From the NCBI GenBank assembly GCA_041602815.1, contig JBFIFO010000003.1, forward strand, positions 1 through 58,334: a stretch of 58,334 nt of DNA, read 5' to 3'. The number at the start of each line of letters is the position of its first letter. The first letter of the stretch is position 1. The notes under the pieces are model-generated. The model saw only the letters and a list, made by a program, of their open reading frames with translations. It did no database searches and was not told the DNA's origin. This stretch comes from Alphaproteobacteria bacterium (GTDB lineage Bacteria > Pseudomonadota > Alphaproteobacteria > UBA8366 > JADFVY01). A program made the position numbers and the translations under genes. Below, in pieces: positions 1-58,334 of the stretch.

Positions 1-2436
1 CGCCCGTACCTGCATCTCGTAGATCTCCGGGACCGTGATCCCCAGCCGGCAGCCGCGGTGTCCCAGCAGGGGATTGAACTCCTCGAGCCGATCGAGCTTG
101 ATGCGCAGCTTGTCGAACGGCACCTTCATCTCGGCGGCGCGCAGGCAGACACGCGGCAGCTCGATCATGGTGCCGATCATGTAGGCCGGACGGCTGCCCG
201 TCTCCGTCGCGACCTCGTCGGCGACCCGGTCGATGATGCGCTTGAGGACGTCAAGCTCCTCCTTGACAGCGATCAGCGGCACCATGACCTCGCAGATCGG
301 CCCCTCGCCGGTCTCCGCCTCCACCGCGACCGCAGCCTCGAAGATCGCCCGCGCCTGCATCTCGCAGATTTCCGGATAGCTGATCGCCAGCCGGCAGCCC
401 CGGTGGCCGAGCATCGGGTTCGCCTCGTGCAGCTCGGTTGCCCGGCGGCGCACCGTCTTGATGTCGACCCCGGCGGCGTCCGCGACCTCCTGCATCTCCT
501 GCGCGCCCTTGGGCAGGAACTCGTGCAGCGGCGGGTCCAGGAGTCGGATGGTCACCGGCAGGCCGCGCATGATCTTGAAGATCTCGATGAAGTCCTCGCG
601 TTGCATCGGCAGGATCTTGTCGAGGGCGGCGCGGCGGCCCTGCTCGTTCTCGGCCAGGATCATCTCGCGCACGGCGACGATGCGCTCGGCCTCGAAGAAC
701 ATGTGCTCGGTGCGGCACAGCCCGATCCCCTCGGCACCGAATTCGCGCGCCGTGCGGGCATCCTCGGGCGTGTCGGCATTGGCGCGGACGCCCATGGTTC
801 GGGCCGCGTCGGCCCATTCCATGAGCTTGGCGAAATCGCCGGACAGCTCGGGCTTGACGGTCGGCACCTCGCCGAGCATGACCTGGCCGGCACCGCCGTC
901 GATGGTGATCCAGTTGCCGCCCTTGATGGTGCGGCCGCCGACCGTCATCTTGCGCGCCTTTTCGTCGACCTGGATATCGCCGGCGCCGGCAACGCACGCC
1001 CGTCCCATGCCGCGCGCGACGACCGCGGCGTGGCTGGTCATACCGCCGCGCGTCGTCAGGATGCCCTGGGCTGCGTGCATGCCGTGGATGTCCTCGGGGC
1101 TGGTCTCGGTTCGCACCAGGATCACGCGCTCCCCCTTGGCGGCCTCGGCTTCCGCCTCGTCGGCAGTGAATACCGCCTTGCCCGACGCAGCGCCGGGCGA
1201 GGCCGGCAGGCCGGTGGCGATGATGACGCGCTCTGCATCGGGGTCGAGCGCCGGGTGGAGGAGCTGGTCGAGCGCCTGCGGCTCGATGCGGCCGACCGCG
1301 GTCGGCCGGTCGATGAGCCCGCTCTCCGCCATTTCCACGGCGATGCGCAGGGCCGCCTGCGTGGTCCGCTTGCCGTTGCGCGTCTGCAGCATCCACAGCT
1401 TGCCCTTCTGCACCGTGAACTCGATGTCCTGCATGTCGCGGTAATGAGTCTCCAGCTTGCCGCGGATGTCGTTGAGCTGGGTGAACACCTCCGGCATGAC
1501 TTCCTCCATCGCCGGCAGGTCGGAGTCGTTGGCTTGTTTGCCGGCGACGGTCAGGTGCTGCGGCGTGCGGATGCCGGCGACCACGTCCTCGCCCTGGGCG
1601 TTGACCAGGTACTCGCCGTAGAAGGCGTTCGCGCCGGTCGACGGATCGCGGGTGAAGGCGACGCCGGTGGCGCAGTCGTCGCCCATGTTGCCGAACACCA
1701 TCGCCTGCACGTTCACCGCGGTGCCCCAGTCCTCGGGGATGCCGTGCAGGCGCCGGTAAGTCACGGCGCGCGGCGTCATCCAGCTGCCGAACACGGCGCC
1801 GATGGCGCCCCAAAGCTGCGCTTTCGGATCGTGCGGGAAGGGCTCGCCGAGCGCCTCCTCGACGCGCGCCTTGTAGGCGGCGACGAGCGCCTTCAGCGCC
1901 TTGGCGTCGAGCTCAGTGTCGAGCTTGACGTTGCGATCCTCCTTGTGCAGGTCGAGGATCTCCTCGAAATTGTAGTGCTCGACGCCGAGCACGACGTTGG
2001 AATACATCTGGATGAAACGACGGTAGCTGTCATAGGCGAAGCGCGGATTGTCGCTCTGCGCCGCAAGCCCTTCGACTGTCTCGTCGTTGAGCCCGAGATT
2101 GAGCACCGTGTCCATCATCCCGGGCATCGAGGCACGGGCGCCCGAGCGCACCGAGACCAGCAGCGGCGCCTTGCGATCGCCAAATTTCATGCCGCCGACC
2201 CGGGCCTCGATGTTGGCGAGCGCCGCATCGACGTAGCCGGCCAGGTCGTCCGGATAGGTGTTGCCGTTCTGGTAGAAGTACGTGCACACCTCCGTCGTGA
2301 TGGTGAATCCCGGCGGCACGGGCAGCCCCAGCTGGCACATCTCCGCAAGGTTGGCGCCCTTGCCGCCCAGCAATTCGCGCATTCCGGCGCTGCCCTCTGC
2401 GGCGCCGTCCCCGAACTCGTACACCCACTTGCTCAT
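1..2436 (-). CDS. ppdK: Pyruvate phosphate dikinase (3' end runs off the window)
   Basis: Not in the ORF track because it has no stop in the window. Reverse translation from ATG at 2436 gives MSKWVYEFGDGAAEGSAGMRELLGGKGANLAEMCQLGLPVPPGFTITTEVC; also VSVRSGARASMPGMMDTVLNLG, GGMTSHAAVVAR (phospho-His), GIGLCRTEHMF and NPMLGHRGCRL. Confidence 0.97.
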   Translation of the reverse strand, partial: MSKWVYEFGDGAAEGSAGMRELLGGKGANLAEMCQLGLPVPPGFTITTEVCTYFYQNGNTYPDDLAGYVDAALANIEARVGGMKFGDRKAPLLVSVRSGARASMPGMMDTVLNLGLNDETVEGLAAQSDNPRFAYDSYRRFIQMYSNVVLGVEHYNFEEILDLHKEDRNVKLDTELDAKALKALVAAYKARVEEALGEPFPHDPKAQLWGAIGAVFGSWMTPRAVTYRRLHGIPEDWGTAVNVQAMVFGNMGDDCATGVAFTRDPSTGANAFYGEYLVNAQGEDVVAGIRTPQHLTVAGKQANDSDLPAMEEVMPEVFTQLNDIRGKLETHYRDMQDIEFTVQKGKLWMLQTRNGKRTTQAALRIAVEMAESGLIDRPTAVGRIEPQALDQLLHPALDPDAERVIIATGLPASPGAASGKAVFTADEAEAEAAKGERVILVRTETSPEDIHGMHAAQGILTTRGGMTSHAAVVARGMGRACVAGAGDIQVDEKARKMTVGGRTIKGGNWITIDGGAGQVMLGEVPTVKPELSGDFAKLMEWADAARTMGVRANADTPEDARTAREFGAEGIGLCRTEHMFFEAERIVAVREMILAENEQGRRAALDKILPMQREDFIEIFKIMRGLPVTIRLLDPPLHEFLPKGAQEMQEVADAAGVDIKTVRRRATELHEANPMLGHRGCRLAISYPEICEMQARAIFEAAVAVEAETGEGPICEVMVPLIAVKEELDVLKRIIDRVADEVATETGSRPAYMIGTMIELPRVCLRAAEMKVPFDKLRIKLDRLEEFNPLLGHRGCRLGITVPEIYEMQVRA

Positions 2437-2445
2437 CGCTGTCCG

Positions 2446-4539
2446 CTATCCCTCGATCTGGCTGAAATCCGCAAGCAAACTCATGGTCGCCCGAATCCGC
2501 GACAGCAGGCGCAGCCGGTTGGCCCGCAGTGCGGAGTCGTCCGCGTTGACGGTAACCTCGTCGAAGAACGCATCGACTGGGCTGCGCAACGCCGCCAGCG
2601 CCGTCATGGCGGCGGTGAATTCCTCTCCGGCTACGGCTGCGTCCACGGCTTTCGCTGCAGTGTCGAGCGCCATGCCGAGCGCCGACTCCTCGTCCTGCAC
2701 ATAGGCAGCGGTATCCGGCGCCTGGTCGTAGGAGACACCGTCCTTCTTCTCCTCGATGCGCAGGATGTTGGCGGCGCGGCGAAACGCCGTCAACAGGTTC
2801 GCGCCGTCCTCGCTGGCAACGAACTCCTGCAGCGCATCGACCCGCGCCAGCAGGCGTACGAGATCGTCCTCGCCGCCGAGCCCGAAAACCGCGGCGATCA
2901 GGTCATGCCGCACGCCCCGGTCGCGCAGGTGCACCTTCAGCCGGTCGGCGAAGAAGGCGAGAAGATCGTCACACACGGCCGCCTTGCCGACACCGCCGGG
3001 AACCGCCGCTCCGATGCCGTCGACCGCCGCACGGAAGATCGGCAGCAGGCTGACCCGCAACCCGTTCTCGATGATCAGCCGGATCACGCCCAGCGCGGCG
3101 CGGCGCAGCGCGTAAGGGTCCTTGGAGCCGGTCGGCTTCTCGTCGATGGCCCAGAAGCCGGCCAGCGTGTCGATCCGGTCGGCCAGGGCGACGGCGACCG
3201 AGACCGGCGCCGACGGGCAGATATCGTTCGGACCCTGCGGCGCGTAATGGTCGCGGATGGCATCGGCGACCTCCTCGTGCTCGCCGTCGGCCAGCGCGTA
3301 GTAACGTCCCATGATGCCCTGCAGCTCCGGAAACTCGCCGACCATGCCAGTCACGAGGTCGGCCTTGGCCAGCCGTGCGGCGCGGGCCACCCGGTCGCGG
3401 CCGGCACCCTCGATATGCCGCGCGATTTCGACGGCCAGCGCCTCGACGCGGTCGACCTTGGCGTCCAGCGTGCCGAGTTTGGCGTGGAAGGTGATGTCGG
3501 CAAGCTGCGTCGTCCGGCTGGACAGAGTTTCTTTCCGGTCCTGGTCCCAGAAGAAGCGCGCATCGGCGAGGCGCGCCCGCAGCACCCGCTCATTGCCGGC
3601 GATGATCTGCTTGCCGCCGTCCTTGGTCTCCATGTTGGCGACCAGCGCGAAGTGCGGCGCCAGTTCGCCGTCCTTGTCCAGCAGCGCAAAATATCTCTGG
3701 TGGCTGCGCATCGCGGTGGTCAGAACCTCCGGCGGCAATTCCATGAATTGTGCATCGATGCCGCCCATCAGCACCACCGGCCATTCGACGAGGCCGGTGA
3801 CCTCGTCCAGCAGCGCCGGATCGTCGCGCACGGTCAGACCGGCCTTCTTCGCCGCCCGGGCCAGCCCGTCGGCGATAATCCGGCGGCGCTCGGTCGGATC
3901 GAGGATGACGTGGCCGGGACTGCGCAGGCCGGCGGCGTATTCCTCGAAATCCGTTGCCGCCATGTAGCCGGGATGCAGAAACCGGTGGCCCCAGGTGCGG
4001 CTGCCGAAGCGTACCGTCTCACCACCGAGGTCGAGCGCGCCTCGCAGCGCGGCGCCGTCGAAGGCGGCGAGGATCGAATGCAGCGGGCGCACCCAGCGGA
4101 AGCTGTTCGAGGCCCAGCGCATCGATTTCGGCCAGACCAGCCCGCCTATGGAAGCGGTCAGGATGTCGGGCAGCACCGCCGCGGTGGCGCGTCCCTTCTT
4201 CTCGATGACGGCGAACCAGACCGCGCCCTTCGGCGTTTCACGCTTCTCGCACTGGTCCAGCGAATCCAGGCCAGCGCCCCGCAGAAACCCCGCGATCGCC
4301 TTGTCTGGCGCGCCGACCTTCGGGCCTTTGCGCTCCTCGCGCAGATCAGGTTGCCGTTTGGGCAGGCCCTCTACGCACAGCGCGAGCCGCCGCGGCGTCG
4401 CGAAGGCCTCGGCGCTCCTGAAGGTAAGCCCCGCATCCCGCAGCCCCTGGGTGACGAGGCGCTTCAGGTCCTCGGCTGCGCGCGCCTGCATGCGGGCCGG
4501 GATCTCCTCGGAAAACAGCTCGAGCAGCAGCTGCGCCAT
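2446..4539 (-). CDS. glyS: Glycine--tRNA ligase beta subunit
   Basis: [60 protein letters not shown]; directly follows glyQ. Confidence 0.97.
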
Positions 4540-4542
4540 GAC

Positions 4543-5406
4543 CTACCGGTGCCCCCGCGCAGCCAGCCAGCCCTCGCAGCAGGATTTGGCCAGTGCCCGA
4601 ACCCGGCCGATATAGGCCTGGCGCTCGGTCACCGAGATCACGCCGCGGGCATCGAGCAGGTTGAACAGGTGGCTCGCCTTGAGGCACTGGTCGTAGGCCG
4701 GCAGCGGCAGCGCCGCCTCGATCAGCGACCGGCACTCCACCTCGGCGTCCTGGAAGTGCCGTGTCAGCATGTCGGTGTCGGCGCGCTCGAAATTGTGCGC
4801 GGAATACTCGCGCTCGGCCTGCAGGAATACGTCGCCGTATTTCACGCCGGCGCCGTTGAAATCGAGGTCGAAGACGTTGTCGACGCCCTGCACGTACATC
4901 GCCAGCCGCTCCAGCCCGTAGGTCAGTTCGCACGAGACGGGATTGCATTCCAGCCCGCCGACCTGCTGGAAATACGTGAACTGGGTGACCTCCATGCCGT
5001 CGCACCAGACTTCCCAGCCGAGGCCCCAGGCACCCAGCGTCGGGCTTTCCCAGTCGTCCTCGACGAAGCGGATGTCGTGGCGCATCGGATCGATGCCGAG
5101 ATGCCGCAGCGAATCGAGATAGAGTTGCTGGCTGTCCGGCGGTGAGGGCTTCAGGATCACCTGGTACTGGTAGTAGTGCTGCAGCCGGTTCGGGTTCTCG
5201 CCGTAGCGTCCGTCGGTCGGCCGGCGCGACGGCTGCACGTAGGCGGCGCTCCACGGCTCGGGCCCGAGGGCGCGCAGCGTCGTCGCCGGATGGAAGGTGC
5301 CGGCGCCGACCTCCATGTCATAGGGCTGCAGGATCACGCATCCGCGCTCGGACCAGTATTCGTGCAGCTTGAGAATGAGTGACTGGAAACTGTTGTCGGT
5401 GGCCAT
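4543..5406 (-). CDS. glyQ: Glycine--tRNA ligase alpha subunit
   Basis: [71 protein letters not shown]. Confidence 0.98.
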
Positions 5407-5533
5407 TCCCGGACCCGGAGTTCGCGGGCAGGCGCCCGTTCAGGTGCGGCGCAAAATAACGGCCCGGCCGGAACCGGTCAACGCCGGATGCCGGGCATCG
5501 ATGAGCCGCGGTCCGGCTCAGACGGGTTGCGTC

Positions 5534-5779
5534 TCAGTACGGGCAGTCCGGGCGCTCGCAGGGGCCGGCGGATTTGGCGACGACATAAGCCTTGCACACC
5601 GGGCACTGCACGGTGTCCTCGATCTCCGGCGCACCGCCGGCCTTTGCCCCGGCATTGCCGCCGCGCCGCTGCTGCTTGCGTGCCTGGTCGAGCCGCCCGA
5701 CCAGCTTGAAGCCGTACCAGACGGCAAGCAGGATGCCGATCAGGACGGCGAGCTTTCCCAGGCTGGGTATTCCGAACAT
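5534..5779 (-). CDS. Small membrane-anchored protein with C-terminal Cys motif (putative Zn ribbon)
   Basis: 81 aa; N-terminal hydrophobic helix; C-terminal CPVC...CERPDC; co-oriented between the S49 peptidase and glyQ. Confidence 0.75.
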   Translation of the reverse strand: MFGIPSLGKLAVLIGILLAVWYGFKLVGRLDQARKQQRRGGNAGAKAGGAPEIEDTVQCPVCKAYVVAKSAGPCERPDCPY

Positions 5780-5833
5780 CGATGAACTCCTAGCGGCCCG
5801 GCGGGCCGGCGGTCAAGCGCAGCGGCAGCGGCG

Positions 5834-6703
5834 TCACAGGCCGAACCGGCTCCAGAACAGCCGCTCCTCGATCGCTGCGAGGATATCATCGGCAACGGCG
5901 CCGGCCCGCGACATGCCGAGCCGCTTCTGCAACCAGCTGCGCGGCACCTTGACCGGACGCAGCCGCACCTTATCGCCGAACTTTTCGCGCATCACGCTGC
6001 GCAGGTCGCCGATCCCGTCCACGAGGCCGAGCTCCATGGCCTTGCGGCCGGTCCACACGGTGCCATCGAACAGCTCCGACTCCGGCGCCGCCAGCCGGGC
6101 GCCGCGACGCGTGCGCACCCAGTCCTTGAACTGGTCGTGCACGTCCTCCTGGATGGTCTTCAGGCGCTTGACGTCCTTGGGATCCTCGGGGCGGAACGGA
6201 TCGAGCATCGCCTTGGACTTGCCCGCGGTGTGAACCCGGCGCTCGACCCCGGCCTTGGCGATCAGGTCGGTGAAGCCGAACCCGGCCGAGACCACGCCGA
6301 TCGACCCGACGACGGAGGCCCCGTCGGCATAGATGTGATCGCCCGCGCAGGCGAGCCAGTAGCCGCCCGATGCGGCCACGTCCTCGCAGAACGCGTAGAC
6401 CGGCAGGTCGCGCTCCTCGGCCAGCGCGCGCACCCGGCCGGCGATCAGCGCCGACTGCACCGGTGAGCCGCCGGGAGAATTCACGGCGATTGCTACCGCC
6501 GCGAGCCGCTTCAGCTTGAACGCGCGCTCGATCGACTCGGCCAGGTCCTCGAGCGAGAGACCGCGCCGCGCAAGGCCGACCTGTCCGATGACGCCGGCAA
6601 AGCGAAGCACCCCGACGACCGGCGCGCCCGAGGCCCTGCGCGCCAGCCAGCCGCCGATCAGCGGCACGCGCTCGAGCCAGCTTTCCCTGGGCGGGTGTTT
6701 CAT
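5834..6703 (-). CDS. S49 family peptidase (SppA/SohB-like)
   Basis: VNSPGGSPVQS, DVAASGGYWLACAGD, VVGSIGVV, TAGKSKAMLDPF, LGLVDGIGD. Start trimmed to ATG 6703 (MKHPPRES). Confidence 0.9.
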   Translation of the reverse strand: MKHPPRESWLERVPLIGGWLARRASGAPVVGVLRFAGVIGQVGLARRGLSLEDLAESIERAFKLKRLAAVAIAVNSPGGSPVQSALIAGRVRALAEERDLPVYAFCEDVAASGGYWLACAGDHIYADGASVVGSIGVVSAGFGFTDLIAKAGVERRVHTAGKSKAMLDPFRPEDPKDVKRLKTIQEDVHDQFKDWVRTRRGARLAAPESELFDGTVWTGRKAMELGLVDGIGDLRSVMREKFGDKVRLRPVKVPRSWLQKRLGMSRAGAVADDILAAIEERLFWSRFGL

Positions 6704-6768
6704 GGCGGCTAACATAGGGAGGGGGATGAATCCCCACAAGACGGAAAGCGCAGCGCCCGAGTCCGGCT

Positions 6769-7716
6769 TCAAAGTGCGAGTGCTGCGCCGTCGCGCAGAA
6801 CGGCGAGCGCTTCCGCCGTATAGCCGCCCTCTTCTTCGTGCAGTACGAGGCCCGCGGCGACGCGCATCGGGGTCCGGACGCCGGGCCGCGCACGCACGAT
6901 CACGCGCTTCGCCTCGCGGCCCGCCTTGGGCCACAGCGGAAACACCACGACTCCGCCGGCCCGCCCGTGCAACAGCGCCAGCAGCTCGTCGAGCCGGTCG
7001 GCGCGGTGGATGAAGGTTATGCCGCCTTTCGGCCGGGCCATGCGCAGCGCGAAGTCAACCCAGTCGGCGAGCCTGGCCTCGCCCTCGACGTGCGCCATCG
7101 CCTTTGCATCGCCGGGCGGCGGGTCGGCCCGGTTTGCCGGAAGGTGGGGTGGATTGGCGATGACGTGGTCCCACGCGCCGGAGGCAAGGTCCGGGGGTGG
7201 CCGGAGGATATCGCCGGTAACGATCGAGACGCGGTCATCCATGTCATTTAGCGCGACGTTGTCGCGGGCGAGGCTGGCCAGTTCCGCCTGCACTTCCAGC
7301 CCCGCCACCCTTGCGCCCGGAACCCGCCGCGCGAAACAGAGCGCCGCCGCGCCGACACCGGTGCCGGCATCGAGCAGCGAGCCTGTCGCAGCAGCCGGCA
7401 CCGCGGCTGCCAACAGCACTGGATCGATGGTGACGCGATAGCCCTGCGCCGGCTGCCGTAGCCGGATCTTTCCGCCGAGCAGCGCATCGGGGGCGTCGCC
7501 CTCCGCGCCGTCCCACTCGCCGGCTTCGGTCAGCAGCCGGCGTGCCGCCTCGTAATCCTCGTCGGCGACCATCAGGCGGCGAGGGATGGCCGAGATCGAG
7601 CCTTCCGCGAAGCTCATGTGAGTGTCCAGCACCACGGCCTCGATGTTTTCCCCCGCCAGCAACGCCGCAAGCCACGAAATCCGCACATGGTCGCCGGTTC
7701 GCAACAATTCCCTCAT
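6769..7716 (-). CDS. DUF2007-like domain fused to tRNA1(Val) adenine-N6-methyltransferase-like (TrmN6/YfiC) SAM methyltransferase
   Basis: N-terminal ~70 aa MRELLRTGDHVRISWLAALL...IPRRLMVADEDYEAARRLL is DUF2007-like. It continues in frame into LLGGKIRLRQPAQGYR, LLDAGTGVGAA (SAM motif I) and VIANPPH (amino-methyltransferase motif IV). Confidence 0.85.
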   Translation of the reverse strand: MRELLRTGDHVRISWLAALLAGENIEAVVLDTHMSFAEGSISAIPRRLMVADEDYEAARRLLTEAGEWDGAEGDAPDALLGGKIRLRQPAQGYRVTIDPVLLAAAVPAAATGSLLDAGTGVGAAALCFARRVPGARVAGLEVQAELASLARDNVALNDMDDRVSIVTGDILRPPPDLASGAWDHVIANPPHLPANRADPPPGDAKAMAHVEGEARLADWVDFALRMARPKGGITFIHRADRLDELLALLHGRAGGVVVFPLWPKAGREAKRVIVRARPGVRTPMRVAAGLVLHEEEGGYTAEALAVLRDGAALAL

Positions 7717-7816
7717 TTTCGCCACACGGTGCGCTTTTTGGTCCACTTGACCATGGGTTCGGTTAAACTATGCTCGCTGCTATTCTGCAAGCCCTGCTAG
7801 GGAAAGGGGAATCATA

Positions 7817-8860
7817 TTGGCTGTCGTCGGCGCCGAGACGAAAGGTCGCGCGGGCGTGTCTGCGCAGGCCGTGACGGACACCAAGCCGTCGCTGGACGCA
7901 TTGCACGGCCTCGTCGCGAATGACGTGGCGGCTGTCAACCAGCTGATTGTCGACAATATGCAGAGCCCGGTGGCGTTGATCCCGCAACTTGCCGGCCACA
8001 TCGTCGCGGCCGGGGGAAAGCGGCTGCGGCCGATGGTGACTCTGGCCGCGGCCAGGCTTTGCGGCTACGATGGCCAGCGGCAGCAGGCGCTGGCCGCCTG
8101 TGTCGAGTTCATCCATACCGCAACCTTGCTGCACGACGACGTGGTCGACGAGTCGCTGCTGCGACGCGGCCGGGACTCGGCGAATGCGGTGTGGGGTAAC
8201 CAGGCGTCGGTCCTGGTTGGTGACTTCCTGTTCTCGCGGGCCTTCCAGCTGATGGTCGCGGACGGCTCGCTTGAGGTGCTGCGGATCCTTTCCAACGCCT
8301 CCGCGGTGATCGCCGAGGGCGAGGTGCTGCAGCTGGTCACCACAAACGACACGGCGACGGACGAGGACGCCTATCTCGAAGTGATCCGCTGCAAGACAGC
8401 GACCCTGTTCGCCGCGGCGGCGGAGATCGGCGCCGTTGTCGCGGACAGGCCGGTCTCCGAGCAGCGGGCACTTGCCGAATATGGGATGAACCTCGGCATC
8501 GCCTTTCAGCTGATCGACGATGTCCTGGATTACTCGGCGCTCCAGGCGAAACTGGGCAAGACGGTGGGCGACGACTTCCGTGAAGGCAAGATGAGCCTGC
8601 CCGTGGTGCTGGCGTTCGGCCGCGGCGATGCCGAGGAGCGCCGCTTCTGGACCCGTACACTGGAGCGCATGGAACAGGACGAACGGGACCTCGGCCATGC
8701 CATCGCACTGTTGCACCGTCACGGCGCCCTGGACGAGACTGCGGCCCGGGCCCGCCACTATGCGGAAAAGGCCAAACGGTCGCTTGCATTGTTCCCTGCA
8801 AGCCCGGTTCGTGAGGCGATGATGCAGGCTGTCGACTTCGCGGTTGACAGGGCCTACTGA
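7817..8860 (+). CDS. ispB: Polyprenyl (octaprenyl/decaprenyl) diphosphate synthase
   Basis: GGKRLRP, EFIHTATLLHDDVVDES (FARM), RRG, FQLIDDVLDY (SARM), GKTVGDDFREGK. TTG start after a purine-rich RBS. Confidence 0.93.
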   Translation: MAVVGAETKGRAGVSAQAVTDTKPSLDALHGLVANDVAAVNQLIVDNMQSPVALIPQLAGHIVAAGGKRLRPMVTLAAARLCGYDGQRQQALAACVEFIHTATLLHDDVVDESLLRRGRDSANAVWGNQASVLVGDFLFSRAFQLMVADGSLEVLRILSNASAVIAEGEVLQLVTTNDTATDEDAYLEVIRCKTATLFAAAAEIGAVVADRPVSEQRALAEYGMNLGIAFQLIDDVLDYSALQAKLGKTVGDDFREGKMSLPVVLAFGRGDAEERRFWTRTLERMEQDERDLGHAIALLHRHGALDETAARARHYAEKAKRSLALFPASPVREAMMQAVDFAVDRAY

Positions 8861-8883
8861 CGGCGCGGTCGATCCCGGAGAGA

Positions 8884-9447
8884 TCAGAAGGACGAATCCG
8901 GCTGGGTGAGAAACTCCGCCTCGTCAGGCGTCGTCGTGCGCCCGAGGACGTCGTTACGGTGCGGGAACCGCCCGAAGCGGTCGATGATCCGCTTGTGGGC
9001 CTCCGCCCATTTCACCAGCCCGGCGTCGCCGGTGGCCGCATAGAGTGCGACCGACAGGGCCTGGTCGGCGGGATCCTCGCTGTGCTGCAGGGGCATATAG
9101 AGAAACTGCCGTTCCCGCGCCGAAAGTCCCGCGTCGAACTTCCTGTCCAGCGCATACCTCAGGACCGCGCGCGCAGCCGCATCTGTGGCGAACGCGCGGG
9201 CGTCGCCGCGAAACATGTTGCGCGGAAATTGGTCGAGCACGATGGCCAGCGCAACGCAACCGGCCGGCGTCTGGCGCCACCCGTCGAGCGCGCCCGCGGC
9301 GGCCCGCCGGTACAGTTCGGCAAAACGCTTTCGGACCGTCGCGTCGAACGCGTCGTCCCTCTTGAACCATTGTTCCGGCGATGTCTCTGTAAACCAGAAG
9401 TCGAGCACTGCGCGCGCCTCGGCCGGAACCTCTGTGCTCAAACCCAT
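8884..9447 (-). CDS. DUF924 family protein
   Basis: VLDFWF...WFKRDDAFD, IVLDQFPRNMFRG, FLYMPLQHSED, IIDRFGRFPHRN. Start trimmed to ATG 9447; the longer ORF overlaps the tRNA antisense. Confidence 0.9.
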   Translation of the reverse strand: MGLSTEVPAEARAVLDFWFTETSPEQWFKRDDAFDATVRKRFAELYRRAAAGALDGWRQTPAGCVALAIVLDQFPRNMFRGDARAFATDAAARAVLRYALDRKFDAGLSARERQFLYMPLQHSEDPADQALSVALYAATGDAGLVKWAEAHKRIIDRFGRFPHRNDVLGRTTTPDEAEFLTQPDSSF

Positions 9448-9500
9448 CCCTCGGCCCTTGCTCTCTCCCGTTCCAGGGGTTATATAGCGGGCCTTCCCGC

Positions 9501-9577
9501 CGGAGTGTAGCTCAGCCTGGTAGAGCACCGTCTTCGGGAGGCGGGGGCCGGTGGTTCGAATCCACTCACTCCGACCA
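9501..9577 (+). tRNA. tRNA-Pro (anticodon CGG)
   Basis: CGGAGTG acceptor stem pairs with CACTCCG; D arm AGCTCAGCCTGGTAGAGC; anticodon arm CCGTC-TTCGGGA-GGCGG; T loop GGTTCGAATCC; encoded CCA end. Confidence 0.97.
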
Positions 9578-9581
9578 ACAG

Positions 9582-9607
9582 AACCCCCCGGGAAACCGGG
9601 GGGTTTT
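9582..9607 (+). terminator. Intrinsic terminator after tRNA-Pro
   Basis: AACCCCCCGG-GAAA-CCGGGGGGTT followed by TT: perfect stem with a GNRA loop and a short U-tract. Confidence 0.85.
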
Positions 9608-9906
9608 CGCATTGCACCGGGTTCGTCGGATTCCTGTGCCGTGCCCGAGGGATCTGCATGTGGCTGACAGTGTCCCAGCAAGCGACGCATCGATGGGATC
9701 GCAGTTCCAATCGAAACTCCCTTTGTGTTGTCGCGGCCAAGTTGGGGGACGCCGTGGTCCGACCCGGCTGATATGCATTGCCGGCTTGTTTGGTTGCCGG
9801 CCCCGAACGACCTGTCGCCTGGCCCATGGTCGGTCCCGCCTCACCGGAAATCGCCCGGCTTCGGGTTGTGCGCACGCGTAACGCCCTGCGGCAAAACAAT
9901 TCTCTC

Positions 9907-9922
9907 TTAACGCTTCTTTTAC
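9907..9922 (+). promoter_or_regulatory. CtrA-like box (1 mismatch) upstream of the RR-YaiO operon
   Basis: TTAA-CGCTTCT-TTTAC versus consensus TTAA-N7-TTAAC, about 155 bp before the start at 10078. Confidence 0.4.
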
Positions 9923-10077
9923 CCAACAGTGGAATGGTTGACGAGTGCCCCAGACCTTCGTTCGCGCATTCGTAGAGTAGGATCACGCCACGGTCTGCGC
10001 ATCGGGGACATCCATACTCTCGTATTCGTGCACCGATACGGGCCAGCTGCATCACTCAAGTCAGGCACGGCCGATCC

Positions 10078-10470
10078 ATGAGCGACAAGACTTCTTCGAT
10101 CCTGATCATAGATGACGACGAACTGCTGGTCACGCTGCTGGAACACAAGCTCGGTCAACGTGGTTTGTCGGTGAAGAGCGCCAACGACGGACAGGACGGC
10201 CTGATGGCGGCCATCGAAGGACAGCCCGATCTGGTGGTGCTCGACGTCATGATGCCGACCATGGACGGCTTCGAAGTGCTGCGCCGCATGAAGGAACACG
10301 AGCGCACCCGGGATATTCCGGTCATCATGCTGAGCGCCAAGCGTCTCGAGGATGACGTGGTGAACGGACTGAACCTCGGCGCTGCCGACTATCTCGTCAA
10401 GCCGTTCATGCCTGAGGAACTGCTGGTCAAGATCCAGAGGCTGCTGAGAGAAAAATGGATGCCCGCCTGA
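10078..10470 (+). CDS. Single-domain response regulator (REC only)
   Basis: ILIIDDD, PDLVVLDVMMPTMDG (phospho-Asp), IPVIMLSA, GAADYLVKPF; no output domain. Confidence 0.93.
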   Translation: MSDKTSSILIIDDDELLVTLLEHKLGQRGLSVKSANDGQDGLMAAIEGQPDLVVLDVMMPTMDGFEVLRRMKEHERTRDIPVIMLSAKRLEDDVVNGLNLGAADYLVKPFMPEELLVKIQRLLREKWMPA

Positions 10471-11762
10471 CGCCCCGCGGCGGGCGGTGTAGTTCGCTGC
10501 TCTGTGGAATTCTCTCGTTCGTCCTGTGGGCCGCTCTCGCGGCTCCTGCCTCGGGCAGCGAATTTCAACGCGTCTACGACGAGGCGGTCCAGGCCCAGCA
10601 ACGGGGCGATCTCGCAACGGCCGCGGTGAAGTTCGAAACGGCAAGCAGGATCGCGCCCGCAAGTGTCGACGTCCTGGTGCGGCTGGCCCTGGTCCGCGGG
10701 CAGCTTCGCGAATTCGACCGCGCGCTGGCCGCGGTTGACCGGGGTCTTCGCATCGCACCACGGAACACCGATCTGCGGCTGGCTCATGCCAGAATCCTGG
10801 GCTGGGCCGGCCGGTATGCAGAGGCATTGCGGACGGTGGAAGCGGTAATCGCTGAGCAGCCGCAGAACGCGGAGGCATATGCGATCAGGGGGCGCATCGC
10901 GTTCTACGAGGGCCGGCTCGATGCGGCGGACGCCGGTTTCGCGACAGCACTCAAGCTCGAACCCGGAAATGCCGAAGCTGCGGCCGGGCGGGCCGATGTC
11001 GCTCGCGCCCGGCAGGGGGCCGCACGCACGGAGCCCGCCGAGGCGGCAACCGGTAGTCCGAGGTGGCGCATCGATGCCGGTTATCTGCACAGCCGGTTCT
11101 CCCGGTTGAACCTGGATAACTGGCACGAAGGTTTCATTCGAGTAGAGCATCGCTGGCCCAGCCGAACGGCGCTCAGCCTGCGAGTCGATACCAGCAATCG
11201 TTTCGGTTCGACAGAGACCGCTGTCGGCGTCGGCATCGCGCAGCATTTCGGCGACGCCTTTACCGCCTATGCCGAGGGCTCGGTTTCGCCGGCAGCGGAC
11301 TTCCTGCCGCGATGGACGACTTCGGCGGGTGGTCGGCTGCGGGTCGCCGAAGGCGGCGGGCAGGTCGGGCCCCTACTGCTGAGTGCAGATCTCCGTCACA
11401 AGAGCTACGCGACAGGGGACATCCAGAATTTCGATCCGGGACTCGAGCTGTACGGATTCAATGGTCGGGCCTGGCTGACGGGCAGATGGATCAACGCGTT
11501 CGACCGTGAGGCCGATGTGCGCCTCGCCGGCTGGTTTGCCCGTCTCGACTGGCAGATGGCCGCGCCGTTCCGGGTGTTCGCCGGATTCAGCGACGCGCCG
11601 GAAACCGAGGCGGGCATAACCGTCGACACGCAGAGCGTATTCGGCGGCCTGGCGTTCGACGTCACTCAGAGCGTCCGCCTGAATGCCAGCGCTGCACGCG
11701 AAGATCGTGAAAATTCATACATTCGCAATGTCTTTGGTGTGTCATTGACGCTGCACTTCTGA
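10455..11762 (+). CDS. TPR-repeat + YaiO-family outer-membrane beta-barrel protein
   Basis: Signal peptide (AAPASG); several TPR-like helical repeats (ARILGWAGRYAEAL, PQNAEAY, EPGNAEA); C-terminal amphipathic strands with SPAADFLPRW and terminal ...SLTLHF (OMP C-terminal Phe). Confidence 0.8.
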   Translation: MDARLTPRGGRCSSLLCGILSFVLWAALAAPASGSEFQRVYDEAVQAQQRGDLATAAVKFETASRIAPASVDVLVRLALVRGQLREFDRALAAVDRGLRIAPRNTDLRLAHARILGWAGRYAEALRTVEAVIAEQPQNAEAYAIRGRIAFYEGRLDAADAGFATALKLEPGNAEAAAGRADVARARQGAARTEPAEAATGSPRWRIDAGYLHSRFSRLNLDNWHEGFIRVEHRWPSRTALSLRVDTSNRFGSTETAVGVGIAQHFGDAFTAYAEGSVSPAADFLPRWTTSAGGRLRVAEGGGQVGPLLLSADLRHKSYATGDIQNFDPGLELYGFNGRAWLTGRWINAFDREADVRLAGWFARLDWQMAAPFRVFAGFSDAPETEAGITVDTQSVFGGLAFDVTQSVRLNASAAREDRENSYIRNVFGVSLTLHF

Positions 11763-11802
11763 CGGCAAGGTGGCGGCCGCGATTTGTCGAAAGGGTCCGG
11801 CA

Positions 11803-12924
11803 ATGACACTCCTGGCAACAATCTGGTGGACCTCCGCCGTGCTGATGGTGGTTCCGCTGGTCATGCTGGTCACATTGATCCTTCGGCGCCTGTATCAGGA
11901 ACGCGTTGGTCGACGGCTGGCGGAGCGCAAGAAGGCGTTGACGATCTTGGCGATGATCTATTTGGAGGCGCCCGTCAACGACAAACGAATCCGGGAAATC
12001 TGCGGTAACTTCAATCTGACTGTGCTGCACAAGACTGCGAGCGGGCTGGTTCAGGGAAGGCGCCGGAAAGCCCAGCTGCGCATCGATCTTCGCTTGCTCC
12101 GCGACATCATTCAGGATCTTCTGGGATCGGTCCGTGGCGAAACCCGGGAACGGCTCGTCAATCTGCTGCGGACCACGTCGGCGCGACAGATTTGCCTGGC
12201 TGATCTGCGCAATCGCCGTGTCGACACGCGGATCAGCGCCATTGAGACGCTTACGCTCATCCCGGATCCGGAGGTCATCGACGCATTGCGCACCATGCTG
12301 GATGATCCAGAGCCCGATGTTCGCCTCGTCGCTGCGCGCAGCCTTGTCGCTCTCGGGCCGAATCTGACACTGGATGACCTCGTCGGAAAGCTGGATATCG
12401 GCGGCACGATCCGCTCGCGGATGCTTCGCGAAATCTTCCGCACCTTCGCGTCCTACAACGCCGCGGACCTAATGCTCCTGCTGGACCGCAATCCGCCGGA
12501 CCTTACCGCCGCACTCGCCATTTATGGCCTCGGGACGGCGCAGGATTACGGCGCCGTCTCAGTCATTGCCAACTGCGCCAGCTGGCCGTCGATCGATGTT
12601 CGCGCCGAAGCCATGCGCGCCCTCGCCGCCATTGGCCATCCTGGCGCGGAGCCGGCGGTCCTCCAGGCGCTGCAGGACGACGCCTGGGAAGTGCGCACCG
12701 AGGCCGCGATCTGCGCCGGAAGCATTCCGTTGCCGAGCGCCGTGCCGCTTCTGCGCGAGCGGCTCGAGGATATCGAGTGGTGGCCCCGATTCCGTGCCGC
12801 CGAGGCCTTGCGCTCGATCGGAAATGCGGGTCGAAGGGCGTTGGAGGCCGCCCGGCTGGGGAGCGGACGATCTGCCAGCATTGCCGACATGATCCTGGCC
12901 GAGGAGAGGGCCGCGGCGGCATGA
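11803..12924 (+). CDS. Membrane-anchored HEAT-repeat protein
   Basis: N-terminal TM helix; HEAT/PBS-like repeats LDDPEPDVRLVAARSL, SIDVRAEAMRAL, LQDDAWEVRTEAAICAG, LEDIEWWPRFRAAEAL. Its stop overlaps the GT2 start (ATGA at 12921-12924). Confidence 0.85.
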   Translation: MTLLATIWWTSAVLMVVPLVMLVTLILRRLYQERVGRRLAERKKALTILAMIYLEAPVNDKRIREICGNFNLTVLHKTASGLVQGRRRKAQLRIDLRLLRDIIQDLLGSVRGETRERLVNLLRTTSARQICLADLRNRRVDTRISAIETLTLIPDPEVIDALRTMLDDPEPDVRLVAARSLVALGPNLTLDDLVGKLDIGGTIRSRMLREIFRTFASYNAADLMLLLDRNPPDLTAALAIYGLGTAQDYGAVSVIANCASWPSIDVRAEAMRALAAIGHPGAEPAVLQALQDDAWEVRTEAAICAGSIPLPSAVPLLRERLEDIEWWPRFRAAEALRSIGNAGRRALEAARLGSGRSASIADMILAEERAAAA

Positions 12925-14375
12925 ATGTCGACTCCCTCCTCGCCAACGATGCACTGTCCTCGTATCTCGCGGCGACGGCTTGGTGGGCCAGCGTCATCAT
13001 CCTTTGCACGATGTTTCTGCAGAACCTGCTCTACATGCTGCAGCTGCTGCTTGCGTTCAATGTATTGCGGCGTTGGCGTTTCGTTCCCAATGCCGTTCGC
13101 GCGTGGCGTCAGCTGAGCGACACGTCGTTGCCGATTTCCCTGCTGGTGCCGGCCTACAACGAGGAAGCGACGGTCGTGGCCAACGTACGGTCGATGTTGG
13201 CACTGCATTATCCGCGGTTCGAAATCATCGTGATCAACGACGGCTCCAACGATGCCACACTGCAGACACTGATCGACAATTACGATTTGCGGCCCATCGT
13301 CCGGGTTTACGAGGAAGAAGTTCCGCATCGCCCCATCAAGGGGCTCTATGGATCACCGAATTACCCGAACCTCATCGTTGTGGACAAGGAGAACGGTGGC
13401 AAGGCCGACGCCCTCAACGCCGGGATCAACCTTTGCCGGCTGCCGATGTTCTGTGTCGTTGATGCCGACTCGATCCTGGAGGCGGATTCGCTGCTGCGAG
13501 CGGTGCAGCCGTTCTCCGAGGACCCGGACCGCGTTATCGCGGTAGGGGGAACGATTCGACTCGCCAACGGGAGCGGTGTGCACGGCGGCCGCGTGGTTTC
13601 GGTGGGTCTCCCCAACAAGCTGCTGCCGTTGTTCCAGGTCGTCGAATACCTCCGTGCGTTTCTCATGGCGCGCCTCGCGTGGAGCGAAATCAACGCACTG
13701 ATGCTGATATCCGGCGCATTCGGAATCTTCAAGCGCAGTGCTGCGGTGGCCGCGGGCGGGTACTCGTACGGCACCGTTGGCGAGGATATGGAGATCATCG
13801 TCAAGCTGCACCGCTACATGCGCGAAAAGGGCGAGGACTACGTCATTCGCTTCGTGCCCGATCCGGTGTGCTGGACGGAGGCGCCGGAGACCTTGCGCGT
13901 CCTGGGCCTCCAGCGCAAACGCTGGCAGCGCGGGGCGCTCGAAACGTTCTTCAAGCACATCCGCATGCTTTTCAACCCGCGCTACGGCGTGGTCGGGATG
14001 GTGGGGTTCCCGTACATCCTCTTGCTCGATGTGATCGGGCCTCCGGTTGAACTGCTCGGATATTTCCTCATTCCGATATTGTGGTATTTCGGATTCCTGA
14101 GTCCGGAATTCTTCGCCGCATTTCTGGCGCTGACCTTCGCATGGGGCGTAACCATCAGCGTCGGCACGCTGGTGCTGGAAGAAATGGAGCTGAAACGATT
14201 TCCGAAGACGCGACATCTGGCGTTGCTCGGATTCATCGCCGTTCTGGAGAATTTCGGATACCGCCAGATAAACAATTTCTTCCGGGTCGCCGGGTACTGG
14301 CAGTACCTGCGCGGCAACAAGGAATGGGGCCGGATGACCCGTGCCGGCTTCCAGCAGGCGCACACGAAGGAATGA
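12921..14375 (+). CDS. Processive glycosyltransferase family 2 (PgaC/IcaA/cellulose-synthase-like)
   Basis: SLLVPAYNEE, INDGSND, KENGGKADALN, VDADS (DxD), VGEDME, QRKRW (QxxRW); N- and C-terminal TM helices; GAGG-rich RBS before ATG 12921. Confidence 0.9.
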   Translation: MNVDSLLANDALSSYLAATAWWASVIILCTMFLQNLLYMLQLLLAFNVLRRWRFVPNAVRAWRQLSDTSLPISLLVPAYNEEATVVANVRSMLALHYPRFEIIVINDGSNDATLQTLIDNYDLRPIVRVYEEEVPHRPIKGLYGSPNYPNLIVVDKENGGKADALNAGINLCRLPMFCVVDADSILEADSLLRAVQPFSEDPDRVIAVGGTIRLANGSGVHGGRVVSVGLPNKLLPLFQVVEYLRAFLMARLAWSEINALMLISGAFGIFKRSAAVAAGGYSYGTVGEDMEIIVKLHRYMREKGEDYVIRFVPDPVCWTEAPETLRVLGLQRKRWQRGALETFFKHIRMLFNPRYGVVGMVGFPYILLLDVIGPPVELLGYFLIPILWYFGFLSPEFFAAFLALTFAWGVTISVGTLVLEEMELKRFPKTRHLALLGFIAVLENFGYRQINNFFRVAGYWQYLRGNKEWGRMTRAGFQQAHTKE

Positions 14376-14570
14376 CGTGATGCCGCGCTATGTGCACTGT
14401 TGGCCAAGTCCGGTTGGCAAGGTCGCGGGGTCGGCTCGGTGGCGGCGCGGGAAGGTCAGAAGCTCGCTTCGCGACCTTGCCGATCGGACGCAGCGGCCGG
14501 GCTCCCACCTGCCGATGCTGCGCATGAAGGCCGGCGCGTTGTGCCGCCTGAAACAGCTACGTGCAGAGGA

Positions 14571-17500
14571 GTGACGGCGGCCGTGCGTATCGTAAAATCA
14601 ATCAACAGCAAGTTCCTCCTGGTCACGCTGCCCTTTGTGTTCCTGTCCTCGATGGCGACGATTTTCGCGGTTGGAACGTTGCAGGTGCGCTGGGAAGAGG
14701 AGCATCTGCGAGACTTGATGCGGAGTCATGCTCGGACCCACAGCGAGACACTGGCTGCCCATATGCGTAGCAGCGATACCTACACCACCCGAATCATGCT
14801 GTCGTACGCTCTCTCCGACATCATCGCGGCGTCGCAGGTCAAGCGGGTCGTCCTCCTGAACGCGGCTGGCGAAGTGCTTTTTGCCGCCGGACAGTTGCGC
14901 GAGAGCTCCGACCGGTCCCTGTCCGTCGAGATACCTATTGTCACCGACGAGGATCGCGTCCCGCGCGAACTGGGACGATTGCAGATTTTCGCAGACGGCA
15001 TCGACCCCGGACCGATTCTCATCGAGAATACGGTCAACTATTCGATTCTGCTGGTCATCGTCATGGCCTCGATTATCGCCAGCATCGCACTGACCACCCA
15101 TTACGTGGTCAACCGCCCGCTCGGACAGTTCCTCGCAGCGGTTCGAACCTCCCAACCTCTTGCCAAACGGCAATCGGCGGCCTTCAGCCCGCCAGATGAG
15201 TTGGGTGAAGTGATCGACGCCTACAACGTAATGATGCAACAACGATTGGCCGACGAAGAGACGCTGCAACAGAACGAGCATCGCCTGCGTTCTATTCTCG
15301 AATCGAGCCCGCTCGGCATTTCCATTGTCACCCTACAAGGTACACCCCTGTACGCGAACGCGCGAATCCTGCAGATGCTCGGCCTCTCCCGCGATGAGTT
15401 CTTCCGCTCAAACGCGAGAGATTTTTATGTCAATCCAGGCGATCGGGACGAAATCGTCGAAATTCTGCAGACCGGTCAGGGCGTCGAAGATGTCGAGGTC
15501 CATCTTCGGCGCAAAGGAGGCTCGCCCTTCTGGGCACTGCTTTCGTTCATGCCGACGGATCTTTACAAGGGCGAGTGTTTCCTCGTCTGGCTCTACGACA
15601 TCAACGAGCGGCGCCTGATCGAGGATGAGCTGCATGCGAGTCGGGAGCTCCTGGAAGAGCAGGCGAACGAGCTTCGCGACCTGGCCGACACCTTTGCCGT
15701 GCAGAAATCCCGTGCCGAACAGGCAACCGCGGCGAAGAGCGAGTTCCTCGCCAACATGAGCCACGAGATCCGTACGCCGATGAACGCCATTCTCGGGTTG
15801 ATCGACCTGACAATGCAGACGGAACTCACCGCAGAACAGGCGAACAATCTCGCCAAGACCCGGACCGCAGCCCGTTCGCTCCTGGAAGTCATCAACAACA
15901 TTCTCGATATCTCGAAAATTGAGACAGGGAAATTGGAGCTCGAATCGGCGCCGTTCGACCTTAACGATACGCTCAGCGGCGTTTCGACGATGCTGGCAAC
16001 CGAGGCCGAACGCAAGCAGCTTGATCTGTTCTTCGTCACTGCGCCGGACGTTCCGAGATTCCTGGTTGGCGATACGCTACATCTCGGACAGGTTCTCCTG
16101 AACCTCACCAACAATGCGGTCAAGTTTACCGAAGTCGGCAGCATCGAGCTGCGTATCTGGGTCGAGGAGCGGCAGACCGGCTCGGTGACGCTGGGCTTTT
16201 CCGTGACGGACACGGGAATCGGCATCAGCGAGGACGTGCAGCCGGGACTATTCAAACCGTTCGTTCAGGCCGACGGTTCGACGACGAGGAAATACGGCGG
16301 CAGCGGTCTGGGACTTGTCATTTCGCGGCGCATCGTCGAACTCATGGGCGGGACGATCGTTCTCGAGAGTCGACCGGGCAAGGGCAGTACTTTCAGCTTT
16401 ACCGCCCGGTTTGGCCTGCAAGAGATGGATCGGACACCGGCCCCGCCGCCGGCGCGTGCGCCAAATGTCCTTCTGATCGCAAGCAGCCGTGAGACCCGTC
16501 GAATCCTTCCGGACGCGCTCGCAGCCTGGGGTATGACGGTTCATTCGGCGAATTCGACGACGACGGCCCTGGCAGAGATCGACCGGCTGGCGCAGATCGG
16601 CGATCCGAGCATCGACGTTCTGTTGTTCGACTGCAAGGTCCAGGGAACGAACTGCGTCGAAGCGGCGCGCAAGATCATGGATGAACGCAAGCTCGGGTCG
16701 GCGGCGACGGTCTTCCTGCTGCATGGCCAGCACCACGAGGAACTGCGTACGAACGCCGAGAATCTGGAGTTGTGTGAGTTTGTCGCCAAGCCCGTGCACG
16801 TGCAGGTGCTGGTTGACAGCATCCGCGGCGTGGCGCGACAGGATGACGCCGAGGGAAAGCCGGCGGCCGAGCATGCAGCACCGGCCATGAACCAGTTGCG
16901 GGCAGAGCTGCAAGGTGCCCGGATTCTCCTTGTCGAGGACAACGAGATCAATCAGGAGGTCAGCCAGGCTGTTCTCAAGCGGGTTGGGCTACTCGTCGAA
17001 ACCGCGAACAATGGCAGGGAAGCAGTCGACGCGGTCATTGCCGACGCAACGCGGTTCGATGCGGTACTGATGGATGTGCAAATGCCAGAGATGGATGGGC
17101 TGCAGGCCACCCGGGCAATCCGGGAACATCCGGGTTTTGCCGAGTTGCCGATCATCGCGATGACCGCACACGCGTTTGCCGAGCAACGGCGCGATTGCCT
17201 CGATGCGGGCATGAACGACCACATTCCGAAGCCGGTCGAACCGGCCCGCCTGGTTGCTGCGCTCAACAAATGGATCAGGCCTGGCGGCAGCGCATCGGAA
17301 GAACCAGCGAACGAAGCACCGGCGGATGCGGCCGAGGATGGCACCCCCGGTCCCGACGAGCTTCCCGGTATCGACGTCGCCGGCGCCCTCGAGCGGCTCG
17401 ACGTCACGAGGGAATTCTTCGACATGCTGCTCAAGAAATTCCACAGCAGGCACGAGGGCGTGGGCATCGAAATCCAGGATGCGTTCGCCCGGTCCGACCT

Positions 17501-17702
17501 GCGGCGCGTTGAGGAAATCGCGCACCTCTTGAAAGGGATGGCGGGCAATCTTTCGGCCAATGATCTGTCGGCAGCGGCGGAACGCGTCGAGGCGGCGGCC
17601 CGCGACGAGGACGCGGAGCATCTGCCCGAACTGTTGGCGCGCCTGCAAACCGCTCTCGCCCCGGTCCTCGAGTCGGCCTCGCGAGCCGGCAGCGATTCCT
17701 GA
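14571..17702 (+). CDS. Hybrid sensor histidine kinase (TM-periplasmic-TM-HAMP-PAS-HisKA-HATPase-REC-REC-Hpt)
   Basis: KSEFLANMSHEIRTPMN, NLTNNAVKFT, DTGIGI, FVQADGSTTRKYGGSGLGL, a degenerate REC1, REC2 with LLVEDN/DVQMPEMDG/HIPKP, Hpt IAHLLKGMAGNL. Start uncertain (GTG 14571 or 14583). Confidence 0.92.
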   Translation: MTAAVRIVKSINSKFLLVTLPFVFLSSMATIFAVGTLQVRWEEEHLRDLMRSHARTHSETLAAHMRSSDTYTTRIMLSYALSDIIAASQVKRVVLLNAAGEVLFAAGQLRESSDRSLSVEIPIVTDEDRVPRELGRLQIFADGIDPGPILIENTVNYSILLVIVMASIIASIALTTHYVVNRPLGQFLAAVRTSQPLAKRQSAAFSPPDELGEVIDAYNVMMQQRLADEETLQQNEHRLRSILESSPLGISIVTLQGTPLYANARILQMLGLSRDEFFRSNARDFYVNPGDRDEIVEILQTGQGVEDVEVHLRRKGGSPFWALLSFMPTDLYKGECFLVWLYDINERRLIEDELHASRELLEEQANELRDLADTFAVQKSRAEQATAAKSEFLANMSHEIRTPMNAILGLIDLTMQTELTAEQANNLAKTRTAARSLLEVINNILDISKIETGKLELESAPFDLNDTLSGVSTMLATEAERKQLDLFFVTAPDVPRFLVGDTLHLGQVLLNLTNNAVKFTEVGSIELRIWVEERQTGSVTLGFSVTDTGIGISEDVQPGLFKPFVQADGSTTRKYGGSGLGLVISRRIVELMGGTIVLESRPGKGSTFSFTARFGLQEMDRTPAPPPARAPNVLLIASSRETRRILPDALAAWGMTVHSANSTTTALAEIDRLAQIGDPSIDVLLFDCKVQGTNCVEAARKIMDERKLGSAATVFLLHGQHHEELRTNAENLELCEFVAKPVHVQVLVDSIRGVARQDDAEGKPAAEHAAPAMNQLRAELQGARILLVEDNEINQEVSQAVLKRVGLLVETANNGREAVDAVIADATRFDAVLMDVQMPEMDGLQATRAIREHPGFAELPIIAMTAHAFAEQRRDCLDAGMNDHIPKPVEPARLVAALNKWIRPGGSASEEPANEAPADAAEDGTPGPDELPGIDVAGALERLDVTREFFDMLLKKFHSRHEGVGIEIQDAFARSDLRRVEEIAHLLKGMAGNLSANDLSAAAERVEAAARDEDAEHLPELLARLQTALAPVLESASRAGSDS

Positions 17703-17871
17703 CATTCGGTCGTCAACCGTGCGAGGCCTGCACCGCGGCAGGTGACATCGCGCCTGCGGCCGTATCAGGGCTCTCCACGTCCCGTCTTGACATCGACCGG
17801 TCAAGCGCTGGCAACATGCCAGCCTGGCTTTCCCGGCGTGGCGCTGCGCCGGCAACAAGGAGGATCAACGC

Positions 17872-18117
17872 ATGCGTGCAGTGATAGCAGCGGCAATCAT
17901 GATGACGGGAACGGCACTGGCGGCAAGTCCCGCCGGGGCGCAGCAACCCGTGAAGGGCCAGGATGCGGTCGCCATTGTGCAGGGCGGCCAGATTCGGGCT
18001 TCGTCCAGCGAGGGGTTTCAGGGATTCCTGCTGTTGATCGAATATCGGGGCGTGAACTATACCTGCGCCGTGACGGCGGGCGGACAGGTACAGACCTGTT
18101 ATCCGCTTTACTGGTAG
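17872..18117 (+). CDS. Small secreted hypothetical protein
   Basis: Strong RBS AAGGAGGA; signal-peptide-like N-terminus (…TALA…AGA); mature part with two Cys (YTC...QTC). Confidence 0.65.
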   Translation: MRAVIAAAIMMTGTALAASPAGAQQPVKGQDAVAIVQGGQIRASSSEGFQGFLLLIEYRGVNYTCAVTAGGQVQTCYPLYW

Positions 18118-18205
18118 AAACACAACAGGGGACTCGCGGGGCGATGCCACGACCTGCACCGGTGAATGCGGACGGCAGTCGATTCCCCGTCCCGCCGGGG
18201 ATATC

Positions 18206-18850
18206 GTGCGGAAACTGAGGTTTGCACTCTGGTTCGCCGTGGCGACGGCGATTGCGCTGTTTGCGGCGCTTCAGTTCATTAGCAGACTGACGCCCCAGCC
18301 GGTCGGAGAGGCGGAACAGGCGCGCACGGCCGAAGAGATCGGCCGCGAGATCGTCACTGGCGAATTCTCGCTTGTCGACGGGCAGGGCAAACCGGTTTCG
18401 GATATCGATTTCCGCGGCTCGTGGCTGCTGATCTTCTTCGGGTACACCCACTGCCCGGATGTCTGCCCGACCACCCTGGGCTCCGTTGCACTGGTCTTGG
18501 ACGAGCTTGGCAGCGACGCCGAGTCGCTGCAGCCGCTCTTCATAACGGTGGATCCCGCCCGCGACTCGCCCGATGTGGTGCGGGAATACGCTGCTGCGTT
18601 CCATCCGAAAATCATCGGCCTGACGGGCAGCGAGCAACAAGTGGCAGCAGCGGCCCGATCGCATCGGGCCTATTATGCAAGGGCCACAGCGTCGAATGGC
18701 ACGTCGGCGGACGCCGACGATTACGCCATGGATCACTCTGCCCATCTCTTCCTGATGGATCCTGACGGTGTCTACGCCACAGCCTTTTCCCAGACGACCA
18801 CAGTCGAGGCCATGGTCCGGATTATCCGTGAGCGAATGACCGGAGATTAG
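18206..18850 (+). CDS. SCO1/SenC family copper chaperone
   Basis: FFGYTHCPDVCPTTL (CxxxC), FITVDPARD, IIGLTGS, YAMDHSA (His ligand); N-terminal TM. Confidence 0.93.
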   Translation: MRKLRFALWFAVATAIALFAALQFISRLTPQPVGEAEQARTAEEIGREIVTGEFSLVDGQGKPVSDIDFRGSWLLIFFGYTHCPDVCPTTLGSVALVLDELGSDAESLQPLFITVDPARDSPDVVREYAAAFHPKIIGLTGSEQQVAAAARSHRAYYARATASNGTSADADDYAMDHSAHLFLMDPDGVYATAFSQTTTVEAMVRIIRERMTGD

Positions 18851-19079
18851 CGGGGACGGGTGCTTTCCCGGCAATTCGATATCGGTCTGCGCCGAGTCGC
18901 ACGCCCGACAGGATTCCGGCCGATATCCGCAGCAAATTTCACCTTCTGCGGTGCGGCGGATCGACGCAAGAACCTTGCCGGCGGCAGTCTCGCACACGGC
19001 TGGCTGAATCCGGCGCATACCGCTGTTTCGGGGCGGCAGGCGATGGGTCGGCTTTGTCCGCCGTCGAAGGCGCCAAGCT

Positions 19080-19526
19080 GAAAATTATTGAGTATTCACA
19101 ATAAGTTAATCTAAATTGCATGCAACCCGGCCCGCCAGCCAAGTTAACTACTTCCGAGAACCTGCGCCAGGATTTTCCCTTTTTAATATTCCCATCATAT
19201 CGTAATATCGTATTGCAGAAATGCCGCGCCCGAATCAGAGACTAACCTCTGAAATAGAGTTCCAATGATACGCCGAAGTCTGCGATTTATTGGAGGTGCA
19301 AAATGAAAATCACATGAAAGCAAATCCCATCTCTACTGGAAATATGAGAAAAGACTTTACAGTTTTTCTTGTGCGGGGGTAGGATTTCAAAAATCCGTTG
19401 GTACGCAGGGGGTTAAAGTCGAATTTCAGTGGAGGTGAAATCAAGATTACTTTCCTTGCACGACAATGGGGCTGCCGGCGGGGAAAGTAAACCGGGACCG
19501 ACAGGGTTTATTGAAGGCAGGGTGAC
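19080..19526. promoter_or_regulatory. AT-rich regulatory region upstream of the PilZ-methyltransferase
   Basis: Visibly much more AT-rich than its flanks. Contains tandem ATATCGTA x2 (19197-19212), an imperfect inverted repeat AGAAAAGACT-TTAC-AGTTTTTCT (19347-19369) and several TTAA half-sites. Confidence 0.55.
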
Positions 19527-20978
19527 ATGCATTCCTACGAACGCCTTTCCGGTGCGTCCGGACGGCGCGTGTTTTATCGCGCAGAACGATTCAAGGCGCG
19601 GGACCTGTTCCCGCAGGCGACGGCCAAGGTCGAAATCGACGATACTCTTCTGGCGCTGGAAGACTTGAGCATGACCGGCTTCAGTGCGATTGCTCCCGGT
19701 GCTGCGCTCTGGGCTCCGCGCATCGGCGAGGAGTATGCCATCCGCCTCCTGCTTGACGATATGGTGCTGCACGAGGGGCGTGCGAAAGTATGTCGAATTG
19801 GTCGGCAGAAATGCGGCGTGAGTGTCGGGCTCGGGCTGACATCGGATTACCTCGACATCGCCGACGTCATAGGCAAGCGCAACCGCCACCTCCTCGATCT
19901 CGAAATCGGCCATGGCCTGGTCCCCGATACTGGCCTCGTCGATCCCGAATACAGAAAGCTCAGCGCCGACGTCGTGCACCTCTTGCGGAACTTCCGCGCG
20001 ATCCTCGAGCGGCACGAGTTGCGTGGCAACGGTTATGCGTCCCCGCCACCGCAAAGTCCGATTGACGAAGCGCTGCAGCTTTGTGAGGAACGGATTATTC
20101 CCGCATGGCGCCAGCACTGGGAGCATGCCAACAGTCTCGTTGAACCGTTGATGTCCGAACCGGACCGCTTGCGGGCGACGAAGCGGTTTACCGAACTCGT
20201 CGTGACGCCGGAGTTCATGGATGGACCGATCTGGCGCCGCAGTTACGAGAAGCCGCTCGGATACCCGGGCGACTATCAGGTGATGAATCATGTCTATGCC
20301 TGGCGGCGCGAAGGCGATTCCGCGACCGGCAAGCTTCTTCATCGTGCAGGACTCGAGGTTGCCGAGTGCATCGGCACGCGCATGCGCATGATTGAACAGA
20401 TGATCGCCCACGAGGTCGCGTCCCGACCGGCGGGCGAAGTCACTCATATCGCCAGCATCGGAAGCGGCCCGGCCAAGGAAGTGTCGAATTACCTTCAGGC
20501 CGACGAAATCCCGGGTGTCGTATCGTTTACCCTCGTCGACCAGGAACATGAAGCGCTCGAGCAGGCCTACAGCGATATCTACCCACAGACCACGCGGCAC
20601 GGGGGCAGGGCTGCGGTGCAGTGCCTGAACATGTCCTTCGTTGACCTGGCCAAGAAGAACCGGGTGTTCCCCGGCGTCGGACCGCAGGACTTCATCTACA
20701 GCGTGGGAATCGTCGACTATCTGGCAGATCATCGGGCGCGCAGCCTGGTCGCGTCGTTGTACGACCGACTGGCGCCGGGCGGCCGGCTGGTCATCGGAAA
20801 CATGCGCAGGACCAGTCTAAGCAATCTCTGGCCGATGGAATTCATCTGCGACTGGAGCGTCTATTATCGCGACGAGGCCGAAATGTGGGCCATGGTGGAG
20901 GGGTTGTCGGCAACGTCGCGCAAGCTCGAGACCGACCCGACCGGGCGCGTGTACATGCTGACTCTCCGCAAACCCTGA
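19527..20978 (+). CDS. PilZ-like domain + class I SAM-dependent methyltransferase (PhcB-like)
   Basis: N-terminal RVFYR (RxxxR) and DLSMTG (DxSxxG); central RRSYEKPLGYPGDYQVMNHVY; C-terminal IASIGSGPAKE, FTLVDQE, DFIYSVGIVDYL, LAPGGRLVIGN. Confidence 0.8.
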   Translation: MHSYERLSGASGRRVFYRAERFKARDLFPQATAKVEIDDTLLALEDLSMTGFSAIAPGAALWAPRIGEEYAIRLLLDDMVLHEGRAKVCRIGRQKCGVSVGLGLTSDYLDIADVIGKRNRHLLDLEIGHGLVPDTGLVDPEYRKLSADVVHLLRNFRAILERHELRGNGYASPPPQSPIDEALQLCEERIIPAWRQHWEHANSLVEPLMSEPDRLRATKRFTELVVTPEFMDGPIWRRSYEKPLGYPGDYQVMNHVYAWRREGDSATGKLLHRAGLEVAECIGTRMRMIEQMIAHEVASRPAGEVTHIASIGSGPAKEVSNYLQADEIPGVVSFTLVDQEHEALEQAYSDIYPQTTRHGGRAAVQCLNMSFVDLAKKNRVFPGVGPQDFIYSVGIVDYLADHRARSLVASLYDRLAPGGRLVIGNMRRTSLSNLWPMEFICDWSVYYRDEAEMWAMVEGLSATSRKLETDPTGRVYMLTLRKP

Positions 20979-21037
20979 CCACGCCCCTCGCGCGGCAGAC
21001 GCCGAATCGAGCCAGTTCGCAAAGACAGAGCGCCGCT

Positions 21038-22450
21038 TCAGCCGGGCAACTGGAGGGACTGCTGGGTGTCGAAAATCGTGCGCTCTGGCGGCAGGCGCAT
21101 CGTCACGACGGTGCCCTGCCCGGGCTTGCTGTCGATGGTCAGTTGCCCGCCGTGCCATTCGATGATCTTTTGCACGATGGGAAGCCCCAGTCCGGTACCG
21201 CCGCGTGAGCTGGTGTACGGGTGCGCGGCCCGATAGAATGGTTGCGTTGCGTTCCCCAAATCTTCTGCCGCCATGCCGATCCCGCTGTCGGCTACGCTCA
21301 ACACGCATGCGCCGGCCTCGTCCATCCACAGGGCGACGGAGACCTCACCACCCTTTTCGGTGAATTTGACACCGTTCGACACCAAATTGATGAGCACCTG
21401 CCGGAGCCGTCCGGGGTCGGCCATCACGACGACGCTGTGCTGCGGCAGCGAAGCCGAAATCCTGAGGCCGTGCGAGATATCCGGGACCCGGAACATCCGC
21501 AGGCACTCATCGACGATCCGGCACATGTCGACCTCGCATTCGGCGAAGGACAGCTTTCCCGCCTCCGCCGTCGCCAGATCGAGCATATCTCCGATGATGC
21601 TCAGCAGGTGGCTGCCGCTGGAGTAGATGTCCTCAGCGTAGATCTTATAACGGGGCGTGCCCAACGGCCCCAGGATCTCTTCCTTGACGATCTCGGAGAA
21701 TCCGATGATCGCATTGAGCGGCGTGCGTAGTTCGTGGCTCATGCTGGCCAGGAATTCCGTCTTTGCCTTGTTTGCCGCGTCTGCCCTGCGGCGCAGCCGC
21801 TCGGAGGCCGCCTTTTCGTATGTCAAAAGGCGAGTTTGGAGGTGATTCAGGCGCAGGTACAGTTCCTGCACATAGTTGACAACGCCACCGACCGCAATCG
21901 CCATTGCCAGGAAGAAATTGTTGCTCAGCAACACCTCGTAAGGAACGGGGTTCAGGACGAACGCCGACAACTGATAGATGGCGAACAGGATCAGCGAGAC
22001 GATCAGCGAATACACGTGGTGGAGACGCAGCACGCTGGCGCAGTAGATCACCACCATGATCAGGCCGGCGTAGTACCAGTAACTTGCGGGCGGTTCACCG
22101 AACACCGTCATGGCAATGATGCCCATGCCCGCGGCAAACATTGCGAGCGACAGTCCGGCCTGGGCGCAGCGCACGAAGTTGCGGTGATAGGTCAGGGCAA
22201 AGACCCCGAAGATGACCGGGAACACAAAGCCGAACCGGACAGCCCAGAACCGACTGACCACCTCGGGCATGAGCAGTGCGTCAAGCACGCCGAACAGCCC
22301 ATACAGAAACGCGCCGGCCAGCAGGCCGAGCCGTATGACCGGTCGCGAATCGAGCATGTGTCTGTACAGAAAGCGCCGTTCCGCGATTCTGTTCTTGAAC
22401 CGCAGGCTGAACATGTTCAGCTCTGAGAGGTTCGCCTTCCAGACGCTCAT
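21038..22450 (-). CDS. Membrane sensor histidine kinase with 6-TM input and PleC/DivJ(PdhS)-type transmitter
   Basis: Six hydrophobic segments, then EFLASMSHELRTPLNAIIGFSEIVKEEILGPLGTPRYKIYAEDIYSSGSHLL; NLVSNGVKFT, DSGIGM, GGTGLGL. Confidence 0.9.
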   Translation of the reverse strand: MSVWKANLSELNMFSLRFKNRIAERRFLYRHMLDSRPVIRLGLLAGAFLYGLFGVLDALLMPEVVSRFWAVRFGFVFPVIFGVFALTYHRNFVRCAQAGLSLAMFAAGMGIIAMTVFGEPPASYWYYAGLIMVVIYCASVLRLHHVYSLIVSLILFAIYQLSAFVLNPVPYEVLLSNNFFLAMAIAVGGVVNYVQELYLRLNHLQTRLLTYEKAASERLRRRADAANKAKTEFLASMSHELRTPLNAIIGFSEIVKEEILGPLGTPRYKIYAEDIYSSGSHLLSIIGDMLDLATAEAGKLSFAECEVDMCRIVDECLRMFRVPDISHGLRISASLPQHSVVVMADPGRLRQVLINLVSNGVKFTEKGGEVSVALWMDEAGACVLSVADSGIGMAAEDLGNATQPFYRAAHPYTSSRGGTGLGLPIVQKIIEWHGGQLTIDSKPGQGTVVTMRLPPERTIFDTQQSLQLPG

Positions 22451-22520
22451 AGCGTCACCAACTGTGCTCCTCGCCGGACCGGGCCTTTTCGGCCACTTTA
22501 CACAACTGTCGCCGAATATA

Positions 22521-22536
22521 GTTAACCAATTGTTAT
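22521..22536 (-). promoter_or_regulatory. CtrA-like box (1 mismatch) upstream of the 6-TM kinase
   Basis: Minus strand reads ATAA-CAATTGG-TTAAC, about 70 bp upstream of the start at 22450. Confidence 0.5.
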
Positions 22537-22682
22537 GACCGGAAATCCGCCCTTAACGATTTGGCGGCCACGTCATGCTTTCGCAGGCTGCTCAAACATT
22601 TGTGCCCCGTTGAATCCGGAGCATCTGGCGTCGCCGCAATGCTCAGCCGCCAGCCCTGCGTTCGTGTCCCGGCGGGCGTCAG

Positions 22683-24362
22683 TCAGGCGCTGCGGACCTC
22701 ACCCAGGAATCTCTCGACCTCGCGGCGCAGGCCCTCAGCCTGCTGCGCCATTTGCTGCGACGCGCTGAGTACCTGGCCGGCTGCAAGGCCTGTTTCGCCG
22801 ACAGCCTTGGAGACGCTTTCGATATTCTGGTTCACATCCTGGGTGCCGCGCGCCGCCTGCTGAACGTTGCGGGCGATTTCCTTTGTCGAGATCCCTTGCT
22901 GTTCGACCGCGGACGAGATGGTCGTCGCGATTTCGTTGACTTCGCCGATGATCGCGCGAATCTTCTCGATCGCGCCGACCGCATCGGTGGTTTCCTCCTG
23001 CACGGAAGCGATCTGCTGCGAAATTTCCTCGGTTGCGCGTGCTGTCTGGTTGGCAAGGTTCTTGACCTCCTGGGCGACGACGGCGAAGCCCTTGCCGGCC
23101 TCGCCCGCGCGGGCCGCCTCGATGGTCGCATTGAGGGCAAGCAGGTTGGTCTGTCCGGCAATGTCGCTGATCAGCTTCACAACGTCGCCGATCTTCTCCG
23201 CCGCTTCAGCCAGCCCCTGAACCGTCGTGTTGGTCGCCTCGGCCTCGGCAACCGCGTTCTGCGCGATCTTCGCCGACTGCATGACCTGGCGGCCAATCTC
23301 GGCGATCGAAGCAGACAGCTCCTCCGCCGTTGCGGCTACCGTCTGTACATTGGCGGCAGCCTCCTCGGACGCAGTGGCCACGTTGGTCGACTGGCGGCTT
23401 GTCTGTTCCGCCGTGGCCGACATTTGCTGTGCCGTCACCTGCATCTGCGTCGCGGCGGACGACACCCCTTCCACGACCTTCTTGACCTGTACTTCGAAGC
23501 GATCCGCCATTTCGCGAACGGTCTGGCGTCGCTCCTCAAACGCGCGCTGCTGGGAAGCCTCCTGTACCTCCTCCAGTCGCCGCTTCTCCACGGCGTTGTC
23601 TTTGAATATCTGCACAGCGCGCGCCATGTCGGCGACCTCGTCGCTGCCGTCCTGACCAGGCACGGCGACATCGGTATTGCCGCCGGCAATTTCCGCCATG
23701 ACCTGCGTAAGGCGCGAAATCGGGCGCGTGATGGTGCCGCCGACGAAATACAAGACGAGGACCAGCGCGCCGGCGAAGACTCCCCCCACAACCAGGGCGA
23801 TTTGTGACGAACTGGCGACCTCGTCGTTCAGCGCAGCGCTCGAACGGGCCACGTCCAGCACCACCAGATTCTGGAGTTCCGCCAGAAGATCAACAAGACC
23901 TTCGCCGTATTCGTCGATATCGTCGTCGAACCGGGCAAAATCCTGGCCGGCCCCGCTTTCGATTGCCTGCACGAGTTCGACCCGGATCACGCGGTCCGCA
24001 ATGTTGGTCAGCTCGGCAACCTCCGCTGCAAGTTCCGGCTTGTTTGCCCGTTCGGCAACGGCATCGATGATGTGCTGGTTCTCCCGCAACTCACTGATGC
24101 CCCGATCCATCTTTTCGAGACGCTCTTCGTACACATAGCCCTCGTCCGCATCGACGATCGAATCGGCCGCGGCAAGCACCAGCTCGAGGGTGGATACACG
24201 GAGGTCGCCCAGCGTCTGAGCTTCAAGCAGCATCAACTGGTTGGCATTGGTTACGCGCTTGACGGCGGTGCTCGCGTCCCAGGCGACGAGAATCAGTGCA
24301 AACAGAGCGACGACTGCGACCGTCCCCATGAAAACAAGTTTGCGTCTGATGGTCCGTTTCAT
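22683..24362 (-). CDS. Methyl-accepting chemotaxis protein
   Basis: TM-periplasmic helical domain-TM-HAMP; signalling tip IAGQTNLLALNATIEAARAGEAGKGFAVVAQEVKNLA. Confidence 0.95.
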   Translation of the reverse strand: MKRTIRRKLVFMGTVAVVALFALILVAWDASTAVKRVTNANQLMLLEAQTLGDLRVSTLELVLAAADSIVDADEGYVYEERLEKMDRGISELRENQHIIDAVAERANKPELAAEVAELTNIADRVIRVELVQAIESGAGQDFARFDDDIDEYGEGLVDLLAELQNLVVLDVARSSAALNDEVASSSQIALVVGGVFAGALVLVLYFVGGTITRPISRLTQVMAEIAGGNTDVAVPGQDGSDEVADMARAVQIFKDNAVEKRRLEEVQEASQQRAFEERRQTVREMADRFEVQVKKVVEGVSSAATQMQVTAQQMSATAEQTSRQSTNVATASEEAAANVQTVAATAEELSASIAEIGRQVMQSAKIAQNAVAEAEATNTTVQGLAEAAEKIGDVVKLISDIAGQTNLLALNATIEAARAGEAGKGFAVVAQEVKNLANQTARATEEISQQIASVQEETTDAVGAIEKIRAIIGEVNEIATTISSAVEQQGISTKEIARNVQQAARGTQDVNQNIESVSKAVGETGLAAGQVLSASQQMAQQAEGLRREVERFLGEVRSA

Positions 24363-24496
24363 TGCTCGTGCTCCGGCCGCAACGCCAACCGGAACCCCTT
24401 AGACGGGCTCACTCGATTGTCGATGCGCGCGCGACCCCGCTCCACCATACCGGTGGCGCGGCCGGTCCTGTTACGGCGATGATTGGCCAGCGGGGT

Positions 24497-24512
24497 TTAA
24501 GATCGGGTTAAC
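24497..24512 (+). promoter_or_regulatory. Perfect CtrA box upstream of the MCP gene
   Basis: TTAA-GATCGGG-TTAAC, an exact TTAA-N7-TTAAC, intergenic and about 135 bp from the MCP start. Confidence 0.75.
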
Positions 24513-24547
24513 CGCCGAGCCGCGAACTCGACGCCGTTGCCCGGCTG

Positions 24548-25759
24548 TTAGCCGGCGACGGCGACCGCGCCGGATGCGGCGAGGGCCTCGATCTCGTCGC
24601 GGCCATAACCGTGTTCCGACAGCACTTCGGCGGTGTGTTGGCCATATACCGGCGCACCCCGGACCACGCCGCCGGGGGTTCCGGAAAACTTGACCGGAAG
24701 GCCGATGGTCTTGACCGGCCCAAGGCGCGCATGCTCAGCTTTCGTCACCATTTCCCGCGCCAAAACCTGCGGATCGCGGTGCATGGCGGCGATATCGAGA
24801 ACGGGCCCGGCCGGCAGCCCCGCCGCCTCGAATCTGGCCAGCCATTTCTCGGTGGTTCGGTCGGCCAGGTAGCCCTCCAGCGCGGCCGCCAGTTCGTCGA
24901 GATGGGACATGCGGTCGACATTCTCCGTGAATCGCTCGTCCCCTGCCAGATCATGCGCATCGAGAGCATCGAGAAGGCGCAGCCAGTTCGCTTGGTTGGC
25001 GGCCCCGACATTCACCCAGCCGTCCTTCGTCCGCAGCGCCTGGTAGGGCGCATTCAGCGGATGTGCCGAACCCATTGGCCCCGGCGATTCACCGGTGGCG
25101 AAGGCGATGGCCGATTGCCAGTAGGTATGGGTGATCGCCGCTTCGAACAACGAGGTATCGACACGCTGCCCCTCGCCGGTCCGCAACGCATTGACATAGG
25201 CGGAGACAACACCCATCGCGCCGAGAATGCCGGCGGTGATATCGCTCACCGGCGCCCCGACCTTGACAGGCGGCCGGCCAGAGCCCTCGCCGGTGATGCT
25301 CATCAGGCCCGACATGCCCTGTGCGATCAGGTCGAAGCCGCCACGGTCGGCATAGGGGCCGGTGCGCCCGAAACCGGAGATCTCGCAGTAAATAAGCCGA
25401 GGATTGTCCTTCTTCAGCTCGTCGTATCCAAGCCCCAGCCGCTCCATGGTGCCGCGCCGGTAATTCTCGATGACGACGTCGGCATCGTGCAGCAATCTGC
25501 GCAGTACCGCCTTGCCTTGAACGTCCTTCAGGTTGATGGCAACGCCGCGCTTGTTGCGGTTCATCATCATGAAGGCCGCGGATTCGCCGTCGATCTCCGG
25601 CGGCACCGAGCGGCGCGTGTCGTCGCCGCCGGGCATCTTCTCCACCTTGATGACGTCGGCCCCCATGTCGGCGAGCATCAGGCCGCAGACCGGGCCGGCC
25701 ATGATGTGCGCCAATTCGATGACCTTCATCCCCCGCAAAGGACCGCGGCGCTCGGTCAT
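24548..25759 (-). CDS. CaiB/BaiF (class III) CoA-transferase
   Basis: GPLRGMKVIELAHIMAGP, LADMGADVIKVE, NRNKRGV, DVVIENYRRG, ISGFGRTGP, GFDLIAQGMSGLMSITG. Start trimmed to ATG 25759. Confidence 0.93.
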   Translation of the reverse strand: MTERRGPLRGMKVIELAHIMAGPVCGLMLADMGADVIKVEKMPGGDDTRRSVPPEIDGESAAFMMMNRNKRGVAINLKDVQGKAVLRRLLHDADVVIENYRRGTMERLGLGYDELKKDNPRLIYCEISGFGRTGPYADRGGFDLIAQGMSGLMSITGEGSGRPPVKVGAPVSDITAGILGAMGVVSAYVNALRTGEGQRVDTSLFEAAITHTYWQSAIAFATGESPGPMGSAHPLNAPYQALRTKDGWVNVGAANQANWLRLLDALDAHDLAGDERFTENVDRMSHLDELAAALEGYLADRTTEKWLARFEAAGLPAGPVLDIAAMHRDPQVLAREMVTKAEHARLGPVKTIGLPVKFSGTPGGVVRGAPVYGQHTAEVLSEHGYGRDEIEALAASGAVAVAG

Positions 25760-25761
25760 GC

Positions 25762-26544
25762 TCAACGCCCCTTGAAGGCCGGCTTGATCTTGTCCAGGAA
25801 CGACTGGTAGCCGATCTGGAAATCCTCGGTGGCATAGCACGCATAACCTTCATCGCGTTCTTCTGCGGTGAGCGGCGTCGGATCTTCGAGGCGTTCGGCG
25901 AACTTCTTGTGCCAGCGAGCGACCAGCGGGGCGCCTTCGGCAATGCGCTGCGCCGCCGCGTAGGCCTCCTCGTCGACCCTGTCGTCCGGCACGACCCGCG
26001 TGACGATACCCTTTTCCTTTGCTTCCGCCGCGCCGAAGATGCGACCCTCCAGAAGTATCTCGAGGGCAACCGAGCGACCCACCAGCCGCATCAGTGCAGC
26101 AATCTCCGGGTAGGCCATGACCAGCCCGAGTTGCTTGATCGGCACTCCGAAACGGCTTGATTCGCCGCAGATGCGCAGGTCGCACAAACCAGCGATCTCC
26201 ATGCCGCCGCCGACGCAAACCCCCTGTATGAGCGCCACCGTCGGGTGGCGGCAACCGCCAAGCGCTTTGAGCGTACGGTGGAGAATTTCCCCATAGGCCT
26301 TGGCCTGTTCCGGGTTTGAGCGGTCGGTCGCGAATTCCGAGATGTCGTTGCCCGGCGAAAACGCTTTGCCGCCGGCGCCGCGCAGCACGATACAGCGGAG
26401 GTCGTCATCCGCAGACAGCTCGTCCATGACGTCGCCTAGGCGCAGCCACATCGGTTTCGTCATGGCATTCAGCTTTTCGGGGCGGTTCAGCGTGACCGTC
26501 GCGATATGGCCATCGCGGCGGACCAGGATGGTCTCGTTCGGCAT
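25762..26544 (-). CDS. Enoyl-CoA hydratase/isomerase (crotonase) family
   Basis: TLNRPEKLNAM, AFSPGNDISEF, GVCVGGGMEIAGLCDLRI, FGVPIKQLG. Confidence 0.92.
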   Translation of the reverse strand: MPNETILVRRDGHIATVTLNRPEKLNAMTKPMWLRLGDVMDELSADDDLRCIVLRGAGGKAFSPGNDISEFATDRSNPEQAKAYGEILHRTLKALGGCRHPTVALIQGVCVGGGMEIAGLCDLRICGESSRFGVPIKQLGLVMAYPEIAALMRLVGRSVALEILLEGRIFGAAEAKEKGIVTRVVPDDRVDEEAYAAAQRIAEGAPLVARWHKKFAERLEDPTPLTAEERDEGYACYATEDFQIGYQSFLDKIKPAFKGR

Positions 26545-26557
26545 TGTCGCGCCTTTC

Positions 26558-27841
26558 CTAACGGTAAAACAGTTCTACCAGAGCCATCGGCACGATCGGA
26601 ACATAGGTGACCAGCAGCAGCACCGCTGCGATGACGCCGATGAAGTAGATGTTGACCTTGCTGACGTCCCAGATATTCGCCTTGGCGACCGCGCAGGCGG
26701 TGATGAGCACCGACGCCACCGGCGGTGTCTGTTGCCCGATTCCAAGGTTGAGGGTGACGACAAGCCCGAAATGCACGGGATCGATGCCGGCAGCATAGAC
26801 CAGGGGCATCACGATCGGCACGACCAGAATGATCGCCGCCGCCGAATGCAGGAACAGGCCGATGACGAGGAAGAAAGCGTTGAGTAGCGCCAGCACCGCA
26901 TAGCGGTTGTTGGTCCAGCTCAGGATCGTCGCTGCGAGCTTCTGCGGGACTTGCTGTTCGGTCAGATACACGCCGACGAGCGCCGAAGCTGCAACGAGCA
27001 GCATGACCACTGCCGTCTGGACACCGCCCTCGATGATGGCGTCGTGCAGATGTCGCCAGTCGAGTTCGCGATAGATCAGTCCACCGATGACGAGGGCGGC
27101 GACCACCGCGAGTCCGGCTCCTTCCGTCGCCGTCACGAAACCTCCGAAAATTCCCCCGAGGATGATGAAGGGAAGCAGGAAAGCCCAGGCCGCATCCTTG
27201 AATGTCCGCCAGAGCCGCTTGAGCTGAAAGACCTCCTCGACGGGATAATTGTGCCGGCGCGCGAACCAGTATGAGACGGCCATCATGCCGACACCGCCGA
27301 TGACCCCGGGAACGATTCCCGCAACAAAGAGCTGGACCACGGAGCTATCCGACATCACCGCATACAAAATCATCGGGATCGACGGCGGGATAATCACCGC
27401 GATCGTTGCCGAAGACGACGTTACGGCCGCTGCGAACGGCGTCGGGTAGCCTTTCCGCTTCATGGCGGGGATCAGGATCGAACCGAGCGCCGCGACATCG
27501 GCGACCGCGGAACCCGAGATCTCCGCAAAGAACATCGAAGCGGCGATGTTTACCATCGCCAATCCGCCGCGGATGAAGCCCAGCAGCGCCGAGGCGAACG
27601 CGATCAGTCGCCGGGAAATGCCCGACGAATTCATGATTGCGCCGGCGAGAATGAACATCGGGATCGCAAGGAGGGGGAACTTGGTTGCGCCGTCATACAT
27701 GACAAGAGCAACGTTCGGCAGCAGATCGAGGCCGCCGGTCGCGAGCATGGCGACGACGGCGACGGTCGCCAGCGCGATGGCGATCGGCACGTTGATCAGG
27801 ATCAGTGCGATGAGCCCCACAAGCATCAGCAACAGCGTCAC
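26558..27841 (-). CDS. dctM: TRAP transporter large permease
   Basis: LLAIPMFILAG, ISGSAVAD, IIPPSIPMI, GFVTATE, GIDPVHFG, QQTPPV; multi-TM. Confidence 0.92.
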   Translation of the reverse strand: MTLLLMLVGLIALILINVPIAIALATVAVVAMLATGGLDLLPNVALVMYDGATKFPLLAIPMFILAGAIMNSSGISRRLIAFASALLGFIRGGLAMVNIAASMFFAEISGSAVADVAALGSILIPAMKRKGYPTPFAAAVTSSSATIAVIIPPSIPMILYAVMSDSSVVQLFVAGIVPGVIGGVGMMAVSYWFARRHNYPVEEVFQLKRLWRTFKDAAWAFLLPFIILGGIFGGFVTATEGAGLAVVAALVIGGLIYRELDWRHLHDAIIEGGVQTAVVMLLVAASALVGVYLTEQQVPQKLAATILSWTNNRYAVLALLNAFFLVIGLFLHSAAAIILVVPIVMPLVYAAGIDPVHFGLVVTLNLGIGQQTPPVASVLITACAVAKANIWDVSKVNIYFIGVIAAVLLLVTYVPIVPMALVELFYR

Positions 27842-28389
27842 GAATCGGGACTCCCTTGCACGGCACCGGCGCCCGGCGCAGGTTGTCCTGGCTCATCGTG
27901 GAGCTTTCGCCCGGCGCGAACCCGCTGCCAGGTCTCCGGCAGGCTGAGCGCCTCGCCGATCATGAACAGGACGGCGCCGATCGGGATCACCGACTGCGTG
28001 AACTGGACGGGCACCTGGGGCAGGCTGACCAGCGTGTCGCCCTGGAGGAATTGCAGGATGAACCAGCCGACCCATGCCAGCAATCCGAAGAACCCGAACA
28101 CGACGATCTCGGAGAGCGCCAGCAATACGAGACCCATGCGTGGCGGAACCGCCTCCACGATTCCTTCGAAGCCGATGTGGTTTCGCTTAAGGGCTGCGAG
28201 AGCAGCACAATAATAGGTCAGCCAGGCAAGCATGATCGATGCGACTTCGTCGTACCAGACCAGGGATGCCCCCGCCTTGCGGTAAACGACCGCGACGACC
28301 ACGACCGCGGTAAGCGAAACCATCAGGAAGATAGTAACGGCCTCGAGAGCACGTTCGAACATTCGACGCGCAAGCGCGAGCGTCACCAT
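27838..28389 (-). CDS. dctQ: TRAP transporter small permease
   Basis: About 4 TM; SLVWYDEVAS, HIG; RBS GGAGGGAGG before ATG 28389. Confidence 0.88.
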   Translation of the reverse strand: MVTLALARRMFERALEAVTIFLMVSLTAVVVVAVVYRKAGASLVWYDEVASIMLAWLTYYCAALAALKRNHIGFEGIVEAVPPRMGLVLLALSEIVVFGFFGLLAWVGWFILQFLQGDTLVSLPQVPVQFTQSVIPIGAVLFMIGEALSLPETWQRVRAGRKLHDEPGQPAPGAGAVQGSPDS

Positions 28390-28414
28390 CGGGACCTCCC
28401 TCCGCCCGGTCGGC

Positions 28415-28455
28415 AAAAGCCCCCGTCCGGACGCGCAGGTCCGGGCCGGGGGCTT
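28415..28455 (-). terminator. Stem-loop with U-tract between dctP and dctQ (partial terminator or mRNA stabiliser)
   Basis: Minus strand AAGCCCCCGGCCCGGAC-CTGCGC-GTCCGGACGGGGGCTTTT. Confidence 0.65.
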
Positions 28456-28467
28456 CAGTCGTACCGA

Positions 28468-29451
28468 TTACGAGCCTTCAGCCAGGCTCAATGCTTTATC
28501 GACCAGCTCCTTGCCACCCGGCACGGTGGCGGCAAACTCACTGTAAATAGCGCCGCTGGCATCGATGAAGGCCTGCTTGTCGGCCTCGTTCACCTGGATG
28601 CCACCTGCCTTGAGCTTGGAGAGAAGGTCGTCCTCCATTGCGGCCGCCTTCTCGTAAACGAAGGCTTGCGTTTCCTTGGCGACTTCCTCCAGCGTCGCGC
28701 GGATGTCGGCAGGCAGCTTCGCCCACCGCGCCTTGCCCACCGCGACATAGGCCGGCGTGTATACGTGGCCGGTCAGCGACATATACTTCTGCACTTCCTG
28801 GAATTTCGCGCTGTAAATCTGCGCGAAGGGGTTCTCCTGGCCGTCGATGACGCCGGTCTGGAGCGCGGTGAACACCTCGGAGAACGCCATCGGTGTCGGG
28901 TTCGCGCCGTAGGTCTGGAACATCTTGACGCGCCATGCGCCCTTCGGCGTACGCAGCTTGATACCTTGCAGGTCCGCCGGTCTCTGGATCGGCCGCTGGT
29001 TATTGGTGATATGCCGGAATCCATTCTCCCACACCGCGATTATCTGGTACCCTTTGGACTCAGCCGCCGGCGCCAGCTTGCTCCAGAAGATCTCGCGCTC
29101 GATGCGGCCCATATGGTCGCGGTTCTTCACGAGATATGGCATCTCAAAGAGACCGAACTCATCGGTGACCGTCGACATGACGGTCGACGGAAGCGCGAAA
29201 TCAACCGTGCCCAGCTTGAGCTTCTGCAACAGTTCTTGGTCCTTGCCGAGCTGGCTGGAACCGAACACTTCGACCCTGGCCCGACCGGCCAGCCGTTCAT
29301 TGGCACGGCGGGCGAATTCGTTCGCCGAGATGTCAAACAACGAGCCCGGCGCACCAACGTGTCCGAACTTGAGAACAAGCTCTTGCGCGGCAGCCGGGCC
29401 GGCGATGCCGACCGCGAGCGCCAAACCTGCGATTAGTTTCAAAAGTCTCAT
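28468..29451 (-). CDS. dctP: TRAP substrate-binding protein
   Basis: Signal peptide; SQLG, ENGFRHIT, DLQGIKLR, FSEVFTALQTGVIDGQENP. Confidence 0.93.
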   Translation of the reverse strand: MRLLKLIAGLALAVGIAGPAAAQELVLKFGHVGAPGSLFDISANEFARRANERLAGRARVEVFGSSQLGKDQELLQKLKLGTVDFALPSTVMSTVTDEFGLFEMPYLVKNRDHMGRIEREIFWSKLAPAAESKGYQIIAVWENGFRHITNNQRPIQRPADLQGIKLRTPKGAWRVKMFQTYGANPTPMAFSEVFTALQTGVIDGQENPFAQIYSAKFQEVQKYMSLTGHVYTPAYVAVGKARWAKLPADIRATLEEVAKETQAFVYEKAAAMEDDLLSKLKAGGIQVNEADKQAFIDASGAIYSEFAATVPGGKELVDKALSLAEGS

Positions 29452-29528
29452 CTTCTCCTCCTTATTTCATGCGTTGTTGTTCTTGGTTGTGTTCCTCACT
29501 CGGCCGGCCGGCCGAGGCTCAATTACAC

Positions 29529-30707
29529 CTAGGTGTTACGGCGCTCCGACAAGAACGCCATCGCAGCCATGACACCGCCTTTGTTGTGCGGGGTCCCCGC
29601 AACTTCCAGCCCCATCTCAACGCCAGCCAGGCTTCCCATCAGCATGAGTTCGTTGAACGCGCCGAGATGTCCGATTCGGAAAATCTTGTCGGCGACTTTG
29701 CCTAGGCCCGAGCCAAGTGACATGTCGAAGCGATCCAGAATTGTCTTGCGCAATTCGTCCGCGCTGTGACCATCAGGCATGACCACCGCGGTCAACGAAT
29801 CGCTGTATTCGTCCTCGTTGACGCAGAGAATCTCCAGACCCCAGGTGCGCACCGCACGGCGCGTCGCTTCCGCAAGCCGACGATGCCGGGCGAAGACCGC
29901 ATCCAGGCCTTCCTCCTCCAGCAGCATTTTCAGAGCTTCGCGAAGACCATAAAGCAAATTCGTGGCCGGCGTGTAGGGGAAAAATCCCTTCTTGCCCGGC
30001 CCCAGCATCTCCGCCCACGACCAGTAGGATTTCGGCATGGTTGAGGCCTCGGACGCCTTCAGCGCCTTCGCACTGATAGCGTTGAAGCCGAGACCAGGTG
30101 GCAGCATCAGACCCTTTTGCGAACCGCCGACGGTGACGTCCACGCCCCATGCGTCGTGGCGGTACTCGATGGAAGCCAGCGACGAAATCGTGTCGACCAT
30201 CAGCAACGCCGGATGACGCGCTGAATCGATCGCCCGGCGCACCGCCCGAACGTTGCCCGTCACGCCGGTCGACGTTTCGTTGTGCACCACGCACACGGCC
30301 TTGATTTCTTGCCGCCTGTCCTCGGCGAGCCGGGCCTCGATCGCACCGGCGTCGACGCCGCGCCGCCAGTCTCCCGGAAGCAGCTCCACCTTGAGGCCCA
30401 GCCGGCCTGCGAGTTGCGACCATAAGGTTGCGAAATGACCGGTTTCGTACATCAACACGCGGTCGCCCGGCGACAGGGAATTGACCAACGCCGCTTCCCA
30501 GGCGCCGGTCCCCGATCCCGGGTAGATGACGACCTCGCCCTTGGTCTGGAAAACGCGTTTCATGCCTGCCACGACTTCAAGCCCGAGCGCAGCGAATTCC
30601 GGCCCGCGATGATCGATTGTCGGGTTGTCCATAGCCCGCAGAATGCGGTCTGGTACATTCGTCGGACCCGGAATTTGCAGGAAATGCCGCCCGCTGTGGA
30701 ACGCCAT
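29529..30707 (-). CDS. Class V aminotransferase (serine/alanine--glyoxylate aminotransferase family)
   Basis: GRHFLQIPGPTNVP, IDHRGP, SGTGAWE, VVHNETSTG, VDTISSL, GSQKGLMLPPG (PLP Lys), FPYTPAT, FRIGHLG. Confidence 0.93.
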   Translation of the reverse strand: MAFHSGRHFLQIPGPTNVPDRILRAMDNPTIDHRGPEFAALGLEVVAGMKRVFQTKGEVVIYPGSGTGAWEAALVNSLSPGDRVLMYETGHFATLWSQLAGRLGLKVELLPGDWRRGVDAGAIEARLAEDRRQEIKAVCVVHNETSTGVTGNVRAVRRAIDSARHPALLMVDTISSLASIEYRHDAWGVDVTVGGSQKGLMLPPGLGFNAISAKALKASEASTMPKSYWSWAEMLGPGKKGFFPYTPATNLLYGLREALKMLLEEEGLDAVFARHRRLAEATRRAVRTWGLEILCVNEDEYSDSLTAVVMPDGHSADELRKTILDRFDMSLGSGLGKVADKIFRIGHLGAFNELMLMGSLAGVEMGLEVAGTPHNKGGVMAAMAFLSERRNT

Positions 30708-30764
30708 CCAGAGACTCCCTGTGGCACTTCGGCACCGGGGCGCCGATGTTAATTTTCATAATTT

Positions 30765-30775
30765 TTGCATACAAT
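30765..30775. promoter_or_regulatory. Putative GntR operator, copy 1
   Basis: TTGCATACAAT is the reverse complement of the ATTGTATGCAA core in the tandem repeat at 30890-30921. Confidence 0.65.
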
Positions 30776-30889
30776 TTTAGGGAGTGCAACCGCCCACTCG
30801 GGCACATCACGCAAACACATTATTTTGTCCTTCCTATGCCTTATTGGAGAGCCCGGATGTTACCGGCCTCAATCCCGGCCCTTTGCCGG

Positions 30890-30921
30890 CCATTGTATGC
30901 AATATCCATTGTATGCAATAT
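30890..30921. repeat. Exact 16-bp tandem repeat; putative GntR operators 2 and 3
   Basis: CCATTGTATGCAATAT x2; each unit contains the near-palindrome ATTG-TATG-CAAT; lies in the divergent promoter region. Confidence 0.75.
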
Positions 30922-30967
30922 TAAGGTCTATAATTAACGAAATCGGTTAATCTGGACGGCGATCGGC

Positions 30968-33898
30968 ATGACCACGATGCAGCGCAGCGATGCAAGTCCG
31001 GTCGCAGACGAGGCGGGCAGTCCCCTTGCGCGCCGGCTGCGTCGCGAAACGCGCGCGGAAATACTGTTCGATCCGTTCAGCCGCGGCCGGTACAGCACGG
31101 ATGCCTCGATCTACCAGATCATGCCGGTTGGCGTAGCGGTCCCGCGATCTGCGGATGATATCCGCACGGCAATCGCTATCGCCCGCGAAGAAGGCGTGCC
31201 GGTCCTGCCTCGAGGCGCCGGTACGTCGCAATGCGGACAGACCGTGGGCACCGCCCTGGTGATCGATACCAGCAAGCATCTGCGCGACATCGTGTCGCTG
31301 GACGTGGCGCGACGGCGGGTGCGGGTGCGGCCGGGCGTTGTACTGGACCAGCTCAATGCGTTCCTGCGCCCGCACGGCCTGTTCTTCCCGGTCGACGTGT
31401 CGCCGGCCAACCGTGCGACTATCGGCGGCATGGCCGGCAACAACAGCTGCGGTTCGCGGTCGATCCGCTATGGCAACATGGTCCATAACGTGCGCTCCAT
31501 CGACGCGATCCTGGCCGACGGAACGGATGCGAATTTCGGTGACGTGCCCGGCAATCTGGAGGGGCTGGACGCGCCGGAGCGCTACATCGAGCTGATCCAG
31601 AGCATGCGGGCGTTGAGCCTCCGCAACGCGGCCGAGATCGACGCCCGGATACCCAAGCTGCTGCGCAAGGTGGGCGGATACAACATTGAGACGGTCGATG
31701 CCGCGGGCCACAATATGGCGGACCTTCTGGTCGGCTCGGAAGGCACGCTCGCCTTCTTCCACGAGATCGAGCTCGATCTGCAGCCGATACCATCGCACAA
31801 GACGCTCGGCATTTGCCATTTCCCGACGTTTCGCGGGGCGATGGAGGCAACGCAGCACATCGTGGCCTTGAATCCGTCGGCGGTCGAGCTGGTGGACCGC
31901 ACGATGATCGACCTTGCGCGTGCGATCCCGATGTTCCGCCCCGTCGTCGACCAGTTCGTGCGCGGCGAGCCGGAATCCCTGCTGCTGGTGGAGTTCGCCG
32001 GCGACGCGGCTGATGTGCAGCGTCGCGACCTGAAACGGCTGGTCGCGCTGATGGGCGACCTGGGATATCCGGACGCGGTCGTGGAGGCAACCGACCCCGA
32101 TTTCCAGCGTCAGGTGTGGGAGGTGCGCAAGGCCGGCCTCAACATCATGATGTCGATGAAGGGCGAGGGCAAACCGGTTTCCTTCATCGAGGATTGCGCC
32201 GTGCCGCTGGAGCACCTCGCCGACTACACCGAGCGGCTCAACGGAATCTTCGAGAAATACGGCACCAGCGGTACCTGGTATGCACATGCCTCGGTGGGCA
32301 CCCTGCACGTCCGACCGGTCCTGAACATGAAGGACGGGACCGATGTCCGCAAGATGCGCGAGATCGCCGAAGAGGCCTTCGCCATGGTCCGAGAGTACAA
32401 GGGGTCGTTCTCCGGCGAGCATGGCGACGGGCTGGTGCGGTCGGAGTATCTGGAGACCATGTACGGATCGCAGATCGCCCGGGCATTCGAATCCGTCAAG
32501 GATCGCTTCGATCCAGGCGGGCTGTTCAACCCGGGCAAGATCGTACGGCCGTCGAAGATGGACGACCGATCGCTGTTCCGCTATCCGCCGGATTACGCGC
32601 CGCTCCCGGTCGAAACGGCGCTCGACTGGTCGGAATGGGGCGGTTTTCCGGCCGCCATAGAGATGTGCAACAACAACGGAACCTGCCGCAAGGCGAGCCC
32701 CGGAGTCATGTGCCCTTCCTACCGGGTCACCGGCGACGAAATCCACGTCACGCGGGGCCGCGCCAACGCGCTGCGGCTGGCGATCACCGGGCAACTCGGA
32801 CCGCATGCCCTGACCGGCCCGAACATGAGAGCGGCGATGGAGCTGTGTCTCGGCTGCAAGGGCTGCAAACGCGAATGTCCGACCGGCGTCGACATGGCGC
32901 GCATGAAGTACGAGTTCCTGTATCAGTGGCGCAAGACGCACGGATTGTCCCTGCGGGAGCGGCTGGTCGCGTACATGCCGCGCTATGCCCCATGGGCGGC
33001 GCGGTTGGCGCCGCTGCTGAATCTGCGCAACCGGAGCCGGCTGCTCGCCCGGCTCGGCGAATTCCTGACCGGGTTGAGCGCTCGACGCAAACTGCCGGAA
33101 TGGCGGCGCGACGTCTTCCCGCCCGATCATCCACCCGCAGGGCCGGAGAACGGTCCTGAGGTCGTGCTGTTGGTCGATACCTTCAACACCTGGTTCGAGC
33201 CGGAAAACGCGCGCGCGGCGTTGCAGGTCCTAGCCGCCGCGGGCTACCGCGTGCATGTCGCGGTCGCCGCCGACGGCGGGCGTCCTCTGTGTTGCGGGCG
33301 GACCTTCCTCGCCGCCGGCCTGATCGAGGAGGCGCGCGCCGAGGCGCGTCGCATGGTCGCTGCGCTGCGCCCGTGGGTGGACAGGGATGTTCCGGTGATC
33401 GGCCTTGAGCCGTCCTGCCTGTTCACGCTGCGCGACGAATTCCTGGCCATGATTCCCGGTGAAGAAAGCAGGAAACTGGCCGGCAAAGCAATTCTGTTCG
33501 AGGAATTCATCGCCTCGGAGGCCACGGCCGGACGGTTCGCCCTGCAATTCGACGGGGGCCGGGTCGGCAAGGCTCTGTTGCATGGTCACTGTCATCAGAA
33601 GGCGATGGGCGCCGTGGGCCCGATCGAAAGGACCCTGACGCTGATTCCCGGGCTGCAAGTCGAGACGATTGAGTCCACCTGCTGTGGTATGGCCGGCGCG
33701 TTCGGATACGAAGCCGAGCACTACGATGTCTCGATGCGCATCGGTGAGCTGGACGTCCTGCCCGCAGTTCGCGCGGCGGGAGACGATGTTATTATCGTTG
33801 CCGACGGAACCAGCTGCCGGCATCAGATCGACGACGGTGCCGGCCGACAGGCCGTCCACGTTGCCCGGGTACTGGCGGACGCACTCGTCAAACACTGA
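30968..33898 (+). CDS. FAD-binding and (Fe-S)-binding oxidoreductase (GlcD-GlcF fusion / YdiJ-like 2-hydroxyacid dehydrogenase)
   Basis: YSTDASIYQ, PRGAGTSQCGQ, ATIGGMAGNNSCG, LVGSEGTL, SGEHGDG, CNNNGTC, CLGCKGCKRECP, LHGHCHQKA, CCGMAGAFG. Confidence 0.92.
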   Translation: MTTMQRSDASPVADEAGSPLARRLRRETRAEILFDPFSRGRYSTDASIYQIMPVGVAVPRSADDIRTAIAIAREEGVPVLPRGAGTSQCGQTVGTALVIDTSKHLRDIVSLDVARRRVRVRPGVVLDQLNAFLRPHGLFFPVDVSPANRATIGGMAGNNSCGSRSIRYGNMVHNVRSIDAILADGTDANFGDVPGNLEGLDAPERYIELIQSMRALSLRNAAEIDARIPKLLRKVGGYNIETVDAAGHNMADLLVGSEGTLAFFHEIELDLQPIPSHKTLGICHFPTFRGAMEATQHIVALNPSAVELVDRTMIDLARAIPMFRPVVDQFVRGEPESLLLVEFAGDAADVQRRDLKRLVALMGDLGYPDAVVEATDPDFQRQVWEVRKAGLNIMMSMKGEGKPVSFIEDCAVPLEHLADYTERLNGIFEKYGTSGTWYAHASVGTLHVRPVLNMKDGTDVRKMREIAEEAFAMVREYKGSFSGEHGDGLVRSEYLETMYGSQIARAFESVKDRFDPGGLFNPGKIVRPSKMDDRSLFRYPPDYAPLPVETALDWSEWGGFPAAIEMCNNNGTCRKASPGVMCPSYRVTGDEIHVTRGRANALRLAITGQLGPHALTGPNMRAAMELCLGCKGCKRECPTGVDMARMKYEFLYQWRKTHGLSLRERLVAYMPRYAPWAARLAPLLNLRNRSRLLARLGEFLTGLSARRKLPEWRRDVFPPDHPPAGPENGPEVVLLVDTFNTWFEPENARAALQVLAAAGYRVHVAVAADGGRPLCCGRTFLAAGLIEEARAEARRMVAALRPWVDRDVPVIGLEPSCLFTLRDEFLAMIPGEESRKLAGKAILFEEFIASEATAGRFALQFDGGRVGKALLHGHCHQKAMGAVGPIERTLTLIPGLQVETIESTCCGMAGAFGYEAEHYDVSMRIGELDVLPAVRAAGDDVIIVADGTSCRHQIDDGAGRQAVHVARVLADALVKH

Positions 33899-33920
33899 AG
33901 AACAGCAGGGAGGAGAGATC

Positions 33921-34646
33921 ATGAGCGAACGTGGGCCTGACCCAGCGACAGCCGGATACGCGGGACAACGTCCCCGGTCGCGCCGGCCCCTGCACGAATC
34001 GGCTGCGGACCGGTTGCGCGACATGATCGTCGAGGGCGAACTTGCGCCGGGCGAGCGGATTCGCGAACAGGCATTGTGTGACCGGCTTGGTGTGTCCCGC
34101 ACCCCGCTGCGCGAAGCGATGAAGGTGCTGGCTGCGGAAGGGCTGGTGACGTTGCAACCCAACCGGGGGGCGATGGTATCGGACCCCAGCCCGGCTGACA
34201 TCGCCGATACCTTCAAGGTGATCGGCGCGCTCGAAGCTCTGGCCGGAGAGCTTGCCTGTGAACGCGTGGATGAGAACGATGTCGCCGAAATCCGCGTGCT
34301 GCACTACCAGATGGCTCTGCACCAGACGCGCGGAGAACTGCGCGAATATTTCCGGCTCAACCAGCGCATCCACGAAAGACTGGTCGAGCTGTCGGGCAAC
34401 CGCGTCCTGATCGAGGCGCACCGGCAACTGGGCGGCCGGATCCGGCGCCAGCGGTTTGTCGCCAACAGGTCCGGTGCACGCTGGGAGCAGGCGATGCGCG
34501 AGCACGAGCAGATGCTCGATGCGCTGGCGTCACGGGATGGCCGGCGTCTGGCCGATATACTTCGACTGCATCTCGACAACAAGCTGACCGCGGCGGAGCG
34601 GTTCGATCGCGAAACCGAGAAGCCGCTCGCGCTCTTGGCAGACTAA
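33921..34646 (+). CDS. GntR family transcriptional regulator (FCD/FadR C-terminus)
   Basis: LAPGERIRE...LGVSRTPLREAMKVL HTH; NQRIHE and EHEQML of the FCD domain; RBS GGAGGAG before ATG 33921. Confidence 0.93.
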   Translation: MSERGPDPATAGYAGQRPRSRRPLHESAADRLRDMIVEGELAPGERIREQALCDRLGVSRTPLREAMKVLAAEGLVTLQPNRGAMVSDPSPADIADTFKVIGALEALAGELACERVDENDVAEIRVLHYQMALHQTRGELREYFRLNQRIHERLVELSGNRVLIEAHRQLGGRIRRQRFVANRSGARWEQAMREHEQMLDALASRDGRRLADILRLHLDNKLTAAERFDRETEKPLALLAD

Positions 34647-34741
34647 GCGAGGTGCGGCCGCCCCGCGTTGATCCGGCGACAGGATTAACGAATTCCCAAC
34701 CAGGATCGGATTGAATTGACGGGAATGTCAATTTCGCCTCG

Positions 34742-35275
34742 ATGTTGGTCATGCCGCTTGCACGATCCATCAGACCAGTTTGTCTCATCGTCGCATTGCT
34801 GACGCCATTGGCGCTGGCCGCCTGCGGCGGCGGTGAGACGGCGCGGGGCACGGTACCGGCGGCGCATCCGCCGGCACAGCCGGCCGCGCCGCCGACCAAC
34901 GTGCCCTACAAGCTGGGCAAGCCCTATGTGGTCAACGGGGTGCGCTATGTGCCGCGCGACGACCGATCGTATGACCGGGTGGGTATCGCCTCCTGGTACG
35001 GCAAGCGGTTTCACGGAAGGACGACGGCCAGCGGCCGCAAGTTCGACATGTACGAGATGACGGCGGCGCACACGACGCTGCCGACGGGCACGCAGGTCAG
35101 AGTCACGAATCTTGCCAACGGACGCTCCGTGGTCGTCACCATCACCGATCGCGGGCCGTTCACGAAAAAGCGGATCATCGACCTGTCCTACGGCGCGGCC
35201 CACCATCTCGGCTTCGTCCGTCAGGGGACGGCGCGGGTTCGCGTGACATATCACAGGCCGGCCCGGCCGGGTTGA
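34742..35275 (+). CDS. rlpA: RlpA-family (DPBB) lipoprotein without a SPOR domain
   Basis: Lipobox LAAC; YKLGKPYVVNGVRY, GIASWYG, TAAHTTLP, VTNLANGRS, DRGPF, RIIDLS. Confidence 0.85.
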   Translation: MLVMPLARSIRPVCLIVALLTPLALAACGGGETARGTVPAAHPPAQPAAPPTNVPYKLGKPYVVNGVRYVPRDDRSYDRVGIASWYGKRFHGRTTASGRKFDMYEMTAAHTTLPTGTQVRVTNLANGRSVVVTITDRGPFTKKRIIDLSYGAAHHLGFVRQGTARVRVTYHRPARPG

Positions 35276-35537
35276 ACCACAACCGCGCCGTCAGATCGAT
35301 TCTCTCGGGGCGTCAGCGTTCGAGAGTCGTCTGGATCCGCGCAACTCGGTCCGCGGGGCATCGCGTATCGGCGAAATCGGGCCGGGCCCCGCACGACTGC
35401 GGTGAACGAATCTGCGTGCCAGAGCGATCCCCCTGCATGTTATCTGTTGATTGTGCCAGCCCGTCCGGTCTTTGATGGACTCAGACCCCACCTCGGATGC
35501 GGTGTGGCGGTTGAACCACGATAAGCGGGAGGTACCG

Positions 35538-36782
35538 ATGAAACGATCTGTCCTGACATCCCTGATACTGATCGCCGGTTTCGGGGCCGGGAACGCACTG
35601 GCCCAGCCGGAGGCTGAAGTCCTGCATTGGTGGACGTCTGGCGGCGAGGCCCGTGCCGTGCAGACCCTGATGGAGGAGTTCCAACGCAATGGCGGTAAAT
35701 GGGTCGACATGCCGGTTGCCGGCGGCGGTGGGGATGCCGCCATGCAGGCGCTCCGTGCCCGTGTGCTGGCCGGCAATGCGCCGACCGCAGTCCAACTGAA
35801 GGGCCCGAGCATTCAGGAATGGTACGAGGAGGGCGTGCTCGCCGACCTCTCGGACGTCGGCGCGGCGGAGAAATGGGACACGCTCCTGCCCGGCGCGATC
35901 GCAAAGCACATGAAATGCGGTGGCAAGTACTGCGCCGCGCCGGTAAATGTGCACCGCGTGAACTGGATCTGGGCGAACACGGCGGTGCTGGCCAAGGCCG
36001 GCGTGGCCATGCCGACCAGCTGGGATGAGTTCAACAAGGCTGCGGTCAAGCTGAAGGCGATGGGCATCACGCCGCTGGCGCACGGCGGGCAGGCCTGGCA
36101 GGACGCCACCGTGTTCGAGAGCGTGCTGCTCGGCATCGGTGGTCCGGACTTCTATCAGAAGGCGCTGGTCGATCTGGATTCGTCGGCACTGAACAGCCCG
36201 ACCATGATCAAGGTCTTCGACCAGATGCGAACGCTGCGTGGGTTCGTCGACGCAAACTTCCCGGGCCGCGACTGGAACCTGGCGACGGCGATGGTCATCA
36301 ACGGCGAGGCGGCCTTCCAGATCATGGGCGACTGGGCCAAGGGCGAGTTCACCGCCGCGGGCAAGACGCCGGGCAAGGATTACCAGTGTAACCCGACCCC
36401 CGGCGCCGGCTTCCTGTACAACGTGGACAGCTTCGCCATGTTCCGGGTCTCCGGAACCGACCGCAATGCGGGACAGAAGCTGCTGGCACGACTGATCGTC
36501 GGAGAGAACTTCCAGAAGACGTTCAACCTCGCGAAAGGCTCGATACCGGCACGCCTTGGCACACCGCTCGCCGAGTTCGACTACTGCGCCCGGCGATCGG
36601 CCTATGACATGGACGTCGCCGCCAGCAGCGGAACACTGTTGCCGAGCTATGCCCATGGCATGGCGCTGCGCGGCCAGCAGGCGGGTGCGATCACCGATCT
36701 CGTAACGCAGCACTTCAATTCCGACATGGGTTCGGCACAGGCCGCCAAAATGCTGGCCGAAGCCATCGCCAACTCGTTGTAG
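35538..36782 (+). CDS. Sugar ABC transporter substrate-binding protein (glucose/mannose GtsA-like)
   Basis: RBS GGGAGG; signal peptide; EVLHWWTSGGEA, PVAGGGG, APVNVHRVNW, AHGGQAWQD, QIMGDWAKGEF. Confidence 0.9.
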   Translation: MKRSVLTSLILIAGFGAGNALAQPEAEVLHWWTSGGEARAVQTLMEEFQRNGGKWVDMPVAGGGGDAAMQALRARVLAGNAPTAVQLKGPSIQEWYEEGVLADLSDVGAAEKWDTLLPGAIAKHMKCGGKYCAAPVNVHRVNWIWANTAVLAKAGVAMPTSWDEFNKAAVKLKAMGITPLAHGGQAWQDATVFESVLLGIGGPDFYQKALVDLDSSALNSPTMIKVFDQMRTLRGFVDANFPGRDWNLATAMVINGEAAFQIMGDWAKGEFTAAGKTPGKDYQCNPTPGAGFLYNVDSFAMFRVSGTDRNAGQKLLARLIVGENFQKTFNLAKGSIPARLGTPLAEFDYCARRSAYDMDVAASSGTLLPSYAHGMALRGQQAGAITDLVTQHFNSDMGSAQAAKMLAEAIANSL

Positions 36783-36843
36783 ACCGGTTTCCGCTGCCGC
36801 CGGCGCCGCGCGTCGCGGCCCGCGGCGGCGGGACAGGTTCGCC

Positions 36844-37716
36844 ATGTCCGGTTGGCTGACCCGCAACGTCCCGAAGATCGTCGTCGCGCCGTCGCTGGCG
36901 GCGGTCCTGTTCTTCGTCTACGGGTTCATCGCCTGGACCGGCTATGTCTCGCTGACCCGCTCGCGCATCCTGCCGCGATACGACCTCGACGGGTTCGGCC
37001 AGTACGCGAAACTCTTCCGGACGCCGCGCTGGGACGTGGCGATGGAGAACCTCTTGGTGTTCGGCGTCCTGTTCATCGCCGTCTCGATAGCACTGGGTCT
37101 GCTGCTGGCGGTGCTTCTCGACCAGCGCATCCGCGCCGAAGGGGCGATCCGGACGGTGTATCTCTACCCGATGGCGTTGTCGTTCATCGTCACGGGAACC
37201 GCATGGAAGTGGATCCTCAACCCGGGCCTCGGCATTGAATCCCTGGTCCGGTCCTGGGGCTGGGACGAGTTCCGCTTCGGCTGGTTGGTCGATCCCGAGA
37301 TGGCGATCTACACCGTGGTCATCGCCGGCGTCTGGCAGGCGTCGGGCTTCGTGATGGCCCTGTTCCTTGCGGGCCTGCGCTCGGTCGATCAGGAGATCGT
37401 CAAGGCTGCCATGGTCGACGGTATCAGTCTGCCGCGCATATACGTCAGCATCATCATTCCGTCGCTGTCGCCTGTCTTCCTCAGCGCGCTCATCGTGTTG
37501 GCCCATCTCGCGATCAAGAGCTTCGACCTGGTCATCGCGCTGACCGGTGGCGGCCCGGGCTTCGCGACCGATCTTCCGGCCACCTACATGTACGCTATGG
37601 CGTTTTCGCGGGGCGATCTGGGCCAGGCGGCCGCCAGTGCGACGGTGATGATGATAACCGTGGCGGCGATCATCGTTCCCTACCTCTACTCGCAGCTGCG
37701 CGCACGCCATGACTGA
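36844..37716 (+). CDS. Sugar ABC transporter permease
   Basis: Multi-TM; LYPMALSFIVTG; EAA-like loop KAAMVDG; IKSFDLV. Confidence 0.9.
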   Translation: MSGWLTRNVPKIVVAPSLAAVLFFVYGFIAWTGYVSLTRSRILPRYDLDGFGQYAKLFRTPRWDVAMENLLVFGVLFIAVSIALGLLLAVLLDQRIRAEGAIRTVYLYPMALSFIVTGTAWKWILNPGLGIESLVRSWGWDEFRFGWLVDPEMAIYTVVIAGVWQASGFVMALFLAGLRSVDQEIVKAAMVDGISLPRIYVSIIIPSLSPVFLSALIVLAHLAIKSFDLVIALTGGGPGFATDLPATYMYAMAFSRGDLGQAAASATVMMITVAAIIVPYLYSQLRARHD

Positions 37717-38614
37717 CGCGGCACCTGCAGCAGAAACCCCGCGCCGCACCGTCCGGCGCAGAATCGATCGCATGGCGCTGCGCGGTCTGCTCTATCTGCT
37801 GCTCGTCGTGTTCGTCGCCTATTACATGCTGCCGCTGTTCGTCATGGCGATCACTTCTCTGAAGACCCTCGACGAGATTCGCGCGGGCTCGCTGATGAGC
37901 CTGCCCGAGAGCGCCAGCCTCACATCGTGGTCGACGGCCTGGGGTTCGGCCTGCGCCGGCATTCTGTGCGAGGGATTGCAGCCGTTTTTCTGGAACAGCG
38001 TGAAAATGGTGGTCCCGGCGGTCCTGCTGTCGACGTTTCTCGGTGCCGTGAACGGCTATGCGCTCTCGCACTGGCGCTTTCGCGGCGCCAACTTGATCTT
38101 CGCGCTGATGCTGTTCGGCTGCTTCATCCCGTTCCAGGTGGTGCTGCTGCCGATGGCGCGCACGCTCGGCATGCTCGGGCTGGCGGGGAGCCTGAGCGGC
38201 CTGGTGCTCGTGCACGTCGTCTACGGGCTGGGGTTCACCACCCTCTTCTTCCGCAATTTCTACGTCACCGTCCCCGTCGAGCTGGTGAAGGCGGCCAAGA
38301 TCGACGGCGCGGGATTTTTCACCATCTTCTTCCGGATCTTCCTGCCGCTTTCGCCGCCGATCATCGTCGTGACCGTGATATGGCAGTTCACCCAGATCTG
38401 GAACGACTTCCTGTTCGGCGTATCGTTCAGCCAGGCCGGCACGCAGCCCATCACAGTGGCGTTGAACAATATCGTCAACGCGACCACCGGCGTGAAGGAA
38501 TACAACGTCGACATGGCCGCGGCGATCATCGCTGGCCTGCCGACCCTGATCGTCTATGTGCTGGCCGGCAAGTACTTCATCCGCGGGCTGACCGCCGGTT
38601 CGGTGAAAGGGTAA
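37709..38614 (+). CDS. Sugar ABC transporter permease
   Basis: FWNSV, FIPFQ, ELVKAAKIDGA, QIWNDFLFG, YFIRGLTAGSVKG. Confidence 0.9.
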   Translation: MTDAAPAAETPRRTVRRRIDRMALRGLLYLLLVVFVAYYMLPLFVMAITSLKTLDEIRAGSLMSLPESASLTSWSTAWGSACAGILCEGLQPFFWNSVKMVVPAVLLSTFLGAVNGYALSHWRFRGANLIFALMLFGCFIPFQVVLLPMARTLGMLGLAGSLSGLVLVHVVYGLGFTTLFFRNFYVTVPVELVKAAKIDGAGFFTIFFRIFLPLSPPIIVVTVIWQFTQIWNDFLFGVSFSQAGTQPITVALNNIVNATTGVKEYNVDMAAAIIAGLPTLIVYVLAGKYFIRGLTAGSVKG

Positions 38615-38619
38615 CAAGA

Positions 38620-39738
38620 ATGGCCGGAACCAAAGACCCGGTCCTCAAGATCGAGGGACTGAGCAAGAGCTTCCAAGACGTCGATGTCCTCATGGACATC
38701 GACCTTGCGATCGACGAGGGCGCGTTCCTGGTCCTCGTCGGACCCTCGGGCTGTGGCAAGAGCACCTTGCTGAACTGCATCGCCGGCCTCGAGGAGCCGA
38801 GCGCAGGGCGGATTCAGATCGGCGGCCGCGACATGACCGCAGTGGCGCCCAAGGACCGCGACATCGCCATGGTGTTTCAGTCCTACGCGCTCTACCCGAG
38901 AATGACGGTGGCCAAGAACATCACCTTCGGAATGCAAGTCCGCGGCGCTTCGCGGGCGGAGCAGAGAGAGGCGCTCGACCAGGTCGCGAGCATGCTGCAG
39001 ATCGACCACCTGCTCGATCGCCGGCCGGCCCAGCTGTCAGGCGGCCAGCGGCAGCGCGTCGCCATGGGGCGGGCGCTGGTGCGTGAACCGAAACTGTTCC
39101 TGTTCGACGAACCGCTTTCAAACCTCGACGCTAAACTGCGGGTCGAGATGCGGGCCGAGATCAAGCGCCTGCACCAGAGGCTCGATGCCACCATCGTCTA
39201 CGTCACGCACGATCAGACGGAAGCGATGAGCCTGGCGACGGAAGTCGCGGTCATGGAGGCCGGCGTCATCGCCCAGCGCGGCCCGCCGCAGGAGGTCTAC
39301 GACTATCCGGTAAACACGTTCGTCGCCGGCTTCATCGGCTCGCCGGCAATGAACTTCATCGAGGGGTGCATCCGCACCGGCGATGGCGCGGTCGAGATCG
39401 AGATCGCGCTTGATGGCGCGACTGCCGCGCTGCCGGCTCAACACTATCCGTTCGCGGGCGGCGCGACCGATGGAGCCGAGGTGATCGTCGGCATCCGCCC
39501 CGAATATGTCGCCGGATCGGACCGGTCTTCCGATGGGCCTGCCGTCGTATTGGAACTCGTGCCGACACTCGTCGAGACCAACGGGTTCGATCAGCATGTA
39601 AATCTCGCTCTTGGCCGCGGCGAGATCGGCGGCCGGTTCAGCCCGCGCGAGCGCATCACGATCGGAACGCCGCTCCGCACGCGGATCGATCTGTCGCAGA
39701 TGTCGGTTTTCGACCGCGAATCCGGAAGGCGCCTGTGA
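38620..39738 (+). CDS. Sugar ABC transporter ATP-binding protein (MalK-like)
   Basis: GPSGCGKST, VFQSYALYP, LSGGQRQR, FLFDEPLSNLD, YVTHDQ. True start is ATG 38620 inside the longer ORF. Confidence 0.94.
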   Translation: MAGTKDPVLKIEGLSKSFQDVDVLMDIDLAIDEGAFLVLVGPSGCGKSTLLNCIAGLEEPSAGRIQIGGRDMTAVAPKDRDIAMVFQSYALYPRMTVAKNITFGMQVRGASRAEQREALDQVASMLQIDHLLDRRPAQLSGGQRQRVAMGRALVREPKLFLFDEPLSNLDAKLRVEMRAEIKRLHQRLDATIVYVTHDQTEAMSLATEVAVMEAGVIAQRGPPQEVYDYPVNTFVAGFIGSPAMNFIEGCIRTGDGAVEIEIALDGATAALPAQHYPFAGGATDGAEVIVGIRPEYVAGSDRSSDGPAVVLELVPTLVETNGFDQHVNLALGRGEIGGRFSPRERITIGTPLRTRIDLSQMSVFDRESGRRL

Positions 39739-39747
39739 CATGGCGTT

Positions 39748-40479
39748 TCAAGACCGGCATTTCAGGGCCTCGCGGATCGCGCTGACCTGATCCGTGACCG
39801 AAATCTCGTACTCCGTCGTCACTTCCAGCTCGCGATCCTCGTAAACGTTCTCTCCAGGGTGCTCTGCAACCCAGGCCGCGATGGCTTCGTCGCGGCCCCG
39901 CACCAACGCGCGGATCTGGGGCCGAAACAAGATCAGCATGTTCGAAAGCCACAAATTGACCGCCCATGAAGGACGCACGTGGTCAATGACAAAATAATTG
40001 ACCATTCGGCACACGTCCTCTGCGGTGTACCAGACTTCGCCGGTCACCCAGCGGTTGGTCGTGAACAGCTTGATCGGGTTGCCCTGCTTGTCGCAGGAGA
40101 TCGCGATCAGATGGCTCAGCGCGTCGTTCTCCCCTTTCGGCGGTTCGAAATCGGGCAGCGGGACGGGCTCGATGCCAGGCGGCATGCCCTTCGGCCGCAG
40201 GAAGGTGTGAAAGTGGCCGTGCTCGCCCGGACGCTGATCCTTGGGATGGGCGTGATAATAGTACTGTGCGTTGCTCCGCGGATCGAAGACGTCGCCCTCT
40301 GGATAATGAGTCCACTCGTAGAAGGTCTCGACATCGTGCAGCAGCTCGCCGACGATGTTGTCGCCGGTATTGCCGAGCACGCGGACGCATTCGAGGACTT
40401 TCTCGCCTGCCGCCAGCATGCCCGCGAGTTCCGCTTCCGGCAGCCCGGTCAGATCGACCGCTTCGACTTCCTTCAGCAC
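39748..40479 (-). CDS. His-rich conserved hypothetical protein (DUF6969-like)
   Basis: HYPEGDVFD, QYYYHAH, EHGHFHTF, LSHLIAIS, LFTTNRWVTGE. The family name is from recall. Confidence 0.7.
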   Translation of the reverse strand: MLKEVEAVDLTGLPEAELAGMLAAGEKVLECVRVLGNTGDNIVGELLHDVETFYEWTHYPEGDVFDPRSNAQYYYHAHPKDQRPGEHGHFHTFLRPKGMPPGIEPVPLPDFEPPKGENDALSHLIAISCDKQGNPIKLFTTNRWVTGEVWYTAEDVCRMVNYFVIDHVRPSWAVNLWLSNMLILFRPQIRALVRGRDEAIAAWVAEHPGENVYEDRELEVTTEYEISVTDQVSAIREALKCRS

Positions 40480-40554
40480 GCCGCATCCCTTCCTGTCTGG
40501 TAGTCCGGTTTTATCGGCCAGATCACGAAAATGCCAGTCACCTGTTGTTGATCG

Positions 40555-41430
40555 TCAGTCGGCATCGGCGACCCGCACCAGCCGGAAACCGATCAGAATG
40601 TGTTTGAGTGTCCGGGGGCGGGAATGGCGCGCCGCAGGGCGGCACACGCCACACCCCTTGTCGTCCCATGACCCGCCTTTTACGATGAAACGGTCGGCGC
40701 CGGCGGGCGTTGCGGTCCATTCGAAGACCTGCCCGGCCGCGTCCAGCATGCCGAACGGGCTCGCACCCGACGCGATGCTGCCGGCCCGCACGGTATCGAA
40801 CGGCCCGCCGTCATGACTGTTGAGACGTTGCGGGTCGAACTGGTCACCCCACGGGAAGCGGCGGCCGTCGACGCCCCGCGCCGCCTTTTCCCACTCCGCT
40901 TCGGTCGGCAGCCGCCAGTTACGGCCGGTTTCCTCGCTGAGCCACCTGGCAAACGCTGCGGCGTCGTCGTGACTCACCAGAATCACCGGATGGTCCTCTC
41001 GGCCGGGCGGCGGCGCGCCGTTGCGCCACAGGTAACGCGCGACTCGGCCGTACGGGTGGGTCAGGCCGTAGCTGGCCCACGTCTCCGGATCGACATCCGG
41101 GGGTGGCCAGGCGCTGGCCGTCACGAAGCGTGCGTACAGCGCGTTGGTGACCGGGCGCTGCATGATGGCGTAACGGCCGGTCGTGACGGTTTGACGAGGC
41201 AATTCGCCGCCGTACCAGCCCTGCTGCCGCGTGACGTCATGGCCGTAGGCCGCTTCGTCCAATTCGTAGGCGGCCGCCCGTTCCTCGTCGTCCGAACCCA
41301 TGACGAACGGTCCCGCCGGAACCTCCACGAACACGGGTTCCGGCGCTCCTGCCGGCGCTGCCCCCGTAAGAAGGCACAGCAGGATCGGCGGGATCAGCAG
41401 GTTCGGCGGGAGTCGCATCATTTTTTTCAT
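40555..41430 (-). CDS. Formylglycine-generating enzyme (SUMF1/EgtB/PvdO) fold protein, exported
   Basis: Signal peptide; VPAGPFVMGS, PVTNALY, HPVILVSHDDA, RLPTEAEWEKAARG, FPWG, DAAGQVFEW, VKGGSW, IGFR. Confidence 0.88.
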   Translation of the reverse strand: MKKMMRLPPNLLIPPILLCLLTGAAPAGAPEPVFVEVPAGPFVMGSDDEERAAAYELDEAAYGHDVTRQQGWYGGELPRQTVTTGRYAIMQRPVTNALYARFVTASAWPPPDVDPETWASYGLTHPYGRVARYLWRNGAPPPGREDHPVILVSHDDAAAFARWLSEETGRNWRLPTEAEWEKAARGVDGRRFPWGDQFDPQRLNSHDGGPFDTVRAGSIASGASPFGMLDAAGQVFEWTATPAGADRFIVKGGSWDDKGCGVCRPAARHSRPRTLKHILIGFRLVRVADAD

Positions 41431-41603
41431 GCTGTGCTCTTACGCCAATGCTTTCATCATCGGCCCGGTCAGCCAAGCTCACCGGCCGGGTGCACCGGGG
41501 AACCGTGAACGTATCTCAGGCCGGAGTCGGCCGCCTCTCCTTGCGGACCGTCTCAGGGCTACACATTCTATTTACGTTCGATGCATATCATGACCGAATC
41601 ACC

Positions 41604-42200
41604 ATGCGCCGATATCGACGAATAGCCCTTACCGCGCTGATCCTTGTTGTCGCTGCGAGCAGCCCGACCATAGCCGATCCGTTGCAGCTGCGGGGCGAAA
41701 TAAGCCGCAGTGAAACGCTGGTCCACCGCTTCAAGCACGGGGAACTCTTGTACGAATTCCGCCTTGTCCCCTCCGGCAGCGGCTGGACGATCTGGATCGG
41801 CGATCCCTTGCAGCGCGAGTACAACTATGTGGCCGCTGTGACAGCACCTTTCCGCGGCATCAATCCCGCCGTCATCGAGGGCTGGCACTTTCGCAACAAG
41901 GACAACACCGGACCGAACGAGGCCGGCGCCGGCAACGTCAATGCGCCACAGCGGGAACGCCGTTTCGCGTTCGTGAAGGATAATGCCGGCTTCCAGGCGG
42001 CGCAGGAGGCGCTGGACGTGCTGCTGTGGCCCGACGGCCACCCCGATGCGGAAATCCAGGAGGCGGAACAACGTCTCGCACAGATTCCACGCTTCGAGGG
42101 CATGCTGTTGATCGAAGCGCTCGAACTTGGCAATCTGATGCCGGGTGAGCGCGCGCACATCGAACGCATGGCGTTCCGCGTTACGCTGGAACTTCCGTGA
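41604..42200 (+). CDS. Secreted hypothetical protein
   Basis: Basic-hydrophobic signal peptide (MRRYRRIALTALILVVAASSPTIA); typical codon usage; IEGWHFRN and GNVNAP segments. Confidence 0.65.
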   Translation: MRRYRRIALTALILVVAASSPTIADPLQLRGEISRSETLVHRFKHGELLYEFRLVPSGSGWTIWIGDPLQREYNYVAAVTAPFRGINPAVIEGWHFRNKDNTGPNEAGAGNVNAPQRERRFAFVKDNAGFQAAQEALDVLLWPDGHPDAEIQEAEQRLAQIPRFEGMLLIEALELGNLMPGERAHIERMAFRVTLELP

Positions 42201-42359
42201 AACGGCCACCTTCGTTCGGAAAAGGCGCCATATTCACTTCGCATTAACCAAGAGCCGCCAAGGTTACGACGCGACCGGTTCGCGTCCTGTGTGTGCAGCG
42301 GCTGCGTTTCACGGCGCAACCCGCTTGCCCGATCGACCCGATAACCCGAGGATCAGACC

Positions 42360-44213
42360 ATGACCACTCTCATCCTTGCCATTGTCGTCGTTCTCGCCGC
42401 CTGGTTCGGTGCCGGCTATGTCACGTCCAGTGACCCCGCCTATGACCGGTTGCTGTCCTCCGCCCGGTTCGGCATACGCGGCCTCGGAATTCTGATCGCC
42501 CTCGCTCTCATCGCATCGCTATCATTCGTCTACATCGACAAAGACCAGACCGGTCACAAGGACAAGGTCTACGGGTTCAATTCCTTGCAGGAGGGCGCCA
42601 TCCTGGCGACCCAGGGGGAAATGGGGCCGCAGGCGGATATCCTGCCGCCCGGGTTCCATTTCCAGCCGGCCCTGCGCATCCAGTACAACGTGACGATGGA
42701 GGATGTCATCGAGATCCCGTCGGGCCGGTACGGTTTCCTCGTCGCGCGCGACGGCCAGCCGCTGCGGGACGACCAGACCTATGCCGATCCGTTCGCCGCC
42801 GAAGATGCGGACAAGATGATCAATGACGCGACCTACTTCCTGTCCAACGGCGGGCAAAAGGGCCCGCAGACCACGGTGCTGACGCCCGGCAAGTACCGCC
42901 TGAACCATTTCCTCTGGAGTGTCGAGATGGGGTCGGTCACCGACATCCCGAAGGGGTTCGTCGGCGTCGTGAAGTCCAATGTCCGTTCCCGCGTCGATTT
43001 CGGCAATTTGCGTGCCGACCGGCCGGCCGACTGCTCGCCGACCGCCGATGTCGGCGAACTCAAGGGTGTGCTGAGCGTGCCGCTGGTGCCGGTCGGCTGC
43101 ATCGGCGTCTGGGAACAGGCGCTGAATCCCGGCAAGTACTACATCAACGAGAAGGCCTATACCGTCACGCTGGTCGACACGCGGGTGCAGACCTGGGAGT
43201 ACCGCGGCGGCTTCACGCGTCGGCAGATCTCGCTGGCGGTGGACCAGCAGGGACGCATCACCCAGCGTGAGGAATCGGAAAACGTGCCGGTGCCGCAGAA
43301 CGCGGCGGACGAGGCGATCTTTTTGAAGATCGAGGGCTGGACCATTGCCCAGCAGCTGCGCGTTCTCGTCCAGGTGACGCCGGAGCACGCGCCGTTCGTG
43401 GTCGCCTCGGTCGGCGGCCTGCAGGAGGTCGAGGACCGCATCATGAGCCCGGCCGTGCAGTCCGTCGTGCGCAACGTCGCCGGCGGTATGATCCGCGTGC
43501 CGACCCAGATTCTCGATCCGAGCGGGAGCCCGATCCTTGATGCGAGCGGCGAGCCCGAGATGCGCACGATCACGCGCCGCGTCCGCGTGCTCGACGTGAT
43601 TGAGAACCGCACCGCGCTGGAGGAGGCGGTCGAGGCGATCATCCGGGACGAGGGCCTGAAGGCGGGCGTCGACATCAAGGAGGTGCGGCTCCTGGAGCCC
43701 GACCTGCCGCCAGAGCTTCTGGTCGCCCGCAAACGCGAACAGCTGGCGCAGCAGCTCGCCAAGGCCTATCACCAGGAGCGCGGCGCGCAGAGCGAGCGGA
43801 TCAAGACCGAGCAGACGCGCGCCACCGCCGACCAGCAGGACAAGCTCGTCGAGGCACAGATCGAGGTGAAACGCTCGGAGCAGTTCGCGCTGGCGCGGCG
43901 CAACGAGGGTCAGGGTGAGCGCGACAAGTTGATGCTGATCGCCGAGGGCCAGAAGTCGCAATCGGCAATCCTCGGCGAGGACCGGGTTGTCGAGCTGCGC
44001 AAGTTCGAGTTCGTTGTCGGCCGATTGCTGGACTTCTTCGACGCCAATCCCGAAGTGCTGACCTCGGCGTTGACCAACGCCCAGAAATTCGTGCCGGAGC
44101 GGGTCTTCACCCTCGGCGCTGCAAACGGTGCTGGCGGCCTGGCCGGCGCCGCCGGTGTGCTCGGCGATTTCCTCGACAGCGGCACCAAGAAGGAGCCCGC
44201 CGCGAATCAGTGA
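42360..44213 (+). CDS. Large SPFH/band-7 domain membrane protein
   Basis: Two N-terminal TM; three G-x-Q/W-x(3-4)-L-x-PG repeats; SPFH-like core (VQSVVRNVAG, GVDIKEVRL); C-terminal coiled coil; RBS GAGG. Confidence 0.8.
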   Translation: MTTLILAIVVVLAAWFGAGYVTSSDPAYDRLLSSARFGIRGLGILIALALIASLSFVYIDKDQTGHKDKVYGFNSLQEGAILATQGEMGPQADILPPGFHFQPALRIQYNVTMEDVIEIPSGRYGFLVARDGQPLRDDQTYADPFAAEDADKMINDATYFLSNGGQKGPQTTVLTPGKYRLNHFLWSVEMGSVTDIPKGFVGVVKSNVRSRVDFGNLRADRPADCSPTADVGELKGVLSVPLVPVGCIGVWEQALNPGKYYINEKAYTVTLVDTRVQTWEYRGGFTRRQISLAVDQQGRITQREESENVPVPQNAADEAIFLKIEGWTIAQQLRVLVQVTPEHAPFVVASVGGLQEVEDRIMSPAVQSVVRNVAGGMIRVPTQILDPSGSPILDASGEPEMRTITRRVRVLDVIENRTALEEAVEAIIRDEGLKAGVDIKEVRLLEPDLPPELLVARKREQLAQQLAKAYHQERGAQSERIKTEQTRATADQQDKLVEAQIEVKRSEQFALARRNEGQGERDKLMLIAEGQKSQSAILGEDRVVELRKFEFVVGRLLDFFDANPEVLTSALTNAQKFVPERVFTLGAANGAGGLAGAAGVLGDFLDSGTKKEPAANQ

Positions 44214-44229
44214 CGCCGGGGTTCGCGCC

Positions 44230-44658
44230 TCAATCGCGCACCACGAGCACGGAACAGTCCGCGTGCCGGACGACGCGGGCGGCGTTCGGGCCGAGCAGAT
44301 AGTCGGCCTGGCCCGGCCGGTGCGCCGCCATGACGATGAGATCGGCGCCGGTGCGCTCCGCGGCGGTCAGGATCTCTTCGTAAACGATACCGTGGTCGAC
44401 ATCGTGCGCGACGGCGATCTCGCCAGGGACATGCGCGGCGACGAACTCCTTCAGCGCCCGCGCCGCGTCGCTCAGAGCCCGCTTTTCGTAGCCGTCCGGA
44501 AAGAACGAGCCCACGATCGCCATGCCGAAATCGGGCACCACGGTCATCACATGCAATTTGGCGCCGTGCGTGCGGCACAGCTCGAGCGCCGTCGGCAGCG
44601 CCTTCTTCCACGACGACTCCTCGTTCAGATCAATGGGCAGCAGAATGGTCTGGTACAT
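44230..44658 (-). CDS. Universal stress protein (TeaD/UspG-like)
   Basis: MYQTILLPIDL, ADLIVMAAH, LLGPNAARVVRHADCSVLVVR; sits directly after a TRAP permease. Confidence 0.92.
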   Translation of the reverse strand: MYQTILLPIDLNEESSWKKALPTALELCRTHGAKLHVMTVVPDFGMAIVGSFFPDGYEKRALSDAARALKEFVAAHVPGEIAVAHDVDHGIVYEEILTAAERTGADLIVMAAHRPGQADYLLGPNAARVVRHADCSVLVVRD

Positions 44659-44669
44659 GGCTCTTATCA

Positions 44670-47258
44670 CTATGCTGTTGCCGCGCCCGGAGCCGGCCGG
44701 CGCCGGCGCTGCAGGAAGACGATCAGGGCCAGAAGGCCCAGCGCCGGGATATAGATAAGCTGTTTTGGCGGCTGGTCCGCCTCAACCTGTACGTCGAGGA
44801 TCTCCCAGTCGAAATCGACACCCGCGGCCTCGGCCGCCGTCCCGAACACGATGTTGTCGACCAGCGTCTTGCCGTCCTGCTGGCGAACCTCGATCCCGCC
44901 ATGGGCGAGCCGGTCCGCGCCCGGCCCCGCCGGGCCGAGCGGCAGAGGCACGAACTTGGTCACAAATTCACCGTCGATCGTCTCGCCCGACATGCGCACC
45001 CGCAGGATCGTGTTGGGAGGCTGCGCCTCGGCGATCGCCACGATCTCGGCGGCCGGGCGGGTCTCGAGCGGCGCGACGATCATGTCCATCCAGAAGCCGG
45101 GGCGGAACAGCGTCAGCGCAATTGCGATCAGCATCAGGGATTCCCACAGGCGGCTGCGGACCAGGAAAAACCCCTGCGTGCCCGCCGCGAACAGCAGCAT
45201 CGCCGCCACCGCCGAGGAGATGACCAGGAGCAGATACGGCACGCTGTCGATGCCGATCATCAGAAGCTCAGTGTTGAAAATGAAGATGAACGGCAGGATC
45301 GCCGTGCGGATATCGTAGGCGAAGCCCTGCAGGCCTGTCCGGATCGGATCGCCACGGGATATGGCGGCGGCGGCGTAGGCGGCGAGCCCCACCGGCGGCG
45401 TATCGTCCGCCAGGATGCCGAAATAGAACACGAACATATGCACCGCGATCAGCGGCACGATCAGGCCGGCCTCGGCACCAAGCGTCACGATCACCGGCGC
45501 CATCAGGGTCGAGACGACTATGTAGTTCGCGGTGGTCGGCAGCCCCATGCCCAGAACCAGGCTGATCAGGGCGGTGAACACGAGCATGAGAACCAGATTG
45601 CCGCCGGAAATGAACTCGACGAATTCCGTCATCACGAGGCCGATGCCGGTCAGCGTCACCGTGCCGACGACGATGCCGGCGGCCGCCGTGGCGACGCCGA
45701 TACCGATCATGTTGCGGGCGCCTGAGACCAGCCCGTCGAAAAGGTCCACGAACCCGGCGCGCGTCTGGGCCGATTTGTGCTCGCCGTTGCCGCGGAAGAC
45801 GGCCAGTATCGGCTTGTGGGTCGCGACGATGAATATCATGAACAGTGTGGCGTAGAAGGCGGAGAGGCCTGGCGAGAAGCGTTCGACGGTCAGGCACCAG
45901 ACCAGCAGGACGACCGGCAGCAGGAAGTAAAGACCCGACTTCACCGTCGGCCCGGGCTCCGGCAGTTCCACAACCTCCGCATTGGGATCGTCGACCTTCA
46001 GTTCGGGGAAGCGCGCCGCATACCATACCAGCCCGACATACGCGGCGAGGGTCAGCGCGCCGATGATCCAGATAGCGATGCTCGGGACAAGGACCTTGAT
46101 CCATCCGACTCCGTAGTAAACGAAGGCCGTCAGCGCGATCAGGCCGGTGATCGTGAATGCGAACACCATGAGTGTCTGCGCGAGGGTGGGTTTGCGCCGT
46201 CTGGGCAACCCCTCCATGTTGGCCTTCATGGCCTCCAGATGCACGATATAGACCAGCGCGATATAGGAGATCACCGCCGGCAGGAAGGCGTGCTTGATCA
46301 CGTCGACATAGGAGATGCCGACATATTCGACCATCAGGAATGCCGCCGCCCCCATGATCGGCGGCGTCAGCTGGCCGTTGGTCGAGGACGCGACCTCGAC
46401 CGCGCCTGCCTTGGTCGCCGGAAAGCCGACCCGCTTCATCAGCGGGATTGTGAAAGTGCCGGTCGTTACCACGTTGGCGATGGACGACCCGGAGATCAGC
46501 CCGGTCATGCCGGACGAAACGACCGCCGCCTTGGCCGGCCCGCCCCGCATATGGCCCAGGAGCGAGAATGCCACCTTGATGAAGTAGTTGCCGGCGCCGG
46601 CCTTCTCCAGCAACGCCCCAAACAGCACGAACAGGAACACGAAGCTGGTCGACACGCCGAGCGCGACCCCGAACACGCCCTCGGTCGAGAGCCACTGATG
46701 GGACATCACCTTGTTCAGGCTGGCGCCCTTGTGGGCGATCACGTCGGGCATGTAAGGCCCGCCGAACGTGTAGATCAGGAACACCGCCGCCACGACCATG
46801 AGCGGCGGACCGAGCGCGCGCCGCGTGGCCTCCAGCAGCAACAGCAGCCCGACGGCGCCGACGGCGACGTCGTACCATGTCGGATCGCCGGGCCGGGCCG
46901 ACAGGGCGTCATAGAACAGGTAGATATAGGCGGCGCAGAAAGATCCGATCAGCGCCATGCCCCAGTCCTGGATCGGGATGTGGTCCCGCGGCGAGCGTTT
47001 GAGCGCTGGAAAGGCGGTGTACGTCAAGAAGATGGAGAAGGCGAGATGGATCGCGCGCGCCTCGGTATCGTTGAGCACGCCGAAGCCGAACATGAACGGC
47101 AAGGGAGAGGCGTACCAGAGCTGGAACAAGGACCAGGCCAGCGGCACGTAGATCAGCAGGTTGCGCGAAACCGAGCCGGTCGGCGCGCGCGCTCCGGTAT
47201 CCGCTTCGGCGACGAAATCCTCTGCCGATGTCCCTTTCAGCGGTTCGTTTTCGGCCAC
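44670..47258 (-). CDS. TAXI-type TRAP transporter fused 4TM/12TM permease
   Basis: GVFGVALGVS, GGPAKAAV, ISGSSIANVVTTG, PPIMGAAAF, GMGLPTTANY, ADDTPPVG; 862 aa. Confidence 0.93.
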   Translation of the reverse strand: MAENEPLKGTSAEDFVAEADTGARAPTGSVSRNLLIYVPLAWSLFQLWYASPLPFMFGFGVLNDTEARAIHLAFSIFLTYTAFPALKRSPRDHIPIQDWGMALIGSFCAAYIYLFYDALSARPGDPTWYDVAVGAVGLLLLLEATRRALGPPLMVVAAVFLIYTFGGPYMPDVIAHKGASLNKVMSHQWLSTEGVFGVALGVSTSFVFLFVLFGALLEKAGAGNYFIKVAFSLLGHMRGGPAKAAVVSSGMTGLISGSSIANVVTTGTFTIPLMKRVGFPATKAGAVEVASSTNGQLTPPIMGAAAFLMVEYVGISYVDVIKHAFLPAVISYIALVYIVHLEAMKANMEGLPRRRKPTLAQTLMVFAFTITGLIALTAFVYYGVGWIKVLVPSIAIWIIGALTLAAYVGLVWYAARFPELKVDDPNAEVVELPEPGPTVKSGLYFLLPVVLLVWCLTVERFSPGLSAFYATLFMIFIVATHKPILAVFRGNGEHKSAQTRAGFVDLFDGLVSGARNMIGIGVATAAAGIVVGTVTLTGIGLVMTEFVEFISGGNLVLMLVFTALISLVLGMGLPTTANYIVVSTLMAPVIVTLGAEAGLIVPLIAVHMFVFYFGILADDTPPVGLAAYAAAAISRGDPIRTGLQGFAYDIRTAILPFIFIFNTELLMIGIDSVPYLLLVISSAVAAMLLFAAGTQGFFLVRSRLWESLMLIAIALTLFRPGFWMDMIVAPLETRPAAEIVAIAEAQPPNTILRVRMSGETIDGEFVTKFVPLPLGPAGPGADRLAHGGIEVRQQDGKTLVDNIVFGTAAEAAGVDFDWEILDVQVEADQPPKQLIYIPALGLLALIVFLQRRRRPAPGAATA

Positions 47259-47299
47259 CTGGTATCCCCCATTTTCATTTTGTTGTTTCCCGTCCCTAC

Positions 47300-48295
47300 C
47301 TACATCAGCCCGTGTTCGCGGTAATACCGCTCCGCACCGCGATGCAATGGCGCCGAAAGGCCTTCCCTGACCATGCGCTTGGGATCCAGAACGCCCAAAG
47401 CCGGGTACATCTTCTTGAACGTATCGAGATTGTCGAAAACGGCCTTGACGATGGCATAGACCGTCTCCTCGTCGAGATCCTCCGAGACCACGGCCGTCGC
47501 CCGCACGCCGAAGGTGTTCACGGGTTTATCGTTTCCCCGGTACAGGCCGCCGGGAATGGTCATGTAAGAATAGTATGGGTTTTCGGCCACCAGACGGTCA
47601 ATTTCCGGCCCCTCGACGTCGACCAGAAGCGCGTCGCAGAGCTCCGTCGCCTTCTCGATCGACTTGTTGGGATGGCCGACCACATAGACCATCGCCTCTA
47701 TTCGACCGTGGCACAACGCAAGCGACTGCTGCGCCGCGGGCAGGCTGCCCGCATAAGAGAAGCTCCTTGGGGTCCATCCCATCGCATCCATGACGACCTG
47801 CATGGTGGAGCGTTGGCCGGACCCGGGGTTGCCCAGATTGACGCGTCGTCCGGCGAGGTCGGCGAGCGAGCGAATACCGGAGTCACGCCGTGCCACGAGC
47901 GTGAACGGCTCGCCATGAACGGAGAAGACCGACCGGATATTGTCGTACGACACGTCCGCGAATTCGAGGAAATCGCCAGTCTTGTTGTAAGCCTTGTAGT
48001 GCACGTCGGATTGCACAATTCCGACTTCGAAGGCGTTGAGCCGGACGCTGTCCATGTTGAACCGGGAGCCCGGGGTCGGTACCGCGGAGCATTCCAGGTC
48101 CTTCGAGTGCCGTTCCACGAGATGGCAGATGCCGCGCCCGACCTGGAAATAGACCCCCAGTACGCTGCCCGTGCCGATGACGATTTCGGTTGCGCCGGAT
48201 GCGGGCGCCGCAAACGCCGCATGCAGCGCGGCGGCCGCCCCCATCACGCGGATCAACCTCGCGCGAAGGCTGTCGAGTCGTGCCGGTGTGGGCAT
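47300..48295 (-). CDS. TAXI family TRAP solute-binding protein (paralog 3)
   Basis: [35 protein letters not shown]. Confidence 0.88.
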   Translation of the reverse strand: MPTPARLDSLRARLIRVMGAAAALHAAFAAPASGATEIVIGTGSVLGVYFQVGRGICHLVERHSKDLECSAVPTPGSRFNMDSVRLNAFEVGIVQSDVHYKAYNKTGDFLEFADVSYDNIRSVFSVHGEPFTLVARRDSGIRSLADLAGRRVNLGNPGSGQRSTMQVVMDAMGWTPRSFSYAGSLPAAQQSLALCHGRIEAMVYVVGHPNKSIEKATELCDALLVDVEGPEIDRLVAENPYYSYMTIPGGLYRGNDKPVNTFGVRATAVVSEDLDEETVYAIVKAVFDNLDTFKKMYPALGVLDPKRMVREGLSAPLHRGAERYYREHGLM

Positions 48296-48361
48296 ATGGT
48301 GGGCGCTGCCGGTTCAGATAGGGACGGGGGAACGGGCGCTGCCGTTCCCCCGAGCACCGCA

Positions 48362-49345
48362 TCACATGAGGCCGGCTTCCTTGTAGTATTTCACCGCCCC
48401 GTCGTGCAGGGGCGCCGAAAGCCCGTCACGGACCATCTCTTCCTTCTTCAGATTCTCGAAAGCCGGATGGAGCGACTTGAAATCGTCGAAGTTCTCGAAG
48501 ACGGCCTTTACGACGTTGTAGACCACGTCCGTCGGCACTGCCGACGATGTAACGAAGGTCGCGCCGACGCCGAAGGTGCGGACGTCATTATCGGAACCAG
48601 TGTACATGCCACCCGGAATTGTCGCGTGCCGGTAATAGGCGTTGTCCTTGACCAGCTTGTCGATCGCCGCACCGGAAACCTCGACGATGATGCTGTCGCA
48701 CGAGGTCGTCGCTTCCTTGATCGAGCCTGACGGATGTCCGACGGTGAAGACCATCGCATCGATCTTGTTGTCGCAGAGCGCGCTTGACTGCTCGGCGGAT
48801 TTCAGTTCCGAGGCCAGGGCGAAATCGCTCATCTTCCAGCCGAGCGCCTCCATTACGACTTCCATCGTGCCGCGTTGGCCCGAACCGGGGTTGCCGATGT
48901 TCACGCGCTTGCCCTTCAGGTCATCCAATTTCTTGATTCCCGAATCGGCGCGAGCGACGACCGTGAACGGCTCGGGATGGACCGAAAAGACCGCGCGCAG
49001 CTCCTTGAACGCGCCGGCATCGGCGAACGTGCTGGTGCCGTTATAGGCGTGATGCTGCCAGTCCGACTGGGCAACGCCCATGTCGAGCTCGCCGGCGCGG
49101 ATGGTATTGATATTGTAAACCGATCCCCCGGTGCTCTCGACCGAACAACGGATTCCGTGCTCCTTGCGCCCCTTGTTGACGAGTCGGCAGATGGCGCCTC
49201 CGGTGGGGTAATAAACCCCGGTCACGCCGCCGGTGCCGATGGTGATGAATTTCTGCTGGGCCTGCGCGGGCGCCGTGCCGAGAGACCAGATCCCTAGGGT
49301 TACGGCAGCGGCCAGCGTCGCTGCGGTCAAAATCCTTGCCTTCAT
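48362..49345 (-). CDS. TAXI family TRAP solute-binding protein (paralog 2, canonical)
   Basis: [47 protein letters not shown]. Start trimmed to ATG 49345. Confidence 0.92.
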
Positions 49346-49528
49346 GAGAAGCTCCCGTTTCTGTTTTGGTTTGCGCCGTATGTCGGCGCTGTTCCTTGGC
49401 GACGGATATCCTGGCGCACGGCCCGACGCATCACGGCGATCGGCCATGAGATATCCGAAGGGATATGCGCGACTATGACTCCCCGGTATGCGCGGCGTCA
49501 ACCGCGAATGCGCCGATTTCCAAGGCTT

Positions 49529-50566
49529 TCACGGAAGCACGCCGTGTGATTTGAAGGCCGTTTTGGCCCCCTCGTGGAGCGGCAATGCGATCCCCGATGT
49601 CGCCATCGTCTTGCGGTCGAGGCGGGCTAGCGCCGGATGTTGATCGGTCAGGGTCGATAACGCGCCAAGCACTGCGTCCACGACAGTCTCGACGATTTCG
49701 CTCTCGACCTGCGTCGTGGTGGCGAGAATCGCCCGCAGGCCGAATGTCGGTACGTCGTCGGGCGCGCCGACGTAAAGGCCGCCCGGCACAATGGCAGGTG
49801 CGAGCTCCGGACGGCTCTCCAACAGCTTGTCGACCTCAGGCCCGAAAACCGGCACGAGGCGCAGATCGCAACGCTGTATGGCGTCGGCCAGCACCGGCGA
49901 CGGATGCGCCGCGACGACGGCCGCCGCGTCCAGCTCGCCCGTGCACAACGCCGTGAACTGCTCCGCTGCGGATACCACCATGACCTGTGCGAGATCGTCC
50001 TCGTCGAGATTGATGGCCCGAAACAGGGTTTCGGTCAGAACGCGCTGGTACGTGTAGGCCGGCCCCAGATTGACCCGCTTGTTCTCAAGGTCCGCCGGCT
50101 TTGCGATGCCCGCGCCGGCGCGTGCGACCAGGGTAAGGGCTTCGGCATGCAGGGACAGGACGGCGCGGAGGGATTCGTCGGGCCCGTTCGGCCGGAACAG
50201 GCTGGTCCCCCTCGATGCGTGCATCAGCCAGTCCGACTGGACGACAGCAAAGTCGAGTAGTCCGCCGGCGAGCCGCTCGAGGTTCGCCGACGAATTCGCA
50301 TTGCTTTCCACAAGGCAGCGCCGGCCCGGCGCCTGTTGGGAGACGACGCGGCAGATCGCGCCGGCTGCGGGGAAATACACGCCGGCCACGGTGCCGCCAC
50401 CGATCACGATGTCGCGTTCGGGCGCCGACTCGCCTGCCGCTGCTCCCGGCTCGGCGCTCTCGGCGGCATCGGCATCGTCGTGGTTGTCCGGTCTGGCCGG
50501 CTGTGCCGTGGCGATCAGCAGCGCCGCAAGCAGTCCGGACAAGAGCCTCGATCGCAACACGGTCAT
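49529..50566 (-). CDS. TAXI family TRAP solute-binding protein (paralog 1, divergent)
   Basis: Signal peptide plus acidic linker; IGGGTVAGVYF, VQSD, RVNLGP, LPLHEGA. Confidence 0.8.
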   Translation of the reverse strand: MTVLRSRLLSGLLAALLIATAQPARPDNHDDADAAESAEPGAAAGESAPERDIVIGGGTVAGVYFPAAGAICRVVSQQAPGRRCLVESNANSSANLERLAGGLLDFAVVQSDWLMHASRGTSLFRPNGPDESLRAVLSLHAEALTLVARAGAGIAKPADLENKRVNLGPAYTYQRVLTETLFRAINLDEDDLAQVMVVSAAEQFTALCTGELDAAAVVAAHPSPVLADAIQRCDLRLVPVFGPEVDKLLESRPELAPAIVPGGLYVGAPDDVPTFGLRAILATTTQVESEIVETVVDAVLGALSTLTDQHPALARLDRKTMATSGIALPLHEGAKTAFKSHGVLP

Positions 50567-51405
50567 GGCCTCCCCAGGTGTGCGCGGGCCAGGTCGGCGC
50601 CGGCCAGGGGACGACCGAGCAGTTTCGCACCGTCCGCGATCTGCCCGACAAGCGCCGCATTGTCCGGGGCGACCGATCCATCCGCCAGGTGGATATTGTT
50701 CTCGAAGCCGACGCGCGCGTGCCCGCCGAGCGCCGCCGCGGTCAGCGCGCAGGCCGATTCACGGGGGCCGAAGGCGCAGATCGCCCAATCGAGCGCAAGG
50801 CCTGTGTCCGCCTGGACGAACGGCAGAAGATCGGCAGGAACCGACTTCTGTCCCGGCGTATAGCGGCCCAGCACGTACAGCACGAACGGCCTGTCATAGG
50901 GCACGGCACCGCGCTGCCGCAGAGCCGCGAACCGGTCGCAGTCCTCCGGCGAATAAAGGATGAACTGCGGGCTGATGCGCTCGCCCTTTAGCCACGACAG
51001 GAACCCGGCGAAACCGGCGACCGATTCCTCGTCCGGGCACAGCTCGCGAATCGCCATCGACACCGCCTCGGGTCGGACCGCGCGCACTGCCGCCATCTGC
51101 TCCGCCGGCCGGTAGATCCCGACCGCCTCGGTCGTCATCTGGACGATCATGGCATCGCCGGTCTCGCGCCGAACCGCGGCGATGGCCTCCTCGTACAGAG
51201 CCGCGTCGAGACTGTGCCTGCCCTCGGCGTCGCGCACGTGCAGGTGGATCATCGCCGCCCCGGCCTCCCGGCACGCGGCCGCAGCGCGGGCGCATTCATC
51301 CGCCGCGACCGGCATCGACGGATGGTCCGTCTTGCCCTTGCGCGCCCCGTTCGGGGCCACCGCCAGGATGAGTGGCGCGTCGATGTCCAGATTCTGCGTG
51401 CTCAT
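50563..51405 (-). CDS. Beta-keto acid cleavage enzyme (BKACE / 3-keto-5-aminohexanoate cleavage family, DUF849)
   Basis: LILAVAPNGAR, AGAAMIHLHVRD (Zn HxH), GGHARVGFENN. Start ATG 51405 overlaps the aminotransferase stop. Confidence 0.9.
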   Translation of the reverse strand: MSTQNLDIDAPLILAVAPNGARKGKTDHPSMPVAADECARAAAACREAGAAMIHLHVRDAEGRHSLDAALYEEAIAAVRRETGDAMIVQMTTEAVGIYRPAEQMAAVRAVRPEAVSMAIRELCPDEESVAGFAGFLSWLKGERISPQFILYSPEDCDRFAALRQRGAVPYDRPFVLYVLGRYTPGQKSVPADLLPFVQADTGLALDWAICAFGPRESACALTAAALGGHARVGFENNIHLADGSVAPDNAALVGQIADGAKLLGRPLAGADLARAHLGRP

Positions 51406-52736
51406 GTGGCGGACGCCTCGATCGCCGCATCGATCGCCTCGGCCAGGCGATCGACGATCAGGTCGATATGGCCGGGCTCGACGATGAAGGGCGGTGCCAG
51501 CAGCACATGGTCGCCCTTCTCGCCGTCGACCGTCCCGCCCATGGGATAGCAAATCAGGCCGCGCCGCATCGCCTCGGCCTTGATGCGCGCGTTGATGCGC
51601 CGGGTCGGATCGAACGGCTCCTTCGTCGCGCGGTCGGCGACCAGCTCGACGCCGCGAAACAGGCCGCGCCCCCGGATGTCGCCAACATGGCGGTGGTTGC
51701 CCAGCCGTTCGGTCAGCGCGCGGTCCAGCAGATCGCCCATGGTCCGCACATTGGCCAGCAGATCCTCCTCGGCGATGACCTTCTGCACCTCAAGGGCGGC
51801 CGCGCAGGCCGTCGGGTGTCCCATATAGGTGTGGCCGTGCTGGAAGAAGCCGGAGCCGTCGCGAATCGCATCGTAGATGCGGCCGGCGACCATGGTTGCG
51901 CCGATCGGCTGATAGCCGGCGCCGAGTCCTTTCGCCACGGTCATGATGTCGGGCGCTACGCCGTCCTGCTCGCAGGCGTGCAGCGTGCCGGTCCGTCCCA
52001 TGCCGCACATCACCTCGTCGAGGATCAGCACCACGCCGTAGCGGTCGCAGATCTCGCGAATCCGCTCGAAGTAGCCCTCGGCGGCGGGGACCGCGCCGAG
52101 CGTCGCACCGACCACCGGCTCGGCGATGAAGGCGATGACGCTGTCGGCGCCGAGCTCGAGGATCTTGGCCTCCAGCTCGTCGGCGACGCGTCGACCGAAG
52201 TCCGCCTCGCTCTCGCCGTCTCCGGCCCAGCGGTATGCGAAGCAGGGCGAGATGTGGTGGGTTTCGATCAGCAGCGGCTCGTACTGCCGGCGCCGCCACA
52301 TGTTGCCGCCGGCCGCCAGTGCCCCCAGGGTATTGCCGTGATAGCTCTGCAGCCGCGCGATCACATGCCGGCGCTGCGTCTGGCCGATCTCGACGAAATA
52401 CTGCCGCGCCAGCTTGAGCGCCGCCTCCACCGCCTCCGAGCCGCCGGAGACGAAATAAACATGGTCGATGCCGGCCGGCGCGTCGGCGACCAGCCGGTCG
52501 GCCAGCGCTTCCGCCGCCTCGCTGGTGAAGAATCCGGTATGGGCGAACGGGATGGCGTCCAGCTGCGCCTTGATCGCGGCCACCACCCGGGCGTTGCTGT
52601 GGCCGAGGCAGGACACCGCGGCGCCGCCGGAGGCGTCGAGATAGCGCTTGCCGTCCCGGTCCTCGATGAACACGCCGTCGCCCTTGACGGCGACCGGGAA
52701 ACTGGCCTTGGTGTGGCGGTGAAAGACGTGCGTCAT
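51402..52736 (-). CDS. Class III aminotransferase (omega/beta-amino acid type)
   Basis: YLDASGGAAVSCLGH, SGGSEAVE, SYHGNT, AFIAEPVVG, ILDEVMCGMGRTG, VAKGLGAGY, HGHTY. Start trimmed to ATG 52736. Confidence 0.92.
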   Translation of the reverse strand: MTHVFHRHTKASFPVAVKGDGVFIEDRDGKRYLDASGGAAVSCLGHSNARVVAAIKAQLDAIPFAHTGFFTSEAAEALADRLVADAPAGIDHVYFVSGGSEAVEAALKLARQYFVEIGQTQRRHVIARLQSYHGNTLGALAAGGNMWRRRQYEPLLIETHHISPCFAYRWAGDGESEADFGRRVADELEAKILELGADSVIAFIAEPVVGATLGAVPAAEGYFERIREICDRYGVVLILDEVMCGMGRTGTLHACEQDGVAPDIMTVAKGLGAGYQPIGATMVAGRIYDAIRDGSGFFQHGHTYMGHPTACAAALEVQKVIAEEDLLANVRTMGDLLDRALTERLGNHRHVGDIRGRGLFRGVELVADRATKEPFDPTRRINARIKAEAMRRGLICYPMGGTVDGEKGDHVLLAPPFIVEPGHIDLIVDRLAEAIDAAIEASAT

Positions 52737-52885
52737 GGCCTCGGAAATCCGTGACTGGCGATGCGCCGGGGGCTGGTCCCGACGGCGGCCCATAATGGCG
52801 TCGCCCCCGGCCAAGGTCCAGACGATGTTGCGCGATCTCGAAGCTGAATCGCGTCGCCGCTACGTCGCGGCCGGTTTCTTGACCC

Positions 52886-53548
52886 TCACGCGCCGGGCCC
52901 GCGCACGATCTTCTCGCCCTCGGTCAGGGTCCACACGACGATGCGCTTGATCGTGCCGCCGAGCGCCTCGTCGAACGCCATCACGATGCCGGCCATCGCG
53001 TTCCGCTCCGCCCTTACCCGATGTTCAAACGTCTGCGAGGCGACGATAACCCGCTGCGGCATGCGCACCAGCTTGGCGTTGATGCGCACGCGGACCCACG
53101 GCGGCTCGCTGGTGGCGCCCTCCGCCGGCTTCCGGTCGTACTCCGCCTGGAACTCGCGCAGTTCCGTCTTGAGGAGCAGGTTGGAGCGCAGGCCGATGGC
53201 ATCGCTGCCGACCGCGACGATACGCCCGGAATTCTCGAACGATTCGACGATCAGCCGCTGCACCATCTCCGGCGCCCGGTCGGTCCAGTTGGCGCGGGCG
53301 AAATAATCGATCTCGATCGGGCTGTACGAGACCGCGATGCGCGGCGAATCGAGTGCCGCCGGCGACGTCGTCTTCTCCACCAGCAGCTGCCAGTCCACGT
53401 GGACCAGATCGTCCGGATAGGTGCTCTTGGGGGTCAGCACATAGAGCTGCGCCGGCTCTCCCGTCCCCGGAAGCGGCACGGTGCAGCCCACCAGGACGGC
53501 GGCCAACACCAGGGCGGCGATCGCCTGGCACCCGATCCCTCGCATCAT
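52886..53548 (-). CDS. ABC-type transport auxiliary lipoprotein (PqiC-like)
   Basis: Lipobox LVGC; LDSPRIAV, ANWTDRAPEMVQ, LKTELREFQA. Only the last 220 aa of the long ORF are the real gene. Confidence 0.85.
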   Translation of the reverse strand: MMRGIGCQAIAALVLAAVLVGCTVPLPGTGEPAQLYVLTPKSTYPDDLVHVDWQLLVEKTTSPAALDSPRIAVSYSPIEIDYFARANWTDRAPEMVQRLIVESFENSGRIVAVGSDAIGLRSNLLLKTELREFQAEYDRKPAEGATSEPPWVRVRINAKLVRMPQRVIVASQTFEHRVRAERNAMAGIVMAFDEALGGTIKRIVVWTLTEGEKIVRGPGA

Positions 53549-54498
53549 TTTACCTCCACCCCCTGTTGCTGGTCGCCGAACAGGAACCGCGCCGGGTCGC
53601 GCTCGATCTGTTCGGTCAGGCGGCTCAGCGCGCTGACCAGCACGCGCGCCTCGGCCATCAGCTGCCCAAACTCGTATAGGCCGGTGGCGCTGAAATTGCT
53701 GATCGGTTCGCGGTTCTCGGTCATGAATCTCGCGAATTCCTCCGAAGCGATGGTCAGCTGCGCGATCGCCGCGCGGACCTCCGCGAGAACGAGGCGCGTG
53801 TCCTTCGCAACGCCGCCGACATCCTTTTCGATCGAGGCGAGCATGACGTTGGCCCGGTCGGTAACCTGGCGCAGTCCTTCCATCGTCCGCGCCCCTTCGG
53901 CCAACATCGCCTCGATCTTGTCGCCGCTGCCCGCCAGGGTGCCGGTCATCGTTTCGATATTGTCGAGGGAACTCGCGATGCGTTCCAGGTTCTCGTCGCC
54001 GAGCAGCTTTTCCATCTGGCCGACCACCGCGATGGTCCGGTTGAGCAGTTCCGGTGCCGCGTCGATCAGGGCCGCCAGCTGTGACGGACTCGACCGGATG
54101 ACGGCCCGGTCGCGGCCGGGCGCGGGCCTGAGGGGCGGCGACTTCTGCGTGCCGCCGGTCAGCTGGATGTACGATACGCCGGTCACGCCCTGCATCGCGA
54201 GCGTCGCCTCGGTATCCTCGCGGATCGGCGTGCCGATCGTCACCTCGATGGTGACCAGGACCTGCTCGACGTTGTCCGGATCGATTCGCATATCGACGAC
54301 TCCGCCCACCGGAATACCCCTGTATTGCACGGCATTGCCCGGCTTGAGGCCGGCGACGCTGCCCTCGAAATAGATGTCGTAGAGAACCGTGCCGCGATCG
54401 GCCCGCGTGCCGGCGACCCAGACCGCGGCGGCGATGCTCGCCGTGATGCCGACGACGACGAAGATCCCGACCAGCAGATAGCTCGCGCGTGTCTCCAC
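53545..54498 (-). CDS. MCE/MlaD family protein
   Basis: GTG start METRASYLLVG; FEGSVAGLKPGNAVQYRGIPVGGV; GVTGVSYIQL; C-terminal helical region ending DPARFLFG. Confidence 0.9.
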   Translation of the reverse strand: METRASYLLVGIFVVVGITASIAAAVWVAGTRADRGTVLYDIYFEGSVAGLKPGNAVQYRGIPVGGVVDMRIDPDNVEQVLVTIEVTIGTPIREDTEATLAMQGVTGVSYIQLTGGTQKSPPLRPAPGRDRAVIRSSPSQLAALIDAAPELLNRTIAVVGQMEKLLGDENLERIASSLDNIETMTGTLAGSGDKIEAMLAEGARTMEGLRQVTDRANVMLASIEKDVGGVAKDTRLVLAEVRAAIAQLTIASEEFARFMTENREPISNFSATGLYEFGQLMAEARVLVSALSRLTEQIERDPARFLFGDQQQGVEVK

Positions 54499-55286
54499 TA
54501 TGACCCTTCCCCGGACGGCGTTCCCGCGGCTGCGAAGGCGGCGCGCGCCCGCGGCCCGTGGAAATAGGCCTGAATCCACGGATGCATGTCGCGCATGTGC
54601 TCGGCCATTGTGCCCACGCGGACCTGTTTGTCCACCAGCACGGCAATGCGGTCGCAGATCGCGGCGAGGCTGTCGAGATCGTGCGTCACCATGATGACGG
54701 TCAGGCCCAGGCTCCGCTGCAGGCCGCGGATCAGCTCGTCGAACTCGGCGGCGCCGATCGGATCGAGGCCGGCGGTCGGCTCGTCGAGGAAGACCACCTC
54801 CGGATCCAGCGCCAGGGCCCGGGCCAGGCCCGCACGCTTGCGCATGCCGCCGGACAGTTCGGCCGGATATTTCGGGCCCGCATCGGCCGGCAGACCCACC
54901 ATGGCGATCTTCAGTGCCGCCATTTCGTCCATGAGCTGTCGTGGCAGCCGCAGGTGTTCGCGCATCGGCGCCTGCACGTTCTCGGTGACCGTGAGCGACG
55001 AGAACAGGGCGCCGTCCTGGAACAGCACGCCGCAGCGGGTCTGGGCCGCCGCGCGGGCCTCGGCATCGCCGCGCAGCACGTCGATCCCGAGCAGCTCCAC
55101 GGTGCCGGCGCGCGGGCGGTTGAGGCCGAGGATGGTGCGCATCAGCACCGATTTGCCGCTGCCCGAGCCGCCGACCACGCCGAGCACCTCGCCGCGCCGC
55201 ACCTCCAGATCCAGCGCGTCATGGACCACCTGCTCGCCGAACTGGTTGCGCAGCCCGTGCACGCGGATCACCGCCTCGCCGGCCAT
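54498..55286 (-). CDS. MlaF-like ABC ATP-binding protein
   Basis: GGSGSGKS, LFQDGALFSS, LSGGMRKR, FLDEPTAGLDP, VTHD. Confidence 0.93.
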   Translation of the reverse strand: MAGEAVIRVHGLRNQFGEQVVHDALDLEVRRGEVLGVVGGSGSGKSVLMRTILGLNRPRAGTVELLGIDVLRGDAEARAAAQTRCGVLFQDGALFSSLTVTENVQAPMREHLRLPRQLMDEMAALKIAMVGLPADAGPKYPAELSGGMRKRAGLARALALDPEVVFLDEPTAGLDPIGAAEFDELIRGLQRSLGLTVIMVTHDLDSLAAICDRIAVLVDKQVRVGTMAEHMRDMHPWIQAYFHGPRARAAFAAAGTPSGEGS

Positions 55287-55288
55287 CC

Positions 55289-56422
55289 TCAGATCCCCAT
55301 CGTGGCGAACATGATGGAGAACGCCGCGTCGGCGACGATCACGAGGAAGATCGACAGCACGACGGCGCGCGTCGTCATCTGGCCGACGCTCTCGGCGCCT
55401 CCGGACACCCGCAGGCCCTCGTAGCAGCCGACGATGGCGATGATGAAGGCGAACGCCGGCGCCTTGACCAGCCCGACCATGAAATGCGCGAAGGTCGCCG
55501 CCTCCTCGAGCCGGACCAGGAACTGGGTCGTGCTCATGTCCATGGTGACGACCGCCATCGCGGCGCCGCCGACCAGCCCGACGATGTCGGCGAACACCGT
55601 GAGAATCGGCAGCGCGATCACGAGGGCGATGAGCCGGGGCAGCACCAGCACTTCCACCGGGTCGAGTCCCAGCGCCTGCATCGCCGCGATCTCTTCGTTC
55701 ACCTTCATGGTGCCGATCTCCGCCGTGAAGGCGGAGCCCGAGCGGCCCGCGATCATGATCGCCGTGAGCAACACGCCGAGCTCGCGCAGGATCGTAATGG
55801 CGAGCATGTCGATGGTCAGGATCTCGAAGCCGAGGCTGCGCAATTGGACCGAGCCCTGGTAGGCGATCACGATGCCGATCAGGAAGGTCATCAGGAGGAT
55901 GATCGGGATCGCGTTCAGCCCGGCCCGCTCGATCTGGTTGGCCAGCGAGACGAGGCGGAACCGGTGCGGCCGCCAGAGATAGCGCAGGGCGGCGACCGTG
56001 ACCTCGCCGACGAAACCGAGCAACACCAGGACTTCGCGCGCCGCCTCGACGGTGGAACGGCCGAGCCGCTCGATGACGACGGCAAGAGGGTTGCGGCGCG
56101 GCGCTTCCGGCGGCCCCCGGCCCTCGTTGTCGGCCACGAGCTCGAACAGCGGCTTCATCTGCGCGGAAATGCCCTCGAAATCAACGCGCGCCCCCGCCGC
56201 CTGGTAGCGGTGCGCCGCGGTGCGCAGCAGGTGGACGCCCGCCGTGTCGACGCGGTCCAGCGCCGACAGATCGAAGCGGACGCGCTCGGCCTGCTCCGGC
56301 TCCAGCCCCATGACGGCCTGCTCGAGCGCGGCCGCCCCGGCAATCGTCCACATACCGCCCGCCGAAACGACGAGCTGCCCGTCCGCCGCTGCCTGTCTGA
56401 TCCAGCCCGGCCCGTCGCCCAT
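55289..56422 (-). CDS. MlaE permease with N-terminal STAS (MlaB-like) domain
   Basis: N-terminal FDLSALDRVDTAG (STAS); LRELGVLLTAIMIAGRSGSAFTAEIGTMKVNEE; VGQMTTRAVV. Start trimmed to ATG 56422. Confidence 0.92.
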   Translation of the reverse strand: MGDGPGWIRQAAADGQLVVSAGGMWTIAGAAALEQAVMGLEPEQAERVRFDLSALDRVDTAGVHLLRTAAHRYQAAGARVDFEGISAQMKPLFELVADNEGRGPPEAPRRNPLAVVIERLGRSTVEAAREVLVLLGFVGEVTVAALRYLWRPHRFRLVSLANQIERAGLNAIPIILLMTFLIGIVIAYQGSVQLRSLGFEILTIDMLAITILRELGVLLTAIMIAGRSGSAFTAEIGTMKVNEEIAAMQALGLDPVEVLVLPRLIALVIALPILTVFADIVGLVGGAAMAVVTMDMSTTQFLVRLEEAATFAHFMVGLVKAPAFAFIIAIVGCYEGLRVSGGAESVGQMTTRAVVLSIFLVIVADAAFSIMFATMGI

Positions 56423-56725
56423 GCCTGCCCCGCTACGGTTCGCGCTCGGAGCATAGCCGAGTCGCCCGGCCCGGCAAAGCGGGCGGATGCGACGCGGCCG
56501 CCGGGCCGGGCCGCGGGGCCGGAACCGGCGGAACGAGCCCATGCGTTAGGGATTTCCGCGGGTTTCAGGATCGCCGAATTGGCCCGCTCACGCGATCGTG
56601 TGCGGCGCGCGCCACGCGGTATCGAATCGTGACCGGACGGGGAGCGTTTCGTGAGGATTTGCCGCCAATCCTGTCCGCCCGGGCCAGTACGGCCCGTGCA
56701 CTCAGATCTGGAAAGGAAGGTCCCC

Positions 56726-57106
56726 ATGAAAACATTGAAGATCCTGACAACGGTCCTGCCGGTGCTCGCGCTCGCCGCCGGGGTTACGGTCTCGAGCGGG
56801 GCCGGCGCGGCGGCATCGTTCGCCACGCCGCCGGCCGGCGCACCGCGCGGCACCGGCCCGGTCGTCTACGTGACCGGCCAGGACCTCTACTTCGATACCA
56901 TCGTGCTCGGCCCGCTGCCGTTCGAGGGACCGTTCCAGAAACTCGAGGCGGCCGGGCCGACCGGCCTGCAGACCGACTTCGGCCCGGGCGACCACGGCTA
57001 TGTCGGCGGCCGCTGGTGGCTCGACGCCAACGGCGACGACGTGATGGACGCCGGCGACGTGTACTTCCTGTGCCCGCTGCTGGGGCCGGGCCGGGCCGCA
57101 CCGTGA
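56726..57106 (+). CDS. Small secreted hypothetical protein with an EF-hand-like acidic loop
   Basis: RBS GAAAGGAAGG; signal peptide; [32 protein letters not shown]; strong GC3 codon bias. Confidence 0.75.
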
Positions 57107-57122
57107 CGCCACACTGACGGCG

Positions 57123-57170
57123 CCGCCGCGACTCCCCGGCGGCGTGCCGCCGTCCGGGGAGCCGTGGCGG
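57123..57170 (+). terminator. Long GC-rich hairpin after the small secreted gene
   Basis: 17-bp arms CCGCCGCGACTCCCCGG / CCGGGGAGCCGTGGCGG with one mismatch and one GU pair; no U-tract. Confidence 0.45.
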
Positions 57171-57278
57171 TCCAGCCGGAAGACCTCCACGGGCCCCGGT
57201 CATTGCGCCGCATTGCCCCCGCCGGTGCGCCTCGCTAAAGTGCCGCCGGCCACATTCGTTGACGGGGGCGGCGCACGC

Positions 57279-57794
57279 ATGGACCTCAAGCAGCATATCC
57301 GGAACATCCCGGATTTTCCCAAGCCGGGGATCAATTTCTACGACATCTCGCCGATGCTCGCGCATCCCCGGGCCTGGCACTACTGCACCGCCAAGCTGGC
57401 GGCCATGGTCGCCGACTGGGAACCCGACATCCTCGTCGGCATCGACAGCCGCGGCTTCCTCGTGGCGGCGCCGCTGGCCCTGCATATCGGTTGCGGGTTC
57501 GCCATGCTGCGCAAGCAGGGCAAGCTGCCGGGCAAGACCATCTCCCACACCTATGATCTCGAATACGGCACCGACACGGTCGAGATCCAGGCGGACGCCA
57601 TCGAGAAGGGCCAGCGGGTGGTGGTGCTGGACGACCTGATGGCGACCGGCGGCACCATGTCGGCCGGCATCGACCTGATCCGCGAGGTCGGCGGCGACGT
57701 GCGCGGCGCCGCCTGCGTCATCGAGCTGACCTTCCTGGGCGGCCGCAAGAAGATCGACGTGCCCTTCGAGGTGCTGCTGAAATACGACGCGTAG
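57279..57794 (+). CDS. apt: Adenine phosphoribosyltransferase
   Basis: [50 protein letters not shown]. Confidence 0.96.
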
Positions 57795-57923
57795 CGCCGT
57801 CTCCGCCGCCCGCCCCGGCATGAGGTCGGTCGGCGCCGGCGCCGACCAACCTTCATCTGCGCTTCCCCGCCGCGTGGACGGTGGGCCGGCGGCGCCGGTG
57901 TCCGCCCGTCAGGACGTCCGCCG

Positions 57924-58334
57924 TCAGGCGCTGCGATAGAGCTTGGTCAGCACGAACTCGCGATGGCCCAGCGCCTCGGCGGCCGTGTAACGGCCGTTGC
58001 AGGTGCGCAAGGTCATCTCCAGCAGCGCATCGCCGGCCTCGTCCAGCGTCATCTCGCGGCGCAGGATCCCCGAGACGTCGACGTCGATATGCTCGGCCAT
58101 CTCGCGCGCCGTGCGCGGGTTGGCGGTCAGCTTGATGACCGGCTCGATCGGGTTGCCGATGACGTTGCCCTGGCCGGTCGGGAACAGGTGCACGACGAAT
58201 CCGGCGGCGGCCTGCAGGGTCACGCATTCGGCCGCGGCCGACGAGGTGTCCATGAAGTACAGGCCCGGCCCGGCGGACGGCGCCTCGGCCGGCTCCAGAA
58301 CGTCGACGAACTGGGTCTTCTTGCCGATCTTCTC
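57924..58334 (-). CDS. UxaA family C-terminal fragment, SuyB-like (sulfolactate sulfo-lyase beta subunit); 5' end outside the window
   Basis: [51 protein letters not shown]. The frame stays open to the window edge. Confidence 0.8.

Follow-up and report, generated by a model that had tools for sequence, protein, structure and literature searches.

Phc-type signaling involves an enzyme, PhcB (KEGG K19620), and a membrane kinase, PhcS. According to four published studies, PhcB makes methyl 3-hydroxymyristate or methyl 3-hydroxypalmitate, and PhcS senses the product (PMC10576176, PMC8578825, PMC11960443, PMC6989110). According to a 2026 review and our literature searches, Phc-type signaling has been described only in the Ralstonia complex and close betaproteobacterial relatives. 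A second point of comparison is MapZ, a PilZ protein of Pseudomonas that controls CheR1, as stated in a preprint surveying PilZ proteins.

Here, we describe a pair of genes from an alphaproteobacterium, located in a 58,334-nucleotide stretch of DNA that was analyzed as a whole and that we refer to as "the window" (contig JBFIFO010000003.1). Comparative sequence analysis shows that the two genes form a conserved module with remote kinship to the Phc pair of Ralstonia; its probable role is the synthesis and sensing of a lipid methyl ester as a signal. Our literature search found no paper on a module of this type, i.e., a PilZ-fused PhcB-like synthase with a PhcS-like kinase. We assign a probability of roughly 60% to the reading that the pair is a phc-type module for cell-cell (or self) signaling, with PilZ and CtrA-type layers.

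The predicted signal synthase is a 483-amino-acid (aa), PilZ-fused class I SAM methyltransferase of the PhcB family, encoded on the forward strand (19527–20978). The predicted receptor is a 470-aa membrane histidine kinase, encoded on the reverse strand (21038–22450). Both open reading frames (ORFs) have ATG starts, and their stop codons face each other across a 59-bp spacer (20979–21037), confirming, from the ORF list, the layout given in an earlier note on this DNA. Because the genes are convergent, they are not co-transcribed. A terminator scan found no terminator-like site or hairpin in the spacer, which has no stable structure (fold z-score of 0.44). A promoter scan returned a single promoter-like hexamer pair, no more than in shuffled sequences, and an Rfam scan of positions 18000–24600 returned only a chance-level match.

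The predicted synthase and its relation to PhcB

The 483-aa protein is weakly recognized by Pfam, with no match at E ≤ 0.01; the nearest families are Methyltransf_12 (E = 0.016) and CheR (E = 0.032). Its identity as a SAM methyltransferase is nevertheless confirmed by the predicted fold and by its relatives: the AF2 model (pLDDT 89.3) matches class I SAM methyltransferases in Foldseek (3ocj, Rv2258c, CurJ C-MT, DsyB, and others, including the phosphatidylethanolamine N-methyltransferase 8ys9), and 23 of 30 family members match Methyltransf_12. Neither the protein nor the family profile retrieved anything useful from PDB sequences. The fold and the invariant residues place a Rossmann-type SAM methyltransferase domain at residues ~299–483 (20421–20975), with a GSGPA motif, D338, D397-Y398, W443, and R448. 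It is preceded by a helical domain at residues ~132–298 (19920–20420), delimited by the secondary structure of the model, with KPLGYPGDY (residues 242–250; bases 20250–20276) and R285. The protein contains RRSYEKPLGYPGDYQVMN. Among the candidates scored, 484 homologues were found at E ≤ 0.001, many of them named [quoted passage not shown] by JGI.

For comparison with Phc proteins, we used a clade from Paraburkholderia, Cupriavidus, and Ralstonia pickettii, standing in for the genuine PhcB and PhcS of Ralstonia solanacearum. Three points underlie our treatment of it as the real Phc clade: (i) the Paraburkholderia operon has a phcBSRQ-like layout; (ii) its methyltransferase shares ~68% identity with Cupriavidus proteins and has a homologue that, like RSc2735, is named "Regulatory protein"; (iii) homologues of the neighboring kinase are named PhcS, including in Ralstonia pickettii. 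In BLASTP, the 483-aa protein is 27% identical to the Paraburkholderia phc-operon methyltransferase over residues 217–473 (E = 2e-28). Profile comparison with hhalign extends the match considerably: the window family aligns with 16 PhcB-clade proteins over 401 columns (window residues 70–477 against PhcB 51–458), with a probability of 100% and E = 1.1e-49. In an alignment of 46 sequences (30 from the window family plus 16 PhcB-clade proteins), K242, P243, G245, D249, R285, G314, E318, D338, D397, Y398, W443, and R448 are invariant throughout, i.e., all 12 family-invariant residues stay invariant once the PhcB clade is added. The earlier note had described KPxGYxGDY as typical of PhcB-annotated proteins, and the segment is indeed an invariant hallmark common to the PhcB clade. 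Similarity to PhcB stands for ~400 residues; it is not strictly full-length, because the first 50–70 residues, which hold the PilZ motifs, fail to align.

These comparisons make the synthase a demonstrable, if remote, homologue of PhcB from Ralstonia, Cupriavidus, and Paraburkholderia, and, as described below, the same applies to the kinase and PhcS. They also place the enzyme in a clade separate from PhcB: identity between the window family and the PhcB clade is 19–24%, as against 65–91% within the PhcB clade. Orthology to PhcB, in the sense of a shared clade and phcBSRQ context, was rejected on this low identity, on the convergent orientation relative to the kinase gene, and on the lack of PhcR and PhcQ both nearby and in the genome. 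Because identity is so low, the substrate and product may differ from those of PhcB.

The N-terminal region of the synthase has a genuine PilZ fold. In the domain model (pLDDT 85.3), the PilZ domain spans residues ~13–131 (19563–19919), with a six-stranded barrel (33–104) and a C-terminal helix (111–131). Its best Foldseek matches are PilZ domains (E of 5e-4 and above; TM-score to target of ~0.55–0.6), and the top matches are nearly all c-di-GMP-bound structures: 4xrn, Alg44 (4rt1), BcsA (4hg6), MapZ (5xly), and YcgR (5y6f). Both PilZ motifs are found in the window protein, as RRVFYR (13–18) and DLSMTG (46–51), and R18, R21, S48, and G51 are invariant in a family alignment. Across 72 orthologues, [DN]x[SA]xxG is found in 70, and the canonical RxxxR in only 40. 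The Pfam PilZ family, PF07238, matches 14 of 30 family members (best E = 1.2e-6) and does not match the window protein itself even at E ≤ 10. Together, the modeled fold, the motifs, and the family matches bear out the proposal of a PilZ-like input on the synthase, and mark the domain as a putative c-di-GMP receptor. The comparison also suggests that the N-terminal region of Ralstonia PhcB, the site of an adaptive R22C change, is a degenerate PilZ remnant.

The kinase, its sensor, and CtrA-type boxes

The kinase has a HisKA dimerization and phospho-acceptor domain (residues 229–298; 21557–21766, reverse strand; Pfam E = 1.4e-18), with H239 in the motif SHELRTPLN, and a HATPase_c catalytic domain (residues 345–456; 21083–21418, reverse strand; E = 2.6e-29). 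Residues S238–N246 are invariant in 30 kinase orthologues, as are residues of the N and G boxes. The earlier note had described the kinase as being of PleC/DivJ type. That label is not specifically supported, since the NCBIfam matches cover only the generic kinase core (residues ~209–460 for TorS, DivJ, and PdhS). Scores are far below the equivalog cut-offs (188.3 bits against 1000 for DivJ and 177.4 against 2000 for PdhS), and TorS outscores DivJ (194.3 bits; cut-off of 676.5). We therefore rejected orthology to PleC/DivJ. The earlier note's proposal of an output to DivK/PleD-type regulators finds no support in this result, nor in the searches around the locus described below, which revealed no partner regulator; the feedback loop that it suggested, running back to the synthase via CtrA and c-di-GMP, is hypothetical.

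Upstream of the kinase core, the first 230 residues have no Pfam domain even at E ≤ 10. Kyte-Doolittle analysis gives hydrophobic stretches at residues ~38–61, 68–86, 95–117, 123–143, 146–166, and 173–197, which we read as six transmembrane (TM) helices. The domain that they form (residues 14–222; 21785–22411, reverse strand) is, from profile comparison, a remote homologue of the PhcS/MASE8-type sensor. In hhalign, the profile of the kinase sensor matches that of PhcS over 169 columns with a probability of 96.5–96.9% and E of 1e-9 to 1.4e-10; the score of 72.3 compares with 15–17 for reversed controls and with values of at most 45.0 for 20 block shuffles. Seven of 11 doubly conserved columns are identical to PhcS (L56, D57, R72, M114, Y127, G129, and E196). 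The Pfam MASE8 family (PF20968) matches none of the 30 kinase orthologues, including the window kinase, and the Paraburkholderia PhcS-like protein itself matches it only at E = 0.0044, below the cut-off. The suggestion that the six-TM input is a PhcS-type sensor is thus upheld at the level of remote homology.

The consensus of sites for CtrA is TTAA-N7-TTAA. A CtrA-type box with one mismatch, TTAACCAATTGTTAT (22522–22536), lies 72–86 nt upstream of the kinase start codon. In 54 of 71 loci, the 300 nt that precede the kinase gene contain a box with no more than one mismatch, compared with a mean of 5.8 and a maximum of 12 in shuffled sequences; when 16 diverged upstream regions are aligned, this box stands out as the sole invariant island. 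The CtrA-like box that had been noted on the kinase gene is therefore a phylogenetic footprint and, by the above consensus, a putative CtrA site. Boxes are also found within 500 nt upstream of the methyltransferase gene in 48 of 77 loci, but in none of the window's nearest relatives (L001–L011), and the window's own clade has no box within 300 nt of the synthase gene. A weak CtrA-like site in the window, TTCACAATAAGTTAA (19095–19109), lies 432 nt upstream of the methyltransferase start, and its role is doubtful in this lineage.

Conservation of the pair and possible functions

The methyltransferase and kinase genes are adjacent far more often than expected by chance. Among the best 80 loci from a search of genome contigs, all of them alphaproteobacterial, a kinase orthologue lies beside the methyltransferase gene in 72; the other eight are contig ends. 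Named isolates represented in this set include Oceanibacterium hippocampi, Rhodovibrio sodomensis, Virgifigura deserti, Desertibaculum subflavum, and Parvibaculum sedimenti. Each of the 72 loci with sufficient flanking sequence retains the convergent orientation, even where enzyme identity falls to 39%, and the spacer is between −29 and +300 bp in 65 of these 72. Neighbor clustering found no other gene conserved across the best 80 loci, with no PhcR, PhcQ, or other regulator nearby; clusters found in 77, 62, and 34 loci were discounted, as they consist of shadow ORFs that overlap the two genes in antisense. A search of the window's own genome for a PhcQ-like protein matched only generic receiver domains.

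An independent sample of 301 genomes of the class, evenly drawn, shows the same trend. The methyltransferase is present in 23 of the 301 species (~7%) and in 18 of 254 genera. In 20 of the 23 genomes, the sensor is also encoded, by our reading always on the same contig and within ~2.5 kb; the remaining three lack the sensor, and nine genomes have a relative of the sensor without the enzyme. The species collection contains 561 stretches with the family. On a cyanobacterial plasmid, a short form of the enzyme is paired with a kinase bearing the same sensor (E = 9.9e-23). Two points of the earlier note are sustained: the enzyme recurrently co-locates with a six-TM kinase, and no cognate regulator is adjacent.

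If the pair is a phc-type signaling module, the 483-aa enzyme would catalyze SAM-dependent O-methylation of a carboxylate derived from a fatty acid, with a 3-hydroxy fatty acid as the likeliest substrate, and the resulting methyl ester would be hydrophobic and diffusible. The kinase encoded opposite the enzyme would detect the ester inside the membrane through its six-helix, PhcS-like domain, leading to a change in autophosphorylation, and would pass phosphate to a response regulator encoded elsewhere. Since the synthase carries a PilZ domain with c-di-GMP-binding motifs, this second messenger probably binds there and gates signal production, positively or negatively. Since a CtrA-type box precedes the kinase gene (and, in many lineages, also the synthase gene), expression of the receptor is probably tied to binding of CtrA, the alphaproteobacterial regulator of the cell cycle and motility. 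Such a module would extend Phc-type signaling to many Alphaproteobacteria, provide a testable case of intracellular c-di-GMP controlling the synthesis of an extracellular signal, and link quorum-type signaling with the CtrA cell-cycle circuit.

We also considered a role outside communication, in which the enzyme's substrate is a hydrophobic metabolite (e.g., an intermediate of envelope or storage lipids, or a fatty acid from outside the cell that is detoxified by methylation) and the kinase monitors this compound in the membrane, or its precursor, acting as a homeostatic or environmental sensor in a metabolic feedback circuit. Several observations are consistent with such a circuit: the fold neighbors of the enzyme are many kinds of small-molecule and lipid methyltransferases, with 8ys9 among them; the enzyme shares little identity with PhcB; the pair has no linked genes for export, regulators, or targets; and the window's own genome encodes a second kinase with the same sensor, yet only a single enzyme gene. 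On the other hand, both partners share ancestry with a proven signal synthase-receptor pair, the pairing is retained across phyla, and all of the invariant residues are common to PhcB. We consider a purely metabolic role to be unlikely, albeit a serious alternative.

A CheR-type protein methyltransferase, controlled by c-di-GMP much as CheR1 is by MapZ and with the neighboring kinase or a chemoreceptor as its target, is considerably less plausible. This reading draws on the MapZ-CheR1 link described in the PilZ survey preprint, on weak CheR matches in the SAM domain (10 of 30 family members have such matches, with a best E of 2.3e-4), on the name "chemotaxis methyl-accepting protein methylase" given to one homologue by JGI, and on an MCP gene that adjoins the kinase gene in the window. 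However, the CheR match of the window protein scores 14.1 bits against a cut-off of 27, reflecting only the generic SAM fold, such that membership of the CheR family was rejected. Moreover, the match to PhcB takes in the helical domain and is tens of orders of magnitude stronger, the top fold matches are small-molecule enzymes, and the MCP neighbor is confined to the three closest loci (L001–L003). Lastly, the idea that the two genes are functionally unrelated neighbors, for which their convergent, separately transcribed arrangement might speak, has next to no probability and is refuted by conservation: 72 of 72 flanked loci keep the pair while all other neighbors change, 20 of 23 enzyme-positive genomes in the independent sample have the sensor, and the pairing recurs in a cyanobacterium as well as in Burkholderiaceae, where it takes the form of an operon.

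The phc-type signaling reading can be extended to a more elaborate and distinctly speculative scheme, which we regard as improbable in its entirety. Here, production of the autoinducer ester would be gated by c-di-GMP through the PilZ domain and the receptor timed by CtrA, such that attached cells with high c-di-GMP would be producers and motile, CtrA-active cells would be listeners; the terminator-less and sometimes overlapping convergence of the genes would enforce exclusive transcription of synthase or receptor; and the whole would represent a widespread, unrecognized class of signal. If true, this scheme would amount to a division of labor between alphaproteobacterial cell types.

Comparison with known systems

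The closest described relative of the synthase is PhcB, which likewise is ~470–480 aa long, carries KPLGY[PA]GDY in a helical domain that precedes the class I SAM methyltransferase domain, and is always partnered with a membrane kinase bearing a related sensor. In PhcS, as in the window kinase, the polytopic membrane sensor lacks a periplasmic domain and leads straight into the HisKA and HATPase domains; the two sensors align end to end, with conserved LD, R, M, Y.G, and E in common. Beyond these similarities, the systems diverge. The phcB gene heads the phcBSRQ operon, whereas the window enzyme gene is convergent with the kinase gene. The phospho-acceptor regions are of different HisKA flavors (LHEVNNPVN in PhcS and SHELRTPLN in the window kinase), and the PhcS locus includes PhcR and PhcQ, whereas neither follows the window kinase. 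Both PilZ motifs are lacking from all 16 PhcB-clade proteins, whereas the window synthase has RRxxxR and DxSxxG. Finally, the host of the window pair is an alphaproteobacterium, unlike that of PhcB in the Ralstonia solanacearum complex. Judged by gene content and sequence, what differs from phc is the PilZ domain on the synthase, the convergent orientation, and the lack of PhcR and PhcQ. In regulatory terms, the PilZ domain and the CtrA-type box would each add a layer of control relative to Ralstonia phc.

Two other systems offer partial parallels. In CqsA/CqsS of Vibrio and LqsA/LqsS of Legionella, the hydrophobic signal of a cytoplasmic enzyme is sensed in the membrane by a six-TM kinase. 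We propose the same logic, by analogy, for the window pair, although the synthase chemistry is unrelated: CqsA and LqsA are PLP-dependent acyl-CoA transferases, not methyltransferases. In Pseudomonas aeruginosa, MapZ and CheR1 provide a case in which control of a SAM methyltransferase by c-di-GMP is relayed by a PilZ domain, as we infer for the window synthase. MapZ acts on CheR1 in trans, whereas the PilZ domain of the window protein is fused in cis to an enzyme that resembles PhcB rather than CheR.

Conservation of a convergent gene pair

The methyltransferase gene (19527-20978, + strand; 483 aa, containing RRSYEKPLGYPGDYQVMN) and the kinase gene (21038-22450, − strand; 470 aa) are convergent, with 59 bp between them. 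Pfam places HisKA at kinase residues 229-298 and HATPase_c at residues 345-456; the first 230 residues match no Pfam domain, even at E ≤10, and a hydropathy scan finds six hydrophobic helices across residues 38-197. The arrangement described in the earlier note, a convergent pair with a 59-bp gap and a kinase with a six-helix input, is therefore borne out. A terminator was sought in the spacer, and none was found. Upstream of the methyltransferase gene lies an unusually long, AT-rich intergenic region of 676 bp (18851-19526), with no Rfam match and a single weak promoter-like site (19356-19385).

With one genome taken per species, a pattern scan gave at least 599 stretches, 561 of them confirmed relatives of the enzyme. 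The best 80 of these loci are all alphaproteobacterial (39-96% identity), and 72 of the 80 carry a kinase orthologue that includes the membrane domain. The kinase gene is convergent in all 72 and lies within 300 bp in 65; in the remaining seven the distance is 0.6-3.3 kb, and an SCO1-like or other gene intervenes. In the eight loci without a kinase, the downstream sequence is just 5 to 1134 bases long, and four of them show the kinase C-terminus at the contig edge. No other gene is conserved across the 80 loci, the next largest real clusters covering at most 30; the SCO1, MCP and hybrid-kinase neighbors are retained only in L001-L003, which are among the window's nearest relatives.

An independent, even sample of 301 genomes of the class (enzyme E ≤1e-20, sensor E ≤1e-10) contained the enzyme in 23, the sensor in 29, both in 20, and neither in 269, counts in which related genomes are not independent. 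Sensor-only genomes number nine, with mostly weak matches, and enzyme-only genomes three (G006, G122 and G162), with partial matches in two. In all 20 genomes with both, the two hits share a contig and lie no more than about 2.5 kb apart, 19 convergent and one co-directional, with stops inside. The recurrent pairing that had been proposed thus holds in 72 of 72 loci with enough flanking sequence and in 20 of 23 enzyme-positive sampled genomes: the enzyme and kinase form a conserved module. In G006, where no sensor relative was found, the enzyme relative sits inside a 623-aa open frame (C1:3901489-3902856, − strand; E 1.2e-148, query positions 23-483), which may represent a different fusion or partner.

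The pair also occurs outside the class. In Burkholderiaceae it stands at the head of the phc operon. On a Pseudanabaena plasmid, a short, 280-aa form of the enzyme that lacks PilZ is convergent with a kinase (sensor E 9.9e-23 against the window-type profile), followed by a single-domain receiver. This trio (Pseudanabaena sp. PCC 7367, 1258-7704) adjoins a Tn3-family transposase and a recombinase on what is a conjugative plasmid, which suggests that the module moves horizontally.

Elsewhere in the window, a 1695-aa open frame (58-5145, + strand) matches no Pfam family at E ≤1e-5. A co-directional cluster (10078-17702, + strand), which resembles a regulated system for exopolysaccharide secretion, is retained beside the enzyme/kinase module in L001 and L003 only. 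Its genes encode a stand-alone receiver, a protein combining TPR with a YaiO beta-barrel, a HEAT-repeat protein, a family-2 glycosyltransferase and a hybrid kinase of PAS-HisKA-HATPase-REC-REC-Hpt architecture.

Relationship to PhcB and PhcS

As established in PMC6989110 and published abstracts, Ralstonia PhcB makes methyl 3-hydroxymyristate or -palmitate, which PhcS senses. As a stand-in for Ralstonia solanacearum PhcB, we used a Paraburkholderia graminis replicon, found by tblastn of plasmid records, with a phcBSRQ-like operon (468-aa methyltransferase, 445-aa kinase, two response regulators). We consider this operon a real Phc clade member for three reasons: (i) the methyltransferase shares ~68% identity with Cupriavidus proteins and has a homologue named "Regulatory protein", the product name of phcB (RSc2735) in PMC6989110; (ii) position 22 of the methyltransferase is arginine, the N-terminal residue conserved across Ralstonia, Cupriavidus and Paraburkholderia and altered in the adaptive R22C mutation (PMC6989110); (iii) homologues of its kinase, including one from Ralstonia pickettii, are named PhcS.

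The enzyme has no Pfam or NCBIfam match at E ≤0.01, and sequence search found no PDB relative. A confident AlphaFold2 model from 30 homologues (pLDDT 89.3) comprises a beta-barrel (residues 33-104) followed by a helix, an all-helical domain (111-298) and a Rossmann-type domain (305-481). Relatives at E ≤0.001 number 484 among the candidates scored in a word-indexed search, many of them with the JGI name [quoted passage not shown]; an exhaustive search gave 3523 representative clusters at E ≤0.001. BLASTP against the Paraburkholderia methyltransferase gives E 2e-28 (27% identity, residues 217-473), and profile-profile comparison aligns the family with the PhcB clade over 401 columns (probability 100%, E 1.1e-49; window 70-477, PhcB 51-458). 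All 12 invariant residues of the family (K242, P243, G245, D249, R285, G314, E318, D338, D397, Y398, W443 and R448) stay invariant when the PhcB clade is added to give 46 aligned sequences, an alignment that also upholds KPxGYxGDY, named in the earlier note, as a hallmark of the PhcB family. By these comparisons, the enzyme belongs to that family. The proposed similarity to PhcB extends over the 401 columns but fails in the first 50-70 residues; because of this, and because the enzyme is just 19-24% identical to PhcB-clade proteins, we assign the enzyme to a sister clade rather than to PhcB orthologues.

The kinase N-domain is well conserved among 30 orthologues (LRFxDxxxE, FGxLD, IR, YYAGL, NPxP, SNxFFL, YxQE), none of which has a meaningful Pfam family match there. 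Precomputed annotation assigns PF20968 (MASE8) to PhcS-type kinases (E 0.0044 for the Paraburkholderia protein itself). Compared with PhcS as the earlier note had advised, the N-domain profile gave a suggestive result against a single PhcS-like sequence (53%, E 1.3e-4), and 96.5% (E 1e-9, 169 columns) against a 20-sequence PhcS profile. Trimming that profile to the N-domain gave a score of 72.3 (E 1.4e-10, 195 collinear columns), against 15-17 for reversed profiles and at most 45.0 for 20 shuffles of 22-column blocks, mostly about 26 and contributed by the YYAGL block alone. Eleven columns are ≥90% conserved in both sensor families, seven with the same residue (L56, D57, R72, M114, Y127, G129 and E196). 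At the level of sequence profiles, the membrane domain and the PhcS sensor are remote homologues. The suggested PleC/DivJ affinity of the kinase proved not to be specific.

The window's genome has a single enzyme gene but a second, 632-aa kinase (contig 9, 23611-24231, − strand; L085 ORF 274-2172, − strand) whose six-TM sensor matches just as strongly (E 4.7e-82) and is followed by PAS, HisKA and HATPase. One synthase gene is thus accompanied by two matching receptors. Immediately upstream of the second kinase gene is a further PAS-kinase gene.

Predicted inputs on the enzyme and the kinase gene

Modeled alone (pLDDT 85.3), the enzyme N-domain matches almost only c-di-GMP-bound PilZ structures in Foldseek, and it carries the PilZ motifs RRVFYR (residues 13-18) and DLSMTG (46-51). 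Fold and motifs together agree with the PilZ-like input proposed earlier. Among orthologues, [DN]x[SA]xxG is present in 70 of 72 and RxxxR in 40 of 72; PF07238 matches 14 of 30 family members, the window's own protein not among them. In PhcB-clade proteins, among them the one encoded at L082:6422-7828, alignment of the N-terminus to the PilZ barrel begins at residue 51 and covers the second half of the barrel. This N-terminal region (residues about 1-90), within which R22C of Ralstonia PhcB falls (PMC6989110), may be a degenerate PilZ domain.

The predicted CtrA-like box upstream of the kinase gene is confirmed as a conserved element. It reads TTAACCAATTGTTAT (22522-22536), 72-86 nt from the kinase start, and has, with one mismatch, the form TTAA-N7-TTAA, the established motif of CtrA sites. 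With at most one mismatch, the motif precedes the kinase gene by no more than 300 nt in 54 of 71 loci (10 perfect), against a mean of 5.8 and a maximum of 12 in 200 dinucleotide shuffles; background is 4.75% in random 300-nt windows and 86/1339 in GC-matched windows elsewhere in the loci. When 16 diverged Parvibaculaceae-type upstream regions are aligned, the box's TTAA(C) and TTA are the only columns that do not vary. The enzyme gene is preceded by a box at no more than 300 nt in 49 of 78 loci (26 perfect), and at no more than 500 nt in 48 of 77. None is found there in L001-L011, the window's nearest relatives, and the window's enzyme gene has only a weak CtrA-like site, at −432. Across the whole window there are five sites with at most one mismatch (1.19 expected); one of them, TTAAGATCGGGTTAA (24497-24511), is perfect and is situated some 135 nt upstream of the MCP gene (22683-24362, − strand) that precedes the kinase gene.

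Interpretation and comparison with phc systems

The data are most economically explained by a phc-like synthase/receptor pair whose synthase receives c-di-GMP input and whose receptor is under CtrA-type transcriptional input. The enzyme would share the chemistry of Ralstonia PhcB and the kinase the sensing logic of PhcS; c-di-GMP would gate the synthase, CtrA would control transcription of the receptor gene, and the response regulator would be unlinked to the pair. The DivK/PleD output and feedback loop put forward earlier are speculation.

Less probably, the same two genes serve a metabolic feedback circuit. It is improbable that the enzyme is a CheR-like protein methylase: CheR (E 0.032) is among its sub-threshold Pfam matches, along with Methyltransf_12 (E 0.016), but the whole model falls, by Foldseek, within the class I SAM methyltransferases that have small molecules and lipids as substrates (best match the uncharacterized 3ocj, E 2.8e-11). 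That the genes are unrelated neighbors is contradicted by their conservation as a module.

Full-text searches of the main text of openly available papers found no paper on a PilZ-PhcB fusion, alphaproteobacterial phc-type systems or a CtrA link; in the one paper combining PhcB, methyltransferase and PilZ, pilZ is a pilus gene. A 2026 review treats phc as a system of the Ralstonia complex.

The module differs from phc in several respects. Neither PhcR nor PhcQ was found near the loci or in the 84%-complete genome, in line with the earlier remark that no cognate regulator is adjacent. The catalytic cores of the kinase and PhcS differ in HisKA flavor. Both c-di-GMP motifs are present in the window's enzyme, whereas they are missing from all 16 PhcB-clade proteins. 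Finally, the enzyme and kinase genes are convergent in the window, whereas the phc pair is arranged in an operon.
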